This document shows, piece after piece, positions 1 to 64,000 of a DNA stretch of 64,000 bases. The translations under genes were made by a program, and so were the position numbers. Origin of the DNA: Nageia nagi (lineage: Eukaryota > Plantae > Pinophyta); the NCBI GenBank assembly GCA_050084985.1, contig JBITNC010000001.1:5766001-5830000 (forward strand), in the 5' to 3' direction. How positions within the stretch are numbered: the stretch's first letter is position 1; the number at the start of each line of letters is the position of its first letter. The notes beneath the pieces were generated by a model. That model was not told the DNA's origin. It did no database searches and saw nothing but the letters and a program-made list of their open reading frames with translations.

Positions 1-609
1 TAGAACCATCTCAATTCTATGTTCTCAAGTTCTCATCTCCAATTGTATTTTCTACGGAGGAGAACTCTCTTACATTCTTTACTTCTTACTTTTCCAATAT
101 TACACTGAGAGGGAGTGTTAGAATATATAATGTATTATTATGTAAGTTTTCTTTATGTGGTATCTAAGTATTAATACTACTTTTATGTAATTTTTTTATT
201 TTATCACTAAATACCTAAAAGTGATAAAGTAGTGGAAGACTTTGACTTCATCCTAGCATGACACTTGTCCATGCTAAACCCATGTAAGACTTGAGTTAAA
301 AGGTGAGTTGAGGTGAGGTTCTCACCTATAAATAAGAGGCATGGGCTCATTGTAAAATACACTTGGAGAAGCATGAAAATGCTAGTCTTGTAAAGTTGTA
401 GGAATGCTCTTGTAAGAATTGTATAGGAGAATTCTTGAGAATTTGTAAATAGAGTTAGAGTTTTTGAGAAAATATATCTTTGTTTAAGTGGATGTACTCC
501 CTTGGTGGAGGAACTACTATATATGATTGTGTGAATGATCTATGTGTTCATAAGATTCATGGAAGATTCCATCGAAGGTGATTTTAGGCGGAGATAAATA
601 TCTACTTCA
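1..609 (+). mobile_element. 3' end of a Ty1/copia element: 3' UTR (1-105), PPT (106-115) and 3' LTR (116-609); the element continues left of the window
   Basis: TGAGAGGGAG is followed by TGTTAGAAT, and the LTR ends ...CTACTTCA with a CTATAAATA TATA box near 326. Bases 20-130 align by eye with the reverse complement of 6600-6720 of the young copia. Confidence 0.8.
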
Positions 610-1224
610 TCTCTTTCATGCATGACCAATAAGGTCAAGAATGCATATATAATGATTCAACTCAAGAATAATGCAATAAGAGTCACTCTTGATCCCTCAT
701 CCATAAGACATGCATGGTTGCATGCAAGTAGAACACATACAATGGTCATGTTGTTAGACTTGATCCCAAGTGCTTCATTAAATCAAAGAGTTTAAGGGCA
801 TCCTTACTGTAGCCATGAATTGCATGTCCTTCAATCATTGCAGTCCATGAATTTGTGTTTGCATCATGCATCTTGTAAAACAATTCTCGAGCATTGTGTA
901 TTCTTCCACATTTTGCATACATGTATATCAAGGCACTCATAACCACAACATTCAATGCAAAACTATTTTCAACTACTTTTTGATGGATTTCCATACCTTC
1001 CTATAGAACTCTGATGGTGGTACATATTGGAAGAATGTAGAAAAAGTTGCAAAGTTTGGTTTTACATCTGATAATTGCATTTGCTTAAAAGACTCTTAAG
1101 GCCTTTTCAAAAAACCTATTTTGTGCATATCATGTGATCATTGCAATCAAAACCATTATATTTTTACATACATGTATATCAAGGCACTCACAACCAAAAC
1201 ATTCAATGCAAAACCATTTTCAAT
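610..1224 (-). pseudogene. PLS-class PPR protein pseudogene fragment
   Basis: ORF 746-994 has ALIYMYAKCGRIHNARELFYKM and SWTAMIEGHAIHGYSKDALKLF. A further HYICILDLIGHA* motif runs up to the copia LTR at 609. Frameshifts and stops are present. Confidence 0.9.
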
Positions 1225-1444
1225 TAATAATAAAATATTAATAAATTAATTAATAATAACATCATTACATAAATTAATAATTATAATAATTAATAATTAT
1301 AAATAAATTAATAATTTAGTAATTACATGAATCATATAATAAAAAATAAAATAAATTAATAATAAATAATATCATAATCAATACATAATAAATAATTAAA
1401 TAAATTAATAATAAATATTTTTTTAACAAATTTATTTTCAATGC

Positions 1445-2091
1445 TATGCTTAACACTATTAGGGACTCTATATCCAACGTAACATGATGCAATCTTCGAT
1501 GTCAAACACCTCTATATGCGATGCTATATCCAATGTAAAATGATGCAATATTCAATGTAATAGACAATGCCAAATACGTTTAGTTGTGACTCTATATTTA
1601 ATGCAAAATGATATAATATTCAATGCAATACATGATGCTAAGCACCTATATTTGCGATGCTATATCCAACATAACATGATGCAATATTCAACATAATATA
1701 TGATGCCAAGAACCTTTTTGTGTGACATTATATCCAACACAACATGATGCAATGTTCAACACAATATACGATGCCAAGCACCTCTATGTGCGATGCTATA
1801 TCCAATGCAATATGATGCAATTTTGAACATAATATGTGATGCCAAACACCTCAATGTGTGATGCTATATCCAATGTAATATGATGCAATTTTCAACACAA
1901 TATATGACGTAAAGCATCTTTATTTGTGACTCTAAATGACACTATTGGTGAATTAAAGAGTAACGCATGGTTCGATGTTATATTTGATGTGTCATTTAGC
2001 ATTGCATATAATGTCATGTTGTGAGTAAAAAAAAAAAAGAAAAAGAGAAATGACACCCGTATCGACTCTAATTTTGACTATTGTAGTAGTG
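1445..2091. mobile_element. CACTA/EnSpm terminus with ~61-bp subterminal tandem repeats
   Basis: TTGTAGTAGTG at 2081-2091 is the reverse complement of CACTACTACAA. About 8 degenerate units of GATGCTATATCCAATGYAAYATGATGCAAT..GATGCCAARCACCT lie at ~1460-1935. Confidence 0.65.
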
Positions 2092-3492
2092 GTGATTTTT
2101 TATGATAGAAGGGTTGCCAAGGCCAAAGCCTTTTTGTAGGCCAACTAAGACATCATGAGGGCATTGAAAGAAAATATCTAGCTTGCCCAAAACCAATAGA
2201 AAAAGTATAAATATCAGCACCAGATAGAACATAATTTTGAGGAAGGAGATGTGGTCTACTTAAGGTTACAACCTTATAGATAGTCCACGTTGAAAAAGAG
2301 GACCATGGAGAAGCTCAAGCCACAATGTTTTAGTCCCTACAAGATCTTACACAAGGTGGGAGAGGTGGTTATAAGTTAGAGTTACCAATCAATAATAAGA
2401 TCCATAACGTATTTCATATTTCTTGCCTATAGAAGGCTCTTGGACAACATGTATCATCTTCTCTAGATTTGCCTCCACTTGGTGATGAGGGGAAGTTGAT
2501 TTTGATGCCTGAAGCTATCTTGGAGACTAGGGAGAGGAAGCTAAGATCTAGGAATGTTATGGAATGCTTGGTCAAATGGAGGGACCTGCTAGTGGAAGAT
2601 GCAACATGGGAAGGACTTGAGACCCTTTCACACCTAGCCTTGCATTGCTTGAGGATAAACAAATTGAGAGGGACAAACTTATAATGCCCCAAATCTAGCA
2701 CCCATTTCATATAATGTAATTTAGTGTTTGACTAGTCAATATGGAATGGTGCATCCCATTTCTAGGTGTGATTTTGTATTGTTTTAGCATATTATTACCT
2801 TTAGGAGTGAGACATCCCTCTTCTTATGATGTGTAAGTGTAATACATTGTATTTAGGCATGATCCCAATAATGTGAGAATTGTAATTTTGAGGCACTATT
2901 ATGAGGCATATGATCTTGCAAGATCTAGATGCCACTAGGGGTATGGGACGTCCATGTGCAAAAGAAGATAACACACCATGGATGAGGCATCATTAGAAAT
3001 TTCATCATTCATCTTATCTTGGAGACCTGATGCAACTCTTGGATTTTTCCTCTTGTAGCAAGAGAGGAGTTAGGGGAATGGAGATGCCTCTAGATCTTTG
3101 AATAAGGATTCATGTCCCTTAGTCCATCTGGTGATATTATGAGGTATCACTTCTCCATTTTATTCCAGGTGTGGGAAGAACCCTTCATAGGAGCATCCAG
3201 GATTGAGGGAGTGTTAATGTCTCTTTTTCATCTCATATCTAGAGGTTAGAGGCCCTATTGGTGTGACGTCGATCTTCATTGAGCATATGGAGTATGTGGT
3301 ACATCAGATCTGGTCCTTAGAACCAGACATCCAACCCTTTGGGTCATTATACTCTTATTTTGAGCTATAATATGATTCACATATGCTTTGTCTCTTGGTC
3401 TCGTATAATGTTTCATTGAAGTTCTTATTGTTGAAGATTGGAATTTCCCTATGTTGTGTGAAGAATATTTTTTCTTAATTTGGGATATTACA
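2092..3492 (+). mobile_element. Decayed chromovirus (Ty3/gypsy) 3' end: integrase C-terminus, chromodomain, PPT and 3' LTR (2680-3492)
   Basis: Motifs are FEEGDVVYLRLQPYR, SPYKIL, KIHNVFHISCL and the chromodomain PEAILE..LVKWRDL.VEDATWE. LTR ends TATAATGCCC / GGGATATTACA form imperfect inverted repeats. Confidence 0.85.
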
Positions 3493-4250
3493 CGATGAGC
3501 CATACAGTGAATAGGAATCATATATGAAATAAATATTATTTGCAATCTAATACAAAGGTCGCTCCTTTGACCTTGCATGACTGCAACACCATTTGCACCA
3601 ACACAAATCAATTTTATAGTTATTGTGTTATCATCCATTTTAGCAATATTTTTCAAAATAGTGAGAACCAACTTATAAAGGTTTTCAAAATTTCAATGTT
3701 CTTTCATTTTGTGAATGGTTAGAAGATGTGGCTATCAAGTATTATTTTCAAATGCATAAAGATGCATACATACCCATGATGTATTTTCAACCACCATCAC
3801 TTCATCAATCAACAATTATATGAATTGTGCTCTTTTTACTCTATGTTTTAAATCTTCTTTCTCAATCATTGCAAAATAATCAATCATTTTCCATGCACTA
3901 GTACTAGACTAATGTGATTGAGGAATATTTTTTGGATCGATACTTTGATATAAAGTCTTATAATCTAAAAAAAATGATATTAGCCTTCCCTTTTTCAAAA
4001 TATGAAAAATTGTACAAAATTATGTTTGTTTAGATAACAAATTAGACTCTTGAAGTTTTGGAAAATGAGTTGCTATAGTTCCTCCCTTTTCCTTTATATC
4101 TTGTTCTTTTTTACACTTTTCATACTCTAATGCATACTTTTTTATGATTGTATTCATTTTTTGTCTTGTACCAAAACCTTTTTATCATTTTTCCAAATTT
4201 TCCCTCCACATACTAGTAGACTTTTGAATTTCAATAATTTACATAGGTAA
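3493..4250 (-). pseudogene. hAT-family (ZNF862-like) transposase remnant, truncated by the chromovirus LTR
   Basis: LICVGANGVAVMQGQR..IPIHCMAHR matches the hAT DGAxVMxG/HCxAH motifs, with IDEV..ENTSWV upstream. The far boundary is approximate. Confidence 0.75.
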
Positions 4251-4539
4251 CAAATGATCTTTGTATACATATAAATTATCAACCTATGTAAATTAAAACA
4301 TATAAATGATTGATTAGTGAAAGAAGCAAACTAGTTTTTACCTTTAATAATACATCATTCAATAAATTTTGGAATTCAATATTATTTCTATCCATGGTGT
4401 CATCTTCCATTTCTACCATTCACTTTTCTCTTGGATAAGTACCAATACTATTTCAAACAAAAAAATCAAATAAGAATTTAAAATCATTCAATAATTATTC
4501 CAAATATTTCAAATAATGCACACAACAACGTAAATAAAC

Positions 4540-4990
4540 ACTATAGACTAGTTACAAATGCAATTGGACCATATGCAATCATTTGGTTGCATTTGCAATC
4601 ATTGCAGTCGATCAATTGTAGCTGTAATTGATCAGTTGCATTTGGAGTTGCTTGATTGTAAATGCAATCGATCGGTTGCATTAGTTGATTGCAACTACAA
4701 TTGGTCAATTGCATACATAAGCATTTGATTGTGTTTGCAACTGTTTGGCTACAAACGTAACTAGAAGGTTGCATCTGCATCCGATCGATTGCAAACACTT
4801 CTAGCTTCTTCTTTCTACAACCAGTCTGTTGCAACTAGGTCATCACATTGCAAATGATTAGTTGTATATGCAACCTTTCAGTTTGCTCTACAACAAGCCA
4901 TGCACCCATATGGTTGTAAACATAACCTACTAGTCGGTTACATGCATAACTAGATGGTTGCAGATGCACCCATCTGATCGCATTTACAAA
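4540..4990. repeat. Array of short semi-palindromic repeats (TGCAAyCGATCrGTTGCA-like), possibly subterminal to the hAT remnant
   Basis: Many copies of TGCAA..GTTGCA and CGATCG are visible directly. Confidence 0.6.
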
Positions 4991-5920
4991 GTACCATATT
5001 GAAAAGTTAAAAATAGTATTGAAAAGTTTTAATAAAATAATTGATGGACATGCAATGAATATTTTACTCTATTTCAAAAAAAATAAAAGAAGGGTCAATG
5101 ATGCAACATGTGATGAAAAAATAAAATATACGTCCATCCAAAACAAAGTTTGCTTCTCACCTTTTCATTATAGATTCTCTATAGACAGTTGCAAAACTGT
5201 AGAATGGTTTAGGGGTTTTAGTACTAAATAAGGATCTCTTTTGATGTTTAGGGTTTTGAGTGTTACTCTTATGAATCCAATTTATGCTTTTAAGAATTTA
5301 TTTTATCTTTTGGGGTTTACACAATTAGTTTAGGGATTTAAATTTTTAGAGATTAATTTTTACTTTAAGGTTTCCCTAATTAGTCTAAGGATTTGAATTT
5401 TTAGGTATTTGTTCTTACTTTTAAGGTTTATAGTTTATCTAGGGATTCAAATTTTTAGAGATTCATTTTAGATTTTAAGTTTCAATGTTTTTATAATCTA
5501 GATGAAATTTTATAGTCTTCAATAGTCGTTTATAATATTTTGGCAATTTTTTTTCAGTTTTAAAATTTTGATTATAAAATTATGACGAATATAGTCATTT
5601 TATGTTTCAAATATAAGGTGAATTAAATTTTAACATTTTAATTAATGTTAATTTTTTAACGAACTTATCTATAGAAACGATTTTTTGTATAAAATTGAGA
5701 ACTTGAAAGTGATTTTTACTCTCAAAATTCGCCAACTACAAATTCTATAAATCCTAATATTCGCTAATAAGAAAAGATTTATGGCTAAAAAAAACTTTGC
5801 ATTATGCCTATAGATAAAAAGAGAATAGGATCCAAATGACTTGATTTCCACTAGAGAATATATACACTGGACTAGCCCAAGGACTTGCATGTCTTTAGAG
5901 ATTGGATGTGAAGTGGCATG

Positions 5921-6617
5921 TGAAGGATTTGAACTATAACTAAACAAATCCTCTAGGACCTTAGACTAGGAAACTCAAGATAACACATCTATAATTCTAA
6001 GAACATCATTCACACAATATGACACCAATATAATGTGGTTCCTCCCTCCTTGGGAGTACATCCACAACTAGCTCTCTTATTCTCAAATCTATGTCTCTCT
6101 TACAACTATTCTACTTGTTGGAATTAACCTAGATCTAATTCCCAAGGTCCAAGACTATAGAAAGCTCAATCACATTCAACATGTAAACATCTACAAGCTA
6201 CTTAACACATTCACACAATATAACACCATGTAATGTGGTTCCTCCCTCCTTGGGAGTACATCCACAACTAGCTCTCTTATTCTCAACTATGCCTCTTACA
6301 ACTATTCTCTTGCTCTCTCCTACACAACCAAGTAGAGTAATCTTACTCCTCAACTTTAGATCTGTTACAATAGGAGAGGCCCTCTATTTATAGCTTGAGA
6401 GCACCTCCCTAACCTCCCTTTAACCCAAGGGTAAGGTTAGGGTTACAATAAATGTGTGACCTAACTTTCACCTACCAACTAACCCCATGGTTAGGTCAAA
6501 GTCCACACATAATAAAGAATTCAATTAATCCCTTAAGGTATCTACATATCCTTTAAGTGATTAATTGAATTTACAAGGAGTTTAGGAATTCACAATATTT
6601 CATTACAAATTCTAACA
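5921..6617 (-). repeat. copia 3' LTR (697 bp)
   Basis: Identical by eye to 14340-15083 except for one 47-bp duplication. TATA box CTATAAATAGAGG lies at 6393-6381. Confidence 0.97.
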
Positions 6618-6626
6618 CTCCCCCTT
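6618..6626 (-). promoter_or_regulatory. Polypurine tract
   Basis: AGGGGGAG lies immediately before the TGTTAG start of the 3' LTR. Confidence 0.9.
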
Positions 6627-7090
6627 AATGTAATATTGGGATAGAGCGTAGAAGAGAGAAGAGAGAGAGTAAGAGAGAGTTCTCCTCCATAGAGATACAA
6701 GTGGAGATGAGAACATTTACATATTTGAGAATCTTTTTGAGAACTAGTATGAGACTCACTACATTACCATTTGACAAAATGGTTTACAATACAAGCATTA
6801 ACCACAACTGGTTTTACTGTACATAGTAGTCGATCAACTTTAAGCTGACATGTGAGTCTCCATGAGCTTGCTTTCACAAAGTGAGTAACCTGCATTTCTG
6901 AAGAAGATCCTGCATGCTACAAGCAACTCATGAACAAAATCAGTTAGATGCATCATATATTCAAATAAGAGAATCAAATAATGCTATCTTATAAATAACT
7001 GATCAATGGTGCACTATGAGTCATCACGGAGATGCCAAGCCATCACTCATAGTCACTTGTTGTTATATAGACATGTGTTGATTATTAATA

Positions 7091-7624
7091 GAGCATAAAA
7101 ATTGTACAACGAGTTTCTCACGCAGAGCAAACTCACCACGGAGGTATAGAATGTACAACAAGTTCCTCACGCAGAGCGAACTTACCACTGAGGTATATTA
7201 ATTATATGCTCAAAAATTGTACAACGAGTTTCTCACGCAGAGCAAACTCACCACGGAGGTATAGAATGTACAACAAGTTTGTCACGCAGAGCAAACTTAC
7301 CACGGAGGTGTAAAATAGAGCATAAAAATTGTACAACGAGTTTCTCACGCAGAGCAAACTCACCACGGAGGTCTGGAATGTACAACAAGTTCCTCACACA
7401 GAGCGAACTTACCACAGAGGTATATAAATTATATGCTCAAAAATTGTACAACAAGTTTGTCACGCAGAGCAAACTTACCACGGAGGTGTAAAATGTACAA
7501 CAAGTTTGTCACGCAGAGCAAACTTACCACGGAGGTGTAAAATAATCAACACTATATAACAACAGTTGTACAACGAGTTTCTCACGCAGAGCAAACTCAC
7601 CACGGAGGTCTGGAATGTACAACA
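7091..7624 (-). repeat. Array of nine hairpin-forming 43-bp core units (period 49-73 bp) in the copia 3' UTR
   Basis: Plus-strand core TGTACAAC-[6-bp stem]-12 nt-[6-bp stem]-ACCACnGAGGT starts at about 7103, 7152, 7218, 7267, 7330, 7379, 7445, 7494 and 7567. Confidence 0.95.
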
Positions 7625-7668
7625 AAAAGAAGCCTCTTAGAGGTGAAGTTGTCATCACTAACAAAAGT

Positions 7669-9290
7669 TCAAGCTTCACTCCCCCTTGAGGGCAACTTCA
7701 CCAACCCGAGAGAATCCCTAAGCTTGCTGAATTGAGCTTCAGGAAGGGGCTTGGTGAACAAATCAGCAGAGTTTTCAGTAGATGGAAAATACTGCAAGTG
7801 TATGATGTCATCTAGAACCTTCTCTCTGATAAAATGGGCTTGGATTTCCACATGCTTGGTTCTCTGATGAAACACAGGATTCTTAGCCAAGGAGATAGCC
7901 GATTGATTGTCTGAAGAAATAAGAGATGGGTCATTTTGCTTATACCCAATTTCGTTCAGAAGATGCCTTAGCCAAATAGCTTCTTGAGCGGCAACAGACA
8001 TGGCTCGATATTCAGCTTCGGTGGTAGAAAGAGTCACTGTAGGTTGCTTCTTGGAAGCCCAAGAGATAGCACCTGAACCAATGCTGAACACATATGCAGA
8101 GGTTGACTTTCTATCATCTCTATCTCCCCATAATCAGAATCTGAGAACCCTGAGAGAACAATCGAGGGCACTTTGGAATACTTAAGAGCAAGATCCTTAG
8201 TCCCTGCCACATACCTCAAGATTTGCTTAACAGCGGTGAGGTGCTCAACATATGGTTTTTGCATGAATCGTGCCATCAGATTCACTGCAAAGGCAATATC
8301 AGGACGAGAGATAGTCAGATACAGAAGACTACCAATCAATTGTCTATAAGCTGTAGCATCAGCCAACTGAGAATCTGAGCTCAGTGAGACAACAATTCCA
8401 GGAGAAATAGGTATTGCAGCATATTTGCACTCCTCCATTCCAAACTTTTGCAAGATGTCTGATATATACTTAGATTGACTAAGATAAGTACAATCTTTAT
8501 GTTGGTATACTTGCATCCCAAGATAGTAATGCAATAGACCTAGATCAGTCATTTCAAATGTTGCCTTGAGTTTGGAGATGCACTCTTGGATGATTTCAAT
8601 ATTATTACCTGTTATGAGAAGATCATCCACATAAAGGAGAATTATGACCACGTCTTGTCCTTGATTGAGTACATATAGATCTGAATCTGAGAAGCACTTG
8701 GAAAAACCAATATCTGCAAAGAATCCTGAAATTTTCTTGTACCATGCTCTAGGTGCTTGCTTAAGTCCATACAAAGACTTCTTTAGTTTGCACACAAGAG
8801 TCTCTTTTCCTTCTGGAATAAATCCTTCTGGTTGATTCATGTAGATTTCAACATCTAAGTCCCCATTGAGAAATGCACTTTTGACATCAAGTTGAAAAGC
8901 TTTCCATCCTTGAGCTGCAGAAAGAGCAAGAATTATTCTGACAGTAGGCATCTTGGCTACAGGAGCAAAGGTTTCCTCATAATCAACACCATATTTCTGA
9001 GCGAATCCTTTGGCTACTAACCTTGCCTTGTATTTTTCAATGTTTCCATCAGAATTGTACTTGACCTTGTATATCCATTTATTGCCAATCACATTTTTCT
9101 CATTGGGATAAGGAACCAAATCCCAAGTTTCATTTTTCATGAGAGCCTCATACTCAACTTTCATAGCTTCCATCCAACACTCTTGCTTGGAAGCTTCTTT
9201 GAAGGTGGATGGCTCATGCATATTATCAATTTTGGCAAATAAGGATTTATTCAAGGTCATACTTCTTGTAATTCTCTGTGCCGGAGAATT
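7669..9290 (-). pseudogene. copia RT and RNase H, in frame behind the TAA at 9291-9293, with a 1-nt frameshift at 8126-8129
   Basis: Motifs are KARLVAKGF, QLDVKSAFLNG, SLYGLKQAPRAW and LLYVDDLLI. Adding one G to the G4 run restores [17 protein letters not shown] and joins the RNase H ORF (STTEAEY, DNQSAI, ADLFTK). Confidence 0.92.
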
Positions 9291-11594
9291 TTACTCTTGT
9301 GGTGACTTCTCTACATGATCATCCAACCAGTTAGGTGCAGGCGAAGAATCATCTGTATCAGACACTTCAGCATGAGAGGTCGTATCCTTAGAAAGTTCAT
9401 TGAACTTAACATCCCTAGAAACAAAGACTATTTTCTGAGATGAAGAGTAGAGCCTGTAACCTCTATGCTGATTATCATACCCCACAAAGATGCATTTTTC
9501 TGATCGTTTATCGAGCTTCTTTCTTTTCTCTGAGGTAATGAAGGCAAATGCATCACAACCGAAGATTCTGAAGTGTGAGAGGTTAGGTTTCTTTCCTGTC
9601 CATGCTTCATATGGAGTTTTACCTTCAATTGCCTTAGTAGGACACCTATTTAGGGTGTGAATAGCAGTGTGTACAGCTTCGCCCCATAAGAAACTAGGAA
9701 GGTTACCCAACATGCATCTTGCCATTTCCATAATGGTGCGATTCTTCCTTTCAGCAACTCCATTTTGCTGAGGGGTGTAAGGGATTGTGAATTGTCGCTT
9801 AATCCCGTGTTTAACACAAAAGGCGTTAAACTCATTGCTATTATATTCACCCCCATTGTCCGATCTCAGCATTTTGATCTTAAAATCAGTTTGATTTTCA
9901 ACAAGTGCCTTGAAGTCTTGAAACCTGTCAAAAGTTTGATCCTTGTGCTCAAGTAGATAACCAAATGTCATCCTACTGAAGTCATCAATGAAGGTCAGAA
10001 CATAAGAAGCTCCACCTAGTGACTTAGTCTGAAAAGGACCCATCAAATCTGAATGCACAAGCTGAAGAGGACAAGTAGCCCGAGTTGCCTTATCTTTTTC
10101 AAACTTTTGCCTATGCATCTTTCCTAGAATGCACCTTTCACAAAGACCAACTGTGGGTGAAATATTAGGTAAACCTTCCACAAGTTCTTGAGTTTTCATG
10201 GCTTGAATACTCTTGTGGTTAAGGTGTCCTAATCGTTGATGCCAAAGATTACCTTTTGAACAAACATTTGTAGCAAGACAAATCTTTGAAGGTACTTGAT
10301 CCACAATATAAAGGTCATTCTTTACTGATCCTTTCATCAAAGTGGCAAGTCCTTTCTTAACACACCAAGAGTGTGAGGTAAACTCAAATGAGCATCCTTT
10401 CCTTGTAATTTGAATCACGGAGATGAGATTCATCCTTAGTTTAGGCACATAAAAGACATTATCAAGAGTCTTTCCATGAATCTTCACACTTCCTATTCCG
10501 TGAACATCAAGGACTGTATTATCACCTATCACAACTGCATCCTTTTTGTACTTATGAAAGTTTTCAAACTTATCTTTTTCATAACACATGTGATTAGTGC
10601 ATCCTGTATCAACAATCCAGTCATTTGAAATAGTTTGAGTCATTGAGTAGTAGGCAACAGAAGCAGCATGCTTGTTCTTCTTTTTATTATTGAAAGTTCT
10701 CACATTTGCATTTCCCTTTCCTTTTTGAGCAAATTTCTTTTTGCGACAATCATACTCTTTGTGCCCAAAGATGCCACAGAAGTTACAATTCCCATCAAAC
10801 TTTTCTTGAGGTGTTGGATTGCTGGATCCTGCTTTATCATTCCTGTGCCTGTAGTTGCCATGATTGTTGTTGTTGTTGCCCTTTTTGTCATACTTCCTGA
10901 AGGTAGATGAGGACTTGTTGTCTTTGAATTTGTAATGTTTGAACTTTTTCTTGAAAGGAGTTTTGGTTGCTCCTAGAGCAATGCTATGGTCCTTTGGAGA
11001 AAGGTTCAACATTTTCTTGTTCAAAGTTTCCTCATGCTTTAGAAGAAGTCTTGAAAGGTTATCAAGTGAGATGACATCTTCTTCATCATCGAGCCTTGTT
11101 TCCATAACTGTGACAAAGTTGCTGAACTTTGAAGTAAGGCTTTGTAAAATGATGAAGACCATGAACTCATCATTGATCCAATTGCATCCACAACCAACCA
11201 GTTGTGTCCTGAGGTCAATGATTTTGTTCAAGTAGATGGAGGCACTTTCATCTTCACTTTGTCGATACTGCAACAACTTTTGTAGAATGGTAAACCTTCT
11301 TGAAAATTTGGACCCAAGGTAGATCTTCTTTAACCTATCCCAAGCTTCCTTTGCTGAAGTTGATGAAGAAATCATGAGAAGGACATCATCTGAAACTGCA
11401 CGGTATATCATAGAAGTTGCTAACTCATTCTTTGAGTTGTATACTTCAAGAGCCTTCTCATCGGTAGGAGCAACCGCATCTTCACTAACTGTCTGCCATA
11501 GCTTTCTTGCTTGTAACTCGGCTTTCATACGTGGTTCCCATATTCCAAAGTTGGAACCATCGAGTATGTGCTTGGGAACGAAGGTTTCAACCAT
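9291..11594 (-). CDS. copia Gag (UBN2, CCHC knuckle), protease and integrase
   Basis: Starts MVETFVPKHILDGSNF. Motifs are CNFCGIFGHKEYDC, WIVDTGCTNHM, LWHQRLGH..CERC, LVHSDLMGP, LRSDNGGEY and PQQNGVAER. It ends at an in-frame TAA. Confidence 0.93.
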   Translation of the reverse strand: MVETFVPKHILDGSNFGIWEPRMKAELQARKLWQTVSEDAVAPTDEKALEVYNSKNELATSMIYRAVSDDVLLMISSSTSAKEAWDRLKKIYLGSKFSRRFTILQKLLQYRQSEDESASIYLNKIIDLRTQLVGCGCNWINDEFMVFIILQSLTSKFSNFVTVMETRLDDEEDVISLDNLSRLLLKHEETLNKKMLNLSPKDHSIALGATKTPFKKKFKHYKFKDNKSSSTFRKYDKKGNNNNNHGNYRHRNDKAGSSNPTPQEKFDGNCNFCGIFGHKEYDCRKKKFAQKGKGNANVRTFNNKKKNKHAASVAYYSMTQTISNDWIVDTGCTNHMCYEKDKFENFHKYKKDAVVIGDNTVLDVHGIGSVKIHGKTLDNVFYVPKLRMNLISVIQITRKGCSFEFTSHSWCVKKGLATLMKGSVKNDLYIVDQVPSKICLATNVCSKGNLWHQRLGHLNHKSIQAMKTQELVEGLPNISPTVGLCERCILGKMHRQKFEKDKATRATCPLQLVHSDLMGPFQTKSLGGASYVLTFIDDFSRMTFGYLLEHKDQTFDRFQDFKALVENQTDFKIKMLRSDNGGEYNSNEFNAFCVKHGIKRQFTIPYTPQQNGVAERKNRTIMEMARCMLGNLPSFLWGEAVHTAIHTLNRCPTKAIEGKTPYEAWTGKKPNLSHFRIFGCDAFAFITSEKRKKLDKRSEKCIFVGYDNQHRGYRLYSSSQKIVFVSRDVKFNELSKDTTSHAEVSDTDDSSPAPNWLDDHVEKSPQE

Positions 11595-12344
11595 TGCTAC
11601 AAAAACAAATAAATATGCAATAAGAATGTAAACTTTTACAATTTTTCCATCTATACATATAAAACAACTAATAAGCAAACATGTCCCACATGTGTAAACT
11701 CATTAACCACGATCCATAGAAGGATAAAGTTGGGGTTGTTTTCTTGTATAGAATTAGGCCTTCACCTGGATGCCCGCAAGGTGGAGCCCAGGTACTACCA
11801 GTCCTCAACCAGTTCACCTTGGTCAGTGATATACTCTCACAAGGAGAAGTACTTACTATTTTCCAAGGATCCGACGTATCTTGGACCGACCATTTTAATT
11901 ATCTTGATTAAGGGTTTCAGTTTTCCTCCTAGGTTATCAGGATAATCCCTGAATGGACGTGCGGACATGTGGTATCACTACACACATGCCTGTCCACCTA
12001 ATAGAGTTATGTCCAATCCAACAGAGGTCTTAGGGGCAATTAAGACGGACTTACCACCACTTGGTTCTTCGGACTAAAAGGGCTCCAGTCTGCCCTGTCC
12101 TCACCTCATGGCTCCCCAAACAAGTCATGTTGTGGAAAATACGTGCGGATGTATTCATTTTAGGGGTTACTTTTCACATTTTTGCGTATTGCAAGTATAA
12201 GCAAATGTGCAAAAAATATAAAGTAAGGTGAAAAATTACTCCATCCACACGAACTTGAAACCTTAAAAAGGCCAAAAAATTGAGTCCAATGGGTTTTGTT
12301 CTAACCCCTAAAGGACTTTTACATTGTTCACATTTTTCTCAAAG

Positions 12345-12650
12345 CACTTAATTAAACATTAAGAACTAAGTCCTACTTAGTATATCACGACTTAAAAATT
12401 TAAGTAAGCATTCATCATGCATTAAAAATTTAAGTCCTAAGCATACTTAGTATTTAATTCATAACATGCATTGTATCATGACTTAAAAATTTAAGTAAGC
12501 ATGCATCATGCATTAAAAATTTTAAGTCCTAAGCATACTTATGCATTCTTAACATTTAAGCATACTTATAACATGCATTCTATCATGACTTAAAATTTAC
12601 TTAAGCATGCATCATGCATTAGAAATTTAAGTCCTAAGCATGTTTTTAGT
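12345..12650. repeat. AT-rich tandem repeats in the copia leader
   Basis: Repeated ACTTAAAAATTTAAGTAAGCATGCATCATGCATTAAAAATTTAAGTCCTAAGCAT. Confidence 0.85.
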
Positions 12651-14324
12651 CTTCAAACAAGATACATGCATCTAGATAAAATTTAAGTAAAAAATTTATA
12701 CCAAGGCCCCTCCTTTTTACGTAAAGTTTTATCCCTTTTTAACCATGCTTAGAGAGTGCATATGTAGGTAATTTAAAACATGCAATGTGGAGGAAAAGAT
12801 GAGAAATAGTCTAAGTACTCCTAAGGGCAGTTAATGGAGCAATTGACTTGGAAGCACTAAAAATAAAGAGACCGAAGTCAAGAAGCAATTAAATGCATGT
12901 AGTTGGGCAGGGCAAATAGGGAGGTGGCCAACAACAAAAAAAAATTGAGAGGCAGGGCGGCAGGCGGGAGGGGAGACCAAAGTCGGTCTAGGGGCGAGCC
13001 AGGAAACCGCGTGGGTGGAGGCGGCAGGGCGCGTGGGGTGGCGGTTGACTAACCCAGCCGCGGAGATAGGTCGGCGAGGAGGGAGACACCGTGGGTTGTT
13101 GTTGACTGGAGCAGGGGTGGGGAGTAAAGGAAGGCGACATCAGGCAGCATGTTAAAGAAGGGGTGAGCCATCGTAGGGAGGCTGCAGATGCAGAGGCGGC
13201 GAGCGAGGCAAGCCAGAGAACTGGGTCTACCATGTCAAACAGAGCTTGTTCAGTTTGTGCATAGCCTGTGAATATTGCATGGCATGAAACTGTGTCTGGA
13301 TCATGCGGTGCTTGAAACAATACATGGACCATTCATCTCTACGCTGTTCTCTACGTTTGAGCATAGCCTGCGAGCATGGTAGGCCACGGAATAGAACAGG
13401 CACCCACGGCCAGCACCCTGATGCAGACTGTTGCATGGCATCAAATCCATGCACAGATCATCGAATATGGGCAGTGCTACGTGGCCAGGTCTGTGGAGTG
13501 TTTTGCCGAATACTGGATTGGGACCCGAGCAACATTGCGCTGCAAGCGGGGAAGGTGGAGGCGGTGGGGCTCGCGGAGGAGTGCGGGTGGTGTTGGTCGC
13601 CACCAGTGGCGCGCGAGGAGGACGAGAGGAGCCACCAGAGGTGCTTCCCGCGTGTAATATACTGTATACACGTTTTAATATTTATTTAATGACCATAGTA
13701 AATTTCATTTGAGTGGCCCTGACCCGCCCTTTAAATATTATTTGTTTTATTATATTTTAAACGAATTTAAAATATAAAAAATATATTTGTGATTTATATT
13801 TTAAACAGATTTAAAATATAAAAACTGTATATATATATTTTTGATTGAAATAAATATATATATAATTTTGTTTTGATTCTTTTAAACAAAGTTAAAAAAC
13901 AAAATAAAAAATATCTTCCTCCTTTTTTTTGATATTTTTCACAAAAGACTATTGTAAAAAAAAATCTTTTCAATAAGATGCTAGCATAATATATTTTTGC
14001 TCAAAAGAAAAAATATTTTCTTTGTACATTAAAAATAGATTACTAACATAAAAGTTTGTTAGTAAGAAGAGAATAGCAAAAATATATTATGGTATTGCTA
14101 AGACATTAACATTGAGCTAGCATAATCATACAAAAGATTAGTATCATAATGAACTTTGTTAAAGAAGGATAGAAGGTTATACCTTTGCAAACCTTTTACC
14201 TCACAATGAAGAATGAAGATCTCCAAAGTTGAGAAGGATGAAGCACCTCCAAAATGTAGCTTCCACACCAAAAGAGCTTCCTCAACAAGGAGAGTTTCAA
14301 CACCAAGAAGAGCTTCCTCAACAA

Positions 14325-14337
14325 GGCTCTGATACCA
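14325..14337 (-). promoter_or_regulatory. Primer binding site, initiator tRNA-Met
   Basis: TGGTATCAGAGCC lies 2 nt downstream of the 5' LTR. Confidence 0.95.
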
Positions 14338-14339
14338 AA

Positions 14340-15083
14340 TGAAGGATTTGAACTATAACTAAACAAATCCTCTAGGACCTTAGACTAGGAAACTCAAGAT
14401 AACACATCTATAATTCTAAGAACATCATTCACACAATATGACACCAATATAATGTGGTTCCTCCCTCCTTGGGAGTACATCCACAACTAGCTCTCTTATT
14501 CTCAAATCTATGTCTCTCTTACAACTATTCTACTTGTTGGAATTAACCTAGATCTAATTCCCAAGGTCCAAGACTATAGAAAGCTCAATCACATTCAACA
14601 TGTAAACATCTACAAGCTACTTAACACATTCACACAATATAACACCATGTAATGTGGTTCCTCCCTCCTTGGGAGTACATCCACAACTAGCTCTCTTAAT
14701 GTGGTTCCTCCCTCCTTGGGAGTACATCCACAACTAGCTCTCTTATTCTCAACTATGCCTCTTACAACTATTCTCTTGCTCTCTCCTACACAACCAAGTA
14801 GAGTAATCTTACTCCTCAACTTTAGATCTGTTACAATAGGAGAGGCCCTCTATTTATAGCTTGAGAGCACCTCCCTAACCTCCCTTTAACCCAAGGGTAA
14901 GGTTAGGGTTACAATAAATGTGTGACCTAACTTTCACCTACCAACTAACCCCATGGTTAGGTCAAAGTCCACACATAATAAAGAATTCAATTAATCCCTT
15001 AAGGTATCTACATATCCTTTAAGTGATTAATTGAATTTACAAGGAGTTTAGGAATTCACAATATTTCATTACAAATTCTAACA
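14340..15083 (-). repeat. copia 5' LTR (744 bp)
   Basis: Direct repeat of 5921-6617 with an extra 47-bp tandem copy. Confidence 0.97.
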
Positions 15084-16994
15084 GCATGAATGTCTTGCTT
15101 TCCATATGATATTTACCTTTAGGAATTTCATCAAGCTAGCATGTTATTCTTGTTTCTTGCACTCTCCTATTGGTAGTTAATAAGATACAATTGAGTGACC
15201 CAATTTTCTTCACTATCTCCATGTAGAAAACATTCTATAGCACATGGTTAAATATTGTTGTTTCTCATGTTAAATACAGATGTAGGGAGTTTATGGGTAA
15301 TTGTAAAAATAATTGGTGCTAATTGTAAGGTCTAGTATAAGGATACAAATTCGAAAATAGAATTAATTCTAAAAGTCAAGTTTACATTCCAAATTGGTAA
15401 ACATAAAAAGGATAAGGATACGTAACTCCTTCAAGAAACCCTAATAACTCTTCAACTTCATAATGACACTCAAGACTTTATTTGGAATTTCTTCCACTTA
15501 CAAATATTAAAGAAAATGGCTATCTCATGACCAAAATGTGACCACATAGCTTGTACATATATCAAAATCCCGCCACCCGCCCACCACTCACTTTTTTGCT
15601 TTGCTCCGCTTCATTATAAATCTTGTGCATATATGAAAATATGATGATAAAGCTTGTGCACATATCAAATAGAAAAGTTATTTTAAAATTTGGACAGATA
15701 TGTTGGTGAATGGAATGTTGGCATAATAGTAAAAAATTTGAAATATGAGCCAAGCAACCACGTTTGAATCTTTGAAACATCATTTTTCATATTTTGGGGA
15801 CTTAAGATTTTTCTTGCATTTTGTTTATATATGTAGAGGCTTTAATGACAAACACAAGATTATTGATATACTCGTATGATTTATAATGATATACACACAA
15901 GATTTCTAATAAAATGGAACACAGCTGAGAAATGAATGACGGGTGGATGGTAAAATTTTGATATACACAAGTTATGTGGTCACACTTGATCGTCGGATAG
16001 CCTTTCTCCAATATTAAATACTTGGACACTTACACACCTAAATCTAATATTATTTACAATCAATCTTAATCCTTAAGAATAAGGTTTTGACACTAATTTT
16101 ATAGATATCTCTAATTCTTAGTATAGAAGAACAAGAGAAGATGCTTCTTTATGTGAGTTGTATAAACCTATGCATGGCCTTTGAATGAGAGAAGTATTCA
16201 GAATCTATATTATTTATATGAAATGCCACACAACCACGGTGGCAACATCCAGGTACAATCAGTCAAGGATGATTGAATATCTTAGGTTTTCTTTGAGAAG
16301 GGAGCTCGAAGTGTATGAATTTTGTTTTGTGTTAAATTGTCTTACAGATGAAGCCAACTAATGTCCCCTGAGACCAATCAGCTGAGTACCTACAACCGAG
16401 CTGCACAGAATGTATTGTATGTTACTAAGGTAGATTATATGGATTTTTCCATTGCTTCTATGACAATCATCTAAATCTCCTGCTTGACAAAGATAGTAGA
16501 CAATCCTCTCCTTATCACTGGTCATCTCTAAAATCCACTTGCAAAGAATTTTAATTTTGTGAATTTCGAATGTGACTGGAGAAAGAAGAGTCGAAACTCT
16601 TAATTTGTGTCCACTTTGCTGTTTGGAGGTCCTGTTTCCAAGTCTCAGAGTTTTAATGTTGCTGATCATCAAGGTCTTTTGTGTTAGGAATCATGAACAT
16701 GTTGGCCCCATAATGAAAACCACTTTGATGGAGAGATGTTGCATACGTGGGTTTGGCGTTTCTGATGGATGCCACAGAGAACTAACTACTGAAAATACTG
16801 TCCTTCAGAAAATATAAAATTACATGATATATAGCAGGTCTTAAAAAGTAATGAGCACTTTATGGTTAATAATGGCATAGGAAAACTTTAGCCATTGACA
16901 TATCTGAAGTTTCTACATATTATTCTGAGACTGAAATGTTGAAAAATAGTATTGATTAAGAAAATGATAGTCGTTTATGCTGCATATAATTACA

Positions 16995-17367
16995 AATTTT
17001 AATTGAAGGATACAAGGGGTATCTGAATACATGCAGATGCACTTGACATTCATCATTGCAAGAAGTAGATTTGGTCTTAATCTTTTTCCAGCAATCAATC
17101 GTTTTCATCGAGTAAAATGTATATGACAACATTTGATTTTCTCTGTTGCTTCAGATTGATCAACATTTATTCCTTTCATTAAAAATTTTAATTTAAGGAT
17201 GCAAAGGGTATATCAATATATGCAGATGCACTTCACATTGATCATTGAAAGAAGTAGATTGTAGTCTATCTTCTCTAGTAATCAATTGTTTTCATCAAGG
17301 AAGATGTATATGATGACATTTGATTTTCTCTGTTGCTTCAAATTGAAAATCATTTATTCCCTTCATT
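16995..17367. repeat. Diverged tandem duplication of ~187 bp
   Basis: 16995-17180 and 17181-17367 share ATGCAGATGCACTT and ACATTTGATTTTCTCTGTTGCTTCA. Confidence 0.85.
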
Positions 17368-17899
17368 CTGTCATCTTCACTACCCAAGCATATATCCTAT
17401 TATTAAAGCAACTTGCAAGGAGTTTAATATTCCTTATTATTCTTATCCATCTGCAAGTACTTTGGATTTCCATATGTAATTGTAGTTCGTCATATCATCT
17501 ACTTTTCCGTTTGTGTTAGGTGTTCACTTTTACTGATTGTTCTTGTTTTGCAGTTCTGGGTTACATTGAAGGCGCATTTTCATTATCTCGAGCAAGTTGG
17601 AAGTGACAACTTTGAATTGCATTTCAGCAGTTGAGAAAAATTTCCAAGACTCTTATAAGACAGTATAAAGTTAAATTTTATACAAGTCGGTGCAGGAAGC
17701 TTGTTTATAGCCTTTTAGATGCAGTGAAAGTGTTACAGTTGTTTCACTCTTTATGTGAAGGGGCTTAGGATGAACTTTTCCGGTATACCAGCAATAAGAT
17801 GTGTACTGTGTTGAAGTTTTTTTTAACTTCCGCATCATCATATTTGAGTGTGTTAAGGTGTGTATGGGATGAATTTCTTGTACAACTTTGAATTATCTC

Positions 17900-18480
17900 C
17901 TAACCAGGTATACTGTATCTCTTAAGTCTTTCCTCATGAGACATAGGAGAACCAATTAATGATCAAAACTCTATTATTGTCAAGCCTCTGCTGTACTTAA
18001 TGATAATCACTACATGATTCCACCTTGGTCTGAGTGTTATCACCTTTTTGACAACCACCTCCTCCTTCATCCTCTCTTCAAGAATAGGCCATTTTCTTGA
18101 CTACATCCTTCACACAACATGATACTATCACTCTCAACCTCTTTCATCCTTAAATTCTCAAACTTTCTCTTTAAAGTTTACAATTTGACCACTTTAACTT
18201 GGTTACTCCCTTGGTAAGCCTCTTGTAAAGCCTTCTAACAATTTTGGGCAAACTTGCAATCTACTACCTTTGGTAACAAGCTATTGTCTAGGGCTGATTG
18301 AATGTGGTACAAGGCTAAGAAGTTGTCCTTTGCTTGTCCGTCATTTTGAGAAATGGTAGTCCAATCAGCTAGCTCCACATAACCAACCTCAACATATTCT
18401 AAAGGTCCTTGTCCATCAACATCTTCATCTTGATGCTCCAATAGTCATAGTCTTGGTCATCAAACTCTGGAATGAAAAGA
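17900..18480 (-). pseudogene. Decayed copia gag fragment
   Basis: YDYWSIKMK, EYVEVGY, ALYHIQSALD, LQEAYQGSNQVKVVKLQTLKRKFENL occur across frameshifts. Confidence 0.8.
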
Positions 18481-19369
18481 GATTTATTGTTGTTGACTTA
18501 AGGCTCACTCAACAATAAATAAAAGTTTACCTCCAATGAACCTGCTAAAGAATTTGATCAATTGTGAGAAACAAGACCAACTATGTATTTGCAACTAAAT
18601 GTGAAAGACAAGATTCAACCTCAAACAGAGACAACAAAGGGCTCAAAACATCATTCCACAACATTCAAAAAGTTTAACAGTGCTTGAAAATAGATTGTGA
18701 GCAACCAGTAGATCAAGGGCGCTATGAAATCGCAACAAACAGATCATGGGTGATCTACAAAAGTGTGCCAACCAAGCTCAAACTTTGTGGAAAAACATTA
18801 TGTTCAACCAAACTAAGCTAGTTTCAGTATAAACATGCATATACACTAACAAATTTGTGTGTAGCAAGGAAGAAATGATAACTATATTCTCTTGTTCACT
18901 TCCAACAACAAAGACGACAAACAAAAATGCTCCAATTCAGAATCAGTTCCTACTCACAAATTGCTTCATCCTACTATTGTTACATTTAAATATTAGCTCC
19001 GAATGACATTTAAACTTCCCTTCAATTACAAGAATAAGTTCCTAACCATCCTAAAAGAGAATAAGTACACTTACATTTACAAAATCAGTTACATATTCAA
19101 AGGGGATGAAGAAAATGACATATGGGTAATTCAAGCACCGAGAATTAAATTTTATCTTCGTCAGGCATCATTTTCAAACATCTTCATTTAAACGATCGAT
19201 TTATAAGAAAATTATTATATTATACGATGATTCGCTGCATGGAATCAGATGGAAAGCTGGATAACATCATAATGATGATAAATTCACACTCGTTACACAT
19301 CATGGTCTACTATAATTTTATCTTGTTTCCACAGTTATTCAATCAAGTTTGTAGCAACTTGCCCAACTG

Positions 19370-22188
19370 TACTAACCAGTTAATATATATGAAAACTATA
19401 GGAACGAATGCATGTAAAACTTTTGAAGCACATCTACTGATAACTAAATACAACTCTTCAACAATTCTGCACATTTGGAGTGCATACGAAAAAACAATGG
19501 AGTCAAGTCATACATGAAAAGGTTCAATATAATAAATTAATCTGAATTAAAAAGTCGAAGCAAAACCATACTAATGAAATATATGCCTCAAATTCTACAA
19601 CTTGATAATAAAAGCATTTAAACATTAAAGATTCCATTCTCTATACCAAGCCCACCTCACTATCGATGCTGAAAAACTCCTTAATTATGAACTATTAGTT
19701 ATTATTAGTAGTCACTAACTGAGACAAAATCTGGCTTGAAAAGCACCTCAGTTGGACTAAGAGGGACACATGCGGATAGAAGCTGAGACTATTCTTGAAT
19801 TTGGTAAAGTAGACACATCTGTTGCAAGAAGACTCTACCCTGAAGATGTATTTGTTGAATACCAGTCTTTGATTCATACTTTGGAAGGATTGTGAGGAAG
19901 GTGCACATAATGCTTCTAACAGCTTACAAGTTTAGAACTATACGCAAAGCAACATACTGTTTCTCACCGAAAAACAACATTTTGATGCCAGAGTTCATTC
20001 TTGAGTTTCTATTATTAGTGGTTTGGTGGGGAGATAAGAGAGATTAAACATTCAAAAAGTAGAAATTCATCTTCATGTAAAGAAATGTATGATTCCTCAT
20101 GTTACAGCTCCTTAAAGGGCAGTAATATATGAACATCAAGTTGAGGCACAAATCTGAGAGTCAACACTTGAAATGATAATATATCAGGAGTTGGGCAAAC
20201 GGAGGTATGTTGTCATGAAAACGCACAATTTAAAGGCCCAGTAAACAAATATAAGGTATACATGCCCAAGCAGAAAACATGAATTGACATACAACCATAA
20301 ATAAGCAGCTTTCAGATATGGCAAATGGCTAGATCAGCATGAAAGCCAACCTAGACCCCTTCTAACCCAATTTCAGCAACATGACAATATAGAAGTATAT
20401 ACATTACTTATTGTAACACTCTCCACATTTCCAAAATAAATCTCTTGAAACTTTCTGAAAACTCTTTATAGATGATACCTTTGATTTCATCCAGGGAGAA
20501 TAGTTCAAAGAGACTCATTTTTCGAAGCTTTTTTATCATACTAGGAATCATAAGAAAATGGCTTCTTGCTTCTAAATGCATTGTTATGTTGTGCCTGGTC
20601 TGTTCTATCCATTTTAATGTTGTCATAACAGATTTGGTACACGTATAAGATGAGAGCTATAGAGACTTGTCTTAGTGCAAAGTAGACCCCTTCTAACCTA
20701 ATTTTGGCACCATTACAATACAGAAGGGTATACATAATTTATTGCAACACTTTACATTTCGATAATATTTATCCCTCAAATCTCTTATGTTGAGGCTTTC
20801 TAAGAACTCTTACAGATTGAATACCTTTGAAATCAGCCAGGGTAAACTGGTTAAAGACACTGGCTCATTTTGGGAAGCTTTCTTTATCATGTAAGTCAGC
20901 AAGGGTGAATTGGTTATAGACACTGGCTCTTTTTCGCTCTCACCCTTTATTGACTCACACACACATTGGCTCATTTTGGGAAGCTTTCTTTATCATGCTA
21001 GGTATCATAAGAAACTACCTTCTTGCTTCTAAATGAATAGTTATGTTCACAGTGATATGTTCTATGCCTTTTAATGTTGTCATAACAGATTTGGTTCATA
21101 TATGAGGTAAGCGCTATAGACACTTGTCTTAGAACAGTAGCCTATCTCTTGTGGAATTTTTATGAAACTACTTCATTATTTTTTATGAAGGAAACAGATG
21201 ATGAATTATGAATATCCTCTATAGAGACTAGACTTAGAATAATAGTCATGAAATGTGGAGGATGCAGCTATGCGTGTTATAAAATTAGAGGTTGTGTATG
21301 GCTCACAGTGGTCTCAAAAGTCCCCCTTAACTGGTATGCCAATCCAGTTGTACAGCACCATCTTCGACCATTATGTGGATGGTGTTGAACTATGTAATCA
21401 TTCGTATATGCCTTTGGTATATTGTGTTTGTGTATATTGCATAGCCAATACAAGAAAGGTCGTACTAGGCATCAAATACACGACCATTGGCTTATGGAAT
21501 ATTGCACAGTTGATTTGTGTTGGATTTTATATTTACTATTTGTGTATCATTTACTATTTTTGTATCATAAGAAGAGAGTTCAGATGTAGGGAGGTCAAGG
21601 AAAATAGGCACCAGCAAAAACAAATAAAGAAAACAAGACAGGAAACAGTAACACGAGATATGAAGCCATAGTTATGCCTTAACAAACAGGCTTCAATACA
21701 CAAAGCAAGTGATCCAGAATAATGGGCAGAATGGAAGGCAAGACATCAAATCCAGAAATCCGATGTGTTATAGGAGTTTGGCATCCAAAACCAAGGACAT
21801 CATTCAAGAATATCAAAATAGTAGCACGTTAATGAATCTGAATATTTATATTGACATAATAATAGTGGTGTATAAGTATATCTCCATGAACAATACCCTA
21901 TATCTGTGGACAGATGTATTTGCTATGTACTAGCTAGTTGCGATTACTGGCCAATTAATTTATATGAAAACTATAGGAATGAATGCATCTAAAACTTTAG
22001 AAGCAGACCTACTAATAACTAAGTACAGGTATTCAACAACTCCACAAATTTGGAGTGCATGAGGAAAAACAATGGAGCCAAGTCATAGATGAAAAGGTTC
22101 AATATAAAAAATAGTCTGAATGAAAAAATCAAAGTGAAACCATAGTAGTGAAATATATGGGCTCAAATTCTACAACTTGATAATAAAA
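19370..22188. repeat. Local duplications downstream of PNO1: 19370-19613 resembles 21944-22188, and 20352-20682 resembles 20683-21135
   Basis: Shared blocks TATATGAAAACTATAGGAA and CTCAAATTCTACAACTTGATAATAAAA in the first pair; TAGACCCCTTCTAACC and TTTTAATGTTGTCATAACAGATTTGGT in the second. Confidence 0.85.
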
Positions 22189-22596
22189 ATTATAATGGGT
22201 CCAAATTATGAACAAAAAGCATACCTATAAATTATAAATCCAAGTTTGGATTAGGACAAAATTGCTACAACAAATCTGTTGGCCTTATATAGTAATAATC
22301 TGACTGCCAATTACAAAACTTAATTTACTCATTCAACATCTATAGTAATAATCTGACTGCCAATCTCACAACATCTTACAGCCAGATTCATTCCTGAGAT
22401 TAAATATCCAATTGCAAAAATATTTCCAATAACATATGGCATCAGCCAATATGCTTAATATCAGGAAAATTACAAAAAAAATGGTTAAAAACTCAGAAAT
22501 TCCAAATGTCAAAGAGATGCACCTTGAATGCATCTCCTTAAATAATAACCTCCAATAAAGGTGATATGAAATAGAAATAAAACAATTAGAAGAGCT

Positions 22597-23019
22597 TCAA
22601 AACTTCTCTGCCATTCTTGCACTCACTGTTCTCAGTTTTGAATAGACCTTGCCTGCAGGAGATCCTAAAATTAGACTGCACAAAGCATCTCTGGCAACTT
22701 TAATATTCAAGAAAGATCCCAATATATGAATTCTCGTATCAGCTATCACAATTCTAGTTCTTGTTGAATTCTCAATTGCAAACTTTGTCTTTCCTCCTTT
22801 CCCAGTTAACCTGCCAATTGCTCGAGAAAGATGTTCTCCACGAAGTGTTTTAACATCCTTGATCTCAAATGATTCTATGTACAGATCATCCAACCTCAGA
22901 AGTGCAATGGCATCCGGTACATCAAAGCCAAGCATAAATGCATGGACAAAATCTGCACACTTTTGGAGGTTACTAATTTCTGGGGTGTCTCGGCGTGTCT
23001 TTAATTCAACTCTGCGGGC
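22597..23019 (-). CDS. PNO1: Pre-rRNA-processing KH-domain protein PNO1/DIM2, last coding exon
   Basis: ARRVELKTR..LQKCADFV.AF.LGF..HLSRAIGRL.GKGGKTKFAIEN.TRTRIV..LILGSPAGKVYSKLR. Acceptor CATCAG ends at 23020. Confidence 0.97.
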   Translation of the reverse strand, partial: ARRVELKTRRDTPEISNLQKCADFVHAFMLGFDVPDAIALLRLDDLYIESFEIKDVKTLRGEHLSRAIGRLTGKGGKTKFAIENSTRTRIVIADTRIHILGSFLNIKVARDALCSLILGSPAGKVYSKLRTVSARMAEKF

Positions 23020-23155
23020 CTGATGTGTCACAATGAAAAAGATAATAAATGCAATGAAAGATGCTAGTCATCCATACCAGCAAATGAAAACATGGGAACT
23101 AAGTAAACTTTAAAACATGCCAAAAAGGAAGAAATAGTAATCCTGGTCAAAATAC

Positions 23156-23410
23156 CGGGAGATTCATGCGAATGTCAATCTTCATCTGTTCATAAATAGG
23201 AGTGTATATTTCCATCCACATTTTTTTAAGCGGTGAGAAGCGATGAGCTGGAACAGACACCTTACGGAACTCAGCACGCTTCCCAGACCTTTCAAAAGCT
23301 GTCAATGGTTCAAATTTTGGCTTCATAGGGGCATCACTTGAAGCACCCTGGGAGCTTGCTTCTTCAACTGCCATGGGTTCAGCTTCATTTGCTGCTGCTG
23401 CTTTCTCCAT
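23156..23410 (-). CDS. PNO1: PNO1/DIM2 first coding exon; 136-bp phase-0 intron at 23020-23155; spliced CDS 678 nt, 225 aa
   Basis: FRKVSVPAHRFSPLKKMWMEIYTPI..IRMNL. Donor CCG|GTATTT at 23155. The spliced join reads RMNLP-ARRVELKT. Confidence 0.96.
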
Positions 23411-24548
23411 CTTATTCCTGTTTTAAAAGTACCAACATGTATAAATATGAACAAATATGATTGCAAGTAGTAATATAAAAAAACTTGGTAGTGCCATTGA
23501 CAAAATTAGAGTCAAAGTAAATTTTCTTACAGAAAACCATCACTTGCACTTTAACGTTGACTGGTTACTTAAATTACAAAAAGATTTTACAATAGAACAA
23601 AGCCCCTAGATAGTATTCCCTAATGTAAGTGAACGTTCTCTTATATCTTTCTTTTTCATAAACTCATACATATAAAAAGCAAAGCATTAAAAAAAATTGC
23701 CATGCTGGTTGCACAGGAGGATGTACTGAAAAATAAGAGTACGCAATAAAGAAAAAAGAGGTGTGAGGTAGCAAAATAAATCTGCCTTTTTGAAACCATA
23801 GTTTTTGAGTCTTTTGACAATAATAGCGTTTTTGATGCTGTAAAAAGCTTTATACAAACATACCAACTTATTGGCCAATCCTGCTGCATTTAATAACTGT
23901 ATTAAATTTCAAATAGACAGAGAGTAATTAGAAGAATAAGGTAAAGAACTGCCTGAAAGCTCCTAGTCCTAAGTGTATCTCTCTGATTAAGTTTTCATTC
24001 GTATAATAGAAAGAGTAATTCTTATGCAAACCAAAACTCCACATGTAAATCACCAATGTAATATTATGAAATCAAGGTCCATTTTAGAAAAGAAAAAGCA
24101 TGCAAAAACACAAAATTACATGGAAATAACCTATGCGGGTGCAGCTCTGATCTAATAGTATTAAAATTTACGTTTTTATAGCATGAAGTGGAAAGTACTT
24201 GCAGCACTCGTGCAATTTTATATACATAAAAGCTGCACCTATGTCTCTGAATTATGAATTTGATTTGTAGAGCAAGCAGATATATAACTATAAAAGCGAC
24301 AGAATTTAATAGAACCAAAAAAACCATATGAAAATTGCTCTAAACCCCGCAGGGCTTCTGCTTTGTTCTTCTACATTTCTCTCAACCTAAAAAACTTGGA
24401 AAAATCAGTGACAACATCTTTTCTAAGGCCGATCTGAATTGATTAATACTGTGTTTGGATCCTTACATGAAACTCAAACAAAATATATTGAACAAATCAA
24501 CAGAAGTATAATTGATTGCCACAAGAAGAAGCTATCCGACAAATTCTG

Positions 24549-24662
24549 AAACCCTAAAATGGAAAAAAAGAGAATTCTTACACGCCTCGTATGCAGCAGC
24601 TAGGGTTCGATGTTGGTAACCCCTCGCCTAACTCTGTGAAAGAAGAGAAATATGTAGGGTTT
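24549..24662. promoter_or_regulatory. Telo-box-like motifs around the PNO1 5' end
   Basis: AAACCCTAA (+, 24549-24557), GAACCCTAG (-, 24609-24600) and AAACCCTAC (-, 24662-24654). Telo boxes are typical of plant ribosome-biogenesis genes. Confidence 0.6.
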
Positions 24663-24670
24663 ATGAAGCT
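24582..24670 (-). other. PNO1: Probable non-coding first exon of PNO1; 5'-UTR intron 23418-24581
   Basis: Acceptor AAACAG|GAATAAGATG lies 7 nt before the ATG. Donor CGT|GTAAGA is at 24581. Sequence switches abruptly to AT-rich upstream of ~24700. Confidence 0.7.
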
Positions 24671-26375
24671 GTATATCTCCAGACTTTATGTTTTACAAAG
24701 AATGATCAACCTTAATTATAAAAAGATGAATTTAACACCGCATATTGTTTCATTTAAATAAATATATTTTAAATTTTTAGTTAATATATTTATTAAATAT
24801 TAAAATCAAATAATCATTAAAACACTAAAACAATGATGAATTTTAGACTCAAATTTCTATTAGAAAATTACTAATTTTATCGACCTACATTCTATTGATA
24901 TATAAATCTTAATAATTAAACATAAAAAATGATTTAAATATAAATATTTTTTAAATTTTCAAAAACACATAAAAAAATACTAAAAAAAATCATAATTCGA
25001 TATAAATAGAAATGAAATTATATATGTATACTATTAAAAAGAATATGAAGATCATAAAAAGATGTATTATGATAAAAATAAATAAAATGTAATGATATCT
25101 AGGAACTTAATCCTTCTAATAATTAAATGATGAATATAAGTAATAATAAAATTATTTTATTTGAATATTATAATGAAATTCAATAATAAAATCAAGGTAA
25201 TGAATTTATGAAAAATTGTATTGAGTCACATATAGAAGAATTACGAATATTTAGAATGAAGGGGATTCATTACTCATTATAAAGTGGTAATGAATAAAGT
25301 TAATACCCTATCAACTATTTTGGTAATTAAATAGTTTTAATATCAAAAAATTTCTTTTGAAATGATATTGTATATCGTTAAACTATTTTATTTAGCGATT
25401 AAATTGTTTATGAACATGATTTACAATATTATTTTAAAAATAATAAATCAAGTATGTAGTATGTTCCTAATAGAATACAAATGAAGATATTTTAATATTA
25501 TAAGGAAAATATGAACAGCTCTTATTACAAAATTGTCATTGAGCAAAAATAATAATATGCATGATTCTTTTAATATATGTACCAACTAATAAGGTTTCAA
25601 CCTAATAACTTCATTCAACTCTCTCATTATTATTTAGTCATTCAAATTAATAGCCTTCTTAGACTATAAACATATATTTTTTATGTTTATTCTCTTGAAT
25701 AAGAATGTGCATTTGAGTTTACATTAGGGATGTTGTTGAGAAAATGGATGATAAAATATCTTAGATGTGGGAGGCTCATGTTAAAATCTCATAACACCCC
25801 AAGTGTGAAAGAATACAATAAAAATATATATCGAGTTTTTTCACAAGTGTGAAGGGATTAAGAAGTGCAAGTCATGGACGACTTTAACAAGAGAAATACC
25901 CTTTGATTGTAGCATCTTAGTTGTAAGTAGCCTACCAATAAGGTTGGTTTCTAATAAAATAAAATAAATGAGTATATTATAATATTTCTAAAGCTTTCAT
26001 ATTCTTACAACATACTAAACTTTAAACACCCACTCAAGCTCAAGGGACTGGTCTTTTACTTGAATATTGATTATTTACTTCCTTGCTTGACTTCCATGCC
26101 TATAAAGAACTTCTATTTATAAGCTTATGTTATATAGTCACTTATGCCTACATTATATAATAATTTTTGGATATATATAGTAATGTTAGGATATTATATA
26201 TTTTATGGTACTTTGAAAAATTATAAATTTCCTCCAAAGTAATATATTAAACTAAGGTTAAGGTAGATGGTATGATAGTAAATATTCATTCTATTATTAA
26301 GATCATTAGTGAAATCTAAGAGGCTTCATTATTGAGTACTATATTTTATGGTTGTAATAGTTTGTATGAAAGCTC

Positions 26376-28231
26376 TTTTTTTTTAAGGTAAATTTATATT
26401 AACAATGGTTTTTTATATAGGGCCTAAAATTCTTTCTTACAAAAATTGTTATGATATATCATTGAAAATGTTACTATCTACGTTATCCTACATTTTACTT
26501 CCATCCTTGGAAGGAGGATCCATCCATCTATGGTAACCAAACAGAGAGTATAGATCAATAACATAAGCAAAAGTATCCATTTCCATGCCCTGTATTTCTT
26601 TGGTCATAGCATTCTCCATCTTGTCCATGAAATCCCACCCAGCCTTGATGATGTTTTCTTGTTGATTAGGCATTCTATCCAATGGGATGCCCTCTGGTAG
26701 CCTCTTTATGGTTGTTCTCATTCTATGTAACTTCTGCTTTCTTTCCCTTTACTCACGATCATCATCATAAACTCGTATGATGGGCTGGTGAATTGCATAA
26801 GACTCGTAGAAGTTTGCAACAGTGAAGCCAAACTATGGGGAGAGGAGATAACTAACTTTTCTTTTTTGGTCCCCTTTCTTCATTTCTTTAGGTTAGTCTT
26901 CAACATTAGATAGAACTATATTCTTCATATGGCTCCTTCCATGGAGTTGTTCTTCACTTTTGACCTCACCCAAAGAAGTTAGAACCTCTGCAACATCTTG
27001 AATTGAGTCATCTAAATTAGAAGAGATGATAACCGTAGTGGGTGATTTAGAGGGCAATAGAGGGGTAAGGTGGTAAGGAGAAGGAGGTACTCAAGTCGGG
27101 GAAGTAGTTTTAGCTTGAGGAGGTGATGGGAGAGGAGAAGGAAGGGGTGATGGTGGTGGTAGGGGTGGTGGAGGAGGTGGTGGTGGTTGTGGAGGACATG
27201 GAGGCGGAGGCTGAAAAAGGGGTTGTGGAGGCCTTTATCGTAGTGGTACCATAATTTGAACCTTGCTATGGATAAATCCCACCAAAATCTTGATGAGACC
27301 TTGGTGGATGGGGATTTGCCCTCTGTTTCTATAGATATACGAGTCTAAATAATGATACAAGAAATAAGAGAGATTTACCCAAAGATTCCCCCTAAAATGA
27401 GCCATCAATACAAAATGATAGCCCCCTACTTTTGAGTGACATCCTTCCATAGTGAATAATTTACACAGTGCAACTACAACACTATTCCATGGATATGCCA
27501 AAGAATTCACTTGATAGCTTGATTTCTTCTTAGTAGGCATTGACTCTCCATCCTCTAGAAAATTTTTGATATCTGCTTACAAAGTTCTCACATGTTTGGA
27601 ATGTTGAATCCCTTCATTTGCCATACCCATAGAACATGCAATAATACCCAAGCTAGTTATAAAATTTAGCCTATCTATGGTGATCCTTCCTTCATCCTGG
27701 GAGTCTACAACCTATCGAGACCAATTTCTTCATGCCCTTGAAGAGAATCAATAAATCCATGAATACCCCCATTGCAAAGGGTATCCCATACTACTAGGTC
27801 TTCCTTGAACACCTCCCCATTAGTGAGTTTCAATCTTTTTTATCCTATAATTATTATTTCATAAGGTATTTTATAGGTAGGGATTGTCTAAAAGCATAAT
27901 GTTAGAATGGCCATGCAAACCACAAAATGGTTTAATTTATCCCTAAGGTGATGCCACCCTGTGAAGAACATATTGATCATCTAATCAAGAGTCCAATCAA
28001 TGACCTGCAACATCATGATCCATGCCATGGCTATAGTCCCTCCAAACAAACTCCATCTATCCCTGGTGCAGTGTGTGGGATAAATGTTCATTCTATCTAA
28101 ACATGTGTGAGTATTATTGGCATCAGCTATAGTGACTCATAGTTTAATTTCTTTCATGATTACCATAATGAGCTCATACATCGTCAGTATGAGGTTCGTG
28201 GAGTCGTCAATCTTCCCACCCATGCTGCCAA
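26376..28231 (-). mobile_element. Element A: poly(A)-tailed, TSD-flanked, RT-less retroposed element with one decayed ORF (~27850-26488)
   Basis: TSD TGTATGAAAGCTC(TTT) at 26363-26375 and 28232-28244; T9 tract at 26376-26384. ORF motifs are VWDTLCNGGIHGFIDSLQGH, YPWNSV..FTMEG..YHFVLM.HFR..VNLSYFLY and HQGLIKIL, followed by a Pro-rich tract. Confidence 0.88.
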
Positions 28232-28349
28232 TGTATGAAAGCTCTTTAAAAGCTTAATATTACTACCATTACTACTAATGGTATACCATTGAGGCAATAT
28301 GCCTTTACTTCACCATAGACTTAGGTATTATATTATTATTTTTATTTTC

Positions 28350-31300
28350 ATAAAAGTCAAGGATAAATAAATAAATCTTTTAACATCCTTTTAAACCCCT
28401 TGGTTTGTAGGATCTATCAAAGTTTATTTATAAGTAAATATATATCAATTATATATTTGAATGATTATTTCTCATATAATTAAGTTGTATAATAAAATCT
28501 CCAAGCTTCTTTTGGTTATGTTGTGTTCTCTCTTTTGTCTTAAAAGAGAGGACTTAAAAATATAGAACAATAACATATGAATATAAATTTAGATCCTTCA
28601 AATTTAATTAACAACTACAACCTTGATAAATAAATTATCTATTCTTGAGAATCAAGAGATGTTTTCCCTTGATCTCCTCAAAGTTTCAAAGCAAGCAAAT
28701 TGAAGGGTATATGAAATTATTGGTATCATATCAAGGGAGACTAAAAAGCCATTAAACATGTTTAGTCATAGATGTGGTTGTATAAATGTGAATAACATTC
28801 GTGTAAGTACTTTAAGGGATATGGTGGAAGCCAATTTTACTTATTTAGACATAGATTGTATATAAGTACCTCAACACTACCATCTTTTCCAAAGTATATG
28901 TAGTCTTTCACTCCCACACATTGTATATCTATGGAAACATTTTATTCTTTTATAATGGTATTGGGCATTTTCGTAAATTTATTCCAAAAAAAATAAAAAT
29001 ATTGTATCAAGGATTTTAAAATATTATTGGAATTCATTATTCTTAGTTGTGTATACTAGCCTATAAAATTACTTGGAAAATTGAGGTGCAAAAAATATCA
29101 TACAAATATGTGAGCCTTAAATAGAACTTGTATATAAAATTAAGCTCTTATGTATCTTTGAGTATATTGGGAGATCCTTATAAGATCTAAACCAAAACTT
29201 AACATTAAGAATATTATCGATTGTATATTAATGTAGTACATGGGGAATACTCCTTTTAGAAGATCATCCTCACATATTTGACAAAGTTGGGTAATACAAA
29301 TAAGGACATGATCAATATCCTACTTGGTTAGAGATTTGAAATATTGCACCATATGTTATTTTAAGTCTTAGTTGAATATTAGAGGGTTGCACAAGTACCT
29401 ACTTTAAAAATCTAGAGGTAACCAACGTACCTATATAGTAACAAATCTTTTATATGAATAGAAGAGTAAAGTAGTACAATTTTATTAATTACTAGATATT
29501 AAACTCTTGGTTTTAGCATGAAAAAAATTATTTGAATCTTAAAATATCACTTATTAGAAACTATAGACACCTAAATTTGATTTTTATATTTTTAAATATA
29601 TAACTTTAGGTATATAAAATTACTATAGTAAATGTTCTAAAACTAATCTCACTAGGGGTTAATTTCAAATTTCATGATTATGATTATGTTATTTTTACTA
29701 TATATATTAAAGGCCAAAAAGCAAAAGTCACAATAAATTCAAAAAGGATTTTTTTTATACAAAAAACCCAAAACATGTCATTAAAAGTTTACAACACTTT
29801 TGGAAACAACTTGCCATTATTTATTTCAATGTATAGTTACTAATTGTTACTTGCCAACTTGGTAACCCAAAAAATTGGACACCCATTTTTTATTTTATGA
29901 ATTCTTAAACATTTCATATTTTTGGAGAAGCTTTCACTCTTTAATGGAACTACTAATAAAACTGTAGCATTTAGTTCTACTATGATAATATAATAATTAT
30001 TATACTTTCTCCCTTCTAGATATAATCTTTAATTCTTACAAGAGTAAACATCAATCTTCTACGATTACATAGGAAACCCATATAGAAGCTTATGTATAGA
30101 GGAGGAATTCAAACCCTTAACATTCTATTATATTATCATCATCTTTTTCCTAGTTTAGGGAGTATTCCTCCTAAAATCATACAAAGTTTATTACCTACCA
30201 GTGGCAACTGCTTTGGTTGTTTGTCTATATCTCGTCTTTCCTTTGATAGGGTGTCTCGCTCAGATCTTATCCAATATCTTCTTTTTTATCATGCTTCGTA
30301 TTACTCAATTACAATTTTTACCTCACCTTATTACTCTCACCATCATGTATTCATTATAATATGTTTAGCTCTTTGTCTCTTGATTTTATATTTTATCTTC
30401 CACTAAAAGGTATGCATTGCACTTATTTCTTCTTTGATTCTTCTTGGAATTCACTTATTGCCATGCACCATTTATAGGTGGGATATTTTATTAGGATTAT
30501 AAAAATAAACTAAGTTTGGCTACATCCTCTTCTACATGAGTCTCATTATCTACATATACTGAATCTACTACATCCACCTCTTATTGTTTCATAGCATCAA
30601 TTCTAAATGGAGCATTATTATTTATTACATATGCATAAGGGGTAATTTCACCTTCCTTAAGATTTAATTGATTCCTAGTATTATCCAAAATGTGCTCTTC
30701 TTATCTCTATTTTAGACACCACTCAATTTTGTTTAATATGGTTGTCTTAGTTGGGCAAGATCTCCCATTATGGCCAACTTGAGCATGTGTAGAGCATAGA
30801 AAATTATTATTTTCATAACGTAATTCTTGAACCTACTTTCCCAATTTAATTAAAATATTATTATTTTAGAAAACTTAACTCCAAATTATACTAGGAAACA
30901 TAATTTGGTCACCAAGAATTGAGTTTGAGCCTTCATGACATGGTCTATAACAATTAATTTCCCAAAGGATCCTGCAATTCCTTTAAAAACTTTTTGGTGT
31001 TAGGATTCAAATAGAAGGTGTAAAAGAGTGATCCAAATTAGTGCAAATAAAATTTGGTCCTTGGCTAGATTGAATATAGATTTTAATTTCTCAAGAAATA
31101 ACTCAAACTTTCCAAAAAAAACAAGGCCCAAAACTTAGAATGAAATCTCAATATTATTCATTCTTTAAAGAAAATATGATATAGTCACTAGACACCACAA
31201 TGATACTAAGGTTAACCTTGATTATCCATTTCAATTTTTTCCCACCTTTAGAATAAATCAATATTTGGCCAAGCTTTAAGAAGTCTTCCTACAAAACTGT

Positions 31301-31455
31301 AGTGCCCTTGCTTGATTACTTGATTGATGATGGATTGAGGCATTTTGAGATATATCTTCTCATTAATTTTTTTTGCTTTGAAAGGGGGTCTAATGTCAGT
31401 TGTATCCGCTTGCTTAAAGAGGATTCACCAATAAAATGAAGGTACTACCATTAGT
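28350..31455 (-). mobile_element. Probable 3' half (RT/zf-RVT region) of an old, highly decayed LINE that continues at 37368-39950
   Basis: Only faint remnants remain (YVTNGSTFILLVN beside the young LINE TSD; CQICE..HVL-like near 29290-29230). The segment is colinear with the ORF1/EN remnants on the other side. Confidence 0.4.
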
Positions 31456-31550
31456 AACATATAATTGATAGACGGGAAGAAAAGAGCGGCAACTACGATT
31501 GGAGAAACCCTGCAACTACGGCTGGGTGCACGACGTTTGGGCCCCAATAC

Positions 31551-33005
31551 ATGGCTACGGGCTCGGGGGACCCCTCAGACCTCCCACAGAATGCTTCCTT
31601 CAGTGATGTTTTGTGATCAAGATCATCTGGAGCAGGTCGTGGAACAAACAAGCCGAGATTCCACCGTATAAACATGCCAAAGTCTGAGCCATGGAAAACT
31701 GATTCTGGTTGTCTACACGCTACATCCGAGATACCTGAAATTACTATTCATAGTGATAGCGTGCATGATGAAATCAGTCTACTGGAAACCAGAGCATTGA
31801 TTTGCAAATTTTTGGGCTCCCGCACTCCCTCAGCAGCGATCAAACTCTGGGTTGCAAATGCTTGGAAGGTTCGAGGTGAGATCTGTCTAAGCTTTTACCC
31901 GAATGGCTACTTTATTGCCTTATTTGCCACAGAAATAGATAGAGATATGGTCTTTGAAGGAGGCCCATGGTTCAACGGTAATGCAGGGCTCTTCATGAAG
32001 CCCTAGCATACAGGGTTCAAACCGGATGAAGAGTATCCCTCCTCTGCTCCTGTTTGGGTACGTCTCCCAACCCTCCCAAGGGAACTCTGGAAGGAGGATA
32101 TATTCCTAGCCATTGGTAATGCCATAGGGGCATTCATGGGGGTCTCAGAGAAGACATGGAAACTAGACTCTCTTGGTTATGCTCGGATCTGTGTCTACGT
32201 AAAAACTGATTCTCCCTTGCCAGCCCAAGTTAAGATCAATCTACCCAAGGATGGCCTAACCTACCTCCAGAATATAGACTATGAGAACCTTCCCTTCCGT
32301 TGTCGGGTATGCTCAGAATATGGGCACCTAGCCAAAGCTTGCCCCCTAGCACAAAAGGTCAGTAATAACCCAGAAACTCTCAATGAAGGCTTCCAGGAAC
32401 CCAAGCGAAAACACCAAGCACTGAAAAGATCCATCCCTGATAAGGATCCCCGATCCAGCAATCGTTTCCAAATACTGCAAAATGTAAAGGACACCCCCAA
32501 CCAAGAATCTGTACAAGCTCCAACCCCCCCAAATCTTCAACAAGATCCTCAGAACAATGAAATACAACAAGAAATAACTACAGAAACCATGAACTCCCCA
32601 CATGCTAATCCAGTGCAGAGAGTTGGTAACATACAAGAGCAAATCTTCTCTTGTTCTGATACAGATCTCTCCCCCATAGTGCAGCCAAGTCAGATAGGAA
32701 ATGTTTTACAGGAAATGGACATGAATATGGAAGACCTTTTAGGCATTGAGCAAGGTATGGAGCTAGCCAAAGAAGCCCCACCAAATGATAAACCCAAACA
32801 TATTCACAGTAGGCAACCATCCATTTCTATCATAAAGCAAACACCATCATACCTAAAAACTGCAGTAGTTGGTCAAAACAAGCTCAAAGGCAGAACATCT
32901 AACCAAACTAAGCGTTCTCAAGAAGCTATGGAAAGTATAGAAATTGGGAGTCAGACACGATTGGAGGAACTCCTTGCCTCCAAAAAACAACAGGTTTCCC
33001 AATGA
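31551..33005 (+). pseudogene. LINE ORF1 (DUF4283 plus CX2CX4HX4C knuckle) with premature stops at 31614 and 32004
   Basis: MATGSGD..SFSDVL*, ALICKFLG, GPWF, APVWVRLP, YARICV and DYENLPFRCRVCSEYGHLAKAC, all in one frame. Confidence 0.93.
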
Positions 33006-36000
33006 TTATTACATCATGGAATACTAGGGGCCTCCATGACCCCAAGAAAATTCGACATGTAAAAGCCCTAGTTAGGTCAGTCAATCCTGCAATTCTCCTG
33101 ATCCAGGAATCCAAGATGATGGCTACAGAGGTTGCAAAATATCATAAACAATTTTGGTTTAGAAGCTCTTTTCTTGCCAATGACTCAAATGGTCAATCTG
33201 GTGGAGTTATTACTTTATGGGATCCCTCTAAGGTCTCCTGCTCCTTAGACTCTATTCAGGAATCTTGGCTAGCAGTTTTGGTCAAGTGTAATGTCACAAG
33301 CTCCTCTTTTGGTCTCTTAAACTTTTATGGTCCTCAACAAATGGAGAAGAAAGTGAAGTGTTGGGAGCAAATCTCAATGTGGTTAACAGCCCACTCTACT
33401 ATACCTTGTGTAATAGGTGGGGATTTCAATGCCATCAGATCCCTAGATGAGAAAATGGGAGGCTCACGTAATATGGATAGGGGTGATGACATCTTTAACC
33501 ATTTCATTGACTCTCAACAACTGATAGAACCCTTTTGTATCCAAGGAAAATTCACTTGGTCAAATGGACAGTCAAATGAAAAGCAAATCCTCACCAAGCT
33601 GGACCGGTTCTTGCATACTGCTCATTGGATTGAACAAGGAATCATTACTCAGATGGAAGTGCTAACACATGGTGGCTCTGATCACTGGCCAATATCCTTG
33701 CATATAGAAACTCCAGCCAAACGCAAAGGTTCTCCCTTTCGTTTTGAGCGTATGTGGCTCTCCCATCCCTCTTTTGAAGAACAAGTGGAGTCTTGGTGGT
33801 CTGAGGATATATGGGTGAAAGGGTCAAAGATGTTTAGGTTTGCAGCTAAGATTAGGAAACTTAAGGATAAGATTAAAGCTTGGAACAAGGAATGCTTTGG
33901 GGTTATTTTTGACAAAAGAGCTTGTTTAGAATCAAAACTGGCTAATATTGAAGCAGCTCTCCAGATTGCACAGACTGAAGACCTCCTTAAACACGAACAA
34001 CAGACTCTCCACCAATTGGATACGGTATACCTTCAAGAGGAGATTCACTGGAAGCAAAAATCACGCCTCCGCTGGCTGAAAGAAGGAGATAAAAACACCA
34101 AATACTTTCACATGACAACTATGGCTCACCGTGCAAATAACAGGATAACAATAACACTATTACTGACCCAGAGGACTTGGATGCCCACGTTGTCTCTTTT
34201 TTTCAGTCCTTACTTAGTGAAGAAGCCATCAGTCGAGAGGAAGCCCAACAACAATGCCTGGACTTCATCCCACAGCTTATTTCTCCAGCCATGAATTTCA
34301 AGCTTATGGCACCTGTGTCAGAGGAGGAGGTTGAAGCGGCAGTTTTTCAAATGAAAAGTTGGGGAGCCCCAGGCCCTGATGGATTCCCTCCAGGGTTCTA
34401 CCAACATTTTTGGCATTTACTAAAGGCAGAAGTAGTGGAAGTTGTCAGAGAGTCCTTTACCTCAAAGCAAATTCTGAGTAGGTTCAACCATACATTCCTG
34501 ACCCTCATACCTAAGTCAGAAGATGCAAAATCTATTGATGCATTCAGACCTATCTCTTTGTGTAATTCAATATACAAAATTATTTCGAAAGTGGCTACAA
34601 ACAGGCTCAAGGTCATAGTTCCATACATCATCTCTGATGAACAAAAAGCCTTTGTACAAGGGAGACAGCTAATGGATGGTGCCATCCTAATTCATGAGCT
34701 TGTTCACTCTCTTAATACCAGGGGGGAGAAGGGATTACTTATCAAACTTGATATGAAAAAAGCATTTGATAGAATCAGCTGGTCCTTCTTGCTAAAGATT
34801 ATGGAAAAGTTTGGGTTTGACATTGGATGGATACAGTGGATATATGCTTTAATTGGCAATCCCTCATTCTCTGTGCTAATTAATGGAAGCGCTAGAGGCT
34901 TCTTCAAGAGTTCTCGTGGCCTTAGGCAAGGTGACCCACTGTCACCGTACCTCTTCATCATAGTTGCAGAAGCCCTTGGTAGGGGTCTAACCCACTTGCG
35001 ATCCTCTGGTCACCTAAAAGGCTTGCACGTCAACCACCTTTGCCCAGCTGTCTCACACTCCCAATTTGCTGATGACACGCTACTAGCTGCCTATCCATCC
35101 ATTCAGGAGATAAATACTATCAAGAGTCTTCTCAGTACTTATGAAATTGCCTCTGGTCAAGCAGTAAACTATACAAAGTCAAAGTGGTACAGCATCAACC
35201 TGGACCCTGTCCTCCTTCAGGTAATGGATAGATCCACAGGTATGACCCTAGACACACTTCCAAGCATTTACCTAGGTCTTCCCCTTGCTCAAGGTGGAAA
35301 TGTAGGAGGATTCTGGGACTCCATAGTTGGCAAGTTAAAGTCAAAACTGGAGGTATGGAAAGGCAAATGGCTCTCTTCCACTGGTAGACTGGTAAAAATT
35401 AAGGCTATCCTGAGTGCTTTGCCCAATTTTTGGTTGAGTGTTTTTTGGCTGCCAAATAAAACTCTTGATCAAATGGAACAAATCATGCAGAACTTCCTAT
35501 GGAATGGTATGTCAGAAGCCAAAAAAATCCACCTAGTAGCTTGGCAAACTATTTGCACTAGTACTAAGTCTGGGGGGTTGGGAGTCAAACGCTTAAGACT
35601 AATGAACCTTGCTCTATTGGGCAAAGTTGTGTGGAGATGTTATTGCAATCCTTCATCACCATGGAGCCAAGCTCTTAGATCGAAATACTTAGACAACCAG
35701 GACCCCACACGAATCTTCACAGCTGAAAACTTGCCTATTGGTTCATTAGTTTGGAATGGTCTTAAGAAAGCCAGGAATCATGTTTTACAATTCATAAAGT
35801 GGGATGTGGGGTCAGGGAAAAAAGCAAAATTCTGGGATGACATCTGGTTACTCCCTGAATCACTCTCCAAAAAACCTGAGTTCGATGCACTTAAGCCCAT
35901 CTTGTGCAATCTTTGGGGGATAGTATTGTGGATTATTATGAGTGGGTGGATGACAATTTAGTAAGACAGCCAAGATGGAAGAAAATAACAGGGATCCTCC

Positions 36001-36785
36001 CTGGACAGGAGGCAGTCTCAACTCAGCTTGAATCCATGCTACGCAGCCACAAGCTCAATCCAAAAGAGGAGGATAAGCTCATCTGGCCACTTACCCCCTC
36101 CAGGTCATACACGGTTAAATCAGCCTATAAAGCTCCTCATACTGCTGCACGCTCCCCTTGGCCTCCAACAGTTTGGTCCAAAGTGTGGAGAAACAGAGCA
36201 TGGCCTAAGGCCCAGTTTTTTCTATGGACAGCCACTCACGATAAACACCTTGTGGGGGTCCAGTTGCTCAAACGTGGCTTCTTAGGCACATACAATTGTG
36301 TCTTTTGTGGTGAAGCAGAGGAGTCAGGGCCTCACATCCTATTGCATTGTACCTTCACCATGGAAATCTGGTTCAAATTCCTCTACATCTTTGGCTTACA
36401 GTGGACTATGCCAAGCAATATAGGGAACCTGCTATCCTCATGGGAATACCCCAAATAGAGACAAGTGCCAATGGTAATCTGGAATGCAGCTCCGGCAATG
36501 ATCTGCTGGAATCTATGGATAGAACGAAATAACCGCATTTTCAGAGGCCAACCAAAATTAGTAGACCAGGTTTGGCATATTACAGGCAAAAATTTAGCAA
36601 TGATATGGGCAGCCCACACAGTTGTTGATAATGAAACAAGGCAAGAACTTTCAAACCTTCACCCCTGGGACCACATCCTCTTTGCCTAGCATCTCAAAGT
36701 ATCAAACACTATCGATGAAGCTACACCAGCTGGATCAGATGTAGTAGCTGAAACAAACTTCAGACGAGCTCCAGAAAGCGTCTAG
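33002..36785 (+). pseudogene. LINE ORF2 (APE endonuclease, RT, zf-RVT) with frameshifts at ~34150 and ~35915 and stops at 36456 and 36687
   Basis: SWNTRGL, LIQE, GGDFN, KLDRF, SDHWPI, PGPDG, RPISLCN, KLDMKKAFD, GLRQGDPLSPYLF, FADD, YLGLPL and CVFC..EE..HILLHC. Confidence 0.96.
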
Positions 36786-37118
36786 CACCAGAAAGCGTCT
36801 AGCTCCAGAAAGCGTCTAGCACCAGAAAGCGTCTAGCTCCAGAAAGCGTCTAGCACCAGAAAGCGTCTAGCACCAGAAAGCGTCTAGCTCCAGAAAGCGT
36901 CTAGCACCAGAAAGCATCTAGCTCCAGAAAGCGCCTAGCACCAGAAATCATCTAGCTCCAGAAAGCGTCTAGCACCAGAAAGCGTCTAACTCCAGAAAGC
37001 GTCTAGCACCAGAAAGTCTAGTACCTAGAAGTCTAGCACCAGAAAGTTGAGCTCCACAGACGAGCCCCAAAAATGAGCTCCAGAGGTGAGCTCCAGAGAC
37101 GAGCTCCAGAGACGAGCT
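36765..37118 (+). repeat. 17-bp minisatellite (CCAGAAAGCGTCTAGC[A/T], ~14 copies) followed by 13-bp GAGCTCCAGAGAC units in the LINE 3' UTR
   Basis: Seen directly in the sequence. Confidence 0.95.
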
Positions 37119-37367
37119 TACTGCATATGCTCCAGGGGGGCCCCATCAGCGACCTTAGTATTCATACTAGTAGTCCTAGTAATCTTAGCGGTTTGATTTA
37201 GTATCTTGTACAGCATGTCTAACTGTGCTCACTGTAGCTTCCATAAGCTTGACATGTCTTTCAGCCTCCTTTGCTGGATTGGCAGTAATGACCATTATGT
37301 AATTTTGTTGACTGGTTAATCAATAGAATTTATTTACTTACCAAAAAAAAACATATAATTGATAGAC

Positions 37368-39950
37368 TAATTGTAGATCATGATGGCAACCATAGATATC
37401 TCATATGAGCTTGAATAAAAAAGGAAGCAAAAAGTGAAGGATGGTAAAAAGCACCATTTTTTTCTAATATATTATCAAAATATTCTTCTCATATAAATAA
37501 CAACTTTTCCTCTCATTTGGAATTTGAATAGGCTACTAATAAGAATACTTCAATTGCTTCAAACATATCAAAAACTATTTAGCACATCCATGGGAACTTG
37601 TTTATCATTACTTAAATTTCTTGTTTATTGGATTTCCTTAGATTTAGAATTAGCTTAAAACCTTCATTTTCATAATTTAGTATTTAGAATTATAAATTTA
37701 TATTTATTGTAAGTGAGAGTGAATTTTCAATAAATATTATCATTTCATATATTTTTCATTTACATATTTTCTATGAAGCCTTCTTTTCTTCTTTCATTTT
37801 TGTTTTAAATTTGTCAAGCCTAGAGACCTTATGCTAGAAGTATTTAAGTATCCTCAAAAGATATATCATTATTAGTTAAGACAATTTATTTTTGAACATG
37901 TGAAGTGAGGTACTTGTTCATTGATACTTAGGCCTCATACAAACTTTGTATATGAACTTGGGCATTCATATACCCTTGATTATATATAATGAATTCCATT
38001 GTTGATCTTTAGCCTTAGGAAGTCATTAGTTGTGTATTATCATAGTATATAGACAAAAAAATTCTTGAAGATCACTCTCCACATACACTTGCTTGGTTCA
38101 ATAGTGTATATGGGTATTAATGATCATAATTCACCCTATATATTATCTTGAAATATTAGATCAACATTACCTAACAACTACCTTGGGTAGAACAAAGAGA
38201 TGTGAGACTTGGACATACCATAGCTTAGATATACCTTGGTGATCATATTTCTTTCATGATTATATCTCTTTGACATCATTTTTAACCTAGTATGCATAGG
38301 ATTTGCTCCTTTATACCTAATAATTGATAATAAGGCTAAATTATATTATCAAAAGTGGTGAAGAGTTTTTTTTAGACCTAAAAAAAAACTAGTCACAAGA
38401 TGGTTTCCAAAATAGAAAATTGCTACCCAACTATACTTGGTGGTAGCTAATAAAATTTGCAAAAAAAATATTAACAAAATAAGTTTAGATACTACCTAGC
38501 TATAACTTATTGCTAGCCCTAATGCAACCTACTTTACAAATTGTATTAATAAAAAATCATCAAATTATAGTCAAAATACATCTGAATCACAGCTGAGATG
38601 CAACCCAACAACCTCTTTATTCTTGGAATATTCTAATCAAGAAATATTTTGTTCAGCCCTAAGGTGGGATTATATTTGTTGATTTGATGTAGAAATGATT
38701 GCTTTCCATTTGTTATATCATGTTCAATGAGTTTCTCTCTAGTCTCTTCTTGGGATGGTCTCCCCATATGTCTTTGTCCAACATTTTCTATTTTTCTATA
38801 GTTTAGTATATTTCTTGATGGGATTCCATCTTGAACTTCCTCTTGCTATGTTGTTGTTGCTTGACTATCTGCATTCCTCACTTTTTTTATCATCCTCCTT
38901 ATTCTTTCTCCATCTTCCCCTTCCACAACTTCCATATTTGTTGTCTCATCTTTTGAAAAATTTGTATTCTAACTTTTTTCTTATCTATCTATTCCTTTTG
39001 AAATCAAAAACACTGCATAGGGGTTTGCTATGGTTGATTTCTCCCATTAGAATTCTTTTGAAGTTGGTTATTTTTTGACATGATTTGTTTTATCTATGTT
39101 TTGGCTGTATTTTATTGATTTTTTTCTTTTTGCCTTTTGTTTCTACATTGATTTCCACATGTGCTTTTTCTATTTATCTTGAGACTCCTTTTTATTTTTA
39201 TTTTTTTCTCTCCTTTCTTCATCCTTCTCTTCTTTTTTAGGAAATCCTTTGCATAGTGCTCATAATTCTTACAAATTCCATATTGTACTAGCAAGTTTTC
39301 ATATACAATTGGTTGCATCCATTCTCTTCCATCCTCTATTTTTAATTTTATGTTTTTCATCATAGGTTTGGAAATATCTAAATTAACCAAAAATCTGGCA
39401 TTTGTAAACTTGAGTTTTAATCTTGTTGATTGCTCAGTTATGACAAGGGATCTAATTACTTTTGTAATTTTGGCTATTAAACATGGGTGCCAACAAGATG
39501 GGTGAAGTTCAGGTAGTGAGACCCATGTTGGAATGAGGTTGAAATTTTCACTTTCAAGGGAGAAAGTTTTCTCCCATCACTTGATGACTAATCCTTTATT
39601 CCCAAGGAACCATGGGCCTACCTCTATGACTTTTTGTAGGTCTTCATCAAATTGAAACTTAAATGATAGAAAGTCTCTTGGGAGAGAAACTAGGGATACC
39701 CATCCTTTTGTACTCCATATTGCTTTAAGCCAACTTCTAATAATATCTAGAGGGGGTTGTACCTTTACAAAGTGACCAACAAGGGTTGATTTTAGCCCAT
39801 TCCCTTCCTTCTTTGTTATACTTTTCAAAATCAATATACTAACCTCATCATTAGAGAATTTAGGATCTAGTACCATCCCAATTATCTCCTCTACAAATGG
39901 TTTTTCCTACATCAACACACTTTTCCATTCCTTGGGGGGCTTTTGATCAA
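37368..39950 (-). mobile_element. Old decayed LINE: ORF1 (DUF4283, ~39900-38700) and eroded endonuclease region
   Basis: TLVGHF..IIRSWLKAIW..GPWFLGNKGLVIK, PTWVSLPEL, VNLDISKP and WMQPIVYENL. Confidence 0.8.
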
Positions 39951-40074
39951 TCATAATCTTGATTTATTCATCATATTTTAAATTTCATTTGATTGTATTT
40001 TGATAAGATTACAGTTTTGCTAAGTTGCAATTTACTAAAAAATAACTTATCATACTTTTGAAATAATTCACTTG

Positions 40075-40242
40075 CACTTTTGCTACTCTATGCTCACCCT
40101 TCTGTTATGCCACATTCACACTTATGTTACTCCATGCTCATGCTTCGATTACTCCACACTCTTGCTTTTGTTACTCCATGCTCATGCTTCTATTACTCCA
40201 CGCTCATGCTTCTGTTACTCCACACTTATGCTTTTGTTACAA
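40075..40242. repeat. ~21-22-bp minisatellite (TGTTACTCCAYGCTCATGCTTY)
   Basis: About 7 degenerate copies are visible. Confidence 0.85.
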
Positions 40243-40776
40243 TATTTTACACCTAATAATATCTTCATATCCTATTAATATTAAAAGTAGTACAAGGTCA
40301 GCAAGAAGAAGAAGTTAACTATATGGAATAAATACTAAAAATTATACATGATAAGGATTAAGACTTTAACATACAAGAATAAACATGGATAAAGATAGTT
40401 TTAATTCAGATATGCATGTTTCAAATTATGCACACAATGGAGATAAAAAAAAAATATGCATGATAATGATTGATAGAATAAGCTTGATGAGAAACATCCT
40501 AATAAAATATAAAATTAGTAAAATTAGGAAAAATAAATAGAAAATATCATATCAAGTAATTAAACCTAATAAGATAATGAAAGATCAATTTTGTAAAATA
40601 TTGTACCACTTGAATTACCATTACATGAATTTCCTACTAAAGAAAGAAGATATAAAGTTATGTATTATATATTAGATAATAAGGATTCCTTCCACCATTT
40701 CATCATATAAGTCTAAGTACAATGTGCTATCTTAAATATTTATAAATACTATAGTATGTTAGACTTATATCCACAT

Positions 40777-41902
40777 TGATGAGGCGAGAAATGAGATCGT
40801 TTTTGTTGTAACTCTATGAATGTATTTTATTGCTTGGAACACTACGAGACATTATTATTATGTTTTAGCTTATATGACTATTATATTTATAAGTAAATAC
40901 ATATTTGTTTTATCTCCATTTATAAGATGTTGGTAATGATTATTATTATATTTGAATGTTGAATGTTCATATTTTGCATCAAGTAATAATAATATGGTTT
41001 AAGTAAGAAACAACTTTAGAAATAGTTCTAGATGGACAAACTTCAGAGACAACTTCAGAATGTTCAAGCTCCATAATTATCTAAAAGGACCAAATTCAAA
41101 ATATATTTCAAAGGGATCACTTCATAATCATTTTAATAGGAAGCTTCATAGACATAACACATTCGCATAAAGTGTTTTGTTTCCTAGATGTCATTTTCTA
41201 TAAATACTCCATAACTCTAATAGAAGATTGTAACAAATTTTAAGATGCTAATCTAAAAGGATAATTATCAAACCTAAATAAGGGTATAATAAAGGATACA
41301 CAAACAAAAATCTGAGGTTGACTAAGTCTAAAGATTTGTTAGCAAGCTGGATATTTACTTGATCTTTTCTTTATACATATCTAAGCGATTCATAGTCTAA
41401 ATTAGGATTTTGTTTCAAATAAACCTATGAGTCATAGGGAATGTAATCAATTAGCATTAAATATTTTATTAAGTTTTTAGAATAAATTTACCTTATTCTT
41501 TCATAAGAAGATTAGCAAGGAACCATTATGAATTGTAAACTCGGTAGTTTTATTTGAAGATTATATATTTTCCAGTTTTTGAAGAAGTTAATACAAATAT
41601 CATTCATTCTACATTTTTAAAGTTTTATCTATGAGCTCTGTTGGAAGGAGGAGGACCCACTCTAAACAACTATAGTCTCTAATATTTATTATTGTAATTC
41701 AACATTTTATATTATGTACTACAACATTTATTTTAATATGAGTGTGAGTATGTGTGATTTATTTGAAAGAGTTTAGCTTATTTTTGGTATAAGTTATTAT
41801 TTTTATTAGATCCATAATATTTAGAATAGAGTATCAATTGCATATAACCTTAGGAAACCAACCCATGATATGATAAAGTAAATGATGAATTAACACACAT
41901 CA
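40777..41902 (+). repeat. Athila-like 5' LTR (1126 bp)
   Basis: Aligns with 63445-64000 from TGATGAGGC onward and is followed by the PBS at 41903-41924. Confidence 0.88.
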
Positions 41903-43957
41903 TTTTTGCCATCATTGCCAAGGATTATAGTTCTCTCTTATGTGTAGTGAAAAGTAACCACCTTTTATAGAAGTGGAGCACCAGCTCATTTGAGCTAACT
42001 GGTCCCTAATTGTTGGACAAAAAAAGGCTCATTATACATTGAAAAATAAATGGTGTTGGTTGAAACTATTTTTTAGGAAATTTCATGATAGTATTGTTGT
42101 TAGTATCACATAAGAAATTATGTATAGCCATGTTTCCTCAATTCTAGGGTAATAGAGATTTAATGAAAGTGATCATATCTGAGTATTATGAATTCTATTG
42201 AAATAATACTACATGGATAAGTAGATCTATTAATAAATCTCTATTTTATAATAGACTGAGTGATCTAGAACAATTGACTATCTTGCATTTTGAGAAGAAC
42301 TATTTTAAAAAGTGAGTAGTTGTTTAAGTTTTGTATTTATTCAGAATGGATGAATAGGCTTAGAGATGAAAGGGGGAGATTTATTAGTAGAGGTAGAATA
42401 ATAAAAGTAGAGGTAAAGGTAGATCATAATCAAAATTACCCAAGAAAAGTACCCCTAATCTAGGATCAAGTTCAAGCTCTCATCAAGCTAGTGTTAAAAA
42501 AGAAATTATTGTTGAACAAGTTACAACAACATTTGATGCTACAAAATTGGAAGAATGATTTGCTAAGAATGTTTTTAATTTAGATTTTTCTAAGGAAGTT
42601 GGATAAGACATAAAGAGTGATAGTAGTTCTAGAACTCTAGAAGAGCATCCTTTGGAAATAATTCCTACAAAATTGACTATCAAGAAGGTAGTAAGGTTTA
42701 CACAAATCATTTCACCTTTGCCTGGGCATTTTTCTTCAAGTGATACTAATTCTGAAGTAGAAAGAAAATAACTAAAATATCATTCCATATTTTCTACAAT
42801 TGAGGACCCTTCAAATTTGAAAAATACCTTCATTAACCCTTTGATAATAATGTCAGGAGGTAGTGCAATTGGAAGTGGACCTTTAGGTGGAGCTAGACCA
42901 ACTAATAGAACCTCCACTTATCCAATTGTAATCAACTAGAATACTGTAGGTCATGATCAACCAATGAATAATATCTCACCATATATTTTTCCTAACTTCA
43001 AGGGTCTTCCTAGTGAAGATCTAGATCAATTTCTGTTTGAGTTCAAGGTACTTTGTAGAACCTATGATTATGAATCTAATGCATAGAAATTGAAGTTTTT
43101 TCCATCAAATCTAAAGGATAATGCAATGAGATGGTTCATGGGATTAGTTATTTATTCCATTTCTAATTGGGTAGACATTAAAAAGGTATTTTTGGATAAG
43201 TATCAAAAGTATTGTAGAGTGAAGGATCAAAAAGATGAATTATTCAGAATCAAACAAGGTGGAAGAAAATTTGGAAGACTATTTGGATAGATTTTTGTTT
43301 ATCCATAAAAGGGTCGGTACTCTTATTGACCAAAAATTTGAAAAGACTATATTTTTGAGGGGATTGATAGACTCTTCATTAGATGTATTAATATAATGGG
43401 AAAAGAAAATATAAGTATCTTCACTATGGATGACATAGTGGAACTATGCAGAAACTATTCTAGAACAAAGACTTCTACTCGAAAAATCAAACCTCATAAA
43501 CATTATGATAATGTTGTTAGTGAATTAATTGATGAACTAGAAAATTTTAAGATAAATATTCTTGTTGAACTAAGTCTATTAAATAGAATAACAAATAAGT
43601 CAAACAAGGTAAGGGAATCTTAGGAATCTCTAGCAGTATATAGTCCAAGATGTAGAAAGAAACATGCACTATAGGAGTTTCCTCTTAATAAGATTAACAT
43701 ATGCATTTTTTGTAATGAGAGGCATACAACTAATTAATATGATTATTTGACTATAGCTTAGATGTCTGTAGCAAATGTGATAACATCTAAAAATGCTATT
43801 AGTCCGAGAATGAATGTTGAATTTCAGAACATACCTATTATGAAACCATGGTGGAACATTTCATTTCTACAACCTTTGGTTCAATAATCTCCACCATGGA
43901 TGCCACCTAATTTAGATTGGTTACAATATGCTTAAAATCAATAATGGGGAGGACCAT

Positions 43958-46900
43958 TGATCCAAAATGGATTTCGAAGTCTTAAAAAAGGTGATTTTTC
44001 AAGTTTATAATTTTGTTAATTATTCTCTTCCATATTAAAGAGCTCTCTTCCATGATTCTAATGATTCAAATGAAAAATAAAATAAAGCTATGGTTTGTAA
44101 GCTATGGCTTTTCAAAATTTGAAGTTAAATATAAAAAATGCAAAATATGCATGGAAGGCTCTATTGATGAACTCATAGGATCAAATCATGTTGATTCATA
44201 GCTTAAAATATGAATCATTGGTACCTCATGTTATGGTGAACATGTGGTTAAAATTTAAAGGCATTTGGATTAAATAATTGAAAGTTATGGCACTCACAAA
44301 ATAGTAAATTATCATTCTACGTTCATGATAGTCAAAATTTTGACAGCTACTAGGTTCAAATCTGCATTGGAGGCTAACTTGATGATGATTATTGGAGCTA
44401 CCAATAAGGATATAAAGTGTGAAATTTGGACCAATTAATATAATTATATCCAAGAACACTTGGATCAAATTTCTTGACATTTGGAATTATGGTCATGAAG
44501 TTGTGGTCATGACAAAATGGCACCAGAAGTAGTTTTAACAATTTTGCAAAATCCAAAAGGATAGGAGAATATAACCATATGAGGCCACAACAATGCTATA
44601 GAAATACAAATGAGGAGATTATTATTGTGGGTATGAGCGAGCATATTGTAAAGGAGGAAAAATAACAAATATTATCTTATCACCATATAACCATAAACTA
44701 CAAATTTGAAATCCCTTAATGTTATAAAAGGGAACATGAAGTTTGCAAAAAGTTAATTCTTTAGTGTGGATTTCCTTCCAAGGGGAGTGAGTTAGTGTAG
44801 GTTTGAAAAGAATGTAGAAGACTCTATTTTATTGTAAACTCCATGGAAAATAACAAATCCATGAGAGTAATATTGGAGGTGCATTTCAAGCTTGCATAGA
44901 AGAAGAAAAAGAACATGGACAAGATTATTGCCATGATGGAAAGAAAAAAAAGATAAAGAGAAGTTCTAGAGATGTCATCCTAGGAAAAGAGACATGGAAC
45001 TATGCTCAAATACTTTCGTAGGAAAGATAGTCGTATTCAAGAAAGAGATTCAATGGAGAGCCTACAGTGATCATGTGATTCAGCTTTGACAAACAAAAGA
45101 GTGAAGCAAAAAGGATCATAAAATTAACATTGTAAAATGGACTCTATAATAATGGATTGCTATTTGCTAGATGTAGACCACATAGGTCGAACCAGGGTAA
45201 CTATGTGTGTACATTATTTTGTGTGTTTTTGATTTGGTGTGCATTTTTATTTCCATAAGCACTAAAATGAACAAAATGTGAAGATCCAAATTAAATCCTG
45301 AAGTAGGGTTTATAGATCAAGTTGGTATCAAAGCAGTTCTTTTATTGAAAGTTGATTGAGCTTGTTAGAAAAAAAAGAATGAGTGATTTATTTTTAAAGT
45401 TTAGTGTTGTGCCTACTTCAAAGTTAAGAGAACCTAATCTAATGGATTGGATTCATGGTTTGAAAGAATGTGAGGTTGAGGTAAATTTTCATTTTCAAAG
45501 TTAGCAATTTTCATTAGCATTAGATCAAATATTTCCATCATAAAATTATTTCAACATGAATTCTGGTGGGAAGATAAGGGCCCATCTTCTTGACAGTTAT
45601 GATAACTGAGGAAGTTATGTTGAAAGTGAATATTCTTATTCTCTTGATTCATTGAGAATACAAAGTGATGTACCTAAAAATGCCAAGCGAATTCAAATTG
45701 AGGAGCAAATTAAAGAAGGTGATTCCAAGAAGGTGTAAATCTATATTTGTGTGAGGATTATTTTTCTCATTATTTTGATCAAAAGCCCCTAAAATGGGAT
45801 GAGTGATCCAAAATGGATTTTGAAGTCTTAAAAAAAGGTGATTTTTCAAATTTATAATTTTGTTAATTATTCTTTTCCATATTAAAGAGCTCTCTTTCAT
45901 GATTCTAATGCTTCAAATGATGAATAAAGTAGAGCTATGGTTTGTAAGTTATGGCTTTTCAAAATTTGAAGTTAAATATAAAAGATGCAAAATATGCATG
46001 GAAGGCTCTATTAACGAACTCACCATGAGTAGCTCATGTTGATTCATAGCTTGAAATATAAATCATTGGTACCCCATATAATGGTGAACATGTGGTTAAA
46101 ATTTAAAAGCATTTGGATTAAATAATTGAAAGTTATGTTATGGCACTCACAAAATAGTAAATTATCATTCTCCATTCATGACTTGGTCCAAATTTTGATA
46201 GTTGCCAGGTGCAAATCTATGTTGGAGGTTAACTTGATGATGATGCATGGAGCTAGCAATAAGGATATAAAGTGTGAAGTTTGGACCAATTAATATACTT
46301 ATATCCAAGAACACCTAGATCAAATTTCGTGACATTTGGAATTATGGTCATGACAAAATGGCACCAGAAGTAATTTTAATAGTTTTGCAGAATCCAAAAA
46401 GTTAGGAGAATATAACCATATGAGGCAAAAATAATACTACAAAAATACAAATGAGGGAGATTATTATTATGAGTATGAGAGAGCATATTGTAAAAGAGGA
46501 AAAATAACAAATATTATCTTATCACCATGTAGCCATAAACTCCAAATTTGTAATACCTTAATGTTATAAAAGGGAACATGGAGTATGAAAAAAGTTAAGT
46601 CCTTTAGTGTGGATTTCCTTCCAAGGGGAGTGAGTTAGTGTAGGTTTGAAAAGAATGTAGAAGAGTCTATTTTATTTTAAACTCCATGGAAAATAACAAA
46701 ACCATGAGAGTAATATTGGAGGTGCATTTCAAGCTTGCATAGAAGAAGAAAAAGAACATGGACAAGATTATTGCCATGATGGAAAGAAAAAAAGATAAAG
46801 AGTAGTTCTAAAGATGTCATCCCAGGAAAAGAGATGTAGAACTATGATCAAAGAATTTTTTTGAAAAACGAGTCATCTTCAAGAAAGAGATTCATTGGAG

Positions 46901-47160
46901 AGCCTATAGTGATCATGTGATTTGGCTTTGATAAATAAAATAGTGAAGTAAGAAGGATCATAAAATTGACATTGTAAAATGGACTCTATAATAATGGATT
47001 ATTATTTGCTGGATGCAGACCACATTGATCAAACTAGGGTAACTATGTGTGTACATCAGTTTGTGTATTTTTGATTTGGTGTGCTTTTTATTTTTACGAA
47101 CACTAAAATGAATAAAGTGTGAAGATCCAAATTAAATCTTGAAGTAGGATTTACAGATCA
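43958..47160 (+). mobile_element. Non-autonomous LTR element with ~1.36-kb LTRs (43958-45319, 45804-47160) and a 484-bp internal domain
   Basis: TSD ACCAT (43953-43957, 47161-47165), TGATC...GATCA termini, PBS TGGTATCAAAGC (45323-45334) and a purine-rich tract before LTR2. Confidence 0.93.
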
Positions 47161-48188
47161 ACCATAGTGGAATAACATACAACAATATAATTGGAATAAT
47201 CAAAAGTCTAATTATCCTAATAAATAGAGAATATTTAATTAGAATACCCAACAACAAGCTCTATTACCAGGAATAATTCAATAACCACGATACCAAAATC
47301 AACAAGTACCTAGACAACTAGCTCTTCTTGGTCATTTGATTCAAAATCCAAATAATAATAGATAAATTGTTGCACTTACCTATCAAATGGATCAAGAAGA
47401 TACAATATTAATTAGTTCTATTAAGTGCCATGACATTTAGTTAATATCTAGTAAGAAGATGAAAGAACCATCTCCACCTATCATTGTTGAAGTTCTAAAT
47501 GATGATTATGAAGAATCATTACCATTTGATCAACAAAATAAGAAAGAGAGTGGTTAGAATAATGAAAAGAATTAGGTAGAGAAACTAAATTAGGCACTTC
47601 CATATCTTGAGAGACTACAAGAGAAGTTTCAAAAAGAGAGTCAAATTTGCTCAAGGAATTGAGAAGATTGAATATTTTAGTCCCAATACTACAAGCAATC
47701 AAGGAAGTTCTTGAATTAAATAAGATGGCTAAAGAACTTTGTATTAGAAAAAGAGGAAGGAGAAATAGAATATATTCCAAAACTATTCAGGTAGATGGCA
47801 AATTAGCAGACCTACTTACAAGAAAGCTAATTAACCCTAAGTATGGTGATCTAAGAAGTATGGTAATCATAGTTTTAATTAGAGACACCATGATACAAAA
47901 TGTTTTAATTGACTTAGGGTAGCCATAAATGTAATGATAGTAGAGATAGTAAAAAAATTGAAATTATTTGATATGTATCCAAAAATAACTAATAGTAAAA
48001 AAATTGAAATTATTTGATATGTATCCAAAAATAACTATCTTACAAATGGAATATTAGTTAATAGCCAAACCTGAAGGTATTATTGAGGATGTACAAGTCA
48101 CTATGGATTCATGGAATTCTTCAATAGATTTTTTAGTCTTAAAAGTAAAGGCACATAGTGGATATCTAGTAATCTCGGGAAGACCTTG

Positions 48189-51100
48189 TGTAACAACCCT
48201 ATTTAAATATAAACACATAATACCATCCATCCCATACACTCAAGAGGTGAGCACAAAATGTTTTCCCTCTAAGTAAATAAAACAAGTAATTGAATTTAAT
48301 CAATTCTAAATGTGTTTGGAAGTTGCTTGAAAATGCTACGAATTTTAATTCACAATATGACTAGTATTGTTCCAAGCTACATCATGCATGAGGTCTAGAC
48401 TCTTCACTAACTATATACCATTTTCCATTATTTAACTTAACTCATTAAATAACTTCACATGACTTGCCCTTGTTTGTTTTCTTGAACATAATGACTTCCA
48501 AATGGTACCATATACCTACCTGTATTTCCTACTATCATCATATCAAGGAAATTTAATACTCCAAGGTCCATTCAAGCTTGGGTATTTCTAATTTATCTTA
48601 GCCTAACTCGCTTGAAGATAAATCTACATCCCTTAAATTAATAATCATGCTTTACTTAGAGCTTTGCTTAAGTCTACAGTTAGGTTTAAGTATCCACACA
48701 ATAAAACCCACTATGAATTAAGAGTAAATCATTCCCTTATAAGAGATATTATATTATCTTTATTCCCACATATAAGCAAGGGAGTTAGGTCCTAGAAACA
48801 TAGTACTTTGCATAAAATATGAGATTTTCAAACCAATCATTATCATTATCCATAAAGTATCAAGTAATACTAAACATCATCACATTTAAGTAAGTATCAT
48901 CATATAATGTGAACTTTTCAAATCAAGTAAGCATTATAAAGTACAAAGCAATATCACATTCAAGTAAGGTAATTCATTTGCTAAACTACTCTTTAATAAA
49001 AGAATAGCACTTAGTTTTTCAAAGACTAATCTTTCTTAAATCCAAATATATCAACTTTGTACAATAATACAATCATTCTAAAAAGGAAGTAATAATTCTT
49101 TTCAAAGTCTCTTCATAAGGATAACAATGGCCTTGCTATTTATTTATCAAATCAAATAGCAGGTACAATACATTCAAAACCTATAGAAGGAATTTATCAA
49201 ACTCCTTTCCCATACTAAGATCAAAGCTTTGCTGCTTTATGATGGACGATAGCTCAAGAATGGTTGGATCAAATATAGTCTTGGGTTTCCTCTAAAATGC
49301 AACTACATGCTTTGCCATTTTAAGGAAATGTTCCAACAACTCTAAGAACTCTAAAATGTCAACTCACATTTTAAAACAAGCAAACAACTTTATTTCAAAA
49401 CATCAATTCCCATTTTAAAATAAATCAACATCTAATAATCACAACTCTATTTTAAAATACTACCCTATTTTAAAATAATTAAACAAACCCTATTTTAGAA
49501 TACAGCATCCTAAAATAATTTCAACATTATTTTAAAATGCTTCCCTATTTTAAAATAACTAAATAAACTCTATTTTAGAATATAATACACTATCCTAAAA
49601 TAATTACAATATTATTTTAAAATACATCCTTATTTTAAAATAAATAAACAAACTCTATTTTAGAATAAAATACAATATCCTAAAATACTTACAACATTAA
49701 TTTAAAATGCATCCCTATTTTAAAATAAATAAACAAAGTCTATTTTAGAATGAAATACAATATCCTAAAATACTTAGGATATTATTTTAAAATACATCCC
49801 TATTTTAAAATAAATAAGCAAACTTTATTTTAGAATATAATACAATATCCTAAAATAATAACAACATTATTTTAAAATACATCCCTATTTTAAAATAAAT
49901 AAACTCTATTTTAGATTATAATACCATATCCTAAAATAATTATAATTATATTTTAAAAATAATACCACACTTATTTTAAAATATTTAAGAATACATCATT
50001 CTCTATTTTAAAATAATACCACCCTATTTAAAATAAAGAAACACCTTATACATTCAAATATCATTTTTGATAGTAACACATTTATTTCGTTTCAACACCA
50101 TCCCAAAACCCTTTCACCTAGATCCAAATTAAAATAAAAAATACTAATATACTCTCTAATTTGTAAAATAACATAGTAAAAGAACAAATAATTAAAGAAA
50201 ACCCCTAAATTAACCCATTTATGCACACACTTCGAAAAGGGGGAGAAAGCAAAGTCAAAGTGAGGTTTAAATGGGCATGTACAGTCCCCAAGGAGCTAAC
50301 ACATCCCATATAGAGCTTCCATTGTAAAAAGGTAAGGGGGACGAGAGATGTGGGACTTGGAATCCTCACATCATCCCTGGCTCTACAAGGTGGTGTATGG
50401 TGGTGCATGGGAGTTCCTAGTCCCATGTTACCCCAAAGGAAGCAAACGGAGTGGGGACTAGGCCCATGTTGGTTTTTGGGAGCTCCCAATAGACAACATA
50501 ATGCCTTAGGCTCTAAGCCAGGCCCATGTGGCTTTGGGAAGCCCCTTTTGCCAATGTGAGGCCAAAAGGCTCCACTAAATTCCCTTAATTGGGATTTTTG
50601 ATTTGTGTGGTCTTCTAAGCCACAAGGTACAATTCCCATTAATGGGGGCTTTTTAAAACTTTAAAAACATACTTTAAATTATAAAACCTCCTTTCAATCC
50701 TATACACAAATTTCAAAACCACTATATTTTTAAATGGAACAATCTAGTATGAGAATAAACTAAATCCTCAACCAATCAAAATTTAGTAATACTAGGAGGT
50801 AATAATGACTTGTAGGTAAATAAAACTAAGTACTATTACTGAAACTCAATCCCATAATTATCGAAGGACTTGGCTCCAAAATTATAGAACTTTGCTACTC
50901 CAAAATTAATGAAAATAAGAATGATCCAAAATCTCTACCCTAGGGCTCTATTTATAGTTTTCAAATAGGGCTAGAATTAGAAATTAATAGGGAGTGACAA
51001 CACCACTTAAACTCAAGTGAGTGGGATTTAATTCCTAAGTAGAAATATCTTCCCACTTAGTCATAAATAAAAACCCTAGTGGACTGAGTTCTATTAGCAC

Positions 51101-51970
51101 ACCATAACTTAACACTGACACACCTCAACTTATAACTGGCACACCTAACTTGCAACTGGGACATAACAGCTAAAATTGAGACACCTCATGCTAATTAAGT
51201 ATAATAAATATTATTTAATTATGAATATTATTTTAAAGGCTTAGTTAACTCTAGCCTTTATCAATCAACCAATCATAATCTATCTAGCTTAATTTAATTA
51301 TTTTAAGCTAAACAAATAAATAATATTTAAAATTTAGGGATTACTATTTTTAATTATTAATTAACCTTAATTAATAATTAAGAAGTAGAACATACAAATT
51401 CTTACAAAATACTTATTATATATATTTAAATAATTAAGCTTTACCTTTTTCCTACCTAGTTAGTTCCTTTATCTATGTTTACCCTCTAATATTAATTATT
51501 AGGGGTCCTTAGATAATTATACTAACATCCTTGGCAATCCTTTAAGGCATAAAAATTATTTTCAACTGAAATTAAAGAACACAACTAGGCAATCATAGAC
51601 ACATATTAACAATCCTAGGGAGCTTATCTTGCCCATGTTGCTATGTATGTATGCAACCACTTACTCAACTATCCTAATGTCTCGATATTATATGATCATG
51701 AGAATCATTGGTAATCATTCATTTCCAAACCATTCAAGAGCATCCCACCTTTCATTACCCATCACCTGCACATGACAAAACCATTAGCAGTAATAACATG
51801 TACATATAGGTAGGATAAGTAATCATTATCCTTATCTAGGATTTCATAACCTAAACAAATAATAGCATATCAAGCATTTTATTCAATTAGCATATAGTTA
51901 ATGTCTTATTTCACAATAGACCACATCAAAATATACTAAGGGAAATCTAGGGTAGATTTGGGCTATGACA
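48189..51970 (-). mobile_element. Solo LTR of 3782 bp with Tekay/Del-like termini
   Basis: TGTAACAACCC...GGGCTATGACA termini, TSD CCTTG on both sides and a minus-strand TATA at ~50957. Removing it restores the host GRPWLAT frame. Confidence 0.9.
49445..50040. repeat. ~78-bp AT-rich tandem repeats inside the solo LTR
   Basis: Repeated CTATTTTAGAATA..TATCCTAAAATA..TTATTTTAAAATACATCCCTATTTTAAAATAA. Confidence 0.9.
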
Positions 51971-54900
51971 CCTTGGTTAGCTACAACAACTACATTTATC
52001 AACTATATATCAAGAGGTATGACCATTTTATATGGTCATAATTATATAAAACTTTCTTTATATCCTCCTGCTCAACCTACATTTGAATGCCAAGGTCAAA
52101 TATGAATTGATGAACTAGAGTTTAATGAACCAAAAAGTTTTGTAGTACTTTCTACAATCAATGTTATAGAACATGTGGAAGAATTATATGAAATACATGA
52201 AATTTTTGAACAAAATATAGCTTCAACAATGGTCATAAAGGTTTGCGAGCCATTAGGATCAAATCTTCATGATGACATCTTCAATATACGATAACAAGAA
52301 CAACCAAACTTCTTATCTTTATTTAAATGTCCTCTTAAACATATAATTCAAATAAGGGAGGCATATAGGGTAAGAAAAAATGTATTTCATTCTCTATTTC
52401 CTCATCGTTATTCTTTAAATTATTTAATGCAACTTATATATCAAAGCAAGTTAAGTCACACATAAGTGGAAATAATTGAAGTACTCACATAAAAGACTTT
52501 GAATATCAATAGTTGGTTGACATTCAAAGAAGATGAACAAGCATTCAATGTTTTGAAATCTCACACTTTAGGATTTGCATGGGATTATTTTGACATGAAT
52601 GTAATTCATCCAGATATTTTTACTCATCATATATACATTGATGATTCTAGATCTATTAGACAGCCACCTAGATGGGTAAATCTAGTAGTAAGAAATATTA
52701 TACAACATGAAATTGAAAAACTATTGAAAGTAGGATTCATATATCTTATGTTTCATCTTTAGTAGCTTTCCCCAAAAAAAATGGAAAATGGAGAATATGT
52801 GTGGACTACAGATGTTTGAATAAGCCTACACATAGGGATCATTTTCCTTTGCCATTCATTGACCAAGTCTTGGAAAATCTTGTTGGTAAAAAATAATTCT
52901 CATTTCTTGATGGTTTCAGAGGCTATAATCAAATTCAAATTGCAAAAGAAGATCAAGAGAAGACATCATTTATTTGTTCCTCTAGACATTTTGCTTATCA
53001 AGTTTTACCATTTGGATTATGTAATGCCCTTGCTACTTTTCAAAGAGCTATATTAGTCATCTTTGTTGATCTAACTAATGATTTTGTAGAAGTATATATG
53101 GATGATTTCATGGTGCACGGGAACACTTTTGAAGAAGCATTACATAATCTTGAAAAAGTGTGTGTTAGGTGTGAAACATATAACTTATCATTAAGTTATA
53201 AAAAATATTTAATGCTCATGTAAGAAGGAATTGTCTTAGGACATCATATTTTTATTGAAGGAATTAAAGTAGATCCAAAGAAGGTGAAGATTATCAAATA
53301 ATTTTCGACCGCATAAAATCAAACTGATGTGAAGTTTTCTTGGATGCACTAGTTACTATAGGAGATTCATTTCAAATTTTAGCAAGATCGTAGTCCCATT
53401 ATTCTCATTGCTACATAAAGATAATGAATTTGAGTTAACATATTATGAAAAGACATTTTAGACAATCAAGGAGAAACTCATGATTATCCCTGTATTAAGA
53501 AGTCCAAACTAGAAGTTACCTTTTTACATTCATACTGATGCATCAAATTATGTTATTAGAGCAATACTAGGTTAAAAACATCAGAATAAAATATATTATG
53601 CCATCTATTATATCAACAAGAATTTAGTGGGAGCTAAAAATAATTAAATCACTATAGAAAATGAATTTTAGGAGTAATACATGACATCAATAAATTTAGA
53701 AATTATATTATTGGTTACCAGGTTTTTGTTCACACATATCATGTTGCCATTAGGTATATTATGAATAAACTAGTAGTAAGTGAAAGAATTATAAGGTGGT
53801 TACTTTTATTGCAAGAATCTAATGTGACCATTGTTGATAAACCAGGTAAACCCAATGTTGTAGCTAACTTCTTGTCCAAACTAAGAAAAAATGAAGATGA
53901 TGAACAAATGCAGGATTCTTTTCTTGATGAAAGATTATTTGCAATATTTGTACATGCAACTTGATTTGCAGATATAGTTAATTACTTAGCAAAAGGAAAA
54001 ATTCCAATTCATTTCTCTTTAAAATAAAATAGAAGTTTAATCAGAGAAAGCTAAACATTCAAATGGATAGATGGGATGCTCTTTAAATATGGATCATATT
54101 ATGTTCTTATAAGATGCATCAAAAAGGATGGTGTATTTGATGTTTTAAGAGCTTTTCACAATGAACCATCAAGAGGTCATTATTCAAAGAAGATAACAAT
54201 ATAGAAGGTATTGGGAATTGGATATTATTGGCCTTCATTACATAGAGATGTGCAAAATTATGTACATCAATGTGATCAATGTTAAAGAATGAGAAAATAC
54301 ACATTCACTACACAAATGCTATTACATTTGCAAATTGTTCTTGAACCTTTTAAACAATGGGGAATTGATTTTGTTGGACCTATCAAATCTCCATATCAAG
54401 GTAAAAAGCACATTCTTATTTGTACAAACTATATCACAAAATGGGTAGAGGTCTATGCTCTTGCACAAGCTAAAGAAGAAAAGGTAGTTATTTTTCTATA
54501 TAATAACATTATGATTTTCTTAGTATTAGATCAAGGACCATAGTTTATATCTAATGTGATTAAGAATTTTGTCAATCATTATTAGATTAAGCATAAGAAA
54601 ACTTCTCCATAACATCCCTAAATAAATGGTCAAGTTGAGGTGACTAATATAGAATTGAAAAATATTCTTATAAAAATTGTAGCATCTCATAAGAAAGATT
54701 GGGAAACTAGACTTTTAGAAGCATTTTGGGCATATAATGTCACATGGAAATCAACTACAAAGTTTATACCTTATGAGCTAGTCTATGGAAAAAATCCTTT
54801 GTTACTAATAGAATTTGAGATCTAGACTCTGAGAATAATTATGAAAATTGGGTTAGATCTTAATGAACCCCAACATAAAAAGATGTTATAGCTGAATGAA

Positions 54901-57826
54901 TTGGATGAACACATAATTGAAGCATTGTCAAATATCAAAATTCTTTAGCAAAAAAGGAAACTATGCCATGATAAGCAAATGAAACATGTAAAATTCACTC
55001 CAATAAAGTGGGTCTTATTATTTGATTCCAAGTATTAAACCTTCTTAAAAAATTACAAACTAGATGGTTGGGGCCATATCAAAATTTGCAAGTCTTTGAT
55101 AATGGAACAATTAAACTTTAATTAATTGTGACTCTAGTAGAATCATGTTGGTAAATGGGCATCGAATACAACCTTACACTCTACGCATGAATAAGGAGGA
55201 GTTTACAGAATAAATAAAGAAATAAGAGTTATGTTTGATTGAGGAAGATTTATCTTCCTCATCCAAACAACCTTGATCCATGATAGTTTAGAAGAATAAG
55301 ATTGAGCTTAGAAATAGAATCAATATGGATTTTGAATGGATAATCATAAAGGCAGTCAGATAGATGAAAACTAGAAAATTATCTAGGTGAAAACCTCTAT
55401 GTCTTATATTCATTATCTATTTCTAAAAAAAAGAGAAAAAGAACAAAAAAGAAAAAGAAAAAGATTCATATTCTAAAGATTAGTTGAATATTATAAAGAA
55501 TTTCAATATATATTTATGGTTTTAATGTTTTACCATTACTTTAGAATAAATGTGATCTTTTTGGAATGATTATTCTATAGACAAATGGCCTATAGTTACA
55601 ACTTTAGAATTGTAACTATAGAATCCTTAAAAGCTTAAACTAGCTTCATAATACTTAAAGGCTTGAGAATACTTGAGCACTTCAAGGAAACCTATCAAGA
55701 ATGCCAAAACAAGGACACATCATCTATCTTGGATGAAGAAGTGGGCATCTTGGCAATGATCACTAACCATGTGTCATATCAGTAGCAAATTGTGTCAAAT
55801 CCAACTAACAACACTTGTAAGATACATATTTAATGGTGGAGGTATGTATTTATTTTTAAATTACTAGTTGATTTAAGCCTAAATCAGATCTTAGTAATCT
55901 CACACATGTTTCAAGTCAAAATCATTTAATTATGAGTTAGGATGATCACATGAAAGAGATAAGTGTCCAAATCTAAATGGGAAATAAACATGTTATATGT
56001 TAGCCCCAATTTGACATGAAATCATGCAAGTTGGTGAAAATATGGTGATAGTATGTAATCAATGAACATAGTAGTTTATATCAGCTGAAAAAATTTATCA
56101 ACCTTCATTTGAAAATCACTTTAAAAGAATTGAGAAGGGATAAAAGGGTAGTGAGATTTTTCCAAAAATTCCATATTTTAGAATTCTTTGAAAAGTTTCA
56201 AGGTTCTAATGAGTAGCTGGTTCTATAGTTTGTGGAAAAATTTGAAGAAAATTCTATACAGTTGAGGGATCATACAATACCCATTATTATTGAGATTATT
56301 GCTATAATATTTAGACTCCCTATAATAGGTGATGATTTGATTATGAAATAGCAATATGATGCTTTGCTTGATAGGTTCCATTGGAGAGGAGAACAAAGGG
56401 CCAAGAAATACATCACTACCATTTATGTATAAGGAATTAAGAGGAAAACTCTTCCAAACTAGTGGACAGAGGTGGAATTATGGATTATCAAATTCTTAAC
56501 CTATGAGGGACAACATGGAACAATCATGGGCCATCACTTGAAATTGCTCATTAATTTAAGGTATGGGTCAGAACTCAACTATAACATTTCAAAGTTTCTA
56601 TATCAAAGTTTGCAAAATATGTCTAGATGGGTTAGGGAAATGCAAGGAATAATCTTATGAACTTGAAGCACCATGGTTTAATTACAATGCTCTATAGAGA
56701 ATATTTCTTAGCTCAAGATAATGGAAAAGAATTATGGGTAGGTTTCTTAGGGTATGATCCATATTCTATACCTGAAACCTCAACCATGTAGGAGGAAACT
56801 TTAGGCAGCCCTAGTGAAACCATATTTAGACCAAAAATAAAGGTTTGTCCCACATACACATAAATACCTAAATTTGTAGTGGGATCCATTAGTACTACCT
56901 AGGATGAATTGCCTAAGGACCATTCCAATTCCTTAGAAATTGATGATACTAAGGAGGAAAACACATAATTACCTAAGTCTTCAAACCAACCATACCATAA
57001 GGAGGTTATTTTTAAATACCCTTCAATATCCCACTCAACCCCTATTTACAATGGTGAAAAGAGAAAATTTGAAAGAGGTAAGGAGATAGAGATTAAAAAG
57101 GTATGAATATAAGTCATAGTTTTTCATGAAATTTAAGAGGATATCTACACAGTTAAGGAAGAAGGAAGTGGCTCAAACATCAACACCTCTAATTAAGAGA
57201 CACTGTAGAAAAGAAACTTAAGAAGAGAAGGAATTTGGCTATTTCACAACCTTTGAAACCCCTAAAAAAATGATAAACCTAGATGAAGAGGATAATGAAA
57301 CCAATAATTAGAATGTATAAATGGGATAATTTCCTATACAAGAAGAAGGAAATGATATTCAACAACCTCAAACTAAGGAAGAACCAAACTCTATCCAATT
57401 GACCATATATGTAACTGGGCAATTGCTAAAAGAACTTGAGATACAAGTTCATGAACTCATGCCTAGATTTCATCTTTTGGAAAAGGAAAATGCCAAAATA
57501 AATGCTAAGAAAAATAAATTGGAGATTGAGAATGATAAATTAGTCAAATAATGCATAGAGCTCACCTTAAGCAACTTAGAACTTGAGGAAAAATACAAGG
57601 CAATTGAGGAATTAATAGTTCAAATTCAAAATGTGAAATTGCCTCATCCAGTTGTAGGTGAGGGTGATGCTGTTATTATACAAGTATCAAAGGCACTTAC
57701 AAGAAAATAAAGGGAAGTTAAAAACTTAAAACTTCAAAATACAAAGCTAATAATACAATTGGTCAACATACATGAAAAGCATTCTAAAGAACTCAACATA
57801 CTTAAGAAAGAAGTCAAGGACATGCA

Positions 57827-60800
57827 TTTTTTTTATTAATGGGTAAATTTTGTATTAATAAAAAAGGTGAAGTTTATAAGGATGTTCACCAACCTTTACA
57901 AAAGGATTATCTAAAAATTAGTTTTTTGAGTGCTAGATTGTCCTTGCTAATACAACAAATCTATGAGGATGCTAATATTAAGATTCCATGTAAATTCATT
58001 AGGTTTATCTTTTAATTTACCTTTACCAAAACTACTACATATCCTTATGTAACTAGGAGTATCAAAAATAAGCACCTATTAAACTAAAACCAAGACATAG
58101 AAAAAGCTATCTATAACCTACAATAAAAACTAAACCATTTCTTCATAGCTGAACTTGTAGAATCTAATGTAGGTATTCTTGAGAAGGATTTCTTTGATAC
58201 CTAGATGCTTCCCAACATCTTCATACTTCTCACTTTTTGCTCCTCTTTTGAGTCTGGCCTCTTTTAGCATCTCCTTGTGTAGTTTAGGGCTCATTACTTT
58301 CTTGAAGCCTACTAAGGTCTCTTTACTTATTTTTTTAAGGTGTCTAGCCCTATTTCTTTGTATGATTTACTTTTTGTTCGATCAATAACTTGGTCAGGAT
58401 GATATTTAGTCTTCTTCTTTTCTTGGGTCATTACAAGATCTTATTTCCTACCCTTGAAAGACTTATCTATCTTTCTTATCTTAAATCGAATAAGGGGGTT
58501 TTTCTCTTCCAATTTTACTACTTGGAATCTTGGTAACCCTACTACATTATGCTTTGAAGTCACTTCCTCTTATATGGCATTCATAGGTGTTGGAGAGGAT
58601 AGGTCTCTTAGTCTATATGACCACTTAGTTGGGTTTTTTGTGCTCTCACTTCTAACTAGGTTGGCTTCCAGATACACTTGTGGACTATTTATCTAAGTTT
58701 GCTATTTTGGACCTACTAGCTTAGACCCCCCATCACTAAAACTACTACATTCTTGTATATTCATACATAATAAATTCTTTATTAAAGCCTCGGTGTACTT
58801 TACTTGCAATCATGGGTTCATTTTAAGATCCCCGGGAGTTTTTCTGGAGCAAACAAAACAGGCCGGAGTCCGGAAGTAAAGAATTCCAGAAATGTGAAGA
58901 TGATGTCACAGAGGATAAGATAGTCGCATTTTGGCAAAGATCGGGTTCCGGAGATGATGATGTCAGCAAGGGATGATTAAAATACCGGAGTCAGTGGATA
59001 AAGCGTTCCGGAATGAGATGATAAAAGCTCAGTTGTGGAAAGGCCCGGGTTCTGGAGAAAGCGAGTAAAACATTTTCGGAAGGGGAAGATGACATCACGG
59101 GGAGAACAACATTCACATTTTTGAATGAAACTGGGTTCCAGAGATGATGAGGTCAGTAAGGAGCTATCAAATAGTCGGAGCCAGTGAGCAAAATATTCTG
59201 GAGGTAAGAGATGACGTTAGCGATTCCGGGCCTTAACCCAAAATCGGAGCCCAGAAGTGATGAGGTTAGCAAGAGATAATCAAAGAAGCTGGAGCCGATA
59301 ACTTAAGTGTTCTGGAAGTAAAGCATTCCAGATAAAATGATGACATCACAGCGGAAAGGATAAAGCTCAGTTTTGATAAAGAATGGGTTCCGGAGATGAT
59401 GAGGTCAACAAGAGATAATCAAAGAAGCCGAGCCAGTTAAGTAAAGAATTCCAGAAATGTGAAGATGATGTCACGGATCTTAGGTCTTAACCCAAAACCG
59501 AATCTCAGAAGCGATGAGGGCAGCAAAAAAGTGATCAAATAGCCGAAGCCAGTGAGTAAAACATTCCGAAATGTAGAGACGAAGCTAGCAAAAGGTCAGA
59601 TCACAATTGTCAAGAATCATATCATCTGTAATCTTGCCCGTTTTTGTAATATTCTGCCAGGTGGCGTATGTAGGTAGTATCAGTTAAAAGAAGACTAGAA
59701 TCTTGAAGCCATTTTGTAACCGTTTCTATTCTGCACTTCTTGTAACTGTTGTTACTACAGTATAAATATATGAAAATAAAATGAGAAAAAGGTCGGAAGC
59801 CTAGTATTGCTCTTTACATTTGTTCTCGAAGACCTGTAGTTTTTATCAGTAATATGAAACCATCTTGACCTTTCTTATCTAGCGCTCGTAATTGTCATTC
59901 TTAATTTGGTTACATCGTGGCAGCTTGGCTTGTTTCCTGAATGATAATTGCGGGTTGCTAGTATAACTGTGTCTGCTACATGGTAGAGTAAAGCTGGGAA
60001 ACTATTAAAGAGTGAGAGCTTGTACCGTAGCTGCTACACTAGATTCAGGCCAAGGTTTCACACACTGTGAAAGCCCGCGCTGAACTAGTGATCCACCTTT
60101 ACTTTCTCTCTTGTTACCCTAAGCCTTTTTGCTTAAATTCCTTGCACTCTACTCCTTTTATTTCTTTCCTGTTACCCTAACCCTTTTGCTTGAATTCCTT
60201 GCATTTTACTCCTTTTATTTCTTTCCTGTTACCCTAACCCTTTTGCTTGAATTCCTCACACTCTACTCTTTTATTTCCTTTCCTGTTACTTTTTCTACGC
60301 CCAATAGATAAGGAACCGGCCTTCTCCTGTTCATGATTTACTTTGGTTAAGATTGCTCACGGTGCATATTTACACAATCCTAATCAACAATTCTCTATGC
60401 ATCCTCTCTCTACTCTTGATCATCGAAGAGAAACTACTTTACTTTGAGACATAAAGGAGTGCTAGTTGATGTATGGCATCCATAGGATTATCCTAAGGTT
60501 CACTAGTCATTAGGATAGAAATTCTCTCCTCCTCTCTTGGAGGTTCCATGCACTTCATATCCTCTAAAATTGGTGTATGATATTGCACTATTTTTGGCAC
60601 TATTTCTGTTCTGCTTCTTGCTTCTACCAGAACCTTCTCACTTGACATTTCCTTCTCCAAAATAAGTTTTCTCTTAATTATGATACTTCCTCTTGGTTCT
60701 TCCTATTCAAGTAGGCTGGAGATTGTTCTTCCTATCCTACTATTTAGATATTTAACTCTAATTTTTTCTTATCCCTTCCACTTACACATGACTTTCCTTC

Positions 60801-62399
60801 TTTTGGGGGATATAATCTCCTTATCTTTAGTGTTCTTGACACTAAGTCTCCCTCCTCTCATCCCCCATTTAGCTCCAATTTCCATGAGGGTATCATCCAT
60901 CTAAGTATCCTCTTGATATTCACTTTGTGACGAATCTTCACTAATTAATTGGGGGAATTGATATAAGAAGCCTTCTTTTACATCACTTTCTTCTTAATGC
61001 TTTCCATGCTTTTTATCCAATTTCTCATTAGATAGGGACCTTTGCTGGTGGATTTAACCTCCTATTTGTTATTACTAGGTGTTATCCCCTTCTTTGAGTC
61101 TTTTTCTTGAACCTTCTTGCCAGGTTTGTAGACTCTACCATCAATAATGAATTTAACCCTAGGAATTTTCTTAGGGGTCATAGCCAAAGCTCTATCTACC
61201 TCTAATTTGATAACAGCTCCATACAAGGGTAAATGAGCTCTTTCCTTTTTAACCTTATCAATTAATTTTGCTAGAGAATTGAAAATGAAGAAGGGGAAGT
61301 TTACCTTATCCATATATTAAAATATGAAGTGATTCAACTAGAAGAAGTGTGAAGTGAGAAGCATTTTGTATCGCCCTTCCAACCTTACATATTTGATCAA
61401 AACTAAATCCATATCATCCCAAGGGTTGAGGATTGATTCTCGCACCACCCCTATCTGATATTTCTTTATATCTATTGATTTTATTACTTTCATCAAGAAT
61501 TTATCTTTGCCCTTTAGTTTGTTCAATTTTTCTTCTCTTCTAATATGTAGACCTTCATTTGGTAGCATGATAGCCAATGCAATCATAATAGGACTAAACA
61601 CAACGTCCCTTCCTTTAATAATACACTTACCATTCCCCTAAGATTTTGCTACTGCTAGGGAAATCTCATTATCATGCCCTTTGCATACATTAATAAAGTT
61701 CTCTATCTCCCCCTCACAAATAATATTCCACACTAACGGGTTGATCTTTACCTCATTTGGGGAATAAGGCTCTACTCTTACTAGGTCTCCCCCCATCTCT
61801 TCTACTCTAAAAACACTCCTGCTACTCTCCAAAATAGCTTAGCTTGTTAGGAAAACTTGAAAACTGATAACGACACTCTTACCACCCTCAGTAATTATGG
61901 CTATAAGTGTCTCTTGTCACTAGGAGTACTTCTCACTCTTGAATAAAAAGTTGGCCTAGGGTGGCTCATGGGAAAGGTCATTGGGAACTCCAATTGAGGG
62001 TCTTAAGGTAATGCCTAATTCTTCATTGGATCTAACAGGTCAAGGATTTGGCTAATATTCTAGAATACCTCACTTTCCTTCAAAAATTCATGGTTTCTAA
62101 CACCATCTACTAAAATAGGTGCTTCATCTACTATTCTCTACCCAATTTGATATAGTTTGTTCAATAGGAATTTGACACTTTGGCATAGATAAGCATGGTT
62201 TTAGCAGTACAAAGTGGCTCAATTTAATGAATCCTCTACATAGGACTTTGGTGCATTTACACATATAAGTATGGTCTAACAGTACAAATTGAAAAGGTGT
62301 TATTAATCTTGATGATGAGTCACCAATCCTCAGGTCCCCTATGTCATAGGTGGACAAGTTTTAAAACAACACCTCCATGTCTACCCCATCTTCTTCCCT
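57827..62399 (-). mobile_element. Element B: poly(A)-tailed, TSD-flanked, RT-less retroposed element with one decayed ORF (61796 to ~58130), ~2.95 kb without its nested LTR
   Basis: TSD AGTCAAGGACATGCA(TTT) at 57812-57826 and 62400-62414; T8 tract at 57827-57834. ORF reads MGGDLVRVEP..VWNIICEGEIENF..KGHD..LPNEG..NPWDD..KYVRLEG..VNFPFFIFNSL. Confidence 0.9.
58779..60389 (+). mobile_element. Solo LTR (~1.61 kb) inserted in element B
   Basis: Ends ...TAATCAACA and is flanked by ATTCT (58774-58778, 60390-60394); the 5' TG is eroded. U3 repeats at 58850-59590, TATAAATA at 59761 and three 57-bp repeats at 60110-60290. Confidence 0.72.
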
Positions 62400-63444
62400 A
62401 GTCAAGGACATGCATTTAATTAAGAAGGCTATAATAGATCTTTATACCATATTTGAAGAGGTAATACAATTAAAACAATCTTCAATTTTATATAGTATGT
62501 ATTTAAAGGAACAATTCCTTAAATGGCAAGTTAGTAGGATTAAGAAAGGTCTTCCTTACAATATTGATAATGATAAGTTACTTCTTTATGTTTATTATAA
62601 AGTGAGGGGAGAAGAAATGTTTTTGTTGTGTTAATTTTACATGCATAATTTTATTTTGAATGGAAATACAAGGCTTTTCCCTTTTTTGTATATTGGGGAC
62701 ATCCAGTTACATTCCTTTGTATCAATTCTCCAAAATCAAATAAAATGGTACAAGGATAGAGGAGTACAAATAGGAAATTTCTTAGGATACTTTCTTTGTT
62801 CATTAGCAACCCATGTATTCTAGGAAAGTAGAAGTTAGCTTTAGAATAGTTCTTATTAGGAACAACAATGTAGAGAGATATAAAGCTATACTTGAAACTT
62901 GTTTACAATATTGCCAAAATGGTATTAACAAACATTTTGAAAGGGCTTTACAAGCATGTACCATTAGGTGGAATATGTAGATACAAGAGTATAAGGAGAT
63001 GGAAATAATCAATATAAGAAACCTAAAATGTAGCAGAAGAAGAGCTAAAGCATTGATTAGACACATTAGGGATAACCCCTTGAATTGGTGTGGTCAGTAG
63101 TATAGACCTCCTATAATTTTGCATCCAACACTAACATTGGGAGATTTTCATATTCAATATGATTCAAGATTTAGAGCATGGATGTTAGAGATCAAAACTA
63201 CTAAAGGGCTATGGTATCCAAATGATAAACTTGATTGGTTTGCTCATAATGTTAAACTTCTTGCAATAACATATGAGATAGTACAACCCTATGATTTGAA
63301 TCACCTGATGAAATTTTCCAATGACCCAAACAATATAGTACAGTACAATAAAAATAAGGAGGAATATGAAGATGAGTAAGTGGTCCAAGAATAGATAAAT
63401 TTTTGATTTTTTGAGGAGGAGGAATATTCTAAGTTAAAGAGAAA

Positions 63445-64000
63445 TGATGAGGCAAGAAATGAGATCCCTTTTGGTAAAAATTTATGAATGTATTTTGTTG
63501 CTTGGAACACTATGAAACACTATTATTATGTTTTAACGTATCTGAGTGTTATATTTAGAAGTAAATACATATATTTTTTTTCTTTATCTCCATTTATTAG
63601 ATGTTGTTAATGATTATTATTATATTTGAATGTTGAATATTCATATTTTGCATCAAGTAATAATAATGTGGTTTAAGTAAGAAATAACTTTAGAATTAGT
63701 TCTAGATGGACAACATTCAAAGACAACTTTAGAATGTTTGAGATCTAGAATTAACTAAGAGGATCAACTTTAGAATATGTTTCAAAGGGATAACTTCATA
63801 ATCATTTTAATAGAAAGCTTCAAAAATATAACATGTTGGCATAAAGTGTTTTTTTTTTTGAGGTATCACTTTTTGTAAATACTCCACAACTTTAGCAAAA
63901 GATTGTAATAGGTTTCAGTATGATAATCTAAAAGGATAATCATTGAACTTGAATAAGGGGAAAAATGAGGATGCACAAAGAAATATATGAGGTTGACTAT
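63445..64000 (+). repeat. Athila-like 3' LTR (partial)
   Basis: Diverged direct repeat of 40777-41323, preceded by purine-rich GAGGAGGAGGAA..AAAGAGAAA. Confidence 0.88.

Follow-up and report, generated by a model that had tools for sequence, protein, structure and literature searches.

The stretch of Nageia nagi DNA analysed here (the window, 64,000 nucleotides) holds on its minus strand, at 26363-28247, an insert that carries the remains of a gene, and the question raised by this insert (copy A) is whether it is an accidental retrocopy or a member of a mobile family with a cargo of its own. Non-autonomous passengers of LINEs are usually non-coding, as are SINEs and SVA, or accidental, as are processed pseudogenes. 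To our knowledge, HAL1 is the one well-known coding passenger, and it keeps a LINE gene. We consider it likely that copy A, now dead and probably close to full length, belongs to a family of non-autonomous, protein-coding retroposons that are mobilized by LINEs and whose cargo has a predicted VANC21-like fold. What would be new here is a LINE passenger that keeps a non-LINE gene under strong selection, with a predicted fold that points to the VANC/PMD chromatin factors.

The insertion footprint

Copy A is an insert of 1,853 nt between 16-nt direct repeats, with the following boundaries:

26363..26378, no strand: left copy of the target site duplication (TSD), TGTATGAAAGCTCTTT; 16/16 exact match to 28232-28247, its last three T overlapping the tail
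26376..26384, minus strand: A9 tail of copy A (T9 on the plus strand), as read in the sequence, with six A outside the TSD
28232..28247, no strand: right copy of the TSD, followed by AAAAGC; nick site TCTTT|AAAA

On the minus strand the 3' end of copy A reads ...TTAATATAAATTTACCTT, followed by A9, and because three A of this tail overlap the repeat, the TSD measures 13-16 nt. The target as rebuilt on the plus strand, GCTCTTT|AAAAGC, offers a T-rich/A nick site; the consensus for the L1 endonuclease is TTTT/AA. Together, the TSD, the A-run and the TCTTT|AAAA site are hallmarks of L1-type target-primed insertion. Without the insert, the unfilled site would read ...TAATAGTTTGTATGAAAGCTCTTTAAAAGC...; the sequencing run that covers part of the window consists of short contigs, 0 of which span the insertion site. 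The first-pass annotation had already described a minus-strand insert with a TSD and an A9 tail, a description borne out by these coordinates, and had set it upstream of PNO1. A PNO1 KH-domain ORF does lie on the same strand at 22597-23031, and copy A is therefore upstream of it.

Could the flanking repeat be a coincidence, and the region part of an LTR retrotransposon or of some other repeat with an accessory ORF? From the per-base match probability, one expects about 0.4 isolated repeats of 16 nt within 6 kb per 64-kb AT-rich window, and when proteins are compared by language-model features, the named clusters nearest to the family are Transposase_32 (PF20167) at 0.90 and ATHILA ORF-1 (PF03078) at 0.87, the latter match being the one that would suit an LTR fragment. 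This repeat, however, is flanked by the A-run at one end of the insert and by the T-rich/A nick site at the other, and exactly one gene unit lies between its copies; for a fixed tail, the probability of meeting the following 16 nt again within 6 kb is about 7e-6. Nor were LTRs, gag/pol or inverted termini found near copy A. The two copies of TGTATGAAAGCTCTTT are isolated, without extension into a longer duplication. A coincidental repeat is thus hardly credible, and we read these 16 nt as the footprint of a target-primed insertion.

A broken reading frame

Between the two copies of the TSD, the parts of copy A are, in the direction of the gene:

27861..28231, minus strand: 5' UTR, about 370-380 nt, without coding similarity (no family or Pfam match)
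27848-46, minus strand: probable former start codon, now ATA
27238..27860, minus strand: conserved N-terminal domain, about 205 aa, from tblastn of 136 family proteins and an HMM built without window sequences
27860-27726 and 27723-27238, minus strand: the two frames in which this domain is read, with a frameshift near 27725
27842-40 and 27579-77, minus strand: in-frame stops of the N-terminal domain
26491..27237, minus strand: C-terminal half of the broken ORF, from translation; poly-Pro tract, Ser/Asp/Glu-rich linker and conserved terminal block
27094-27234, minus strand: poly-Pro tract, encoded by (GGT)n
27237-35, 27093-91, 26895-93, 26835-33 and 26751-49, minus strand: in-frame stops of the C-terminal half, from translation
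26491-26748, minus strand: conserved terminal block, 75% identity over 68 aa to P0180 (on another contig)
26385..26487, minus strand: 3' UTR, about 100 nt, bounded by the terminal stop codon (26488-26490) and by the tail, ending ...TTAATATAAATTTACCTT

With its start codon lost, one frameshift and 7-8 in-frame stops, the ORF is dead, and copy A itself is non-functional. The pieces of the ORF were searched one by one, the broken frame being neither joined nor read through. The family HMM built without window sequence matches copy A at E values of 2.4e-40 and 6e-4, and the best E value in an exhaustive search with copy A is 3e-22. Scans of all its pieces on both strands against Pfam and Rfam returned no reverse transcriptase (RT), endonuclease (EN) or other match, and the only motif array or palindrome in copy A is the (GGT)n that codes for poly-Pro. 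At the 5' extreme, codons for “MGGK” resemble the conserved MGG with which proteins of the family begin; as the start indicated by the alignment is about 380 nt further downstream, the resemblance was put down to chance. Copy A is probably near full length, because its 5' UTR agrees in length with the ~300-nt 5' UTR of intact relatives (L004 and L007).

Three copies in one window

A second copy, B, had been proposed in the same window, with an ORF colinear with that of A and no obvious identity at the DNA level. Significant protein similarity is indeed found, in two blocks that follow one another in the same order: A 27839-27708 aligns with B 61736-61656 (44% over 27 aa, E 2e-4), and A 27576-27238 with B 61466-61194 (25% over 91 aa, E 9e-5). 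The same family HMM, again without window sequence, matches copy B at E 2.4e-19 and 1.1e-9, and the peptides that had been quoted from A and B are all present. With A as query, blastn found nothing elsewhere in the window, whether in B, in C or in the LINE, and there is therefore no DNA identity between A and B. Their C-termini differ as described, that of A having a poly-Pro tract (27094-27234) and then a charged end, without counterpart in B. A third copy, C, at about 56.2-56.8 kb of the window, matches the same family profile, and the nearest relatives of A, B and C belong to three different subfamilies.

An old family with intact members

Searched exhaustively, the 113-aa piece of A retrieves 82 cluster representatives at 50% identity. 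Ginkgo biloba contributes dozens of gene models to the family, and Taxus chinensis one protein. No sequence match to the family exists in Pfam, Rfam or PDB (permissive Pfam scans of 61 members included), and a profile search aimed at named angiosperm relatives gave unnamed fragments only. In the public DNA run X1, many contigs are 85-95% diverged on copy A; this A-like DNA is multi-copy, comes in short, diverged contigs and is richer at the 3' end.

Relatives on metagenome contigs are complete 1.72-kb elements with the same layout as A and with common 5' and 3' ends. They have A11-17 tails, 13-14-nt target duplications and differing flanks, and sit at different loci, with a 5' UTR of about 300 nt, an ORF of 394 aa and a 3' UTR of about 215 nt. 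The same termini recur at different loci in the Ginkgo-type subfamily. Relatives L001-L008, like A, are A-tailed and have no terminal inverted repeats, and every relative whose context was read is itself such an A-tailed unit. The cargo of the intact relatives is one gene of about 390-450 codons, whose protein is predicted to begin with a globular domain (about 205 aa), followed by a low-complexity linker and a C-terminal helical hairpin. Two intact copies, when compared, have 67% amino acid identity, identities of 78/83/45% at the three codon positions and a dN/dS of about 0.06. The gene of the intact relatives is under strong purifying selection, and the family is both old and selected, since most synonymous sites differ and yet the protein is kept.

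These relatives bear on two other readings of copy A. The first is that an ordinary processed pseudogene arose here when LINE machinery copied, as a single event, the mRNA of a gene at home elsewhere, be it a host gene or one inside another type of transposon. An A-tail, a duplication and an intronless gene are the exact signature of such an event. In the subfamily that can be examined, however, each gene copy is a unit with common ends, a tail and a duplication of its own; the size and layout of copy A match those of the complete relatives; and run X1 contains A-like DNA in multiple copies, the 3' end being in excess. We regard a one-off retrocopy as unlikely. What is supported is the view of the first-pass annotation that the family is old, abundant and diversified: there are 82 clusters, three subfamilies within the window, and intact copies under selection.

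The second reading derives copy A from a LINE with the gene as a third ORF behind ORF2, of which 5' truncation left only the 3' part. LINE insertions are as a rule 5'-truncated, and the over-representation of the 3' end of A in run X1 would fit. Against this, the 370 nt upstream of the gene of A are without similarity to ORF2 or zf-RVT, and their length fits the 5' UTR of the stand-alone relatives, whose 5' ends coincide across independent insertions. The LINE in the window shows no match to the family either; the family HMMs were compared with the ORF1 of this one LINE (32136-33005). A truncated LINE is an improbable source, and we retain the stand-alone retroposon.

The predicted fold of the cargo

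Two independent AlphaFold models, made for different subfamilies, have pLDDT values of 85.5 and 78.8. For both, the top Foldseek match is VANC21, the anti-silencing factor of VANDAL21 (PDB 9lnj/9lnk), with E values of 0.07 and 0.39 and TM scores of 0.39 and 0.34. With VIA-align, the Z of VANC21 is 7.5 for the first model (210 residues) and 7.8 for the second (206 residues), where the runner-up has a Z of 3.7. Of the solved structures, VANC21 alone matches the N-terminal domain over its whole extent, and it does so in both models; the match is a modest one (rmsd 5-7.7 Å, 8% identity, Foldseek E >0.01). Judged from these models, the fold of the N-terminal domain would be closest to the DNA-bound region of VANC21. 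The family profile returned nothing at E<=10 against PDB chains, VANC21 included, and neither the DUF1985 nor the PMD (PF10536) profile matched any of 61 members, even at E<=10.

Probable mobilization in trans and a possible role of the protein

From an A-run and a 13-16-nt TSD at TCTTT|AAAA in an element with no RT or endonuclease, we infer target-primed reverse transcription, by which an L1-type LINE, supplying endonuclease and reverse transcriptase, would have inserted copy A in trans. One such LINE sits 3 kb from copy A; its tail is A9 and its duplication 18 nt long. The density of stops in copy A translates into about 0.12-0.14 substitutions per site, and at this rate the 32 bases of the duplication would all have escaped change with a probability of 1-2%; at the lower bound for the decay of A, 0.04 substitutions per site, all damage may postdate the insertion (P ~0.3). 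So many stops beside an untouched TSD suggest that the template RNA of copy A was already defective before insertion, which fits mobilization in trans.

The 3' termini of A (TTTACCTT-A9), B (TTTACCCATTAAT-A8), the Ginkgo-type elements (CTACCTTAAT-An) and the LINE (TTTACTTACC-A9) look alike by eye, and a common 3'-terminal signal was considered. The 62-nt profile of the conserved Ginkgo-type 3' end finds nothing significant in the window, the 3' UTR of copy A included; no partner LINE with a matching 3' end was found, and a common 3' recognition sequence is not claimed.

As the gene is kept by purifying selection while the elements spread, we infer that the protein serves the element. By analogy, its most likely role is that of an accessory factor that binds nucleic acid as a dimer, and that would recognize its own family and promote the expression of this family or its escape from silencing. 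About as plausible, on the same kind of argument, is a role like that of ORF1p, in which the protein may form an RNA-protein particle that captures the LINE ORF2 protein. More speculatively, and with rather more doubt than conviction, one may picture an enzyme-less retroposon lineage older than the Ginkgo-conifer split, parasitizing L1-type LINEs and equipped with its own dimeric DNA-binding factor of VANC21/PMD fold. This factor would recognize copies of the family and oppose their silencing, and the subfamilies (A, B and C, for example) would diversify with their targets.

Implications

If this is true, retroposons would share a strategy against silencing that is known from one DNA transposon of dicots, and the family would be the retroposon counterpart of the VANDAL/VANC system. 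Should the protein act on the DNA or RNA of its own element, it would give a model, open to test, of how repeats are tolerated and propagated in the giant genomes of gymnosperms. The family is without a Pfam entry and yet fills gymnosperm gene sets, dozens of Ginkgo “genes” among them; in gymnosperm annotation its units are to be masked as transposons. A third of the family diversity visible in the 64-kb window consists of dead copies, which were probably moved in trans.

Comparison with known systems

VANC21 and the family protein are both transposon-borne accessory proteins in which a globular domain is joined to a helical or coiled-coil part, and VANC21 dimerizes via its coiled-coil helix (PMC13547354). 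The two differ in setting, VANC being carried by Mutator-like (VANDAL) DNA transposons of dicots and the family gene by an RT-less retroposon of gymnosperms. Their likeness lies in the modest structural match, without a counterpart in sequence or in Pfam DUF1985, and target motif arrays were not seen in copy A. VANC21 is in turn a structural homologue of the PMD protein MAIN, the PMD being structurally homologous to VANC (PMC13547354); the PMD (PF10536; MAIN/MAIL1) is found in genes as well as in transposons (PMC7156037). Of the family, 0/61 members match PF10536 at E<=10. Transposase_32 and ATHILA ORF-1 are leads, without an HMM match, and shuffled proteins sometimes score alike.

In its mode of insertion the family resembles processed pseudogenes, SVA and other L1-mobilized RNAs, which have the same A-tail, a duplication of ~7-20 nt and a T-rich/A nick site. 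None of these, unlike the family, has a selected coding cargo of its own or element termini conserved over old lineages. A further parallel is HAL1 (half-L1) of mammals. The protein that HAL1 encodes is the ORF1 protein of L1, whereas the family gene has no relation to ORF1 in the LINE of the window. HAL1 is nonetheless a non-autonomous retroposon without RT that codes for a protein, depends on L1 and, once it had arisen, persisted as a family (PMC5753468), and the retroposon family described here would likewise be RT-less, protein-coding and LINE-dependent.

The insertion and its broken reading frame

Copy A is a minus-strand insert of 1,853 nt at window 26363-28247. It is bracketed by two exact copies of a 16-mer, and in element orientation its 3' end reads ...TTAATATAAATTTACCTT and then A9; the minus-strand insertion with target-site duplication and A9 tail read from the sequence in the first-pass annotation is thereby confirmed. 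Because three adenines of the tail are common to the repeat, the target duplication measures 13-16 nt.

Features of copy A and of its neighbors in the window
26363-26378 and 28232-28247: direct repeat TGTATGAAAGCTCTTT, two exact copies flanking copy A
27842-40, 27579-77, 27237-35, 27093-91, 26895-93, 26835-33 and 26751-49, minus: in-frame stops of copy A
27094-27234, minus: poly-Pro tract of copy A, downstream of the conserved domain
26491-26748, minus: terminal block of copy A, with 75% identity over 68 aa to P0180, a family protein from another contig
26488-26490, minus: stop codon of copy A
56229-57800, plus: copy C, decayed, of a subfamily differing from those of copies A and B
31456-37367 (31474-37349 without duplications), plus: L1-type LINE with EN, RT, zf-RVT, A9 tail and 18-nt duplication AACATATAATTGATAGAC

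The repeat is isolated, not lying within a longer duplication. Among the 80 of 389 pairs listed in a survey of 16-mer direct repeats in the window, the others are overlapping runs (longer duplications), except for the 18-nt duplication of the LINE, and the probability that 16 nt beyond a given tail would recur within 6 kb is ~7e-6. The restored target, GCTCTTT/AAAAGC on the plus strand, has a T-rich/A nick of the kind preferred by the L1 endonuclease; the T's at its 3' end could anneal to a poly(A) tail and serve as primer. Copy A does lie upstream of PNO1, as annotated, since the PNO1 KH-domain ORF (22597-23031) is on the same strand. That domain (E 2e-43) is covered by a single 144-codon minus-strand ORF, a candidate exon or retrocopy.

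The reading frame of copy A is dead. The alignment of family proteins changes frame between 27860-27726 and 27723-27238, which places a frameshift near 27725, and the position of the family start codon is now ATA (27848-46). A Ser/Asp/Glu-rich stretch separates the poly-Pro tract from the terminal block. No enzyme is encoded: no Pfam family matches any piece of the copy on either strand. Coding similarity is also absent from the ~370 nt that precede the gene. No Rfam family matches the copy, and the only motif array or palindrome found in it is the poly-Pro-encoding (GGT)n.

The database protein P0015 matches window 27378-27241 and 26573-26734: the final part of an A-like domain, in sense, is fused to an antisense translation of the A C-terminal region, which points to an A-like copy elsewhere that was rearranged by deletion and inversion. 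The N-terminal 'VVWDTLCNGG' motif of A (27839-27708) weakly resembles 'hVxWxxxC' after the RT domain of LINE ORF2 (35497-35649; E 0.18-0.45), probably by chance.

An old and diversified family

Copies A and B were described as colinear at the protein level with no obvious DNA identity, and both statements stand. Two tblastn matches are colinear and on the same strand (A 27839-27708 against B 61736-61656, 44% over 27 aa, E 2e-4; A 27576-27238 against B 61466-61194, 25% over 91 aa, E 9e-5), while blastn of A against the rest of the window returned nothing. A profile built from family alignment A7, which contains database proteins only, was scored against pieces of the window and recovers a 113-aa piece of A (E 2.4e-40), a 44-aa piece (E 6e-4), two pieces of B (E 2.4e-19 and 1.1e-9) and copy C (plus strand, 56463-56657; E 1.3e-13). 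Homology of A and B is therefore secure. The nearest relatives of A are P0001-P0008 (up to 74%), those of B are P0073 and P0012, and those of C are P0021 and P0062; by this comparison, three subfamilies are present within 64 kb. Copy C has a coiled-coil-like C-terminal region (57399-57700), and the 3' end of B (57827) falls just past C, so that an insertion of B into C, or next to it, is possible.

With the 113-aa piece of A as query, an exhaustive HMMER search returned 82 cluster representatives at E<=1e-3 (best E 3e-22). Profile search added dozens of Gb_* proteins, gene models of Ginkgo biloba (EukProt EP01018); P0024 is a hypothetical protein from Taxus chinensis, and most remaining members come from assemblies of public runs. 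Conserved features are an N-terminal MGG....EP, the motifs GLP.EG, PW..V....(K/R)Y.TLEG(R/K) and YHF.LLNHFR, and a last motif PLHQGL(I/L)K. In alignments A1, A3 and A7, the N-terminus MGG(D/E/P/K/Q)x3-4(E/K)P is kept in many subfamilies. Pfam searches of 61 members gave no recurrent family match even at E<=10, and the family profile matched no PDB sequence. The 82 clusters, the three subfamilies and the retroposon relatives under selection described below support the earlier proposal of an old, diversified and abundant family over a one-off retrocopy. Copy A is an ordinary dead copy of an undescribed family.

One public, low-coverage run (X1) contains part of the stretch, and its contigs were collected at >=85% likeness. 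Many diverged contigs (85-95%) fall on A. Their summed depth is 0.2-7.5 in the interior and 40-45 over the last ~250 nt (26416-26669), as against 0-0.8 on the left flank, which is unique. Although summed contig depth cannot be read as a copy number, the pattern is consistent with a multi-copy family that includes 5'-truncated members. None of these contigs spans either junction of A. To the right of A, 28321-28955 is itself repeated at very high copy in X1, with a summed contig depth of ~1,660 as against <1 on the left flank.

A sister subfamily of retroposons

A close alignment of the Ginkgo-type subfamily was used to retrieve nine metagenome loci, which stem from five or six independent insertions. 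In all but L009, whose motif is truncated and whose end was unread, the terminus ...GGACCTTT(C/T)AACACCCCTTCTACCTTAAT plus an A-run follows ~215 nt after the ORF. The A-runs are A11-17 (A7 in L005), and the sequence beyond them varies between insertions. The units delimited by target duplications of 14 nt (L004) and 13 nt (L007/L008) are 1.72 kb long, and their 5' ends, which are homologous, lie ~300 nt before the start codon. Two insertions retain an intact 394-codon ORF; their proteins are 67% identical, identity at codon positions 1/2/3 is 78%, 83% and 45%, and dN/dS is ~0.06, synonymous sites being nearly saturated. Between the two, the final 44 nt of the 3' UTR nonetheless differ by one base.

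Near-invariant 3' stretch of the Ginkgo-type loci
L002:4650-4696, L004:2695-2740, L007:2152-2197, L005:2975-3017: ~44 nt before the A-tail, near-invariant despite saturated synonymous ORF sites

Given the shared termini, low dN/dS and conserved 3' UTR end, this subfamily is a genuine and old lineage of retroposons in which both the gene and the 3' end are under selection. The near-invariant stretch is a candidate recognition site for a partner reverse transcriptase; it contains a possible 6-bp hairpin, AAAGGT-TTGGGG-ACCTTT. Copy A has the same layout (5' UTR ~370 nt, ORF ~450 codons, 3' UTR ~100 nt, A-tail) and nearly the same size, which argues that it belongs to a sister lineage and is nearly full length.

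Fold, proposed mobilization and possible role of the protein

Two members, each of a different subfamily, were modeled with AlphaFold: P0016 (pLDDT 85.5) and P0012 (pLDDT 78.8). Both models contain a compact alpha/beta domain of ~200 residues, followed in P0016 by a long helical hairpin. For both, the top Foldseek match is VANC21, the anti-silencing factor of the VANDAL21 transposon, bound to its target DNA (9lnj_A; E 0.07, probability 0.95, TM 0.39 for the first; E 0.39, TM 0.34 for the second); the matches ranked below it have E >=1 and TM ~0.1. A Foldseek-independent search gave 9lnk_A at Z 7.5 (210 residues, rmsd 5.1 Å) and Z 7.8 (206 residues, rmsd 5.6 Å), and with the second model no other chain exceeds Z 5 (next 3.7). 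We take these models to indicate that the folds are truly but remotely related, and not that the proteins belong to one family. Structural homology of VANC to MAIN, a plant mobile domain (PMD) protein, and dimerization of VANC21 via a coiled-coil helix have been reported (PMC13547354), both of which parallel the layout of the family models. Language-model neighbors (Transposase_32, 0.90; ATHILA ORF-1, 0.87) serve as leads only.

Copy A would have been mobilized in trans by an L1-type LINE such as that at 31474-37349. This LINE is seemingly autonomous, with an ORF1 lacking a Pfam match and a 3' UTR bearing a tandem array of ~22-nt units (CCAGAAAGCGTCTAGC...) at ~36770-37030. The encoded protein would benefit the element, and we favor a dimeric nucleic-acid-binding factor acting on its own family through anti-silencing or activation of the VANC type; a part in an RNP, like that of ORF1p, is a nearly equal alternative. 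Copy A may also have been copied from an already damaged template. With 7-8 stops in 444 codons, its decay is estimated at ~0.12-0.14 substitutions per site, a level that would leave the 32 duplication bases intact with a probability of only 1-2%; a defective template is only suggested, because at the lower confidence bound of 0.04 that probability is still 0.3.

Relation to known elements

L1 passengers lacking a reverse transcriptase include SINEs, SVA and processed pseudogenes. Our literature search found no paper on a gymnosperm retroposon family carrying a PMD/VANC-type gene, and the family of copy A is undescribed. Among known systems, HAL1 is an RT-less L1 passenger encoding only ORF1p (PMC5753468), and PMD/VANC-type accessory genes are known to be borne by transposons (PMC7156037, PMC13547354).

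Follow-up and report, generated by a model that had tools for sequence, protein, structure and literature searches.

We propose that a single family of accessory genes is carried both by an Athila-like LTR retrotransposon and by lineages of L1-type LINEs, and that its product is an anti-silencing factor resembling VANC21 rather than an envelope protein, a reading to which we give a probability of roughly 55%. The proposal concerns three related ORFs in the AT-rich, 64,000-nucleotide stretch of Nageia nagi DNA analysed here (hereafter the window), namely ORF C, which would represent the family behind the integrase of the Athila-like element, and the ORFs of two poly(A)-tailed inserts, A and B. 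L1-type lineages would likely carry the same family as a third ORF behind ORF2, with insert B, and probably also insert A, being 5'-truncated and dead copies of such L1s; reverse transcription from the tail would often halt early and so leave copies holding the third ORF alone. The conserved domain of ~190 residues would enter the nucleus and bind DNA motifs of its own element, its C-terminal helical part would give oligomerisation, and the DNA binding would relieve host silencing of the carrier element. All copies in the window (A, B and C) are dead, and the value of this locus, itself dead DNA, lies in the gene family. LINEs with a third gene directed against silencing would, if real, represent a new architecture and could bear on how the huge genomes of gymnosperms keep transposons active.

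ORF C and Its Host Element

Like the extra ORF of Athila elements, ORF C is a sense ORF between the integrase and the 3' LTR of its host element, which has the following features.

40777..41902, + strand: 5' LTR of the gypsy (Athila-like) element, with TG start and CA end from sequence; paired with the LTR at 63445 (83.6% over 555 nt against 63445-63999)
41907..41924, + strand: decayed primer-binding site, from sequence
42880..43599, + strand: gag remnant (PF03732, E = 1.3e-7)
52897..55180, + strand: remains of pol, covering RT, RNase H and integrase and broken by numerous stops, from Pfam, the end set by eye
56052..57829, + strand: 5' part of the extra ORF C, with the conserved domain at ~56130-56728, then low-complexity and heptad-like sequence (judged by eye); stops and frameshifts
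62418..62634, + strand: end of ORF C beyond insert B, the frame carrying on across the target duplication
63413..64000, + strand: purine tract and 3' LTR (LTR from 63445, running off the window end), from the LTR pair and sequence

A Pfam search recovered gag, RT (RVT_1, 3e-17), RNase H (RT_RNaseH, 2e-7) and a weak integrase match (rve, 0.017, below the cut-off) in gypsy order, and the protease was recognised by eye alone. The identity of the element, judged from domain order and LTRs, is consistent with Athila; the additional RNase H that separates Athila from Tat gave no Pfam match in three frames of 51961-52562 and 55101-56101, where the DNA is decayed. The primer-binding site resembles the tRNA-Asp type. 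Inside the element, a 1.84-kb block is present as a tandem duplicate (89%) between gag and protease (43958-47161), and a 3.8-kb insert that includes an 85-nt tandem array (49411-50018) separates the protease from RT (~48190-51990).

The + frame from 56052 contains the motifs FFEKFQG, IIAIIFRLPIIG, LPNXW, IIKFLTYEG, GHHLKLL and NISKFLYQSL, with HHGLITML reached only after a frameshift near 56650, and holds five stops in 200 codons. The preliminary description of this DNA had reported an ORF behind the integrase with the same motif series as A and B, and the series is indeed found there, one of its motifs being frameshifted.

Inserts A and B

The two inserts and their ORFs have the following features.

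26379..28231, − strand: insert A, 1.85 kb, poly(A)-tailed; 16-nt target duplication 26363-26378 / 28232-28247
27250..27820, − strand: conserved domain of the A ORF (HMM E = 2e-45), with a proline-rich stretch and the C-terminal part on to ~26490
57830..62399, − strand: insert B, poly(A)-tailed, within ORF C; 18-nt target duplication 57812-57829 / 62400-62417
58754..60389, − strand: 1.6-kb solo LTR nested in B (TG..CA, 5-nt duplication)
61200..61796, − strand: conserved domain of the B ORF (start codon 61796; HMM E = 3e-50), with coding-like sequence on to ~58200
62345..62399, − strand: first 55 nt of B, like the last L1 ORF2 codons of the outside locus L002 (nucleotide match; tblastx E = 0.03)

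Both target duplications are exact and lie beside A-runs, as does that of the full L1 of the window, their chance expectation being ~4e-4 for the 16 nt of A and ~3e-5 for the 18 nt of B. In their poly(A) tails, their target duplications of 16-18 nt starting with A's and their 3'-biased copies, the inserts resemble plant L1-clade LINEs. Minus the nested solo LTR, insert B measures ~2.9 kb; it sits antisense in its own homologue, ORF C (57812-62417).

Copies of A were surveyed in read contigs from two DNA runs of related organisms, both belonging to one study. Across the neighbouring host gene the contig depths summed to 2-8, against 57-111 across the core of the A ORF, and in finer bins the sum was highest at the tail end of A (>1000), a measure which differs from copy number, may include other LINEs among the tail matches and is to be read beside the contig counts. 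At 26385, 32 and 42 contigs of the two runs exit A through a T-run into flanks that are mixed (agreement 0.6); one variant within the A ORF is carried by 29 and 32 contigs. A-type sequence is clearly a multi-copy family, and the earlier view of A-tailed copies as families holds, with tens of distinct tailed A relatives in related species. A single contig from a run guessed as RNA overlaps part of the 3' end of A and was not used as evidence. Directly upstream of A, ~28300-28800 is a very high-copy repeat with summed depth in the thousands. The host gene at 22383-24581 (− strand), presumably encoding a PNO1/KRR1-like product (a name given from its translation), is covered by spliced contigs that omit 23019-23154 and 23417-24580.

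Homology and Phylogeny of the Three ORFs

Pairwise BLASTP with permissive settings aligned A with C at E = 5e-5, B with C at 3e-6 and A with B at 1e-7, and identities over 155 columns are 25% for A-C, 21% for B-C and 22% for A-B. Word-based protein searches with the decayed A, B and C peptides gave no matches; a full HMMER scan of the protein database with an A/B/C profile gave 515 representatives at E<=0.001, the best 150 of 515 being used for relatives. An HMM of 108 relatives run against the six frames of the window found A (2e-45), B (3e-50) and C (3e-38, with its frameshifted tail at 0.07), the next-best match in the window having E = 4. Because these 108 relatives had first been gathered with the A+B+C profile, a split-group cross test was run in which the relatives were divided by tree into a C-side and an A/B-side group, with one HMM for each. 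The C-side HMM alone found B at 9e-27 and A at 2e-25, the A/B-side HMM alone found C at 2e-22, and all five reversed sequences used as controls scored at most 4 bits. On these sequence comparisons, the homology of the A, B and C ORFs appears virtually certain. The preliminary description had held the cargo ORF of A and B to be homologous to the Athila-type extra ORF, and the split HMMs, which cross-match at E = 1e-21 or better, bear this out; so too its notion of a domain common to LTR and non-LTR elements, since C lies behind an integrase and A and B are poly(A)-tailed with target duplications.

For the phylogeny, hits shorter than 125 columns were dropped, leaving 110 of 235, and the alignment was thinned at 65% identity to 71 of 115 rows; from these 71 rows, over 155 columns, a maximum-likelihood tree was computed and midpoint-rooted without outgroup. 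It separates a 28-row group containing C from a 43-row group containing A, B and the outside loci L001 and L002 with UFBoot 100, the context being known for five rows. Because A/B and C fall on the two sides of this branch, A and B are not nested in the lineage of C; the A-tailed copies group apart from the LTR-borne C, an outcome that the preliminary description had envisaged.

The family differs from the Athila extra ORF as described so far in that its named relatives come from Ginkgo and Taxus and that it has a second, larger group in poly(A)-tailed elements. Five gene models of Ginkgo and Taxus (P0004, P0008, P0015, P0076 and P0114) include the domain, some of them fused to PPR or other domains, fusions that are probably mis-predictions; the domain family may inflate gymnosperm gene sets.

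Kinship to Described Families

A Pfam search of A, B and C returned no hits at E<=1. Among 144 relatives, four matched PF20167 (Transposase_32) at E<=0.05, the best reaching 29.8 bits (6.5e-7) against a cut-off of 45 bits, and the nearest relatives of C are among these weak matches under the Pfam cut-off. None of the 144 matched PF03078 (ATHILA), and none hit the plant mobile domain (PMD) or VANC (DUF1985) families of Pfam at E<=0.05; likewise, the PMD (PF10536; MAIN, MAIL1), which the literature confines to angiosperms (PMC8616336), and Transposase_28 (PF04195) gave no sequence hit to the family. In the Atlas, which uses language-model features, PF20167 occurs in 24 of 30 and 22 of 30 neighbours (scores of 0.91-0.93, which carry no E-value), and an ATHILA cluster is present in both neighbour lists. 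The domain family is probably a remote branch of PF20167/ATHILA, a kinship that is weak by Pfam and consistent by Atlas. Of the Pfam comparison suggested in the preliminary description, the ATHILA side is retained in this form, with the Atlas link and a weak Pfam score below cut-off, and PMD and PF03078 remained unmatched.

What the extra ORF does in Athila has been an open question for decades; it is still labelled env-like (PMC7264820), and the retrovirus label has been advised against (PMC6317226). For a sunflower Athila ORF with PF20167, a nuclear signal has been predicted (PMC11728184). Ogre/Retand, the sister clades of Athila, are reported to have accessory ORFs in their 3' region as well (PMC6317226), where the Retand ORFs are given as antisense (PMC11963269), whereas C is sense.

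Predicted Fold and Possible Function

AlphaFold models were obtained for one C-type and one A/B-side relative (mean pLDDT 84 and 78; most alignment rows shared). In a structure search of 48,161 chains, VANC21 bound to DNA (9lnk) was the top match, over most of the domain, and the sole one with Z>=5 for both models, with Z 5.5, rmsd 4.4 and 164 aligned residues for the C-type model and Z 7.5, rmsd 5.3 and 197 aligned residues for the A/B-side model, values that lie below the guide value of 8 and, with rmsd of 4-5, can reflect a common arrangement. The runner-up matches had Z 3.5 and 3.8 over ~55-60 residues, and sequence identity to VANC21 is 7-9%. Foldseek ranked VANC21 (9lnj) second for the A/B-side model (E = 1.1, TM 0.40) and missed it for the C-type model; against PDB and BFVD it found nothing at E<=0.001, viral envelope/movement and fusion-protein folds included. 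The A5 profile run against PDB sequences did not find VANC21 at E<=10; the sole PDB sequence hit (E = 0.056) was ignored. The VANC21 match is middling but isolated, a strong lead rather than proof, and on these models the domain is likely to share fold kinship with VANC/PMD.

VANC21 belongs to VANDAL21, a Mutator-like DNA transposon (9LNK/9LNJ), and like the family described here is the product of a transposon accessory gene with a globular domain and a helical tail; VANC differs in being described as dicot-specific and in residing in DNA transposons. According to published reports, VANC21 binds a nine-base motif in the non-coding parts of its element and brings about a loss of methylation (PMC5735166), and in structure VANC resembles the plant mobile domain of MAIN/MAIL1, two proteins that associate with DNA motifs and act against Polycomb silencing (PMC13547354; 10.1101/2024.09.27.615353). 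Both VANC and the Athila domain have been modelled as coiled-coil pentamers (PMC13547354). Since the predicted fold is like that of VANC21, the ~190-residue domain would likely bind DNA motifs of its own element to counter host silencing; that the family has an anti-silencing role for its carriers is, by this analogy, about an even bet.

A scan for hydrophobic helices in 13 intact relatives (19-residue Kyte-Doolittle) gave a maximum of at most 1.35 in 12 of them and 1.89 in one, there upstream of the domain; in the decayed peptides, maxima of 2.2 (C) and 1.7 (B) fall within the globular domain. An envelope role is disfavoured because the extra-ORF family also occurs in LINE-type elements, which are not known to make a particle and have no known use for an envelope. 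The same architecture could nonetheless house an RNA or particle factor (a chaperone, or a protein for nuclear import or integration targeting) or an envelope/movement protein, the best placed of the alternatives even if improbable: roles of this kind have been proposed (PMC7264820), the VANC21 match is middling, and some modelled domains are basic (K+R 25-34 versus D+E 17-27), which fits RNA as well as DNA. Weighing against such a protein, besides the presence of the family in LINEs, are the lack of a strong hydrophobic helix in the 13 intact relatives and of a viral envelope or movement fold match, the latter being inconclusive alone. A non-envelope role of the anti-silencing type, which the preliminary description had offered alongside RNA chaperoning, stays the best guess, with the VANC21 fold match and no clear membrane anchor in the 13 intact relatives.

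The long-puzzling 'envelope-like' gene of plants may therefore be a DNA-binding defence against silencing, and because the VANC21-DNA complex has been solved, the fold match makes the function of the extra ORF directly testable. A VANC21-like fold in gymnosperm transposons, if true, would also question the view that VANC was captured from the host's MAIN. Our literature search found no report of a fold link between Athila and VANC, and prior notice is possible.

L1 Context of the B-Type ORF

A scan of metagenome contigs with the B-type alignment, covering 17 of 64 parts, provided two context loci (L001 and L002), both from one metagenome sample, and in each of them the B-type ORF lies behind L1 ORF1/ORF2 sequence on the same strand. 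In L001, an L1 ORF1 (DUF4283, 4e-21), endonuclease (2e-8) and RT (6e-26) extend up to 7376 and the B-type ORF begins at 7693; the locus is rearranged, ORF2 breaking off with its last part missing. In L002, ORF2 runs to its end, including zf-RVT (3e-10), and is followed, without change of strand, by a spacer of ~600 nt and the N-half of the B-type ORF; this locus too is rearranged, since the C-half of the ORF, the tail and the poly(A) stand in inverted orientation at the start of the contig, behind a repeat of 59 nt, possibly as a chimera. The domains of both ORFs of plant L1-clade LINEs (DUF4283 in ORF1; endonuclease-RT-zf-RVT in ORF2) are thus found upstream in the two loci, and the B type would differ from these LINEs by an extra, sense third ORF of several hundred codons after ORF2. 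A plant LINE with such a third ORF was not found described in our literature search, which leaves prior notice possible.

The tail of insert B is 87% like that of L002, an alignment far above chance (0 of 500 shuffles as good), and the first 32 nt of B are identical to the ORF2 end of L002 in 25 of 32 positions, the best of 132,722 background positions having 22, with the reservation that this 32-nt anchor was picked after the match had been seen. The distance from the ORF2-end match to the start codon is 603 nt in B and 623 nt in L002, and between L001 and L002 the ORF2 (67%) and the third ORF (69%) are equally diverged. A global alignment of the B and L002 spacers (z 3.5) was dropped, since z falls to 0.9 without the anchor; the score of the anchor-free spacer is equalled by 38 of 160 real control segments. 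No convincing target duplication was found in L002 around the L1 and third ORF.

Because ORF2 lies upstream of the B-type ORF in both loci and the start of B matches the end of that ORF2, B is likely an L1 that carries a third ORF and has lost its 5' part by truncation, a conclusion that we consider quite probable on sequence grounds. For A the same origin is suggested with somewhat less assurance: its tail is weakly like that of B (35 of 500 shuffles as good), and its 5' part matches none of the L1s compared. The tails of A and B show no significant likeness to the window's own L1 (158 and 123 of 500 shuffles as good). The preliminary description had taken the ORF to be retained in RT-less elements and hence beneficial. 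With the B-type ORF following L1 ORF2 in two of two outside loci, 5' truncation is the simplest account of the missing RT in B, and the argument falls; the retention of the third ORF by autonomous L1 lineages would be the better argument for a benefit.

Protein-coding, RT-less and A-tailed sequences moved by L1 enzymes are known in HAL1 half-L1 elements and in processed copies of HERV-W; A and B show neither the ORF1 retained by HAL1 nor the LTR ends retained by processed HERV-W. A and B might be stand-alone, non-autonomous retroposons that never carry RT and borrow L1 enzymes through an L1-like tail, their neighbourhood to L1 in L001 and L002 then being due to nested insertion; this would be the self-propagating element of the preliminary description, with no need for an Athila mRNA at its origin. 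RT is indeed absent from both window copies, the 5' end of A is devoid of L1 sequence, L1s are common (~13% of the window), and the ORF2 of L001 ends abruptly at the junction, the state in which an insertion would leave it; among the database members, several consist of a long open ORF on a short contig, which fits either reading. We nevertheless hold this to be distinctly unlikely, in view of the same L1 family on the same strand at two of two loci, the L002 junction at the very end of ORF2, the opening of B with ORF2-end-like sequence in register and the equal divergence of ORF2 and third ORF.

It is very improbable that a spliced mRNA of the Athila extra ORF gave rise to A and B as processed dead ends, each made once by L1 enzymes: poly(A) and long target duplications fit, a spliced env-like mRNA of Bagy2 is reported (PMC7264820) and B contains a 42-nt integrase-like match, but against these stand the absence of a clear LTR piece before the tails (best 22 nt, E = 0.02, compared with the window's element only), the identity of 21-25% to C across the UFBoot-100 branch, the tens of distinct tailed A relatives and the conservation of the B-type tail in L002. 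For the lineage of C this reading is already largely refuted. The descent of A and B from retroposed Athila subgenomic mRNA, advanced as a possibility in the preliminary description, is accordingly not supported and probably wrong. The 42-nt match (83%) joins the 5' region of B (62136-62174, − strand) to integrase-coding DNA at ~54409-54450; it is reached by 0 of 500 shuffles and by 2 of 264 real segments, and lacks translated support.

No more loci with context came from a metagenome scan with P0157, from viral contigs searched with A6, P0240 and P0115 together with the tail motif, or from prokaryote genomes searched with the tail motif. In L001, the segments 2262-3542 and 3552-7376 are two head-to-tail copies of one L1 family (86% over 607 nt), and a 13-nt duplication lies at the ORF2 break point.

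Other Elements in the Window

The full-length L1 at 31456-37367 shows few breaks; its target duplication measures 18 nt, and a tandem array of 17-nt units (36716-37072) lies in the interval from ORF2 to the tail. The 108-relative HMM detected no third ORF of the A/B/C type in the six frames of this L1. A second L1 ORF1 (DUF4283) remnant lies at 39112-39906 (− strand), with no ORF2 seen behind it and a 22-nt tandem array at 40040-40259. At 5921-15083 there is a young copia-type element with near-identical LTRs, long minus-strand ORFs and a 49/66-nt tandem array (7087-7625).

Follow-up and report, generated by a model that had tools for sequence, protein, structure and literature searches.

A putative non-autonomous retroposon with its own gene and no reverse transcriptase in Nageia nagi

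HAL1 (half-L1) of mammals is a poly(A)-tailed, protein-coding non-LTR element that lacks a reverse transcriptase (RT) and needs L1 ORF2p (PMC5753468), and HeT-A, a non-LTR element of Drosophila telomeres, carries only an accessory Gag and obtains RT in trans (PMC5537684, PMC2173066). Sadhu of Arabidopsis is a non-autonomous retroposon with poly(A) and target-site duplications (TSDs) of 7–16 bp, which is consistent with LINE mobilisation and is not derived from a small RNA (PMC2848041). Accessory genes are also found in other plant transposons: VANC21 is the accessory protein of VANDAL21, a Mutator-like DNA transposon (PMC5735166, PMC10398659), structural homology between VANC and the PMD protein MAIN has been reported (PMC13547354), and plant Ty3/gypsy elements can carry extra ORFs (Steinbauerova et al. 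2011, cited in PMC7156037). To our knowledge, there are no RT-less protein-coding non-LTR elements other than derivatives of LINE gag/ORF1 (HAL1, HeT-A). Here, we describe an insert, B, in a 64,000-nt stretch of the Nageia nagi genome (assembly GCA_050084985.1, contig JBITNC010000001.1, positions 5,766,001 to 5,830,000; hereafter the window), which is likely a decayed copy of a retroposon of the poly(A) (non-LTR) type, non-autonomous and with a single gene of its own and no RT.

Insert B occupies positions 57830–62399 of the window on the minus strand, flanked by a perfect 18-bp TSD, the exact direct repeat AGTCAAGGACATGCATTT (Table 1). Across the window, the only exact isolated repeats of at least 16 nt lying 1–7 kb apart were the TSD pairs of B, of a second insert (copy A) and of a LINE, all remaining repeats of this kind being contained within long duplicated blocks. 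The minus strand of B terminates in TTAATACAAAATTTACCCATTAAT followed by a short A-tail (5 nt; counting the TTT of the TSD raises this to 8), and the empty site reads ...GCATTT|AATTAAG, which places the primer-strand nick at TTT/AA. A retroposon inserted by target-primed reverse transcription (TPRT) is expected to show a TSD of variable length (~7–20 bp) and an A-rich 3′ tail abutting the TSD at a T-rich/AA nick; B meets both criteria, and the hallmarks are present in B, copy A and the neighbouring LINE (TSDs of 18, 16 and 18 bp, respectively). B was inserted by TPRT of the L1 kind, in which nicking at TTT/AA would have been followed by priming on the short A-tail and by a second nick 18 bp away, yielding the TSD.

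The target was the extra 3′ ORF of a Ty3/gypsy element, the plus-strand ORF of which is unbroken over the empty site of B; pieces of gag, RT, RNase H and integrase lie upstream of this extra ORF. B is itself interrupted by a solo LTR. Word depth was 4e3–7e4 over this LTR versus ~20–40 for the body of B, and contigs from two low-coverage DNA runs (X1 and X2) join 58679 to 60390, skipping the LTR. The LTR belongs to a very high-copy family foreign to the retroposon, and the order of events was insertion of B into the extra ORF and, later, of the solo LTR into B. Placement of the nested insert at 58796–60359 with a CGGTG duplication was rejected on read depth and loose ends, which gave 58754–60389 with ATTCT.

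Table 1. Positions of insert B, its parts and related or neighbouring elements in the window.
Feature	Position	Strand	Evidence or remark
Copy A, diverged retroposon of B's superfamily	26363–28247	-	16-bp TSD TGTATGAAAGCTCTTT, A9 tail
Plant L1-type LINE	31456–37367	+	18-bp TSD; DUF4283, Exo_endo_phos, RVT_1 and zf-RVT matches
Family domain in extra 3′ ORF of host gypsy element	56130–56648	+	HMM i-E 7e-18
Left copy of B's 18-bp TSD	57812–57829	.	Exact repeat of 62400–62417
A-tail of B, 5 A (up to 8 with TTT of the TSD)	57830–57834	-	Sequence read
3′ UTR of B, with terminus TTAATACAAAATTTACCCATTAAT	57835–58129	-	Stop codon of last ORF piece at 58130–58132
Distal K/E/R-rich part of decayed ORF	58133–58753	-	Stop-free pieces, composition; no homology found
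Nested solo LTR, 1636 bp	58754–60389	.	TG..CA; 5-bp TSD ATTCT at 58749–58753 and 60390–60394
Middle K/E/R-rich part of decayed ORF	60395–61163	-	Covered by family contigs
N-terminal domain, ~210 aa	61164–61796	-	HMM, tblastn, fold model; start codon 61796–61794
Leader (5′ UTR, presumed promoter), 603 nt	61797–62399	-	Family contigs reach 62293
Right copy of B's TSD, then AA of nick site	62400–62417	.	Exact repeat

Without the nested LTR, B is a 2.9-kb unit with one ORF. The ORF is decayed, and its initial methionine aligns with the MGGDPV N-termini of Ginkgo proteins. The N-domain contains three in-frame stops and zero frameshifts; by tblastn, it is 51% identical to P0002 over 164 aa and, from M1, 29–35% identical to the Ginkgo proteins. 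No coding similarity was found for the leader, nor any homology between the K/E/R-rich tail of the ORF and the C-terminal part of the family, and a coding role for this tail remains a possibility supported by composition alone. B itself is dead, and no RNA evidence was found for its body. The first-pass annotation, made from sequence alone, had proposed a minus-strand insert with a 15–18-bp TSD, an A8 end and a GCATTT|AA empty site, read as TPRT, together with a ~600-nt leader and one long decayed ORF comprising a conserved ~200-aa N-domain and a K/E/R-rich tail. The boundaries (TSD exactly 18 bp, A5–8) and leader length held, the TPRT reading is supported for B, and the N-domain is upheld by a family HMM match (below); the tail held in part, by composition without homology, and the interval given for the nested insert (58779–60394) failed.

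No RT, EN, gag, LTR, TIR, tRNA or Rfam match was found in B. Neither RT nor EN was detected when ORF pieces were searched with Pfam, when B was compared with the LINE by tblastx or in an HMM scan. Pfam returned nothing consistent for ten stop-free pieces, nothing resembling a PBS, PPT or LTR was seen, and tblastx of B against the remaining window gave a weak match to copy A only, with none to LINE ORF1/ORF2 or gypsy pol. Several known builds were rejected on these grounds: a SINE (no tRNA/Rfam match for a Pol III head, and 2.9 kb with an ORF), a HAL1-like ORF1-only element (no DUF4283/zf-CCHC match and no tblastx match to LINE ORF1), and an Athila/Tat-like LTR retrotransposon (B lacks the LTRs, PBS/PPT and gag-pol that its host element has). 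A 5′-truncated autonomous LINE was likewise rejected, there being no residual ORF2 (RT, zf-RVT) upstream, although a long ORF2–ORF3 spacer is not excluded.

The ~220-aa N-domain belongs to a family represented by ~70 Ginkgo gene models and by plant contigs. A family HMM built without the rows from the window matched B at 61835–61164(-) with an i-E of 6e-55 and copy A at 27726–27253 with an i-E of 3e-30. Pfam searches with eight relatives and all 45 alignment members gave nothing consistent, and 0 of 86 family proteins (~70 of them the Ginkgo gene models) carries an RT, integrase (rve) or EN Pfam domain. A few of the Ginkgo gene models are chimeric with PPR, TIR or RuBisCO domains. The gene family is gymnosperm-wide and undescribed in Pfam or the literature searched, in which no paper describing a plant retroposon of this build was found.

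Three low-coverage DNA runs hold contigs, 80–90% alike, that cover B from 57867 to 62293, and in two of them a form lacking the nested LTR was seen; because these contigs cover the body of B and include the LTR-free form, the family of B is multi-copy. The databases searched held only fragments of B-type ORFs and none that was intact. Were B merely the processed pseudogene of one host gene, the poly(A), the TSD and the absence of introns would be accounted for. However, this rival is all but excluded by the multiple copies of B in reads, by the ~70 Ginkgo paralogues with six TSD- or poly(A)-bounded copies that have conserved UTR ends, and by the presence of the domain in a gypsy element as well.

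The evidence for B's own type consists of copy number and the LTR-free form, shared defined ends with different TSDs being largely seen in its Ginkgo-type relatives. Contigs of all three runs stop at 57855–57867, adjoining the 3′ terminus of B. At the other end, one X1 contig diverges at 62293, its last aligned place, and extends 497 nt beyond it, leaving the last 106 nt of B unaligned; B may or may not be a full-length copy. In principle, the copy-number contigs could derive from another class of element with a B-like segment. Specifically, a LINE could have retrocopied a (sub)genomic transcript of the gypsy extra ORF to give B, the "family" in the reads then being that gypsy family. The gypsy element that hosts B does carry the family domain in its extra ORF, the contigs are silent on element class, and one diverges 106 nt before the 5′ end of B. 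Against this, the contigs end beside the 3′ terminus of B in all three runs, B shows none of the PBS, PPT or LTR-like sequence of such an element, no splice-junction signature is apparent at 62293 on reading the sequence, and the stand-alone build recurs in copy A and six Ginkgo-type copies. We consider this rival very unlikely.

These six independent Ginkgo-type copies occur in plant contigs as stand-alone units of ~1.7 kb in which a leader precedes a 394-aa ORF; all six share a conserved 3′ terminus followed by poly(A). TSDs of 14–16 bp with one mismatch are present in three copies (L004, L006 and L009/L010), whereas L002 has at most a weak 10-nt candidate. A 5′ motif is shared by three of the four copies with readable upstream sequence: TCGG[AC]CGA directly follows the TSD in L004 and L010, ~300 nt upstream of the ATG, a related start lies a few bases further in for L002, and L006 shows no match. 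The intact 394-aa ORFs of L001 and L004 differ with a dN of 0.22 and saturated dS (dN/dS ~0.06), and the Ginkgo-type protein is under purifying selection, as judged from these two ORFs at saturated dS. No LINE RT was found in 15 related loci. For the QQTW-type loci, an apparent common 5′ terminus was discounted, the similarity running to the contig end.

A further alternative holds that A and B are 5′-truncated L1 copies in which the gene is a third ORF behind ORF2 and the leader is the ORF2–ORF3 spacer. LINE insertions are, as a rule, 5′-truncated. This rival is also favoured by the X1 contig that passes 62293 by 497 nt and by the differing leader lengths of A (~410 nt) and B (603 nt). However, neither leader shows similarity to ORF2 or zf-RVT, the sole LINE of the window lacks a third ORF, L004 and L010 begin with the same motif right after their TSDs (with L002 similar), and LINE RT is absent from the 15 related loci, all of which make truncation an unlikely explanation.

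The first-pass annotation had also listed outcomes that would refute it. Single-copy status with an intron-containing parent gene is not met, B's type being multi-copy in reads; nor are homologues confined to LTR elements or full LINEs, given the six stand-alone copies with poly(A) and 0 of 86 proteins with RT, integrase or EN. An existing database family of this structure was not found in Pfam or the literature searched, a scope without Repbase, Dfam and REXdb, within which the annotation's failure to recognise a described family also held. Of its positive predictions, shared ends with distinct TSDs are largely met for the Ginkgo-type relatives, with B's own 5′ end unsettled, and intact ORFs with dN/dS<1 are met by L001 and L004, not by B-type copies. 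Its statement that B has no RT, EN, gag, LTR or TIR of its own held, and its view of B as neither a classical SINE nor a truncated LINE is supported, with the reservation about the spacer given above. Support likewise extends to its central proposal, a non-autonomous retroposon with its own protein cargo that borrows L1 ORF2p, the mobilising LINE being inferred from TPRT hallmarks only.

The L1-type LINE of the window is a possible relative of B's mobiliser. Within the window, TTAAT..AATTT..ACC, a gapped motif defined post hoc, is confined to the three elements that have an A-tail. When the 3′ ends of copy A, B, the LINE and Ginkgo-type units were aligned locally, the scores were not significantly above shuffles; therefore, a shared LINE-recognition tail is not shown. 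The observed score of B versus L001 was reached in 6 of 500 shuffles, and the other comparisons were not significant. Homology of the 3′ end of B with the Ginkgo-type 3′ hairpin was rejected, as it failed the shuffle test and only a 13–14-nt word is common to both. For the leaders, too, comparison with shuffles gave no significant similarity, neither between A and B nor between these and other families, including the LINE and the Ginkgo type.

The AF2 model of the N-domain has a pLDDT of mostly 80–97, with a dip to ~60 at residues 81–110. Its best PDB match is VANC21 (9lnj/9lnk; Z 6.9, rmsd 4.5–4.6), aligned over 180 of ~190 residues and the sole PDB chain to span the whole domain; identity is ~10%, and a fold shared with the C-terminal domain of VANC21 is suggestive only. 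VANC21 ranked top both on re-alignment of a Foldseek shortlist and in a Foldseek-independent search of 48,161 chains, a Z of 6.9 being "middling" on the tool's own scale. The 45 family members gave no match to VANC, PMD (PF10536) or PF20167 even at E<=10, a sequence-profile search of the PDB with the family found none, and the Atlas score for PF20167 (0.89) fell under its own threshold. The model of the B-type relative P0004 was poor (pLDDT 55) and unusable for fold search. A VANC21/PMD-like fold is thus a suggestion from a predicted model, possible but without a sequence-level link.

In our preferred reading of B as a non-autonomous retroposon, a promoter in the leader would drive an RNA that would be polyadenylated, and an L1-type LINE would supply the ORF2 protein that captures its A-tail in trans. 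We infer that the product of the gene comprises a VANC21/PMD-like N-domain, a charged linker and a C-terminal helical hairpin (Ginkgo type), and propose that it acts as an accessory factor binding nucleic acids, its function being untested. By analogy with VANC21 and VANDAL21, it may keep its own copies from being silenced, or it may package its own RNA and so compete for the LINE enzyme, as do HeT-A Gag and HAL1 ORF1p. A bolder reading, which can only be called possible, is that an ancient superfamily of LINE-dependent retroposons in Ginkgo and this genome persists by means of a VANC/PMD-like protein, a module exchanged with Ty3/gypsy elements; sequence-specific anti-silencing or RNA packaging is, as part of that reading, an equally tentative role. 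If true, a non-LTR parasite would be "paying" with an accessory gene in place of RT. If the function holds, genes for silencing evasion or RNP formation would be portable modules across retroelement classes, with a possible bearing on retroelement persistence in gymnosperms, whose genomes are giant and heavily methylated. The family also flags the ~70 Ginkgo "gene models" as transposon genes.

B resembles HAL1 in lacking RT, encoding a protein, ending in poly(A) and, by inference, relying on L1 ORF2p; however, HAL1 carries L1 ORF1, whereas the ORF of B has no DUF4283, zf-CCHC, RRM or Transposase_22 and no likeness to ORF1 of the window's LINE. With HeT-A, B has in common an accessory protein only and an inferred need for RT in trans, but HeT-A is a telomere-targeted insect element with a Gag-type protein, while the dispersed B has TSDs of the L1 type and, as modelled, a protein like VANC. 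Sadhu and B are both plant non-autonomous poly(A) retroposons with TSDs, although Sadhu is ~0.9 kb and non-coding and B and its relatives have a conserved ORF under purifying selection, as measured in the Ginkgo type. VANC21, the best structural match, is like the N-domain of B a plant-transposon protein, but VANC is carried by a DNA transposon and has been described as restricted to dicots (PMC13547354), and the B family has ~10% identity to it with no sequence or Pfam link. With gypsy extra ORFs and transposon-borne PMD proteins, the connection is that the domain of B also occurs in the extra 3′ ORF of its host; unlike gypsy elements, B has neither LTRs nor gag-pol, its 3′ end is a poly(A) tail and its TSD is 18 bp long. 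Overall, the cargo of B is an accessory gene unrelated to LINE gag/ORF1 and shared with Ty3/gypsy, the predicted model of which is nearest to a transposon anti-silencing factor.

Copy B is flanked by the exact 18-nt direct repeat AGTCAAGGACATGCATTT. Isolated exact repeats of at least 16 nt spaced 1–7 kb apart number only three pairs in the entire 64-kb window, bracketing B, copy A (a diverged second retroposon of the same superfamily) and the LINE, and all remaining repeats of this kind lie within long duplicated blocks; the 18-nt repeat is therefore not a chance occurrence. Five T's and then ATTAATGGGTAAATTTTGTATTAAT come directly after the left repeat on the plus strand, which places B on the minus strand, terminating in ...TTAATACAAAATTTACCCATTAAT and a run of A's. 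The empty site reads GCATTT/AATTAAG, with a primer-strand nick at TTT/AA, and the K/E-rich plus-strand ORF of the host is unbroken once B is taken out, establishing B as a true insertion. The first-pass annotation had claimed a 15–18-bp target-site duplication (TSD), an A8 ending and an empty site of GCATTT/AA; the first and last held (the TSD is exactly 18 nt), but the tail comprises five A's and reaches eight only when the TSD's own TTT is included. B was inserted with the hallmarks of L1-type target-primed reverse transcription.

Coordinates of B, its host element and related features in the window
Feature	Coordinates	Strand	Remarks
B leader	62399–61797	–	603 nt; no coding similarity to anything
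B ORF start (first Met)	61796	–	aligns with MGGDPV N-termini of Ginkgo proteins
B N-domain	61796 to ~61164	–	three in-frame stops, zero frameshifts
B K/E/R-rich stretch	N-domain end to stop at 58130–58132	–	frame shifts along it
B 3′ UTR		–	295 nt
HMM match, B	61835–61164	–	i-E 6e-55
HMM match, copy A	27726–27253	–	i-E 3e-30
HMM match, gypsy extra ORF	56130–56648	+	i-E 7e-18
Isolated repeat pair, B	57812–57829 and 62400–62417
Isolated repeat pair, copy A	flanking 26363–28247
Isolated repeat pair, LINE	flanking 31456–37367
Host gypsy gag	43087–43287	+
Host gypsy RT	52897–53220	+
Host gypsy RNase H	53665–53961	+
Host gypsy integrase	54286–54540	+	weak
LTR-like repeats around host gypsy	40777–41324 and 63445–63999
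LINE	31474–37349		plant L1: ORF1 with DUF4283/zf-CCHC; EN, RVT_1, zf-RVT

The host is a decayed plus-strand Ty3/gypsy element, whose extra 3′ ORF is interrupted by B. Between its gag and protease, a ~1.84-kb unit is tandemly duplicated (43958–47118; 87–96% identity), and an 85-bp tandem array lies within the element at 49411–49960. The LINE carries a 17-bp tandem array of ~20 units in its 3′ UTR (36716–37072), and a lone minus-strand DUF4283 (plant L1 ORF1) fragment at 39577–39873 is the remnant of a different LINE. Elsewhere, two 100% identical direct repeats ~8.4 kb apart (5921–6530 and 14340–14996) enclose long minus-strand ORFs (8034–11678); the arrangement resembles a very young LTR element, called copia in the reader's notes, and may be one.

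A further element is nested in B at 58754–60389 (1636 bp; located from read depth together with loose ends and a joint), in place of the 58779–60394 proposed for excision by the first-pass annotation. Its TG...CA ends and perfect 5-bp TSD (ATTCT) identify it as a solo LTR, and because LTR plus TSD amount to 1641 bp (3 × 547), the frame is the same on either side. Word depth over the LTR is 4e3–7e4 (peak ~68,000, low-coverage runs) compared to ~20–40 in B's body, showing that the LTR family is extremely abundant. Internally it contains a 57-bp unit repeated three times (60124–60294) and irregular units of ~110–190 bp (58869–59590). Contigs of X8, a run guessed to be RNA, align on it.

A 99-aa piece of B yielded only 20 phmmer matches among 1.84 billion representatives, all of them either gene models of Ginkgo biloba or ORFs carried by Logan contigs. 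A profile search returned 86 proteins, ~70 of them Ginkgo gene models and none with an RT, integrase or endonuclease domain. Pfam holds no model for the N-domain family, and no consistent Pfam match occurred in any of 45 members. A family HMM from which the window's rows had been left out has three matches in the window, in B, copy A and the gypsy extra ORF, so that companion annotations of the latter two also held. Within B, the expected ~600-nt leader and decayed ORF with a conserved N-domain were both confirmed; the K/E/R-rich tail, also claimed as coding, rests on composition alone and can only tentatively be regarded as once coding. No LTR, TIR, tRNA-like head or Rfam family was found in B when these were sought. 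B lacks an enzyme of its own, carries a conserved gene and belongs to a repeated family.

Four Ginkgo gene models (P0045, P0052, P0063 and P0095) fuse the N-domain to PPR, TIR, RuBisCO large-chain or ribosomal L3 domains, and are probably chimeric predictions spanning insertions. Four loci on QQTW01... contigs (L012–L015) form a third, diverged branch with 27–36% identity to the B and Ginkgo types; they start MG[GDS]DL..IE as in the family, with a leader of ~240 nt or more, on contigs too short to define ends.

Scanning JGI metagenome contigs gave 15 plant loci, none with a LINE RT. With loci on self-overlapping contigs counted once, six independent stand-alone copies of Ginkgo type were obtained (L001/2, L003/4, L005, L006, L007 and L008–10). 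Each is a ~1.7-kb unit comprising a 250–310-nt leader, a single ORF (394 aa if intact, starting MGGDPV), a ~220-nt 3′ UTR terminating in a small hairpin and ...CCCCTTCTACCTTAAT, and 9–17 A's followed by unrelated flanks. TSDs of 14–16 bp, with one mismatch each, bound L004, L006 and L009/L010; for L002 there is no more than a weak candidate of 10 nt. TCGG[AC]CGA immediately follows the TSD in L004 and L010, a related start occurs a few bases further in for L002, and the motif is absent from L006. The intact ORFs of L001 and L004 differ with dN 0.22 and saturated dS (dN/dS ~0.06). The tests proposed by the first-pass annotation (shared ends, distinct TSDs, A-tails and intact ORFs with dN/dS<1) therefore came out favourably on these copies, whose build and selection make it likely that the claimed family of RT-less, protein-coding retroposons is real. 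Contigs of L001/L002, L003 and L008/L009 are among those overlapping themselves inverted, with identical flanks on both strands, most likely as assembly fold-back artefacts.

Evidence for copies of B's own type comes from DNA sequenced at low coverage, in runs from two organisms and from an air metagenome, whose contigs are 80–90% like B along 57867–62293; only repeated sequence assembles at such low coverage, so B's type is repeated. In contigs of runs X1 and X2, 58679 is joined to 60390 through 69 other letters; this is the form of the family that lacks the nested LTR. B's body occurs in no run recorded as RNA (the one marked 'RNA?' covers only the nested LTR), and B-type proteins in databases are fragments only. 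In contigs of three runs, 72 nt of B (62010–62081) are swapped for 73 other letters. Contigs of three runs stop at 57855–57867, adjoining B's 3′ terminus, and depth at 57859 is ~10 times that of B's body; the last ~40 nt could be common to a larger family, or merely AT-rich.

At the other end, an X1 contig (record 6, 1327 nt) matches B up to 62293 and continues for 497 further letters, leaving B's last 106 nt (62294–62399) unaligned. B may be 5′-truncated, or its 5′ end too diverged for alignment, and two rivals consequently remain possible: (i) B is what is left of a truncated L1 that carried a third ORF, and (ii) B is a retrocopy of a gypsy transcript. The window's LINE has no third ORF. A 3′ signal common to A, B and the LINE is doubtful, because the gapped motif TTAAT..AATTT..ACC, although confined in the window to their three tails (1.6 occurrences expected window-wide from shuffles), was defined post hoc, and local alignments of the compared elements' 3′ ends, and of their leaders, did not exceed shuffles.

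The AF2 model of P0021, a Ginkgo-type protein, predicts an N-domain mostly at pLDDT 80–97 (dipping to ~60 at residues 81–110), then a charged linker that is disordered and, at the C-terminus, a helical hairpin. The sole PDB chain spanning the whole N-domain is VANC21 bound to DNA (9lnj/9lnk; Foldseek probability 0.80, E 0.38), which ranked first both in re-alignment of the shortlist and in an independent search of 48,161 chains. Since its VIA-align Z of 6.9 (rmsd 4.5–4.6, 180 residues aligned) is middling by that program's own guide, a VANC21-like fold is no more than a lead from a predicted model. A structural homology of VANC to the PMD protein MAIN has been reported (PMC13547354), and Atlas pointed to PF20167 with a score (0.89) under its own threshold; no sequence-level membership of the N-domain family in VANC, PMD or PF20167 was found.

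Under the retroposon reading, we infer that Pol II would transcribe the element from its leader, and that the poly(A) RNA would be captured in trans by an L1 ORF2 protein. The encoded protein may either relieve silencing by binding to the DNA of its own element, by analogy with VANC, or package the element's RNA, by analogy with HeT-A Gag and HAL1 ORF1p. The first-pass annotation recognised no described family, which held within Pfam and the literature searched (Repbase and Dfam were outside the scope): neither describes the cargo gene or its sharing with gypsy extra ORFs. Elements of the same kind as B are already known in HAL1 (PMC5753468) and HeT-A (PMC5537684), and Sadhu (PMC2848041) is a plant analogue, albeit non-coding; what appears to be new is the cargo, and its occurrence in gypsy extra ORFs as well.
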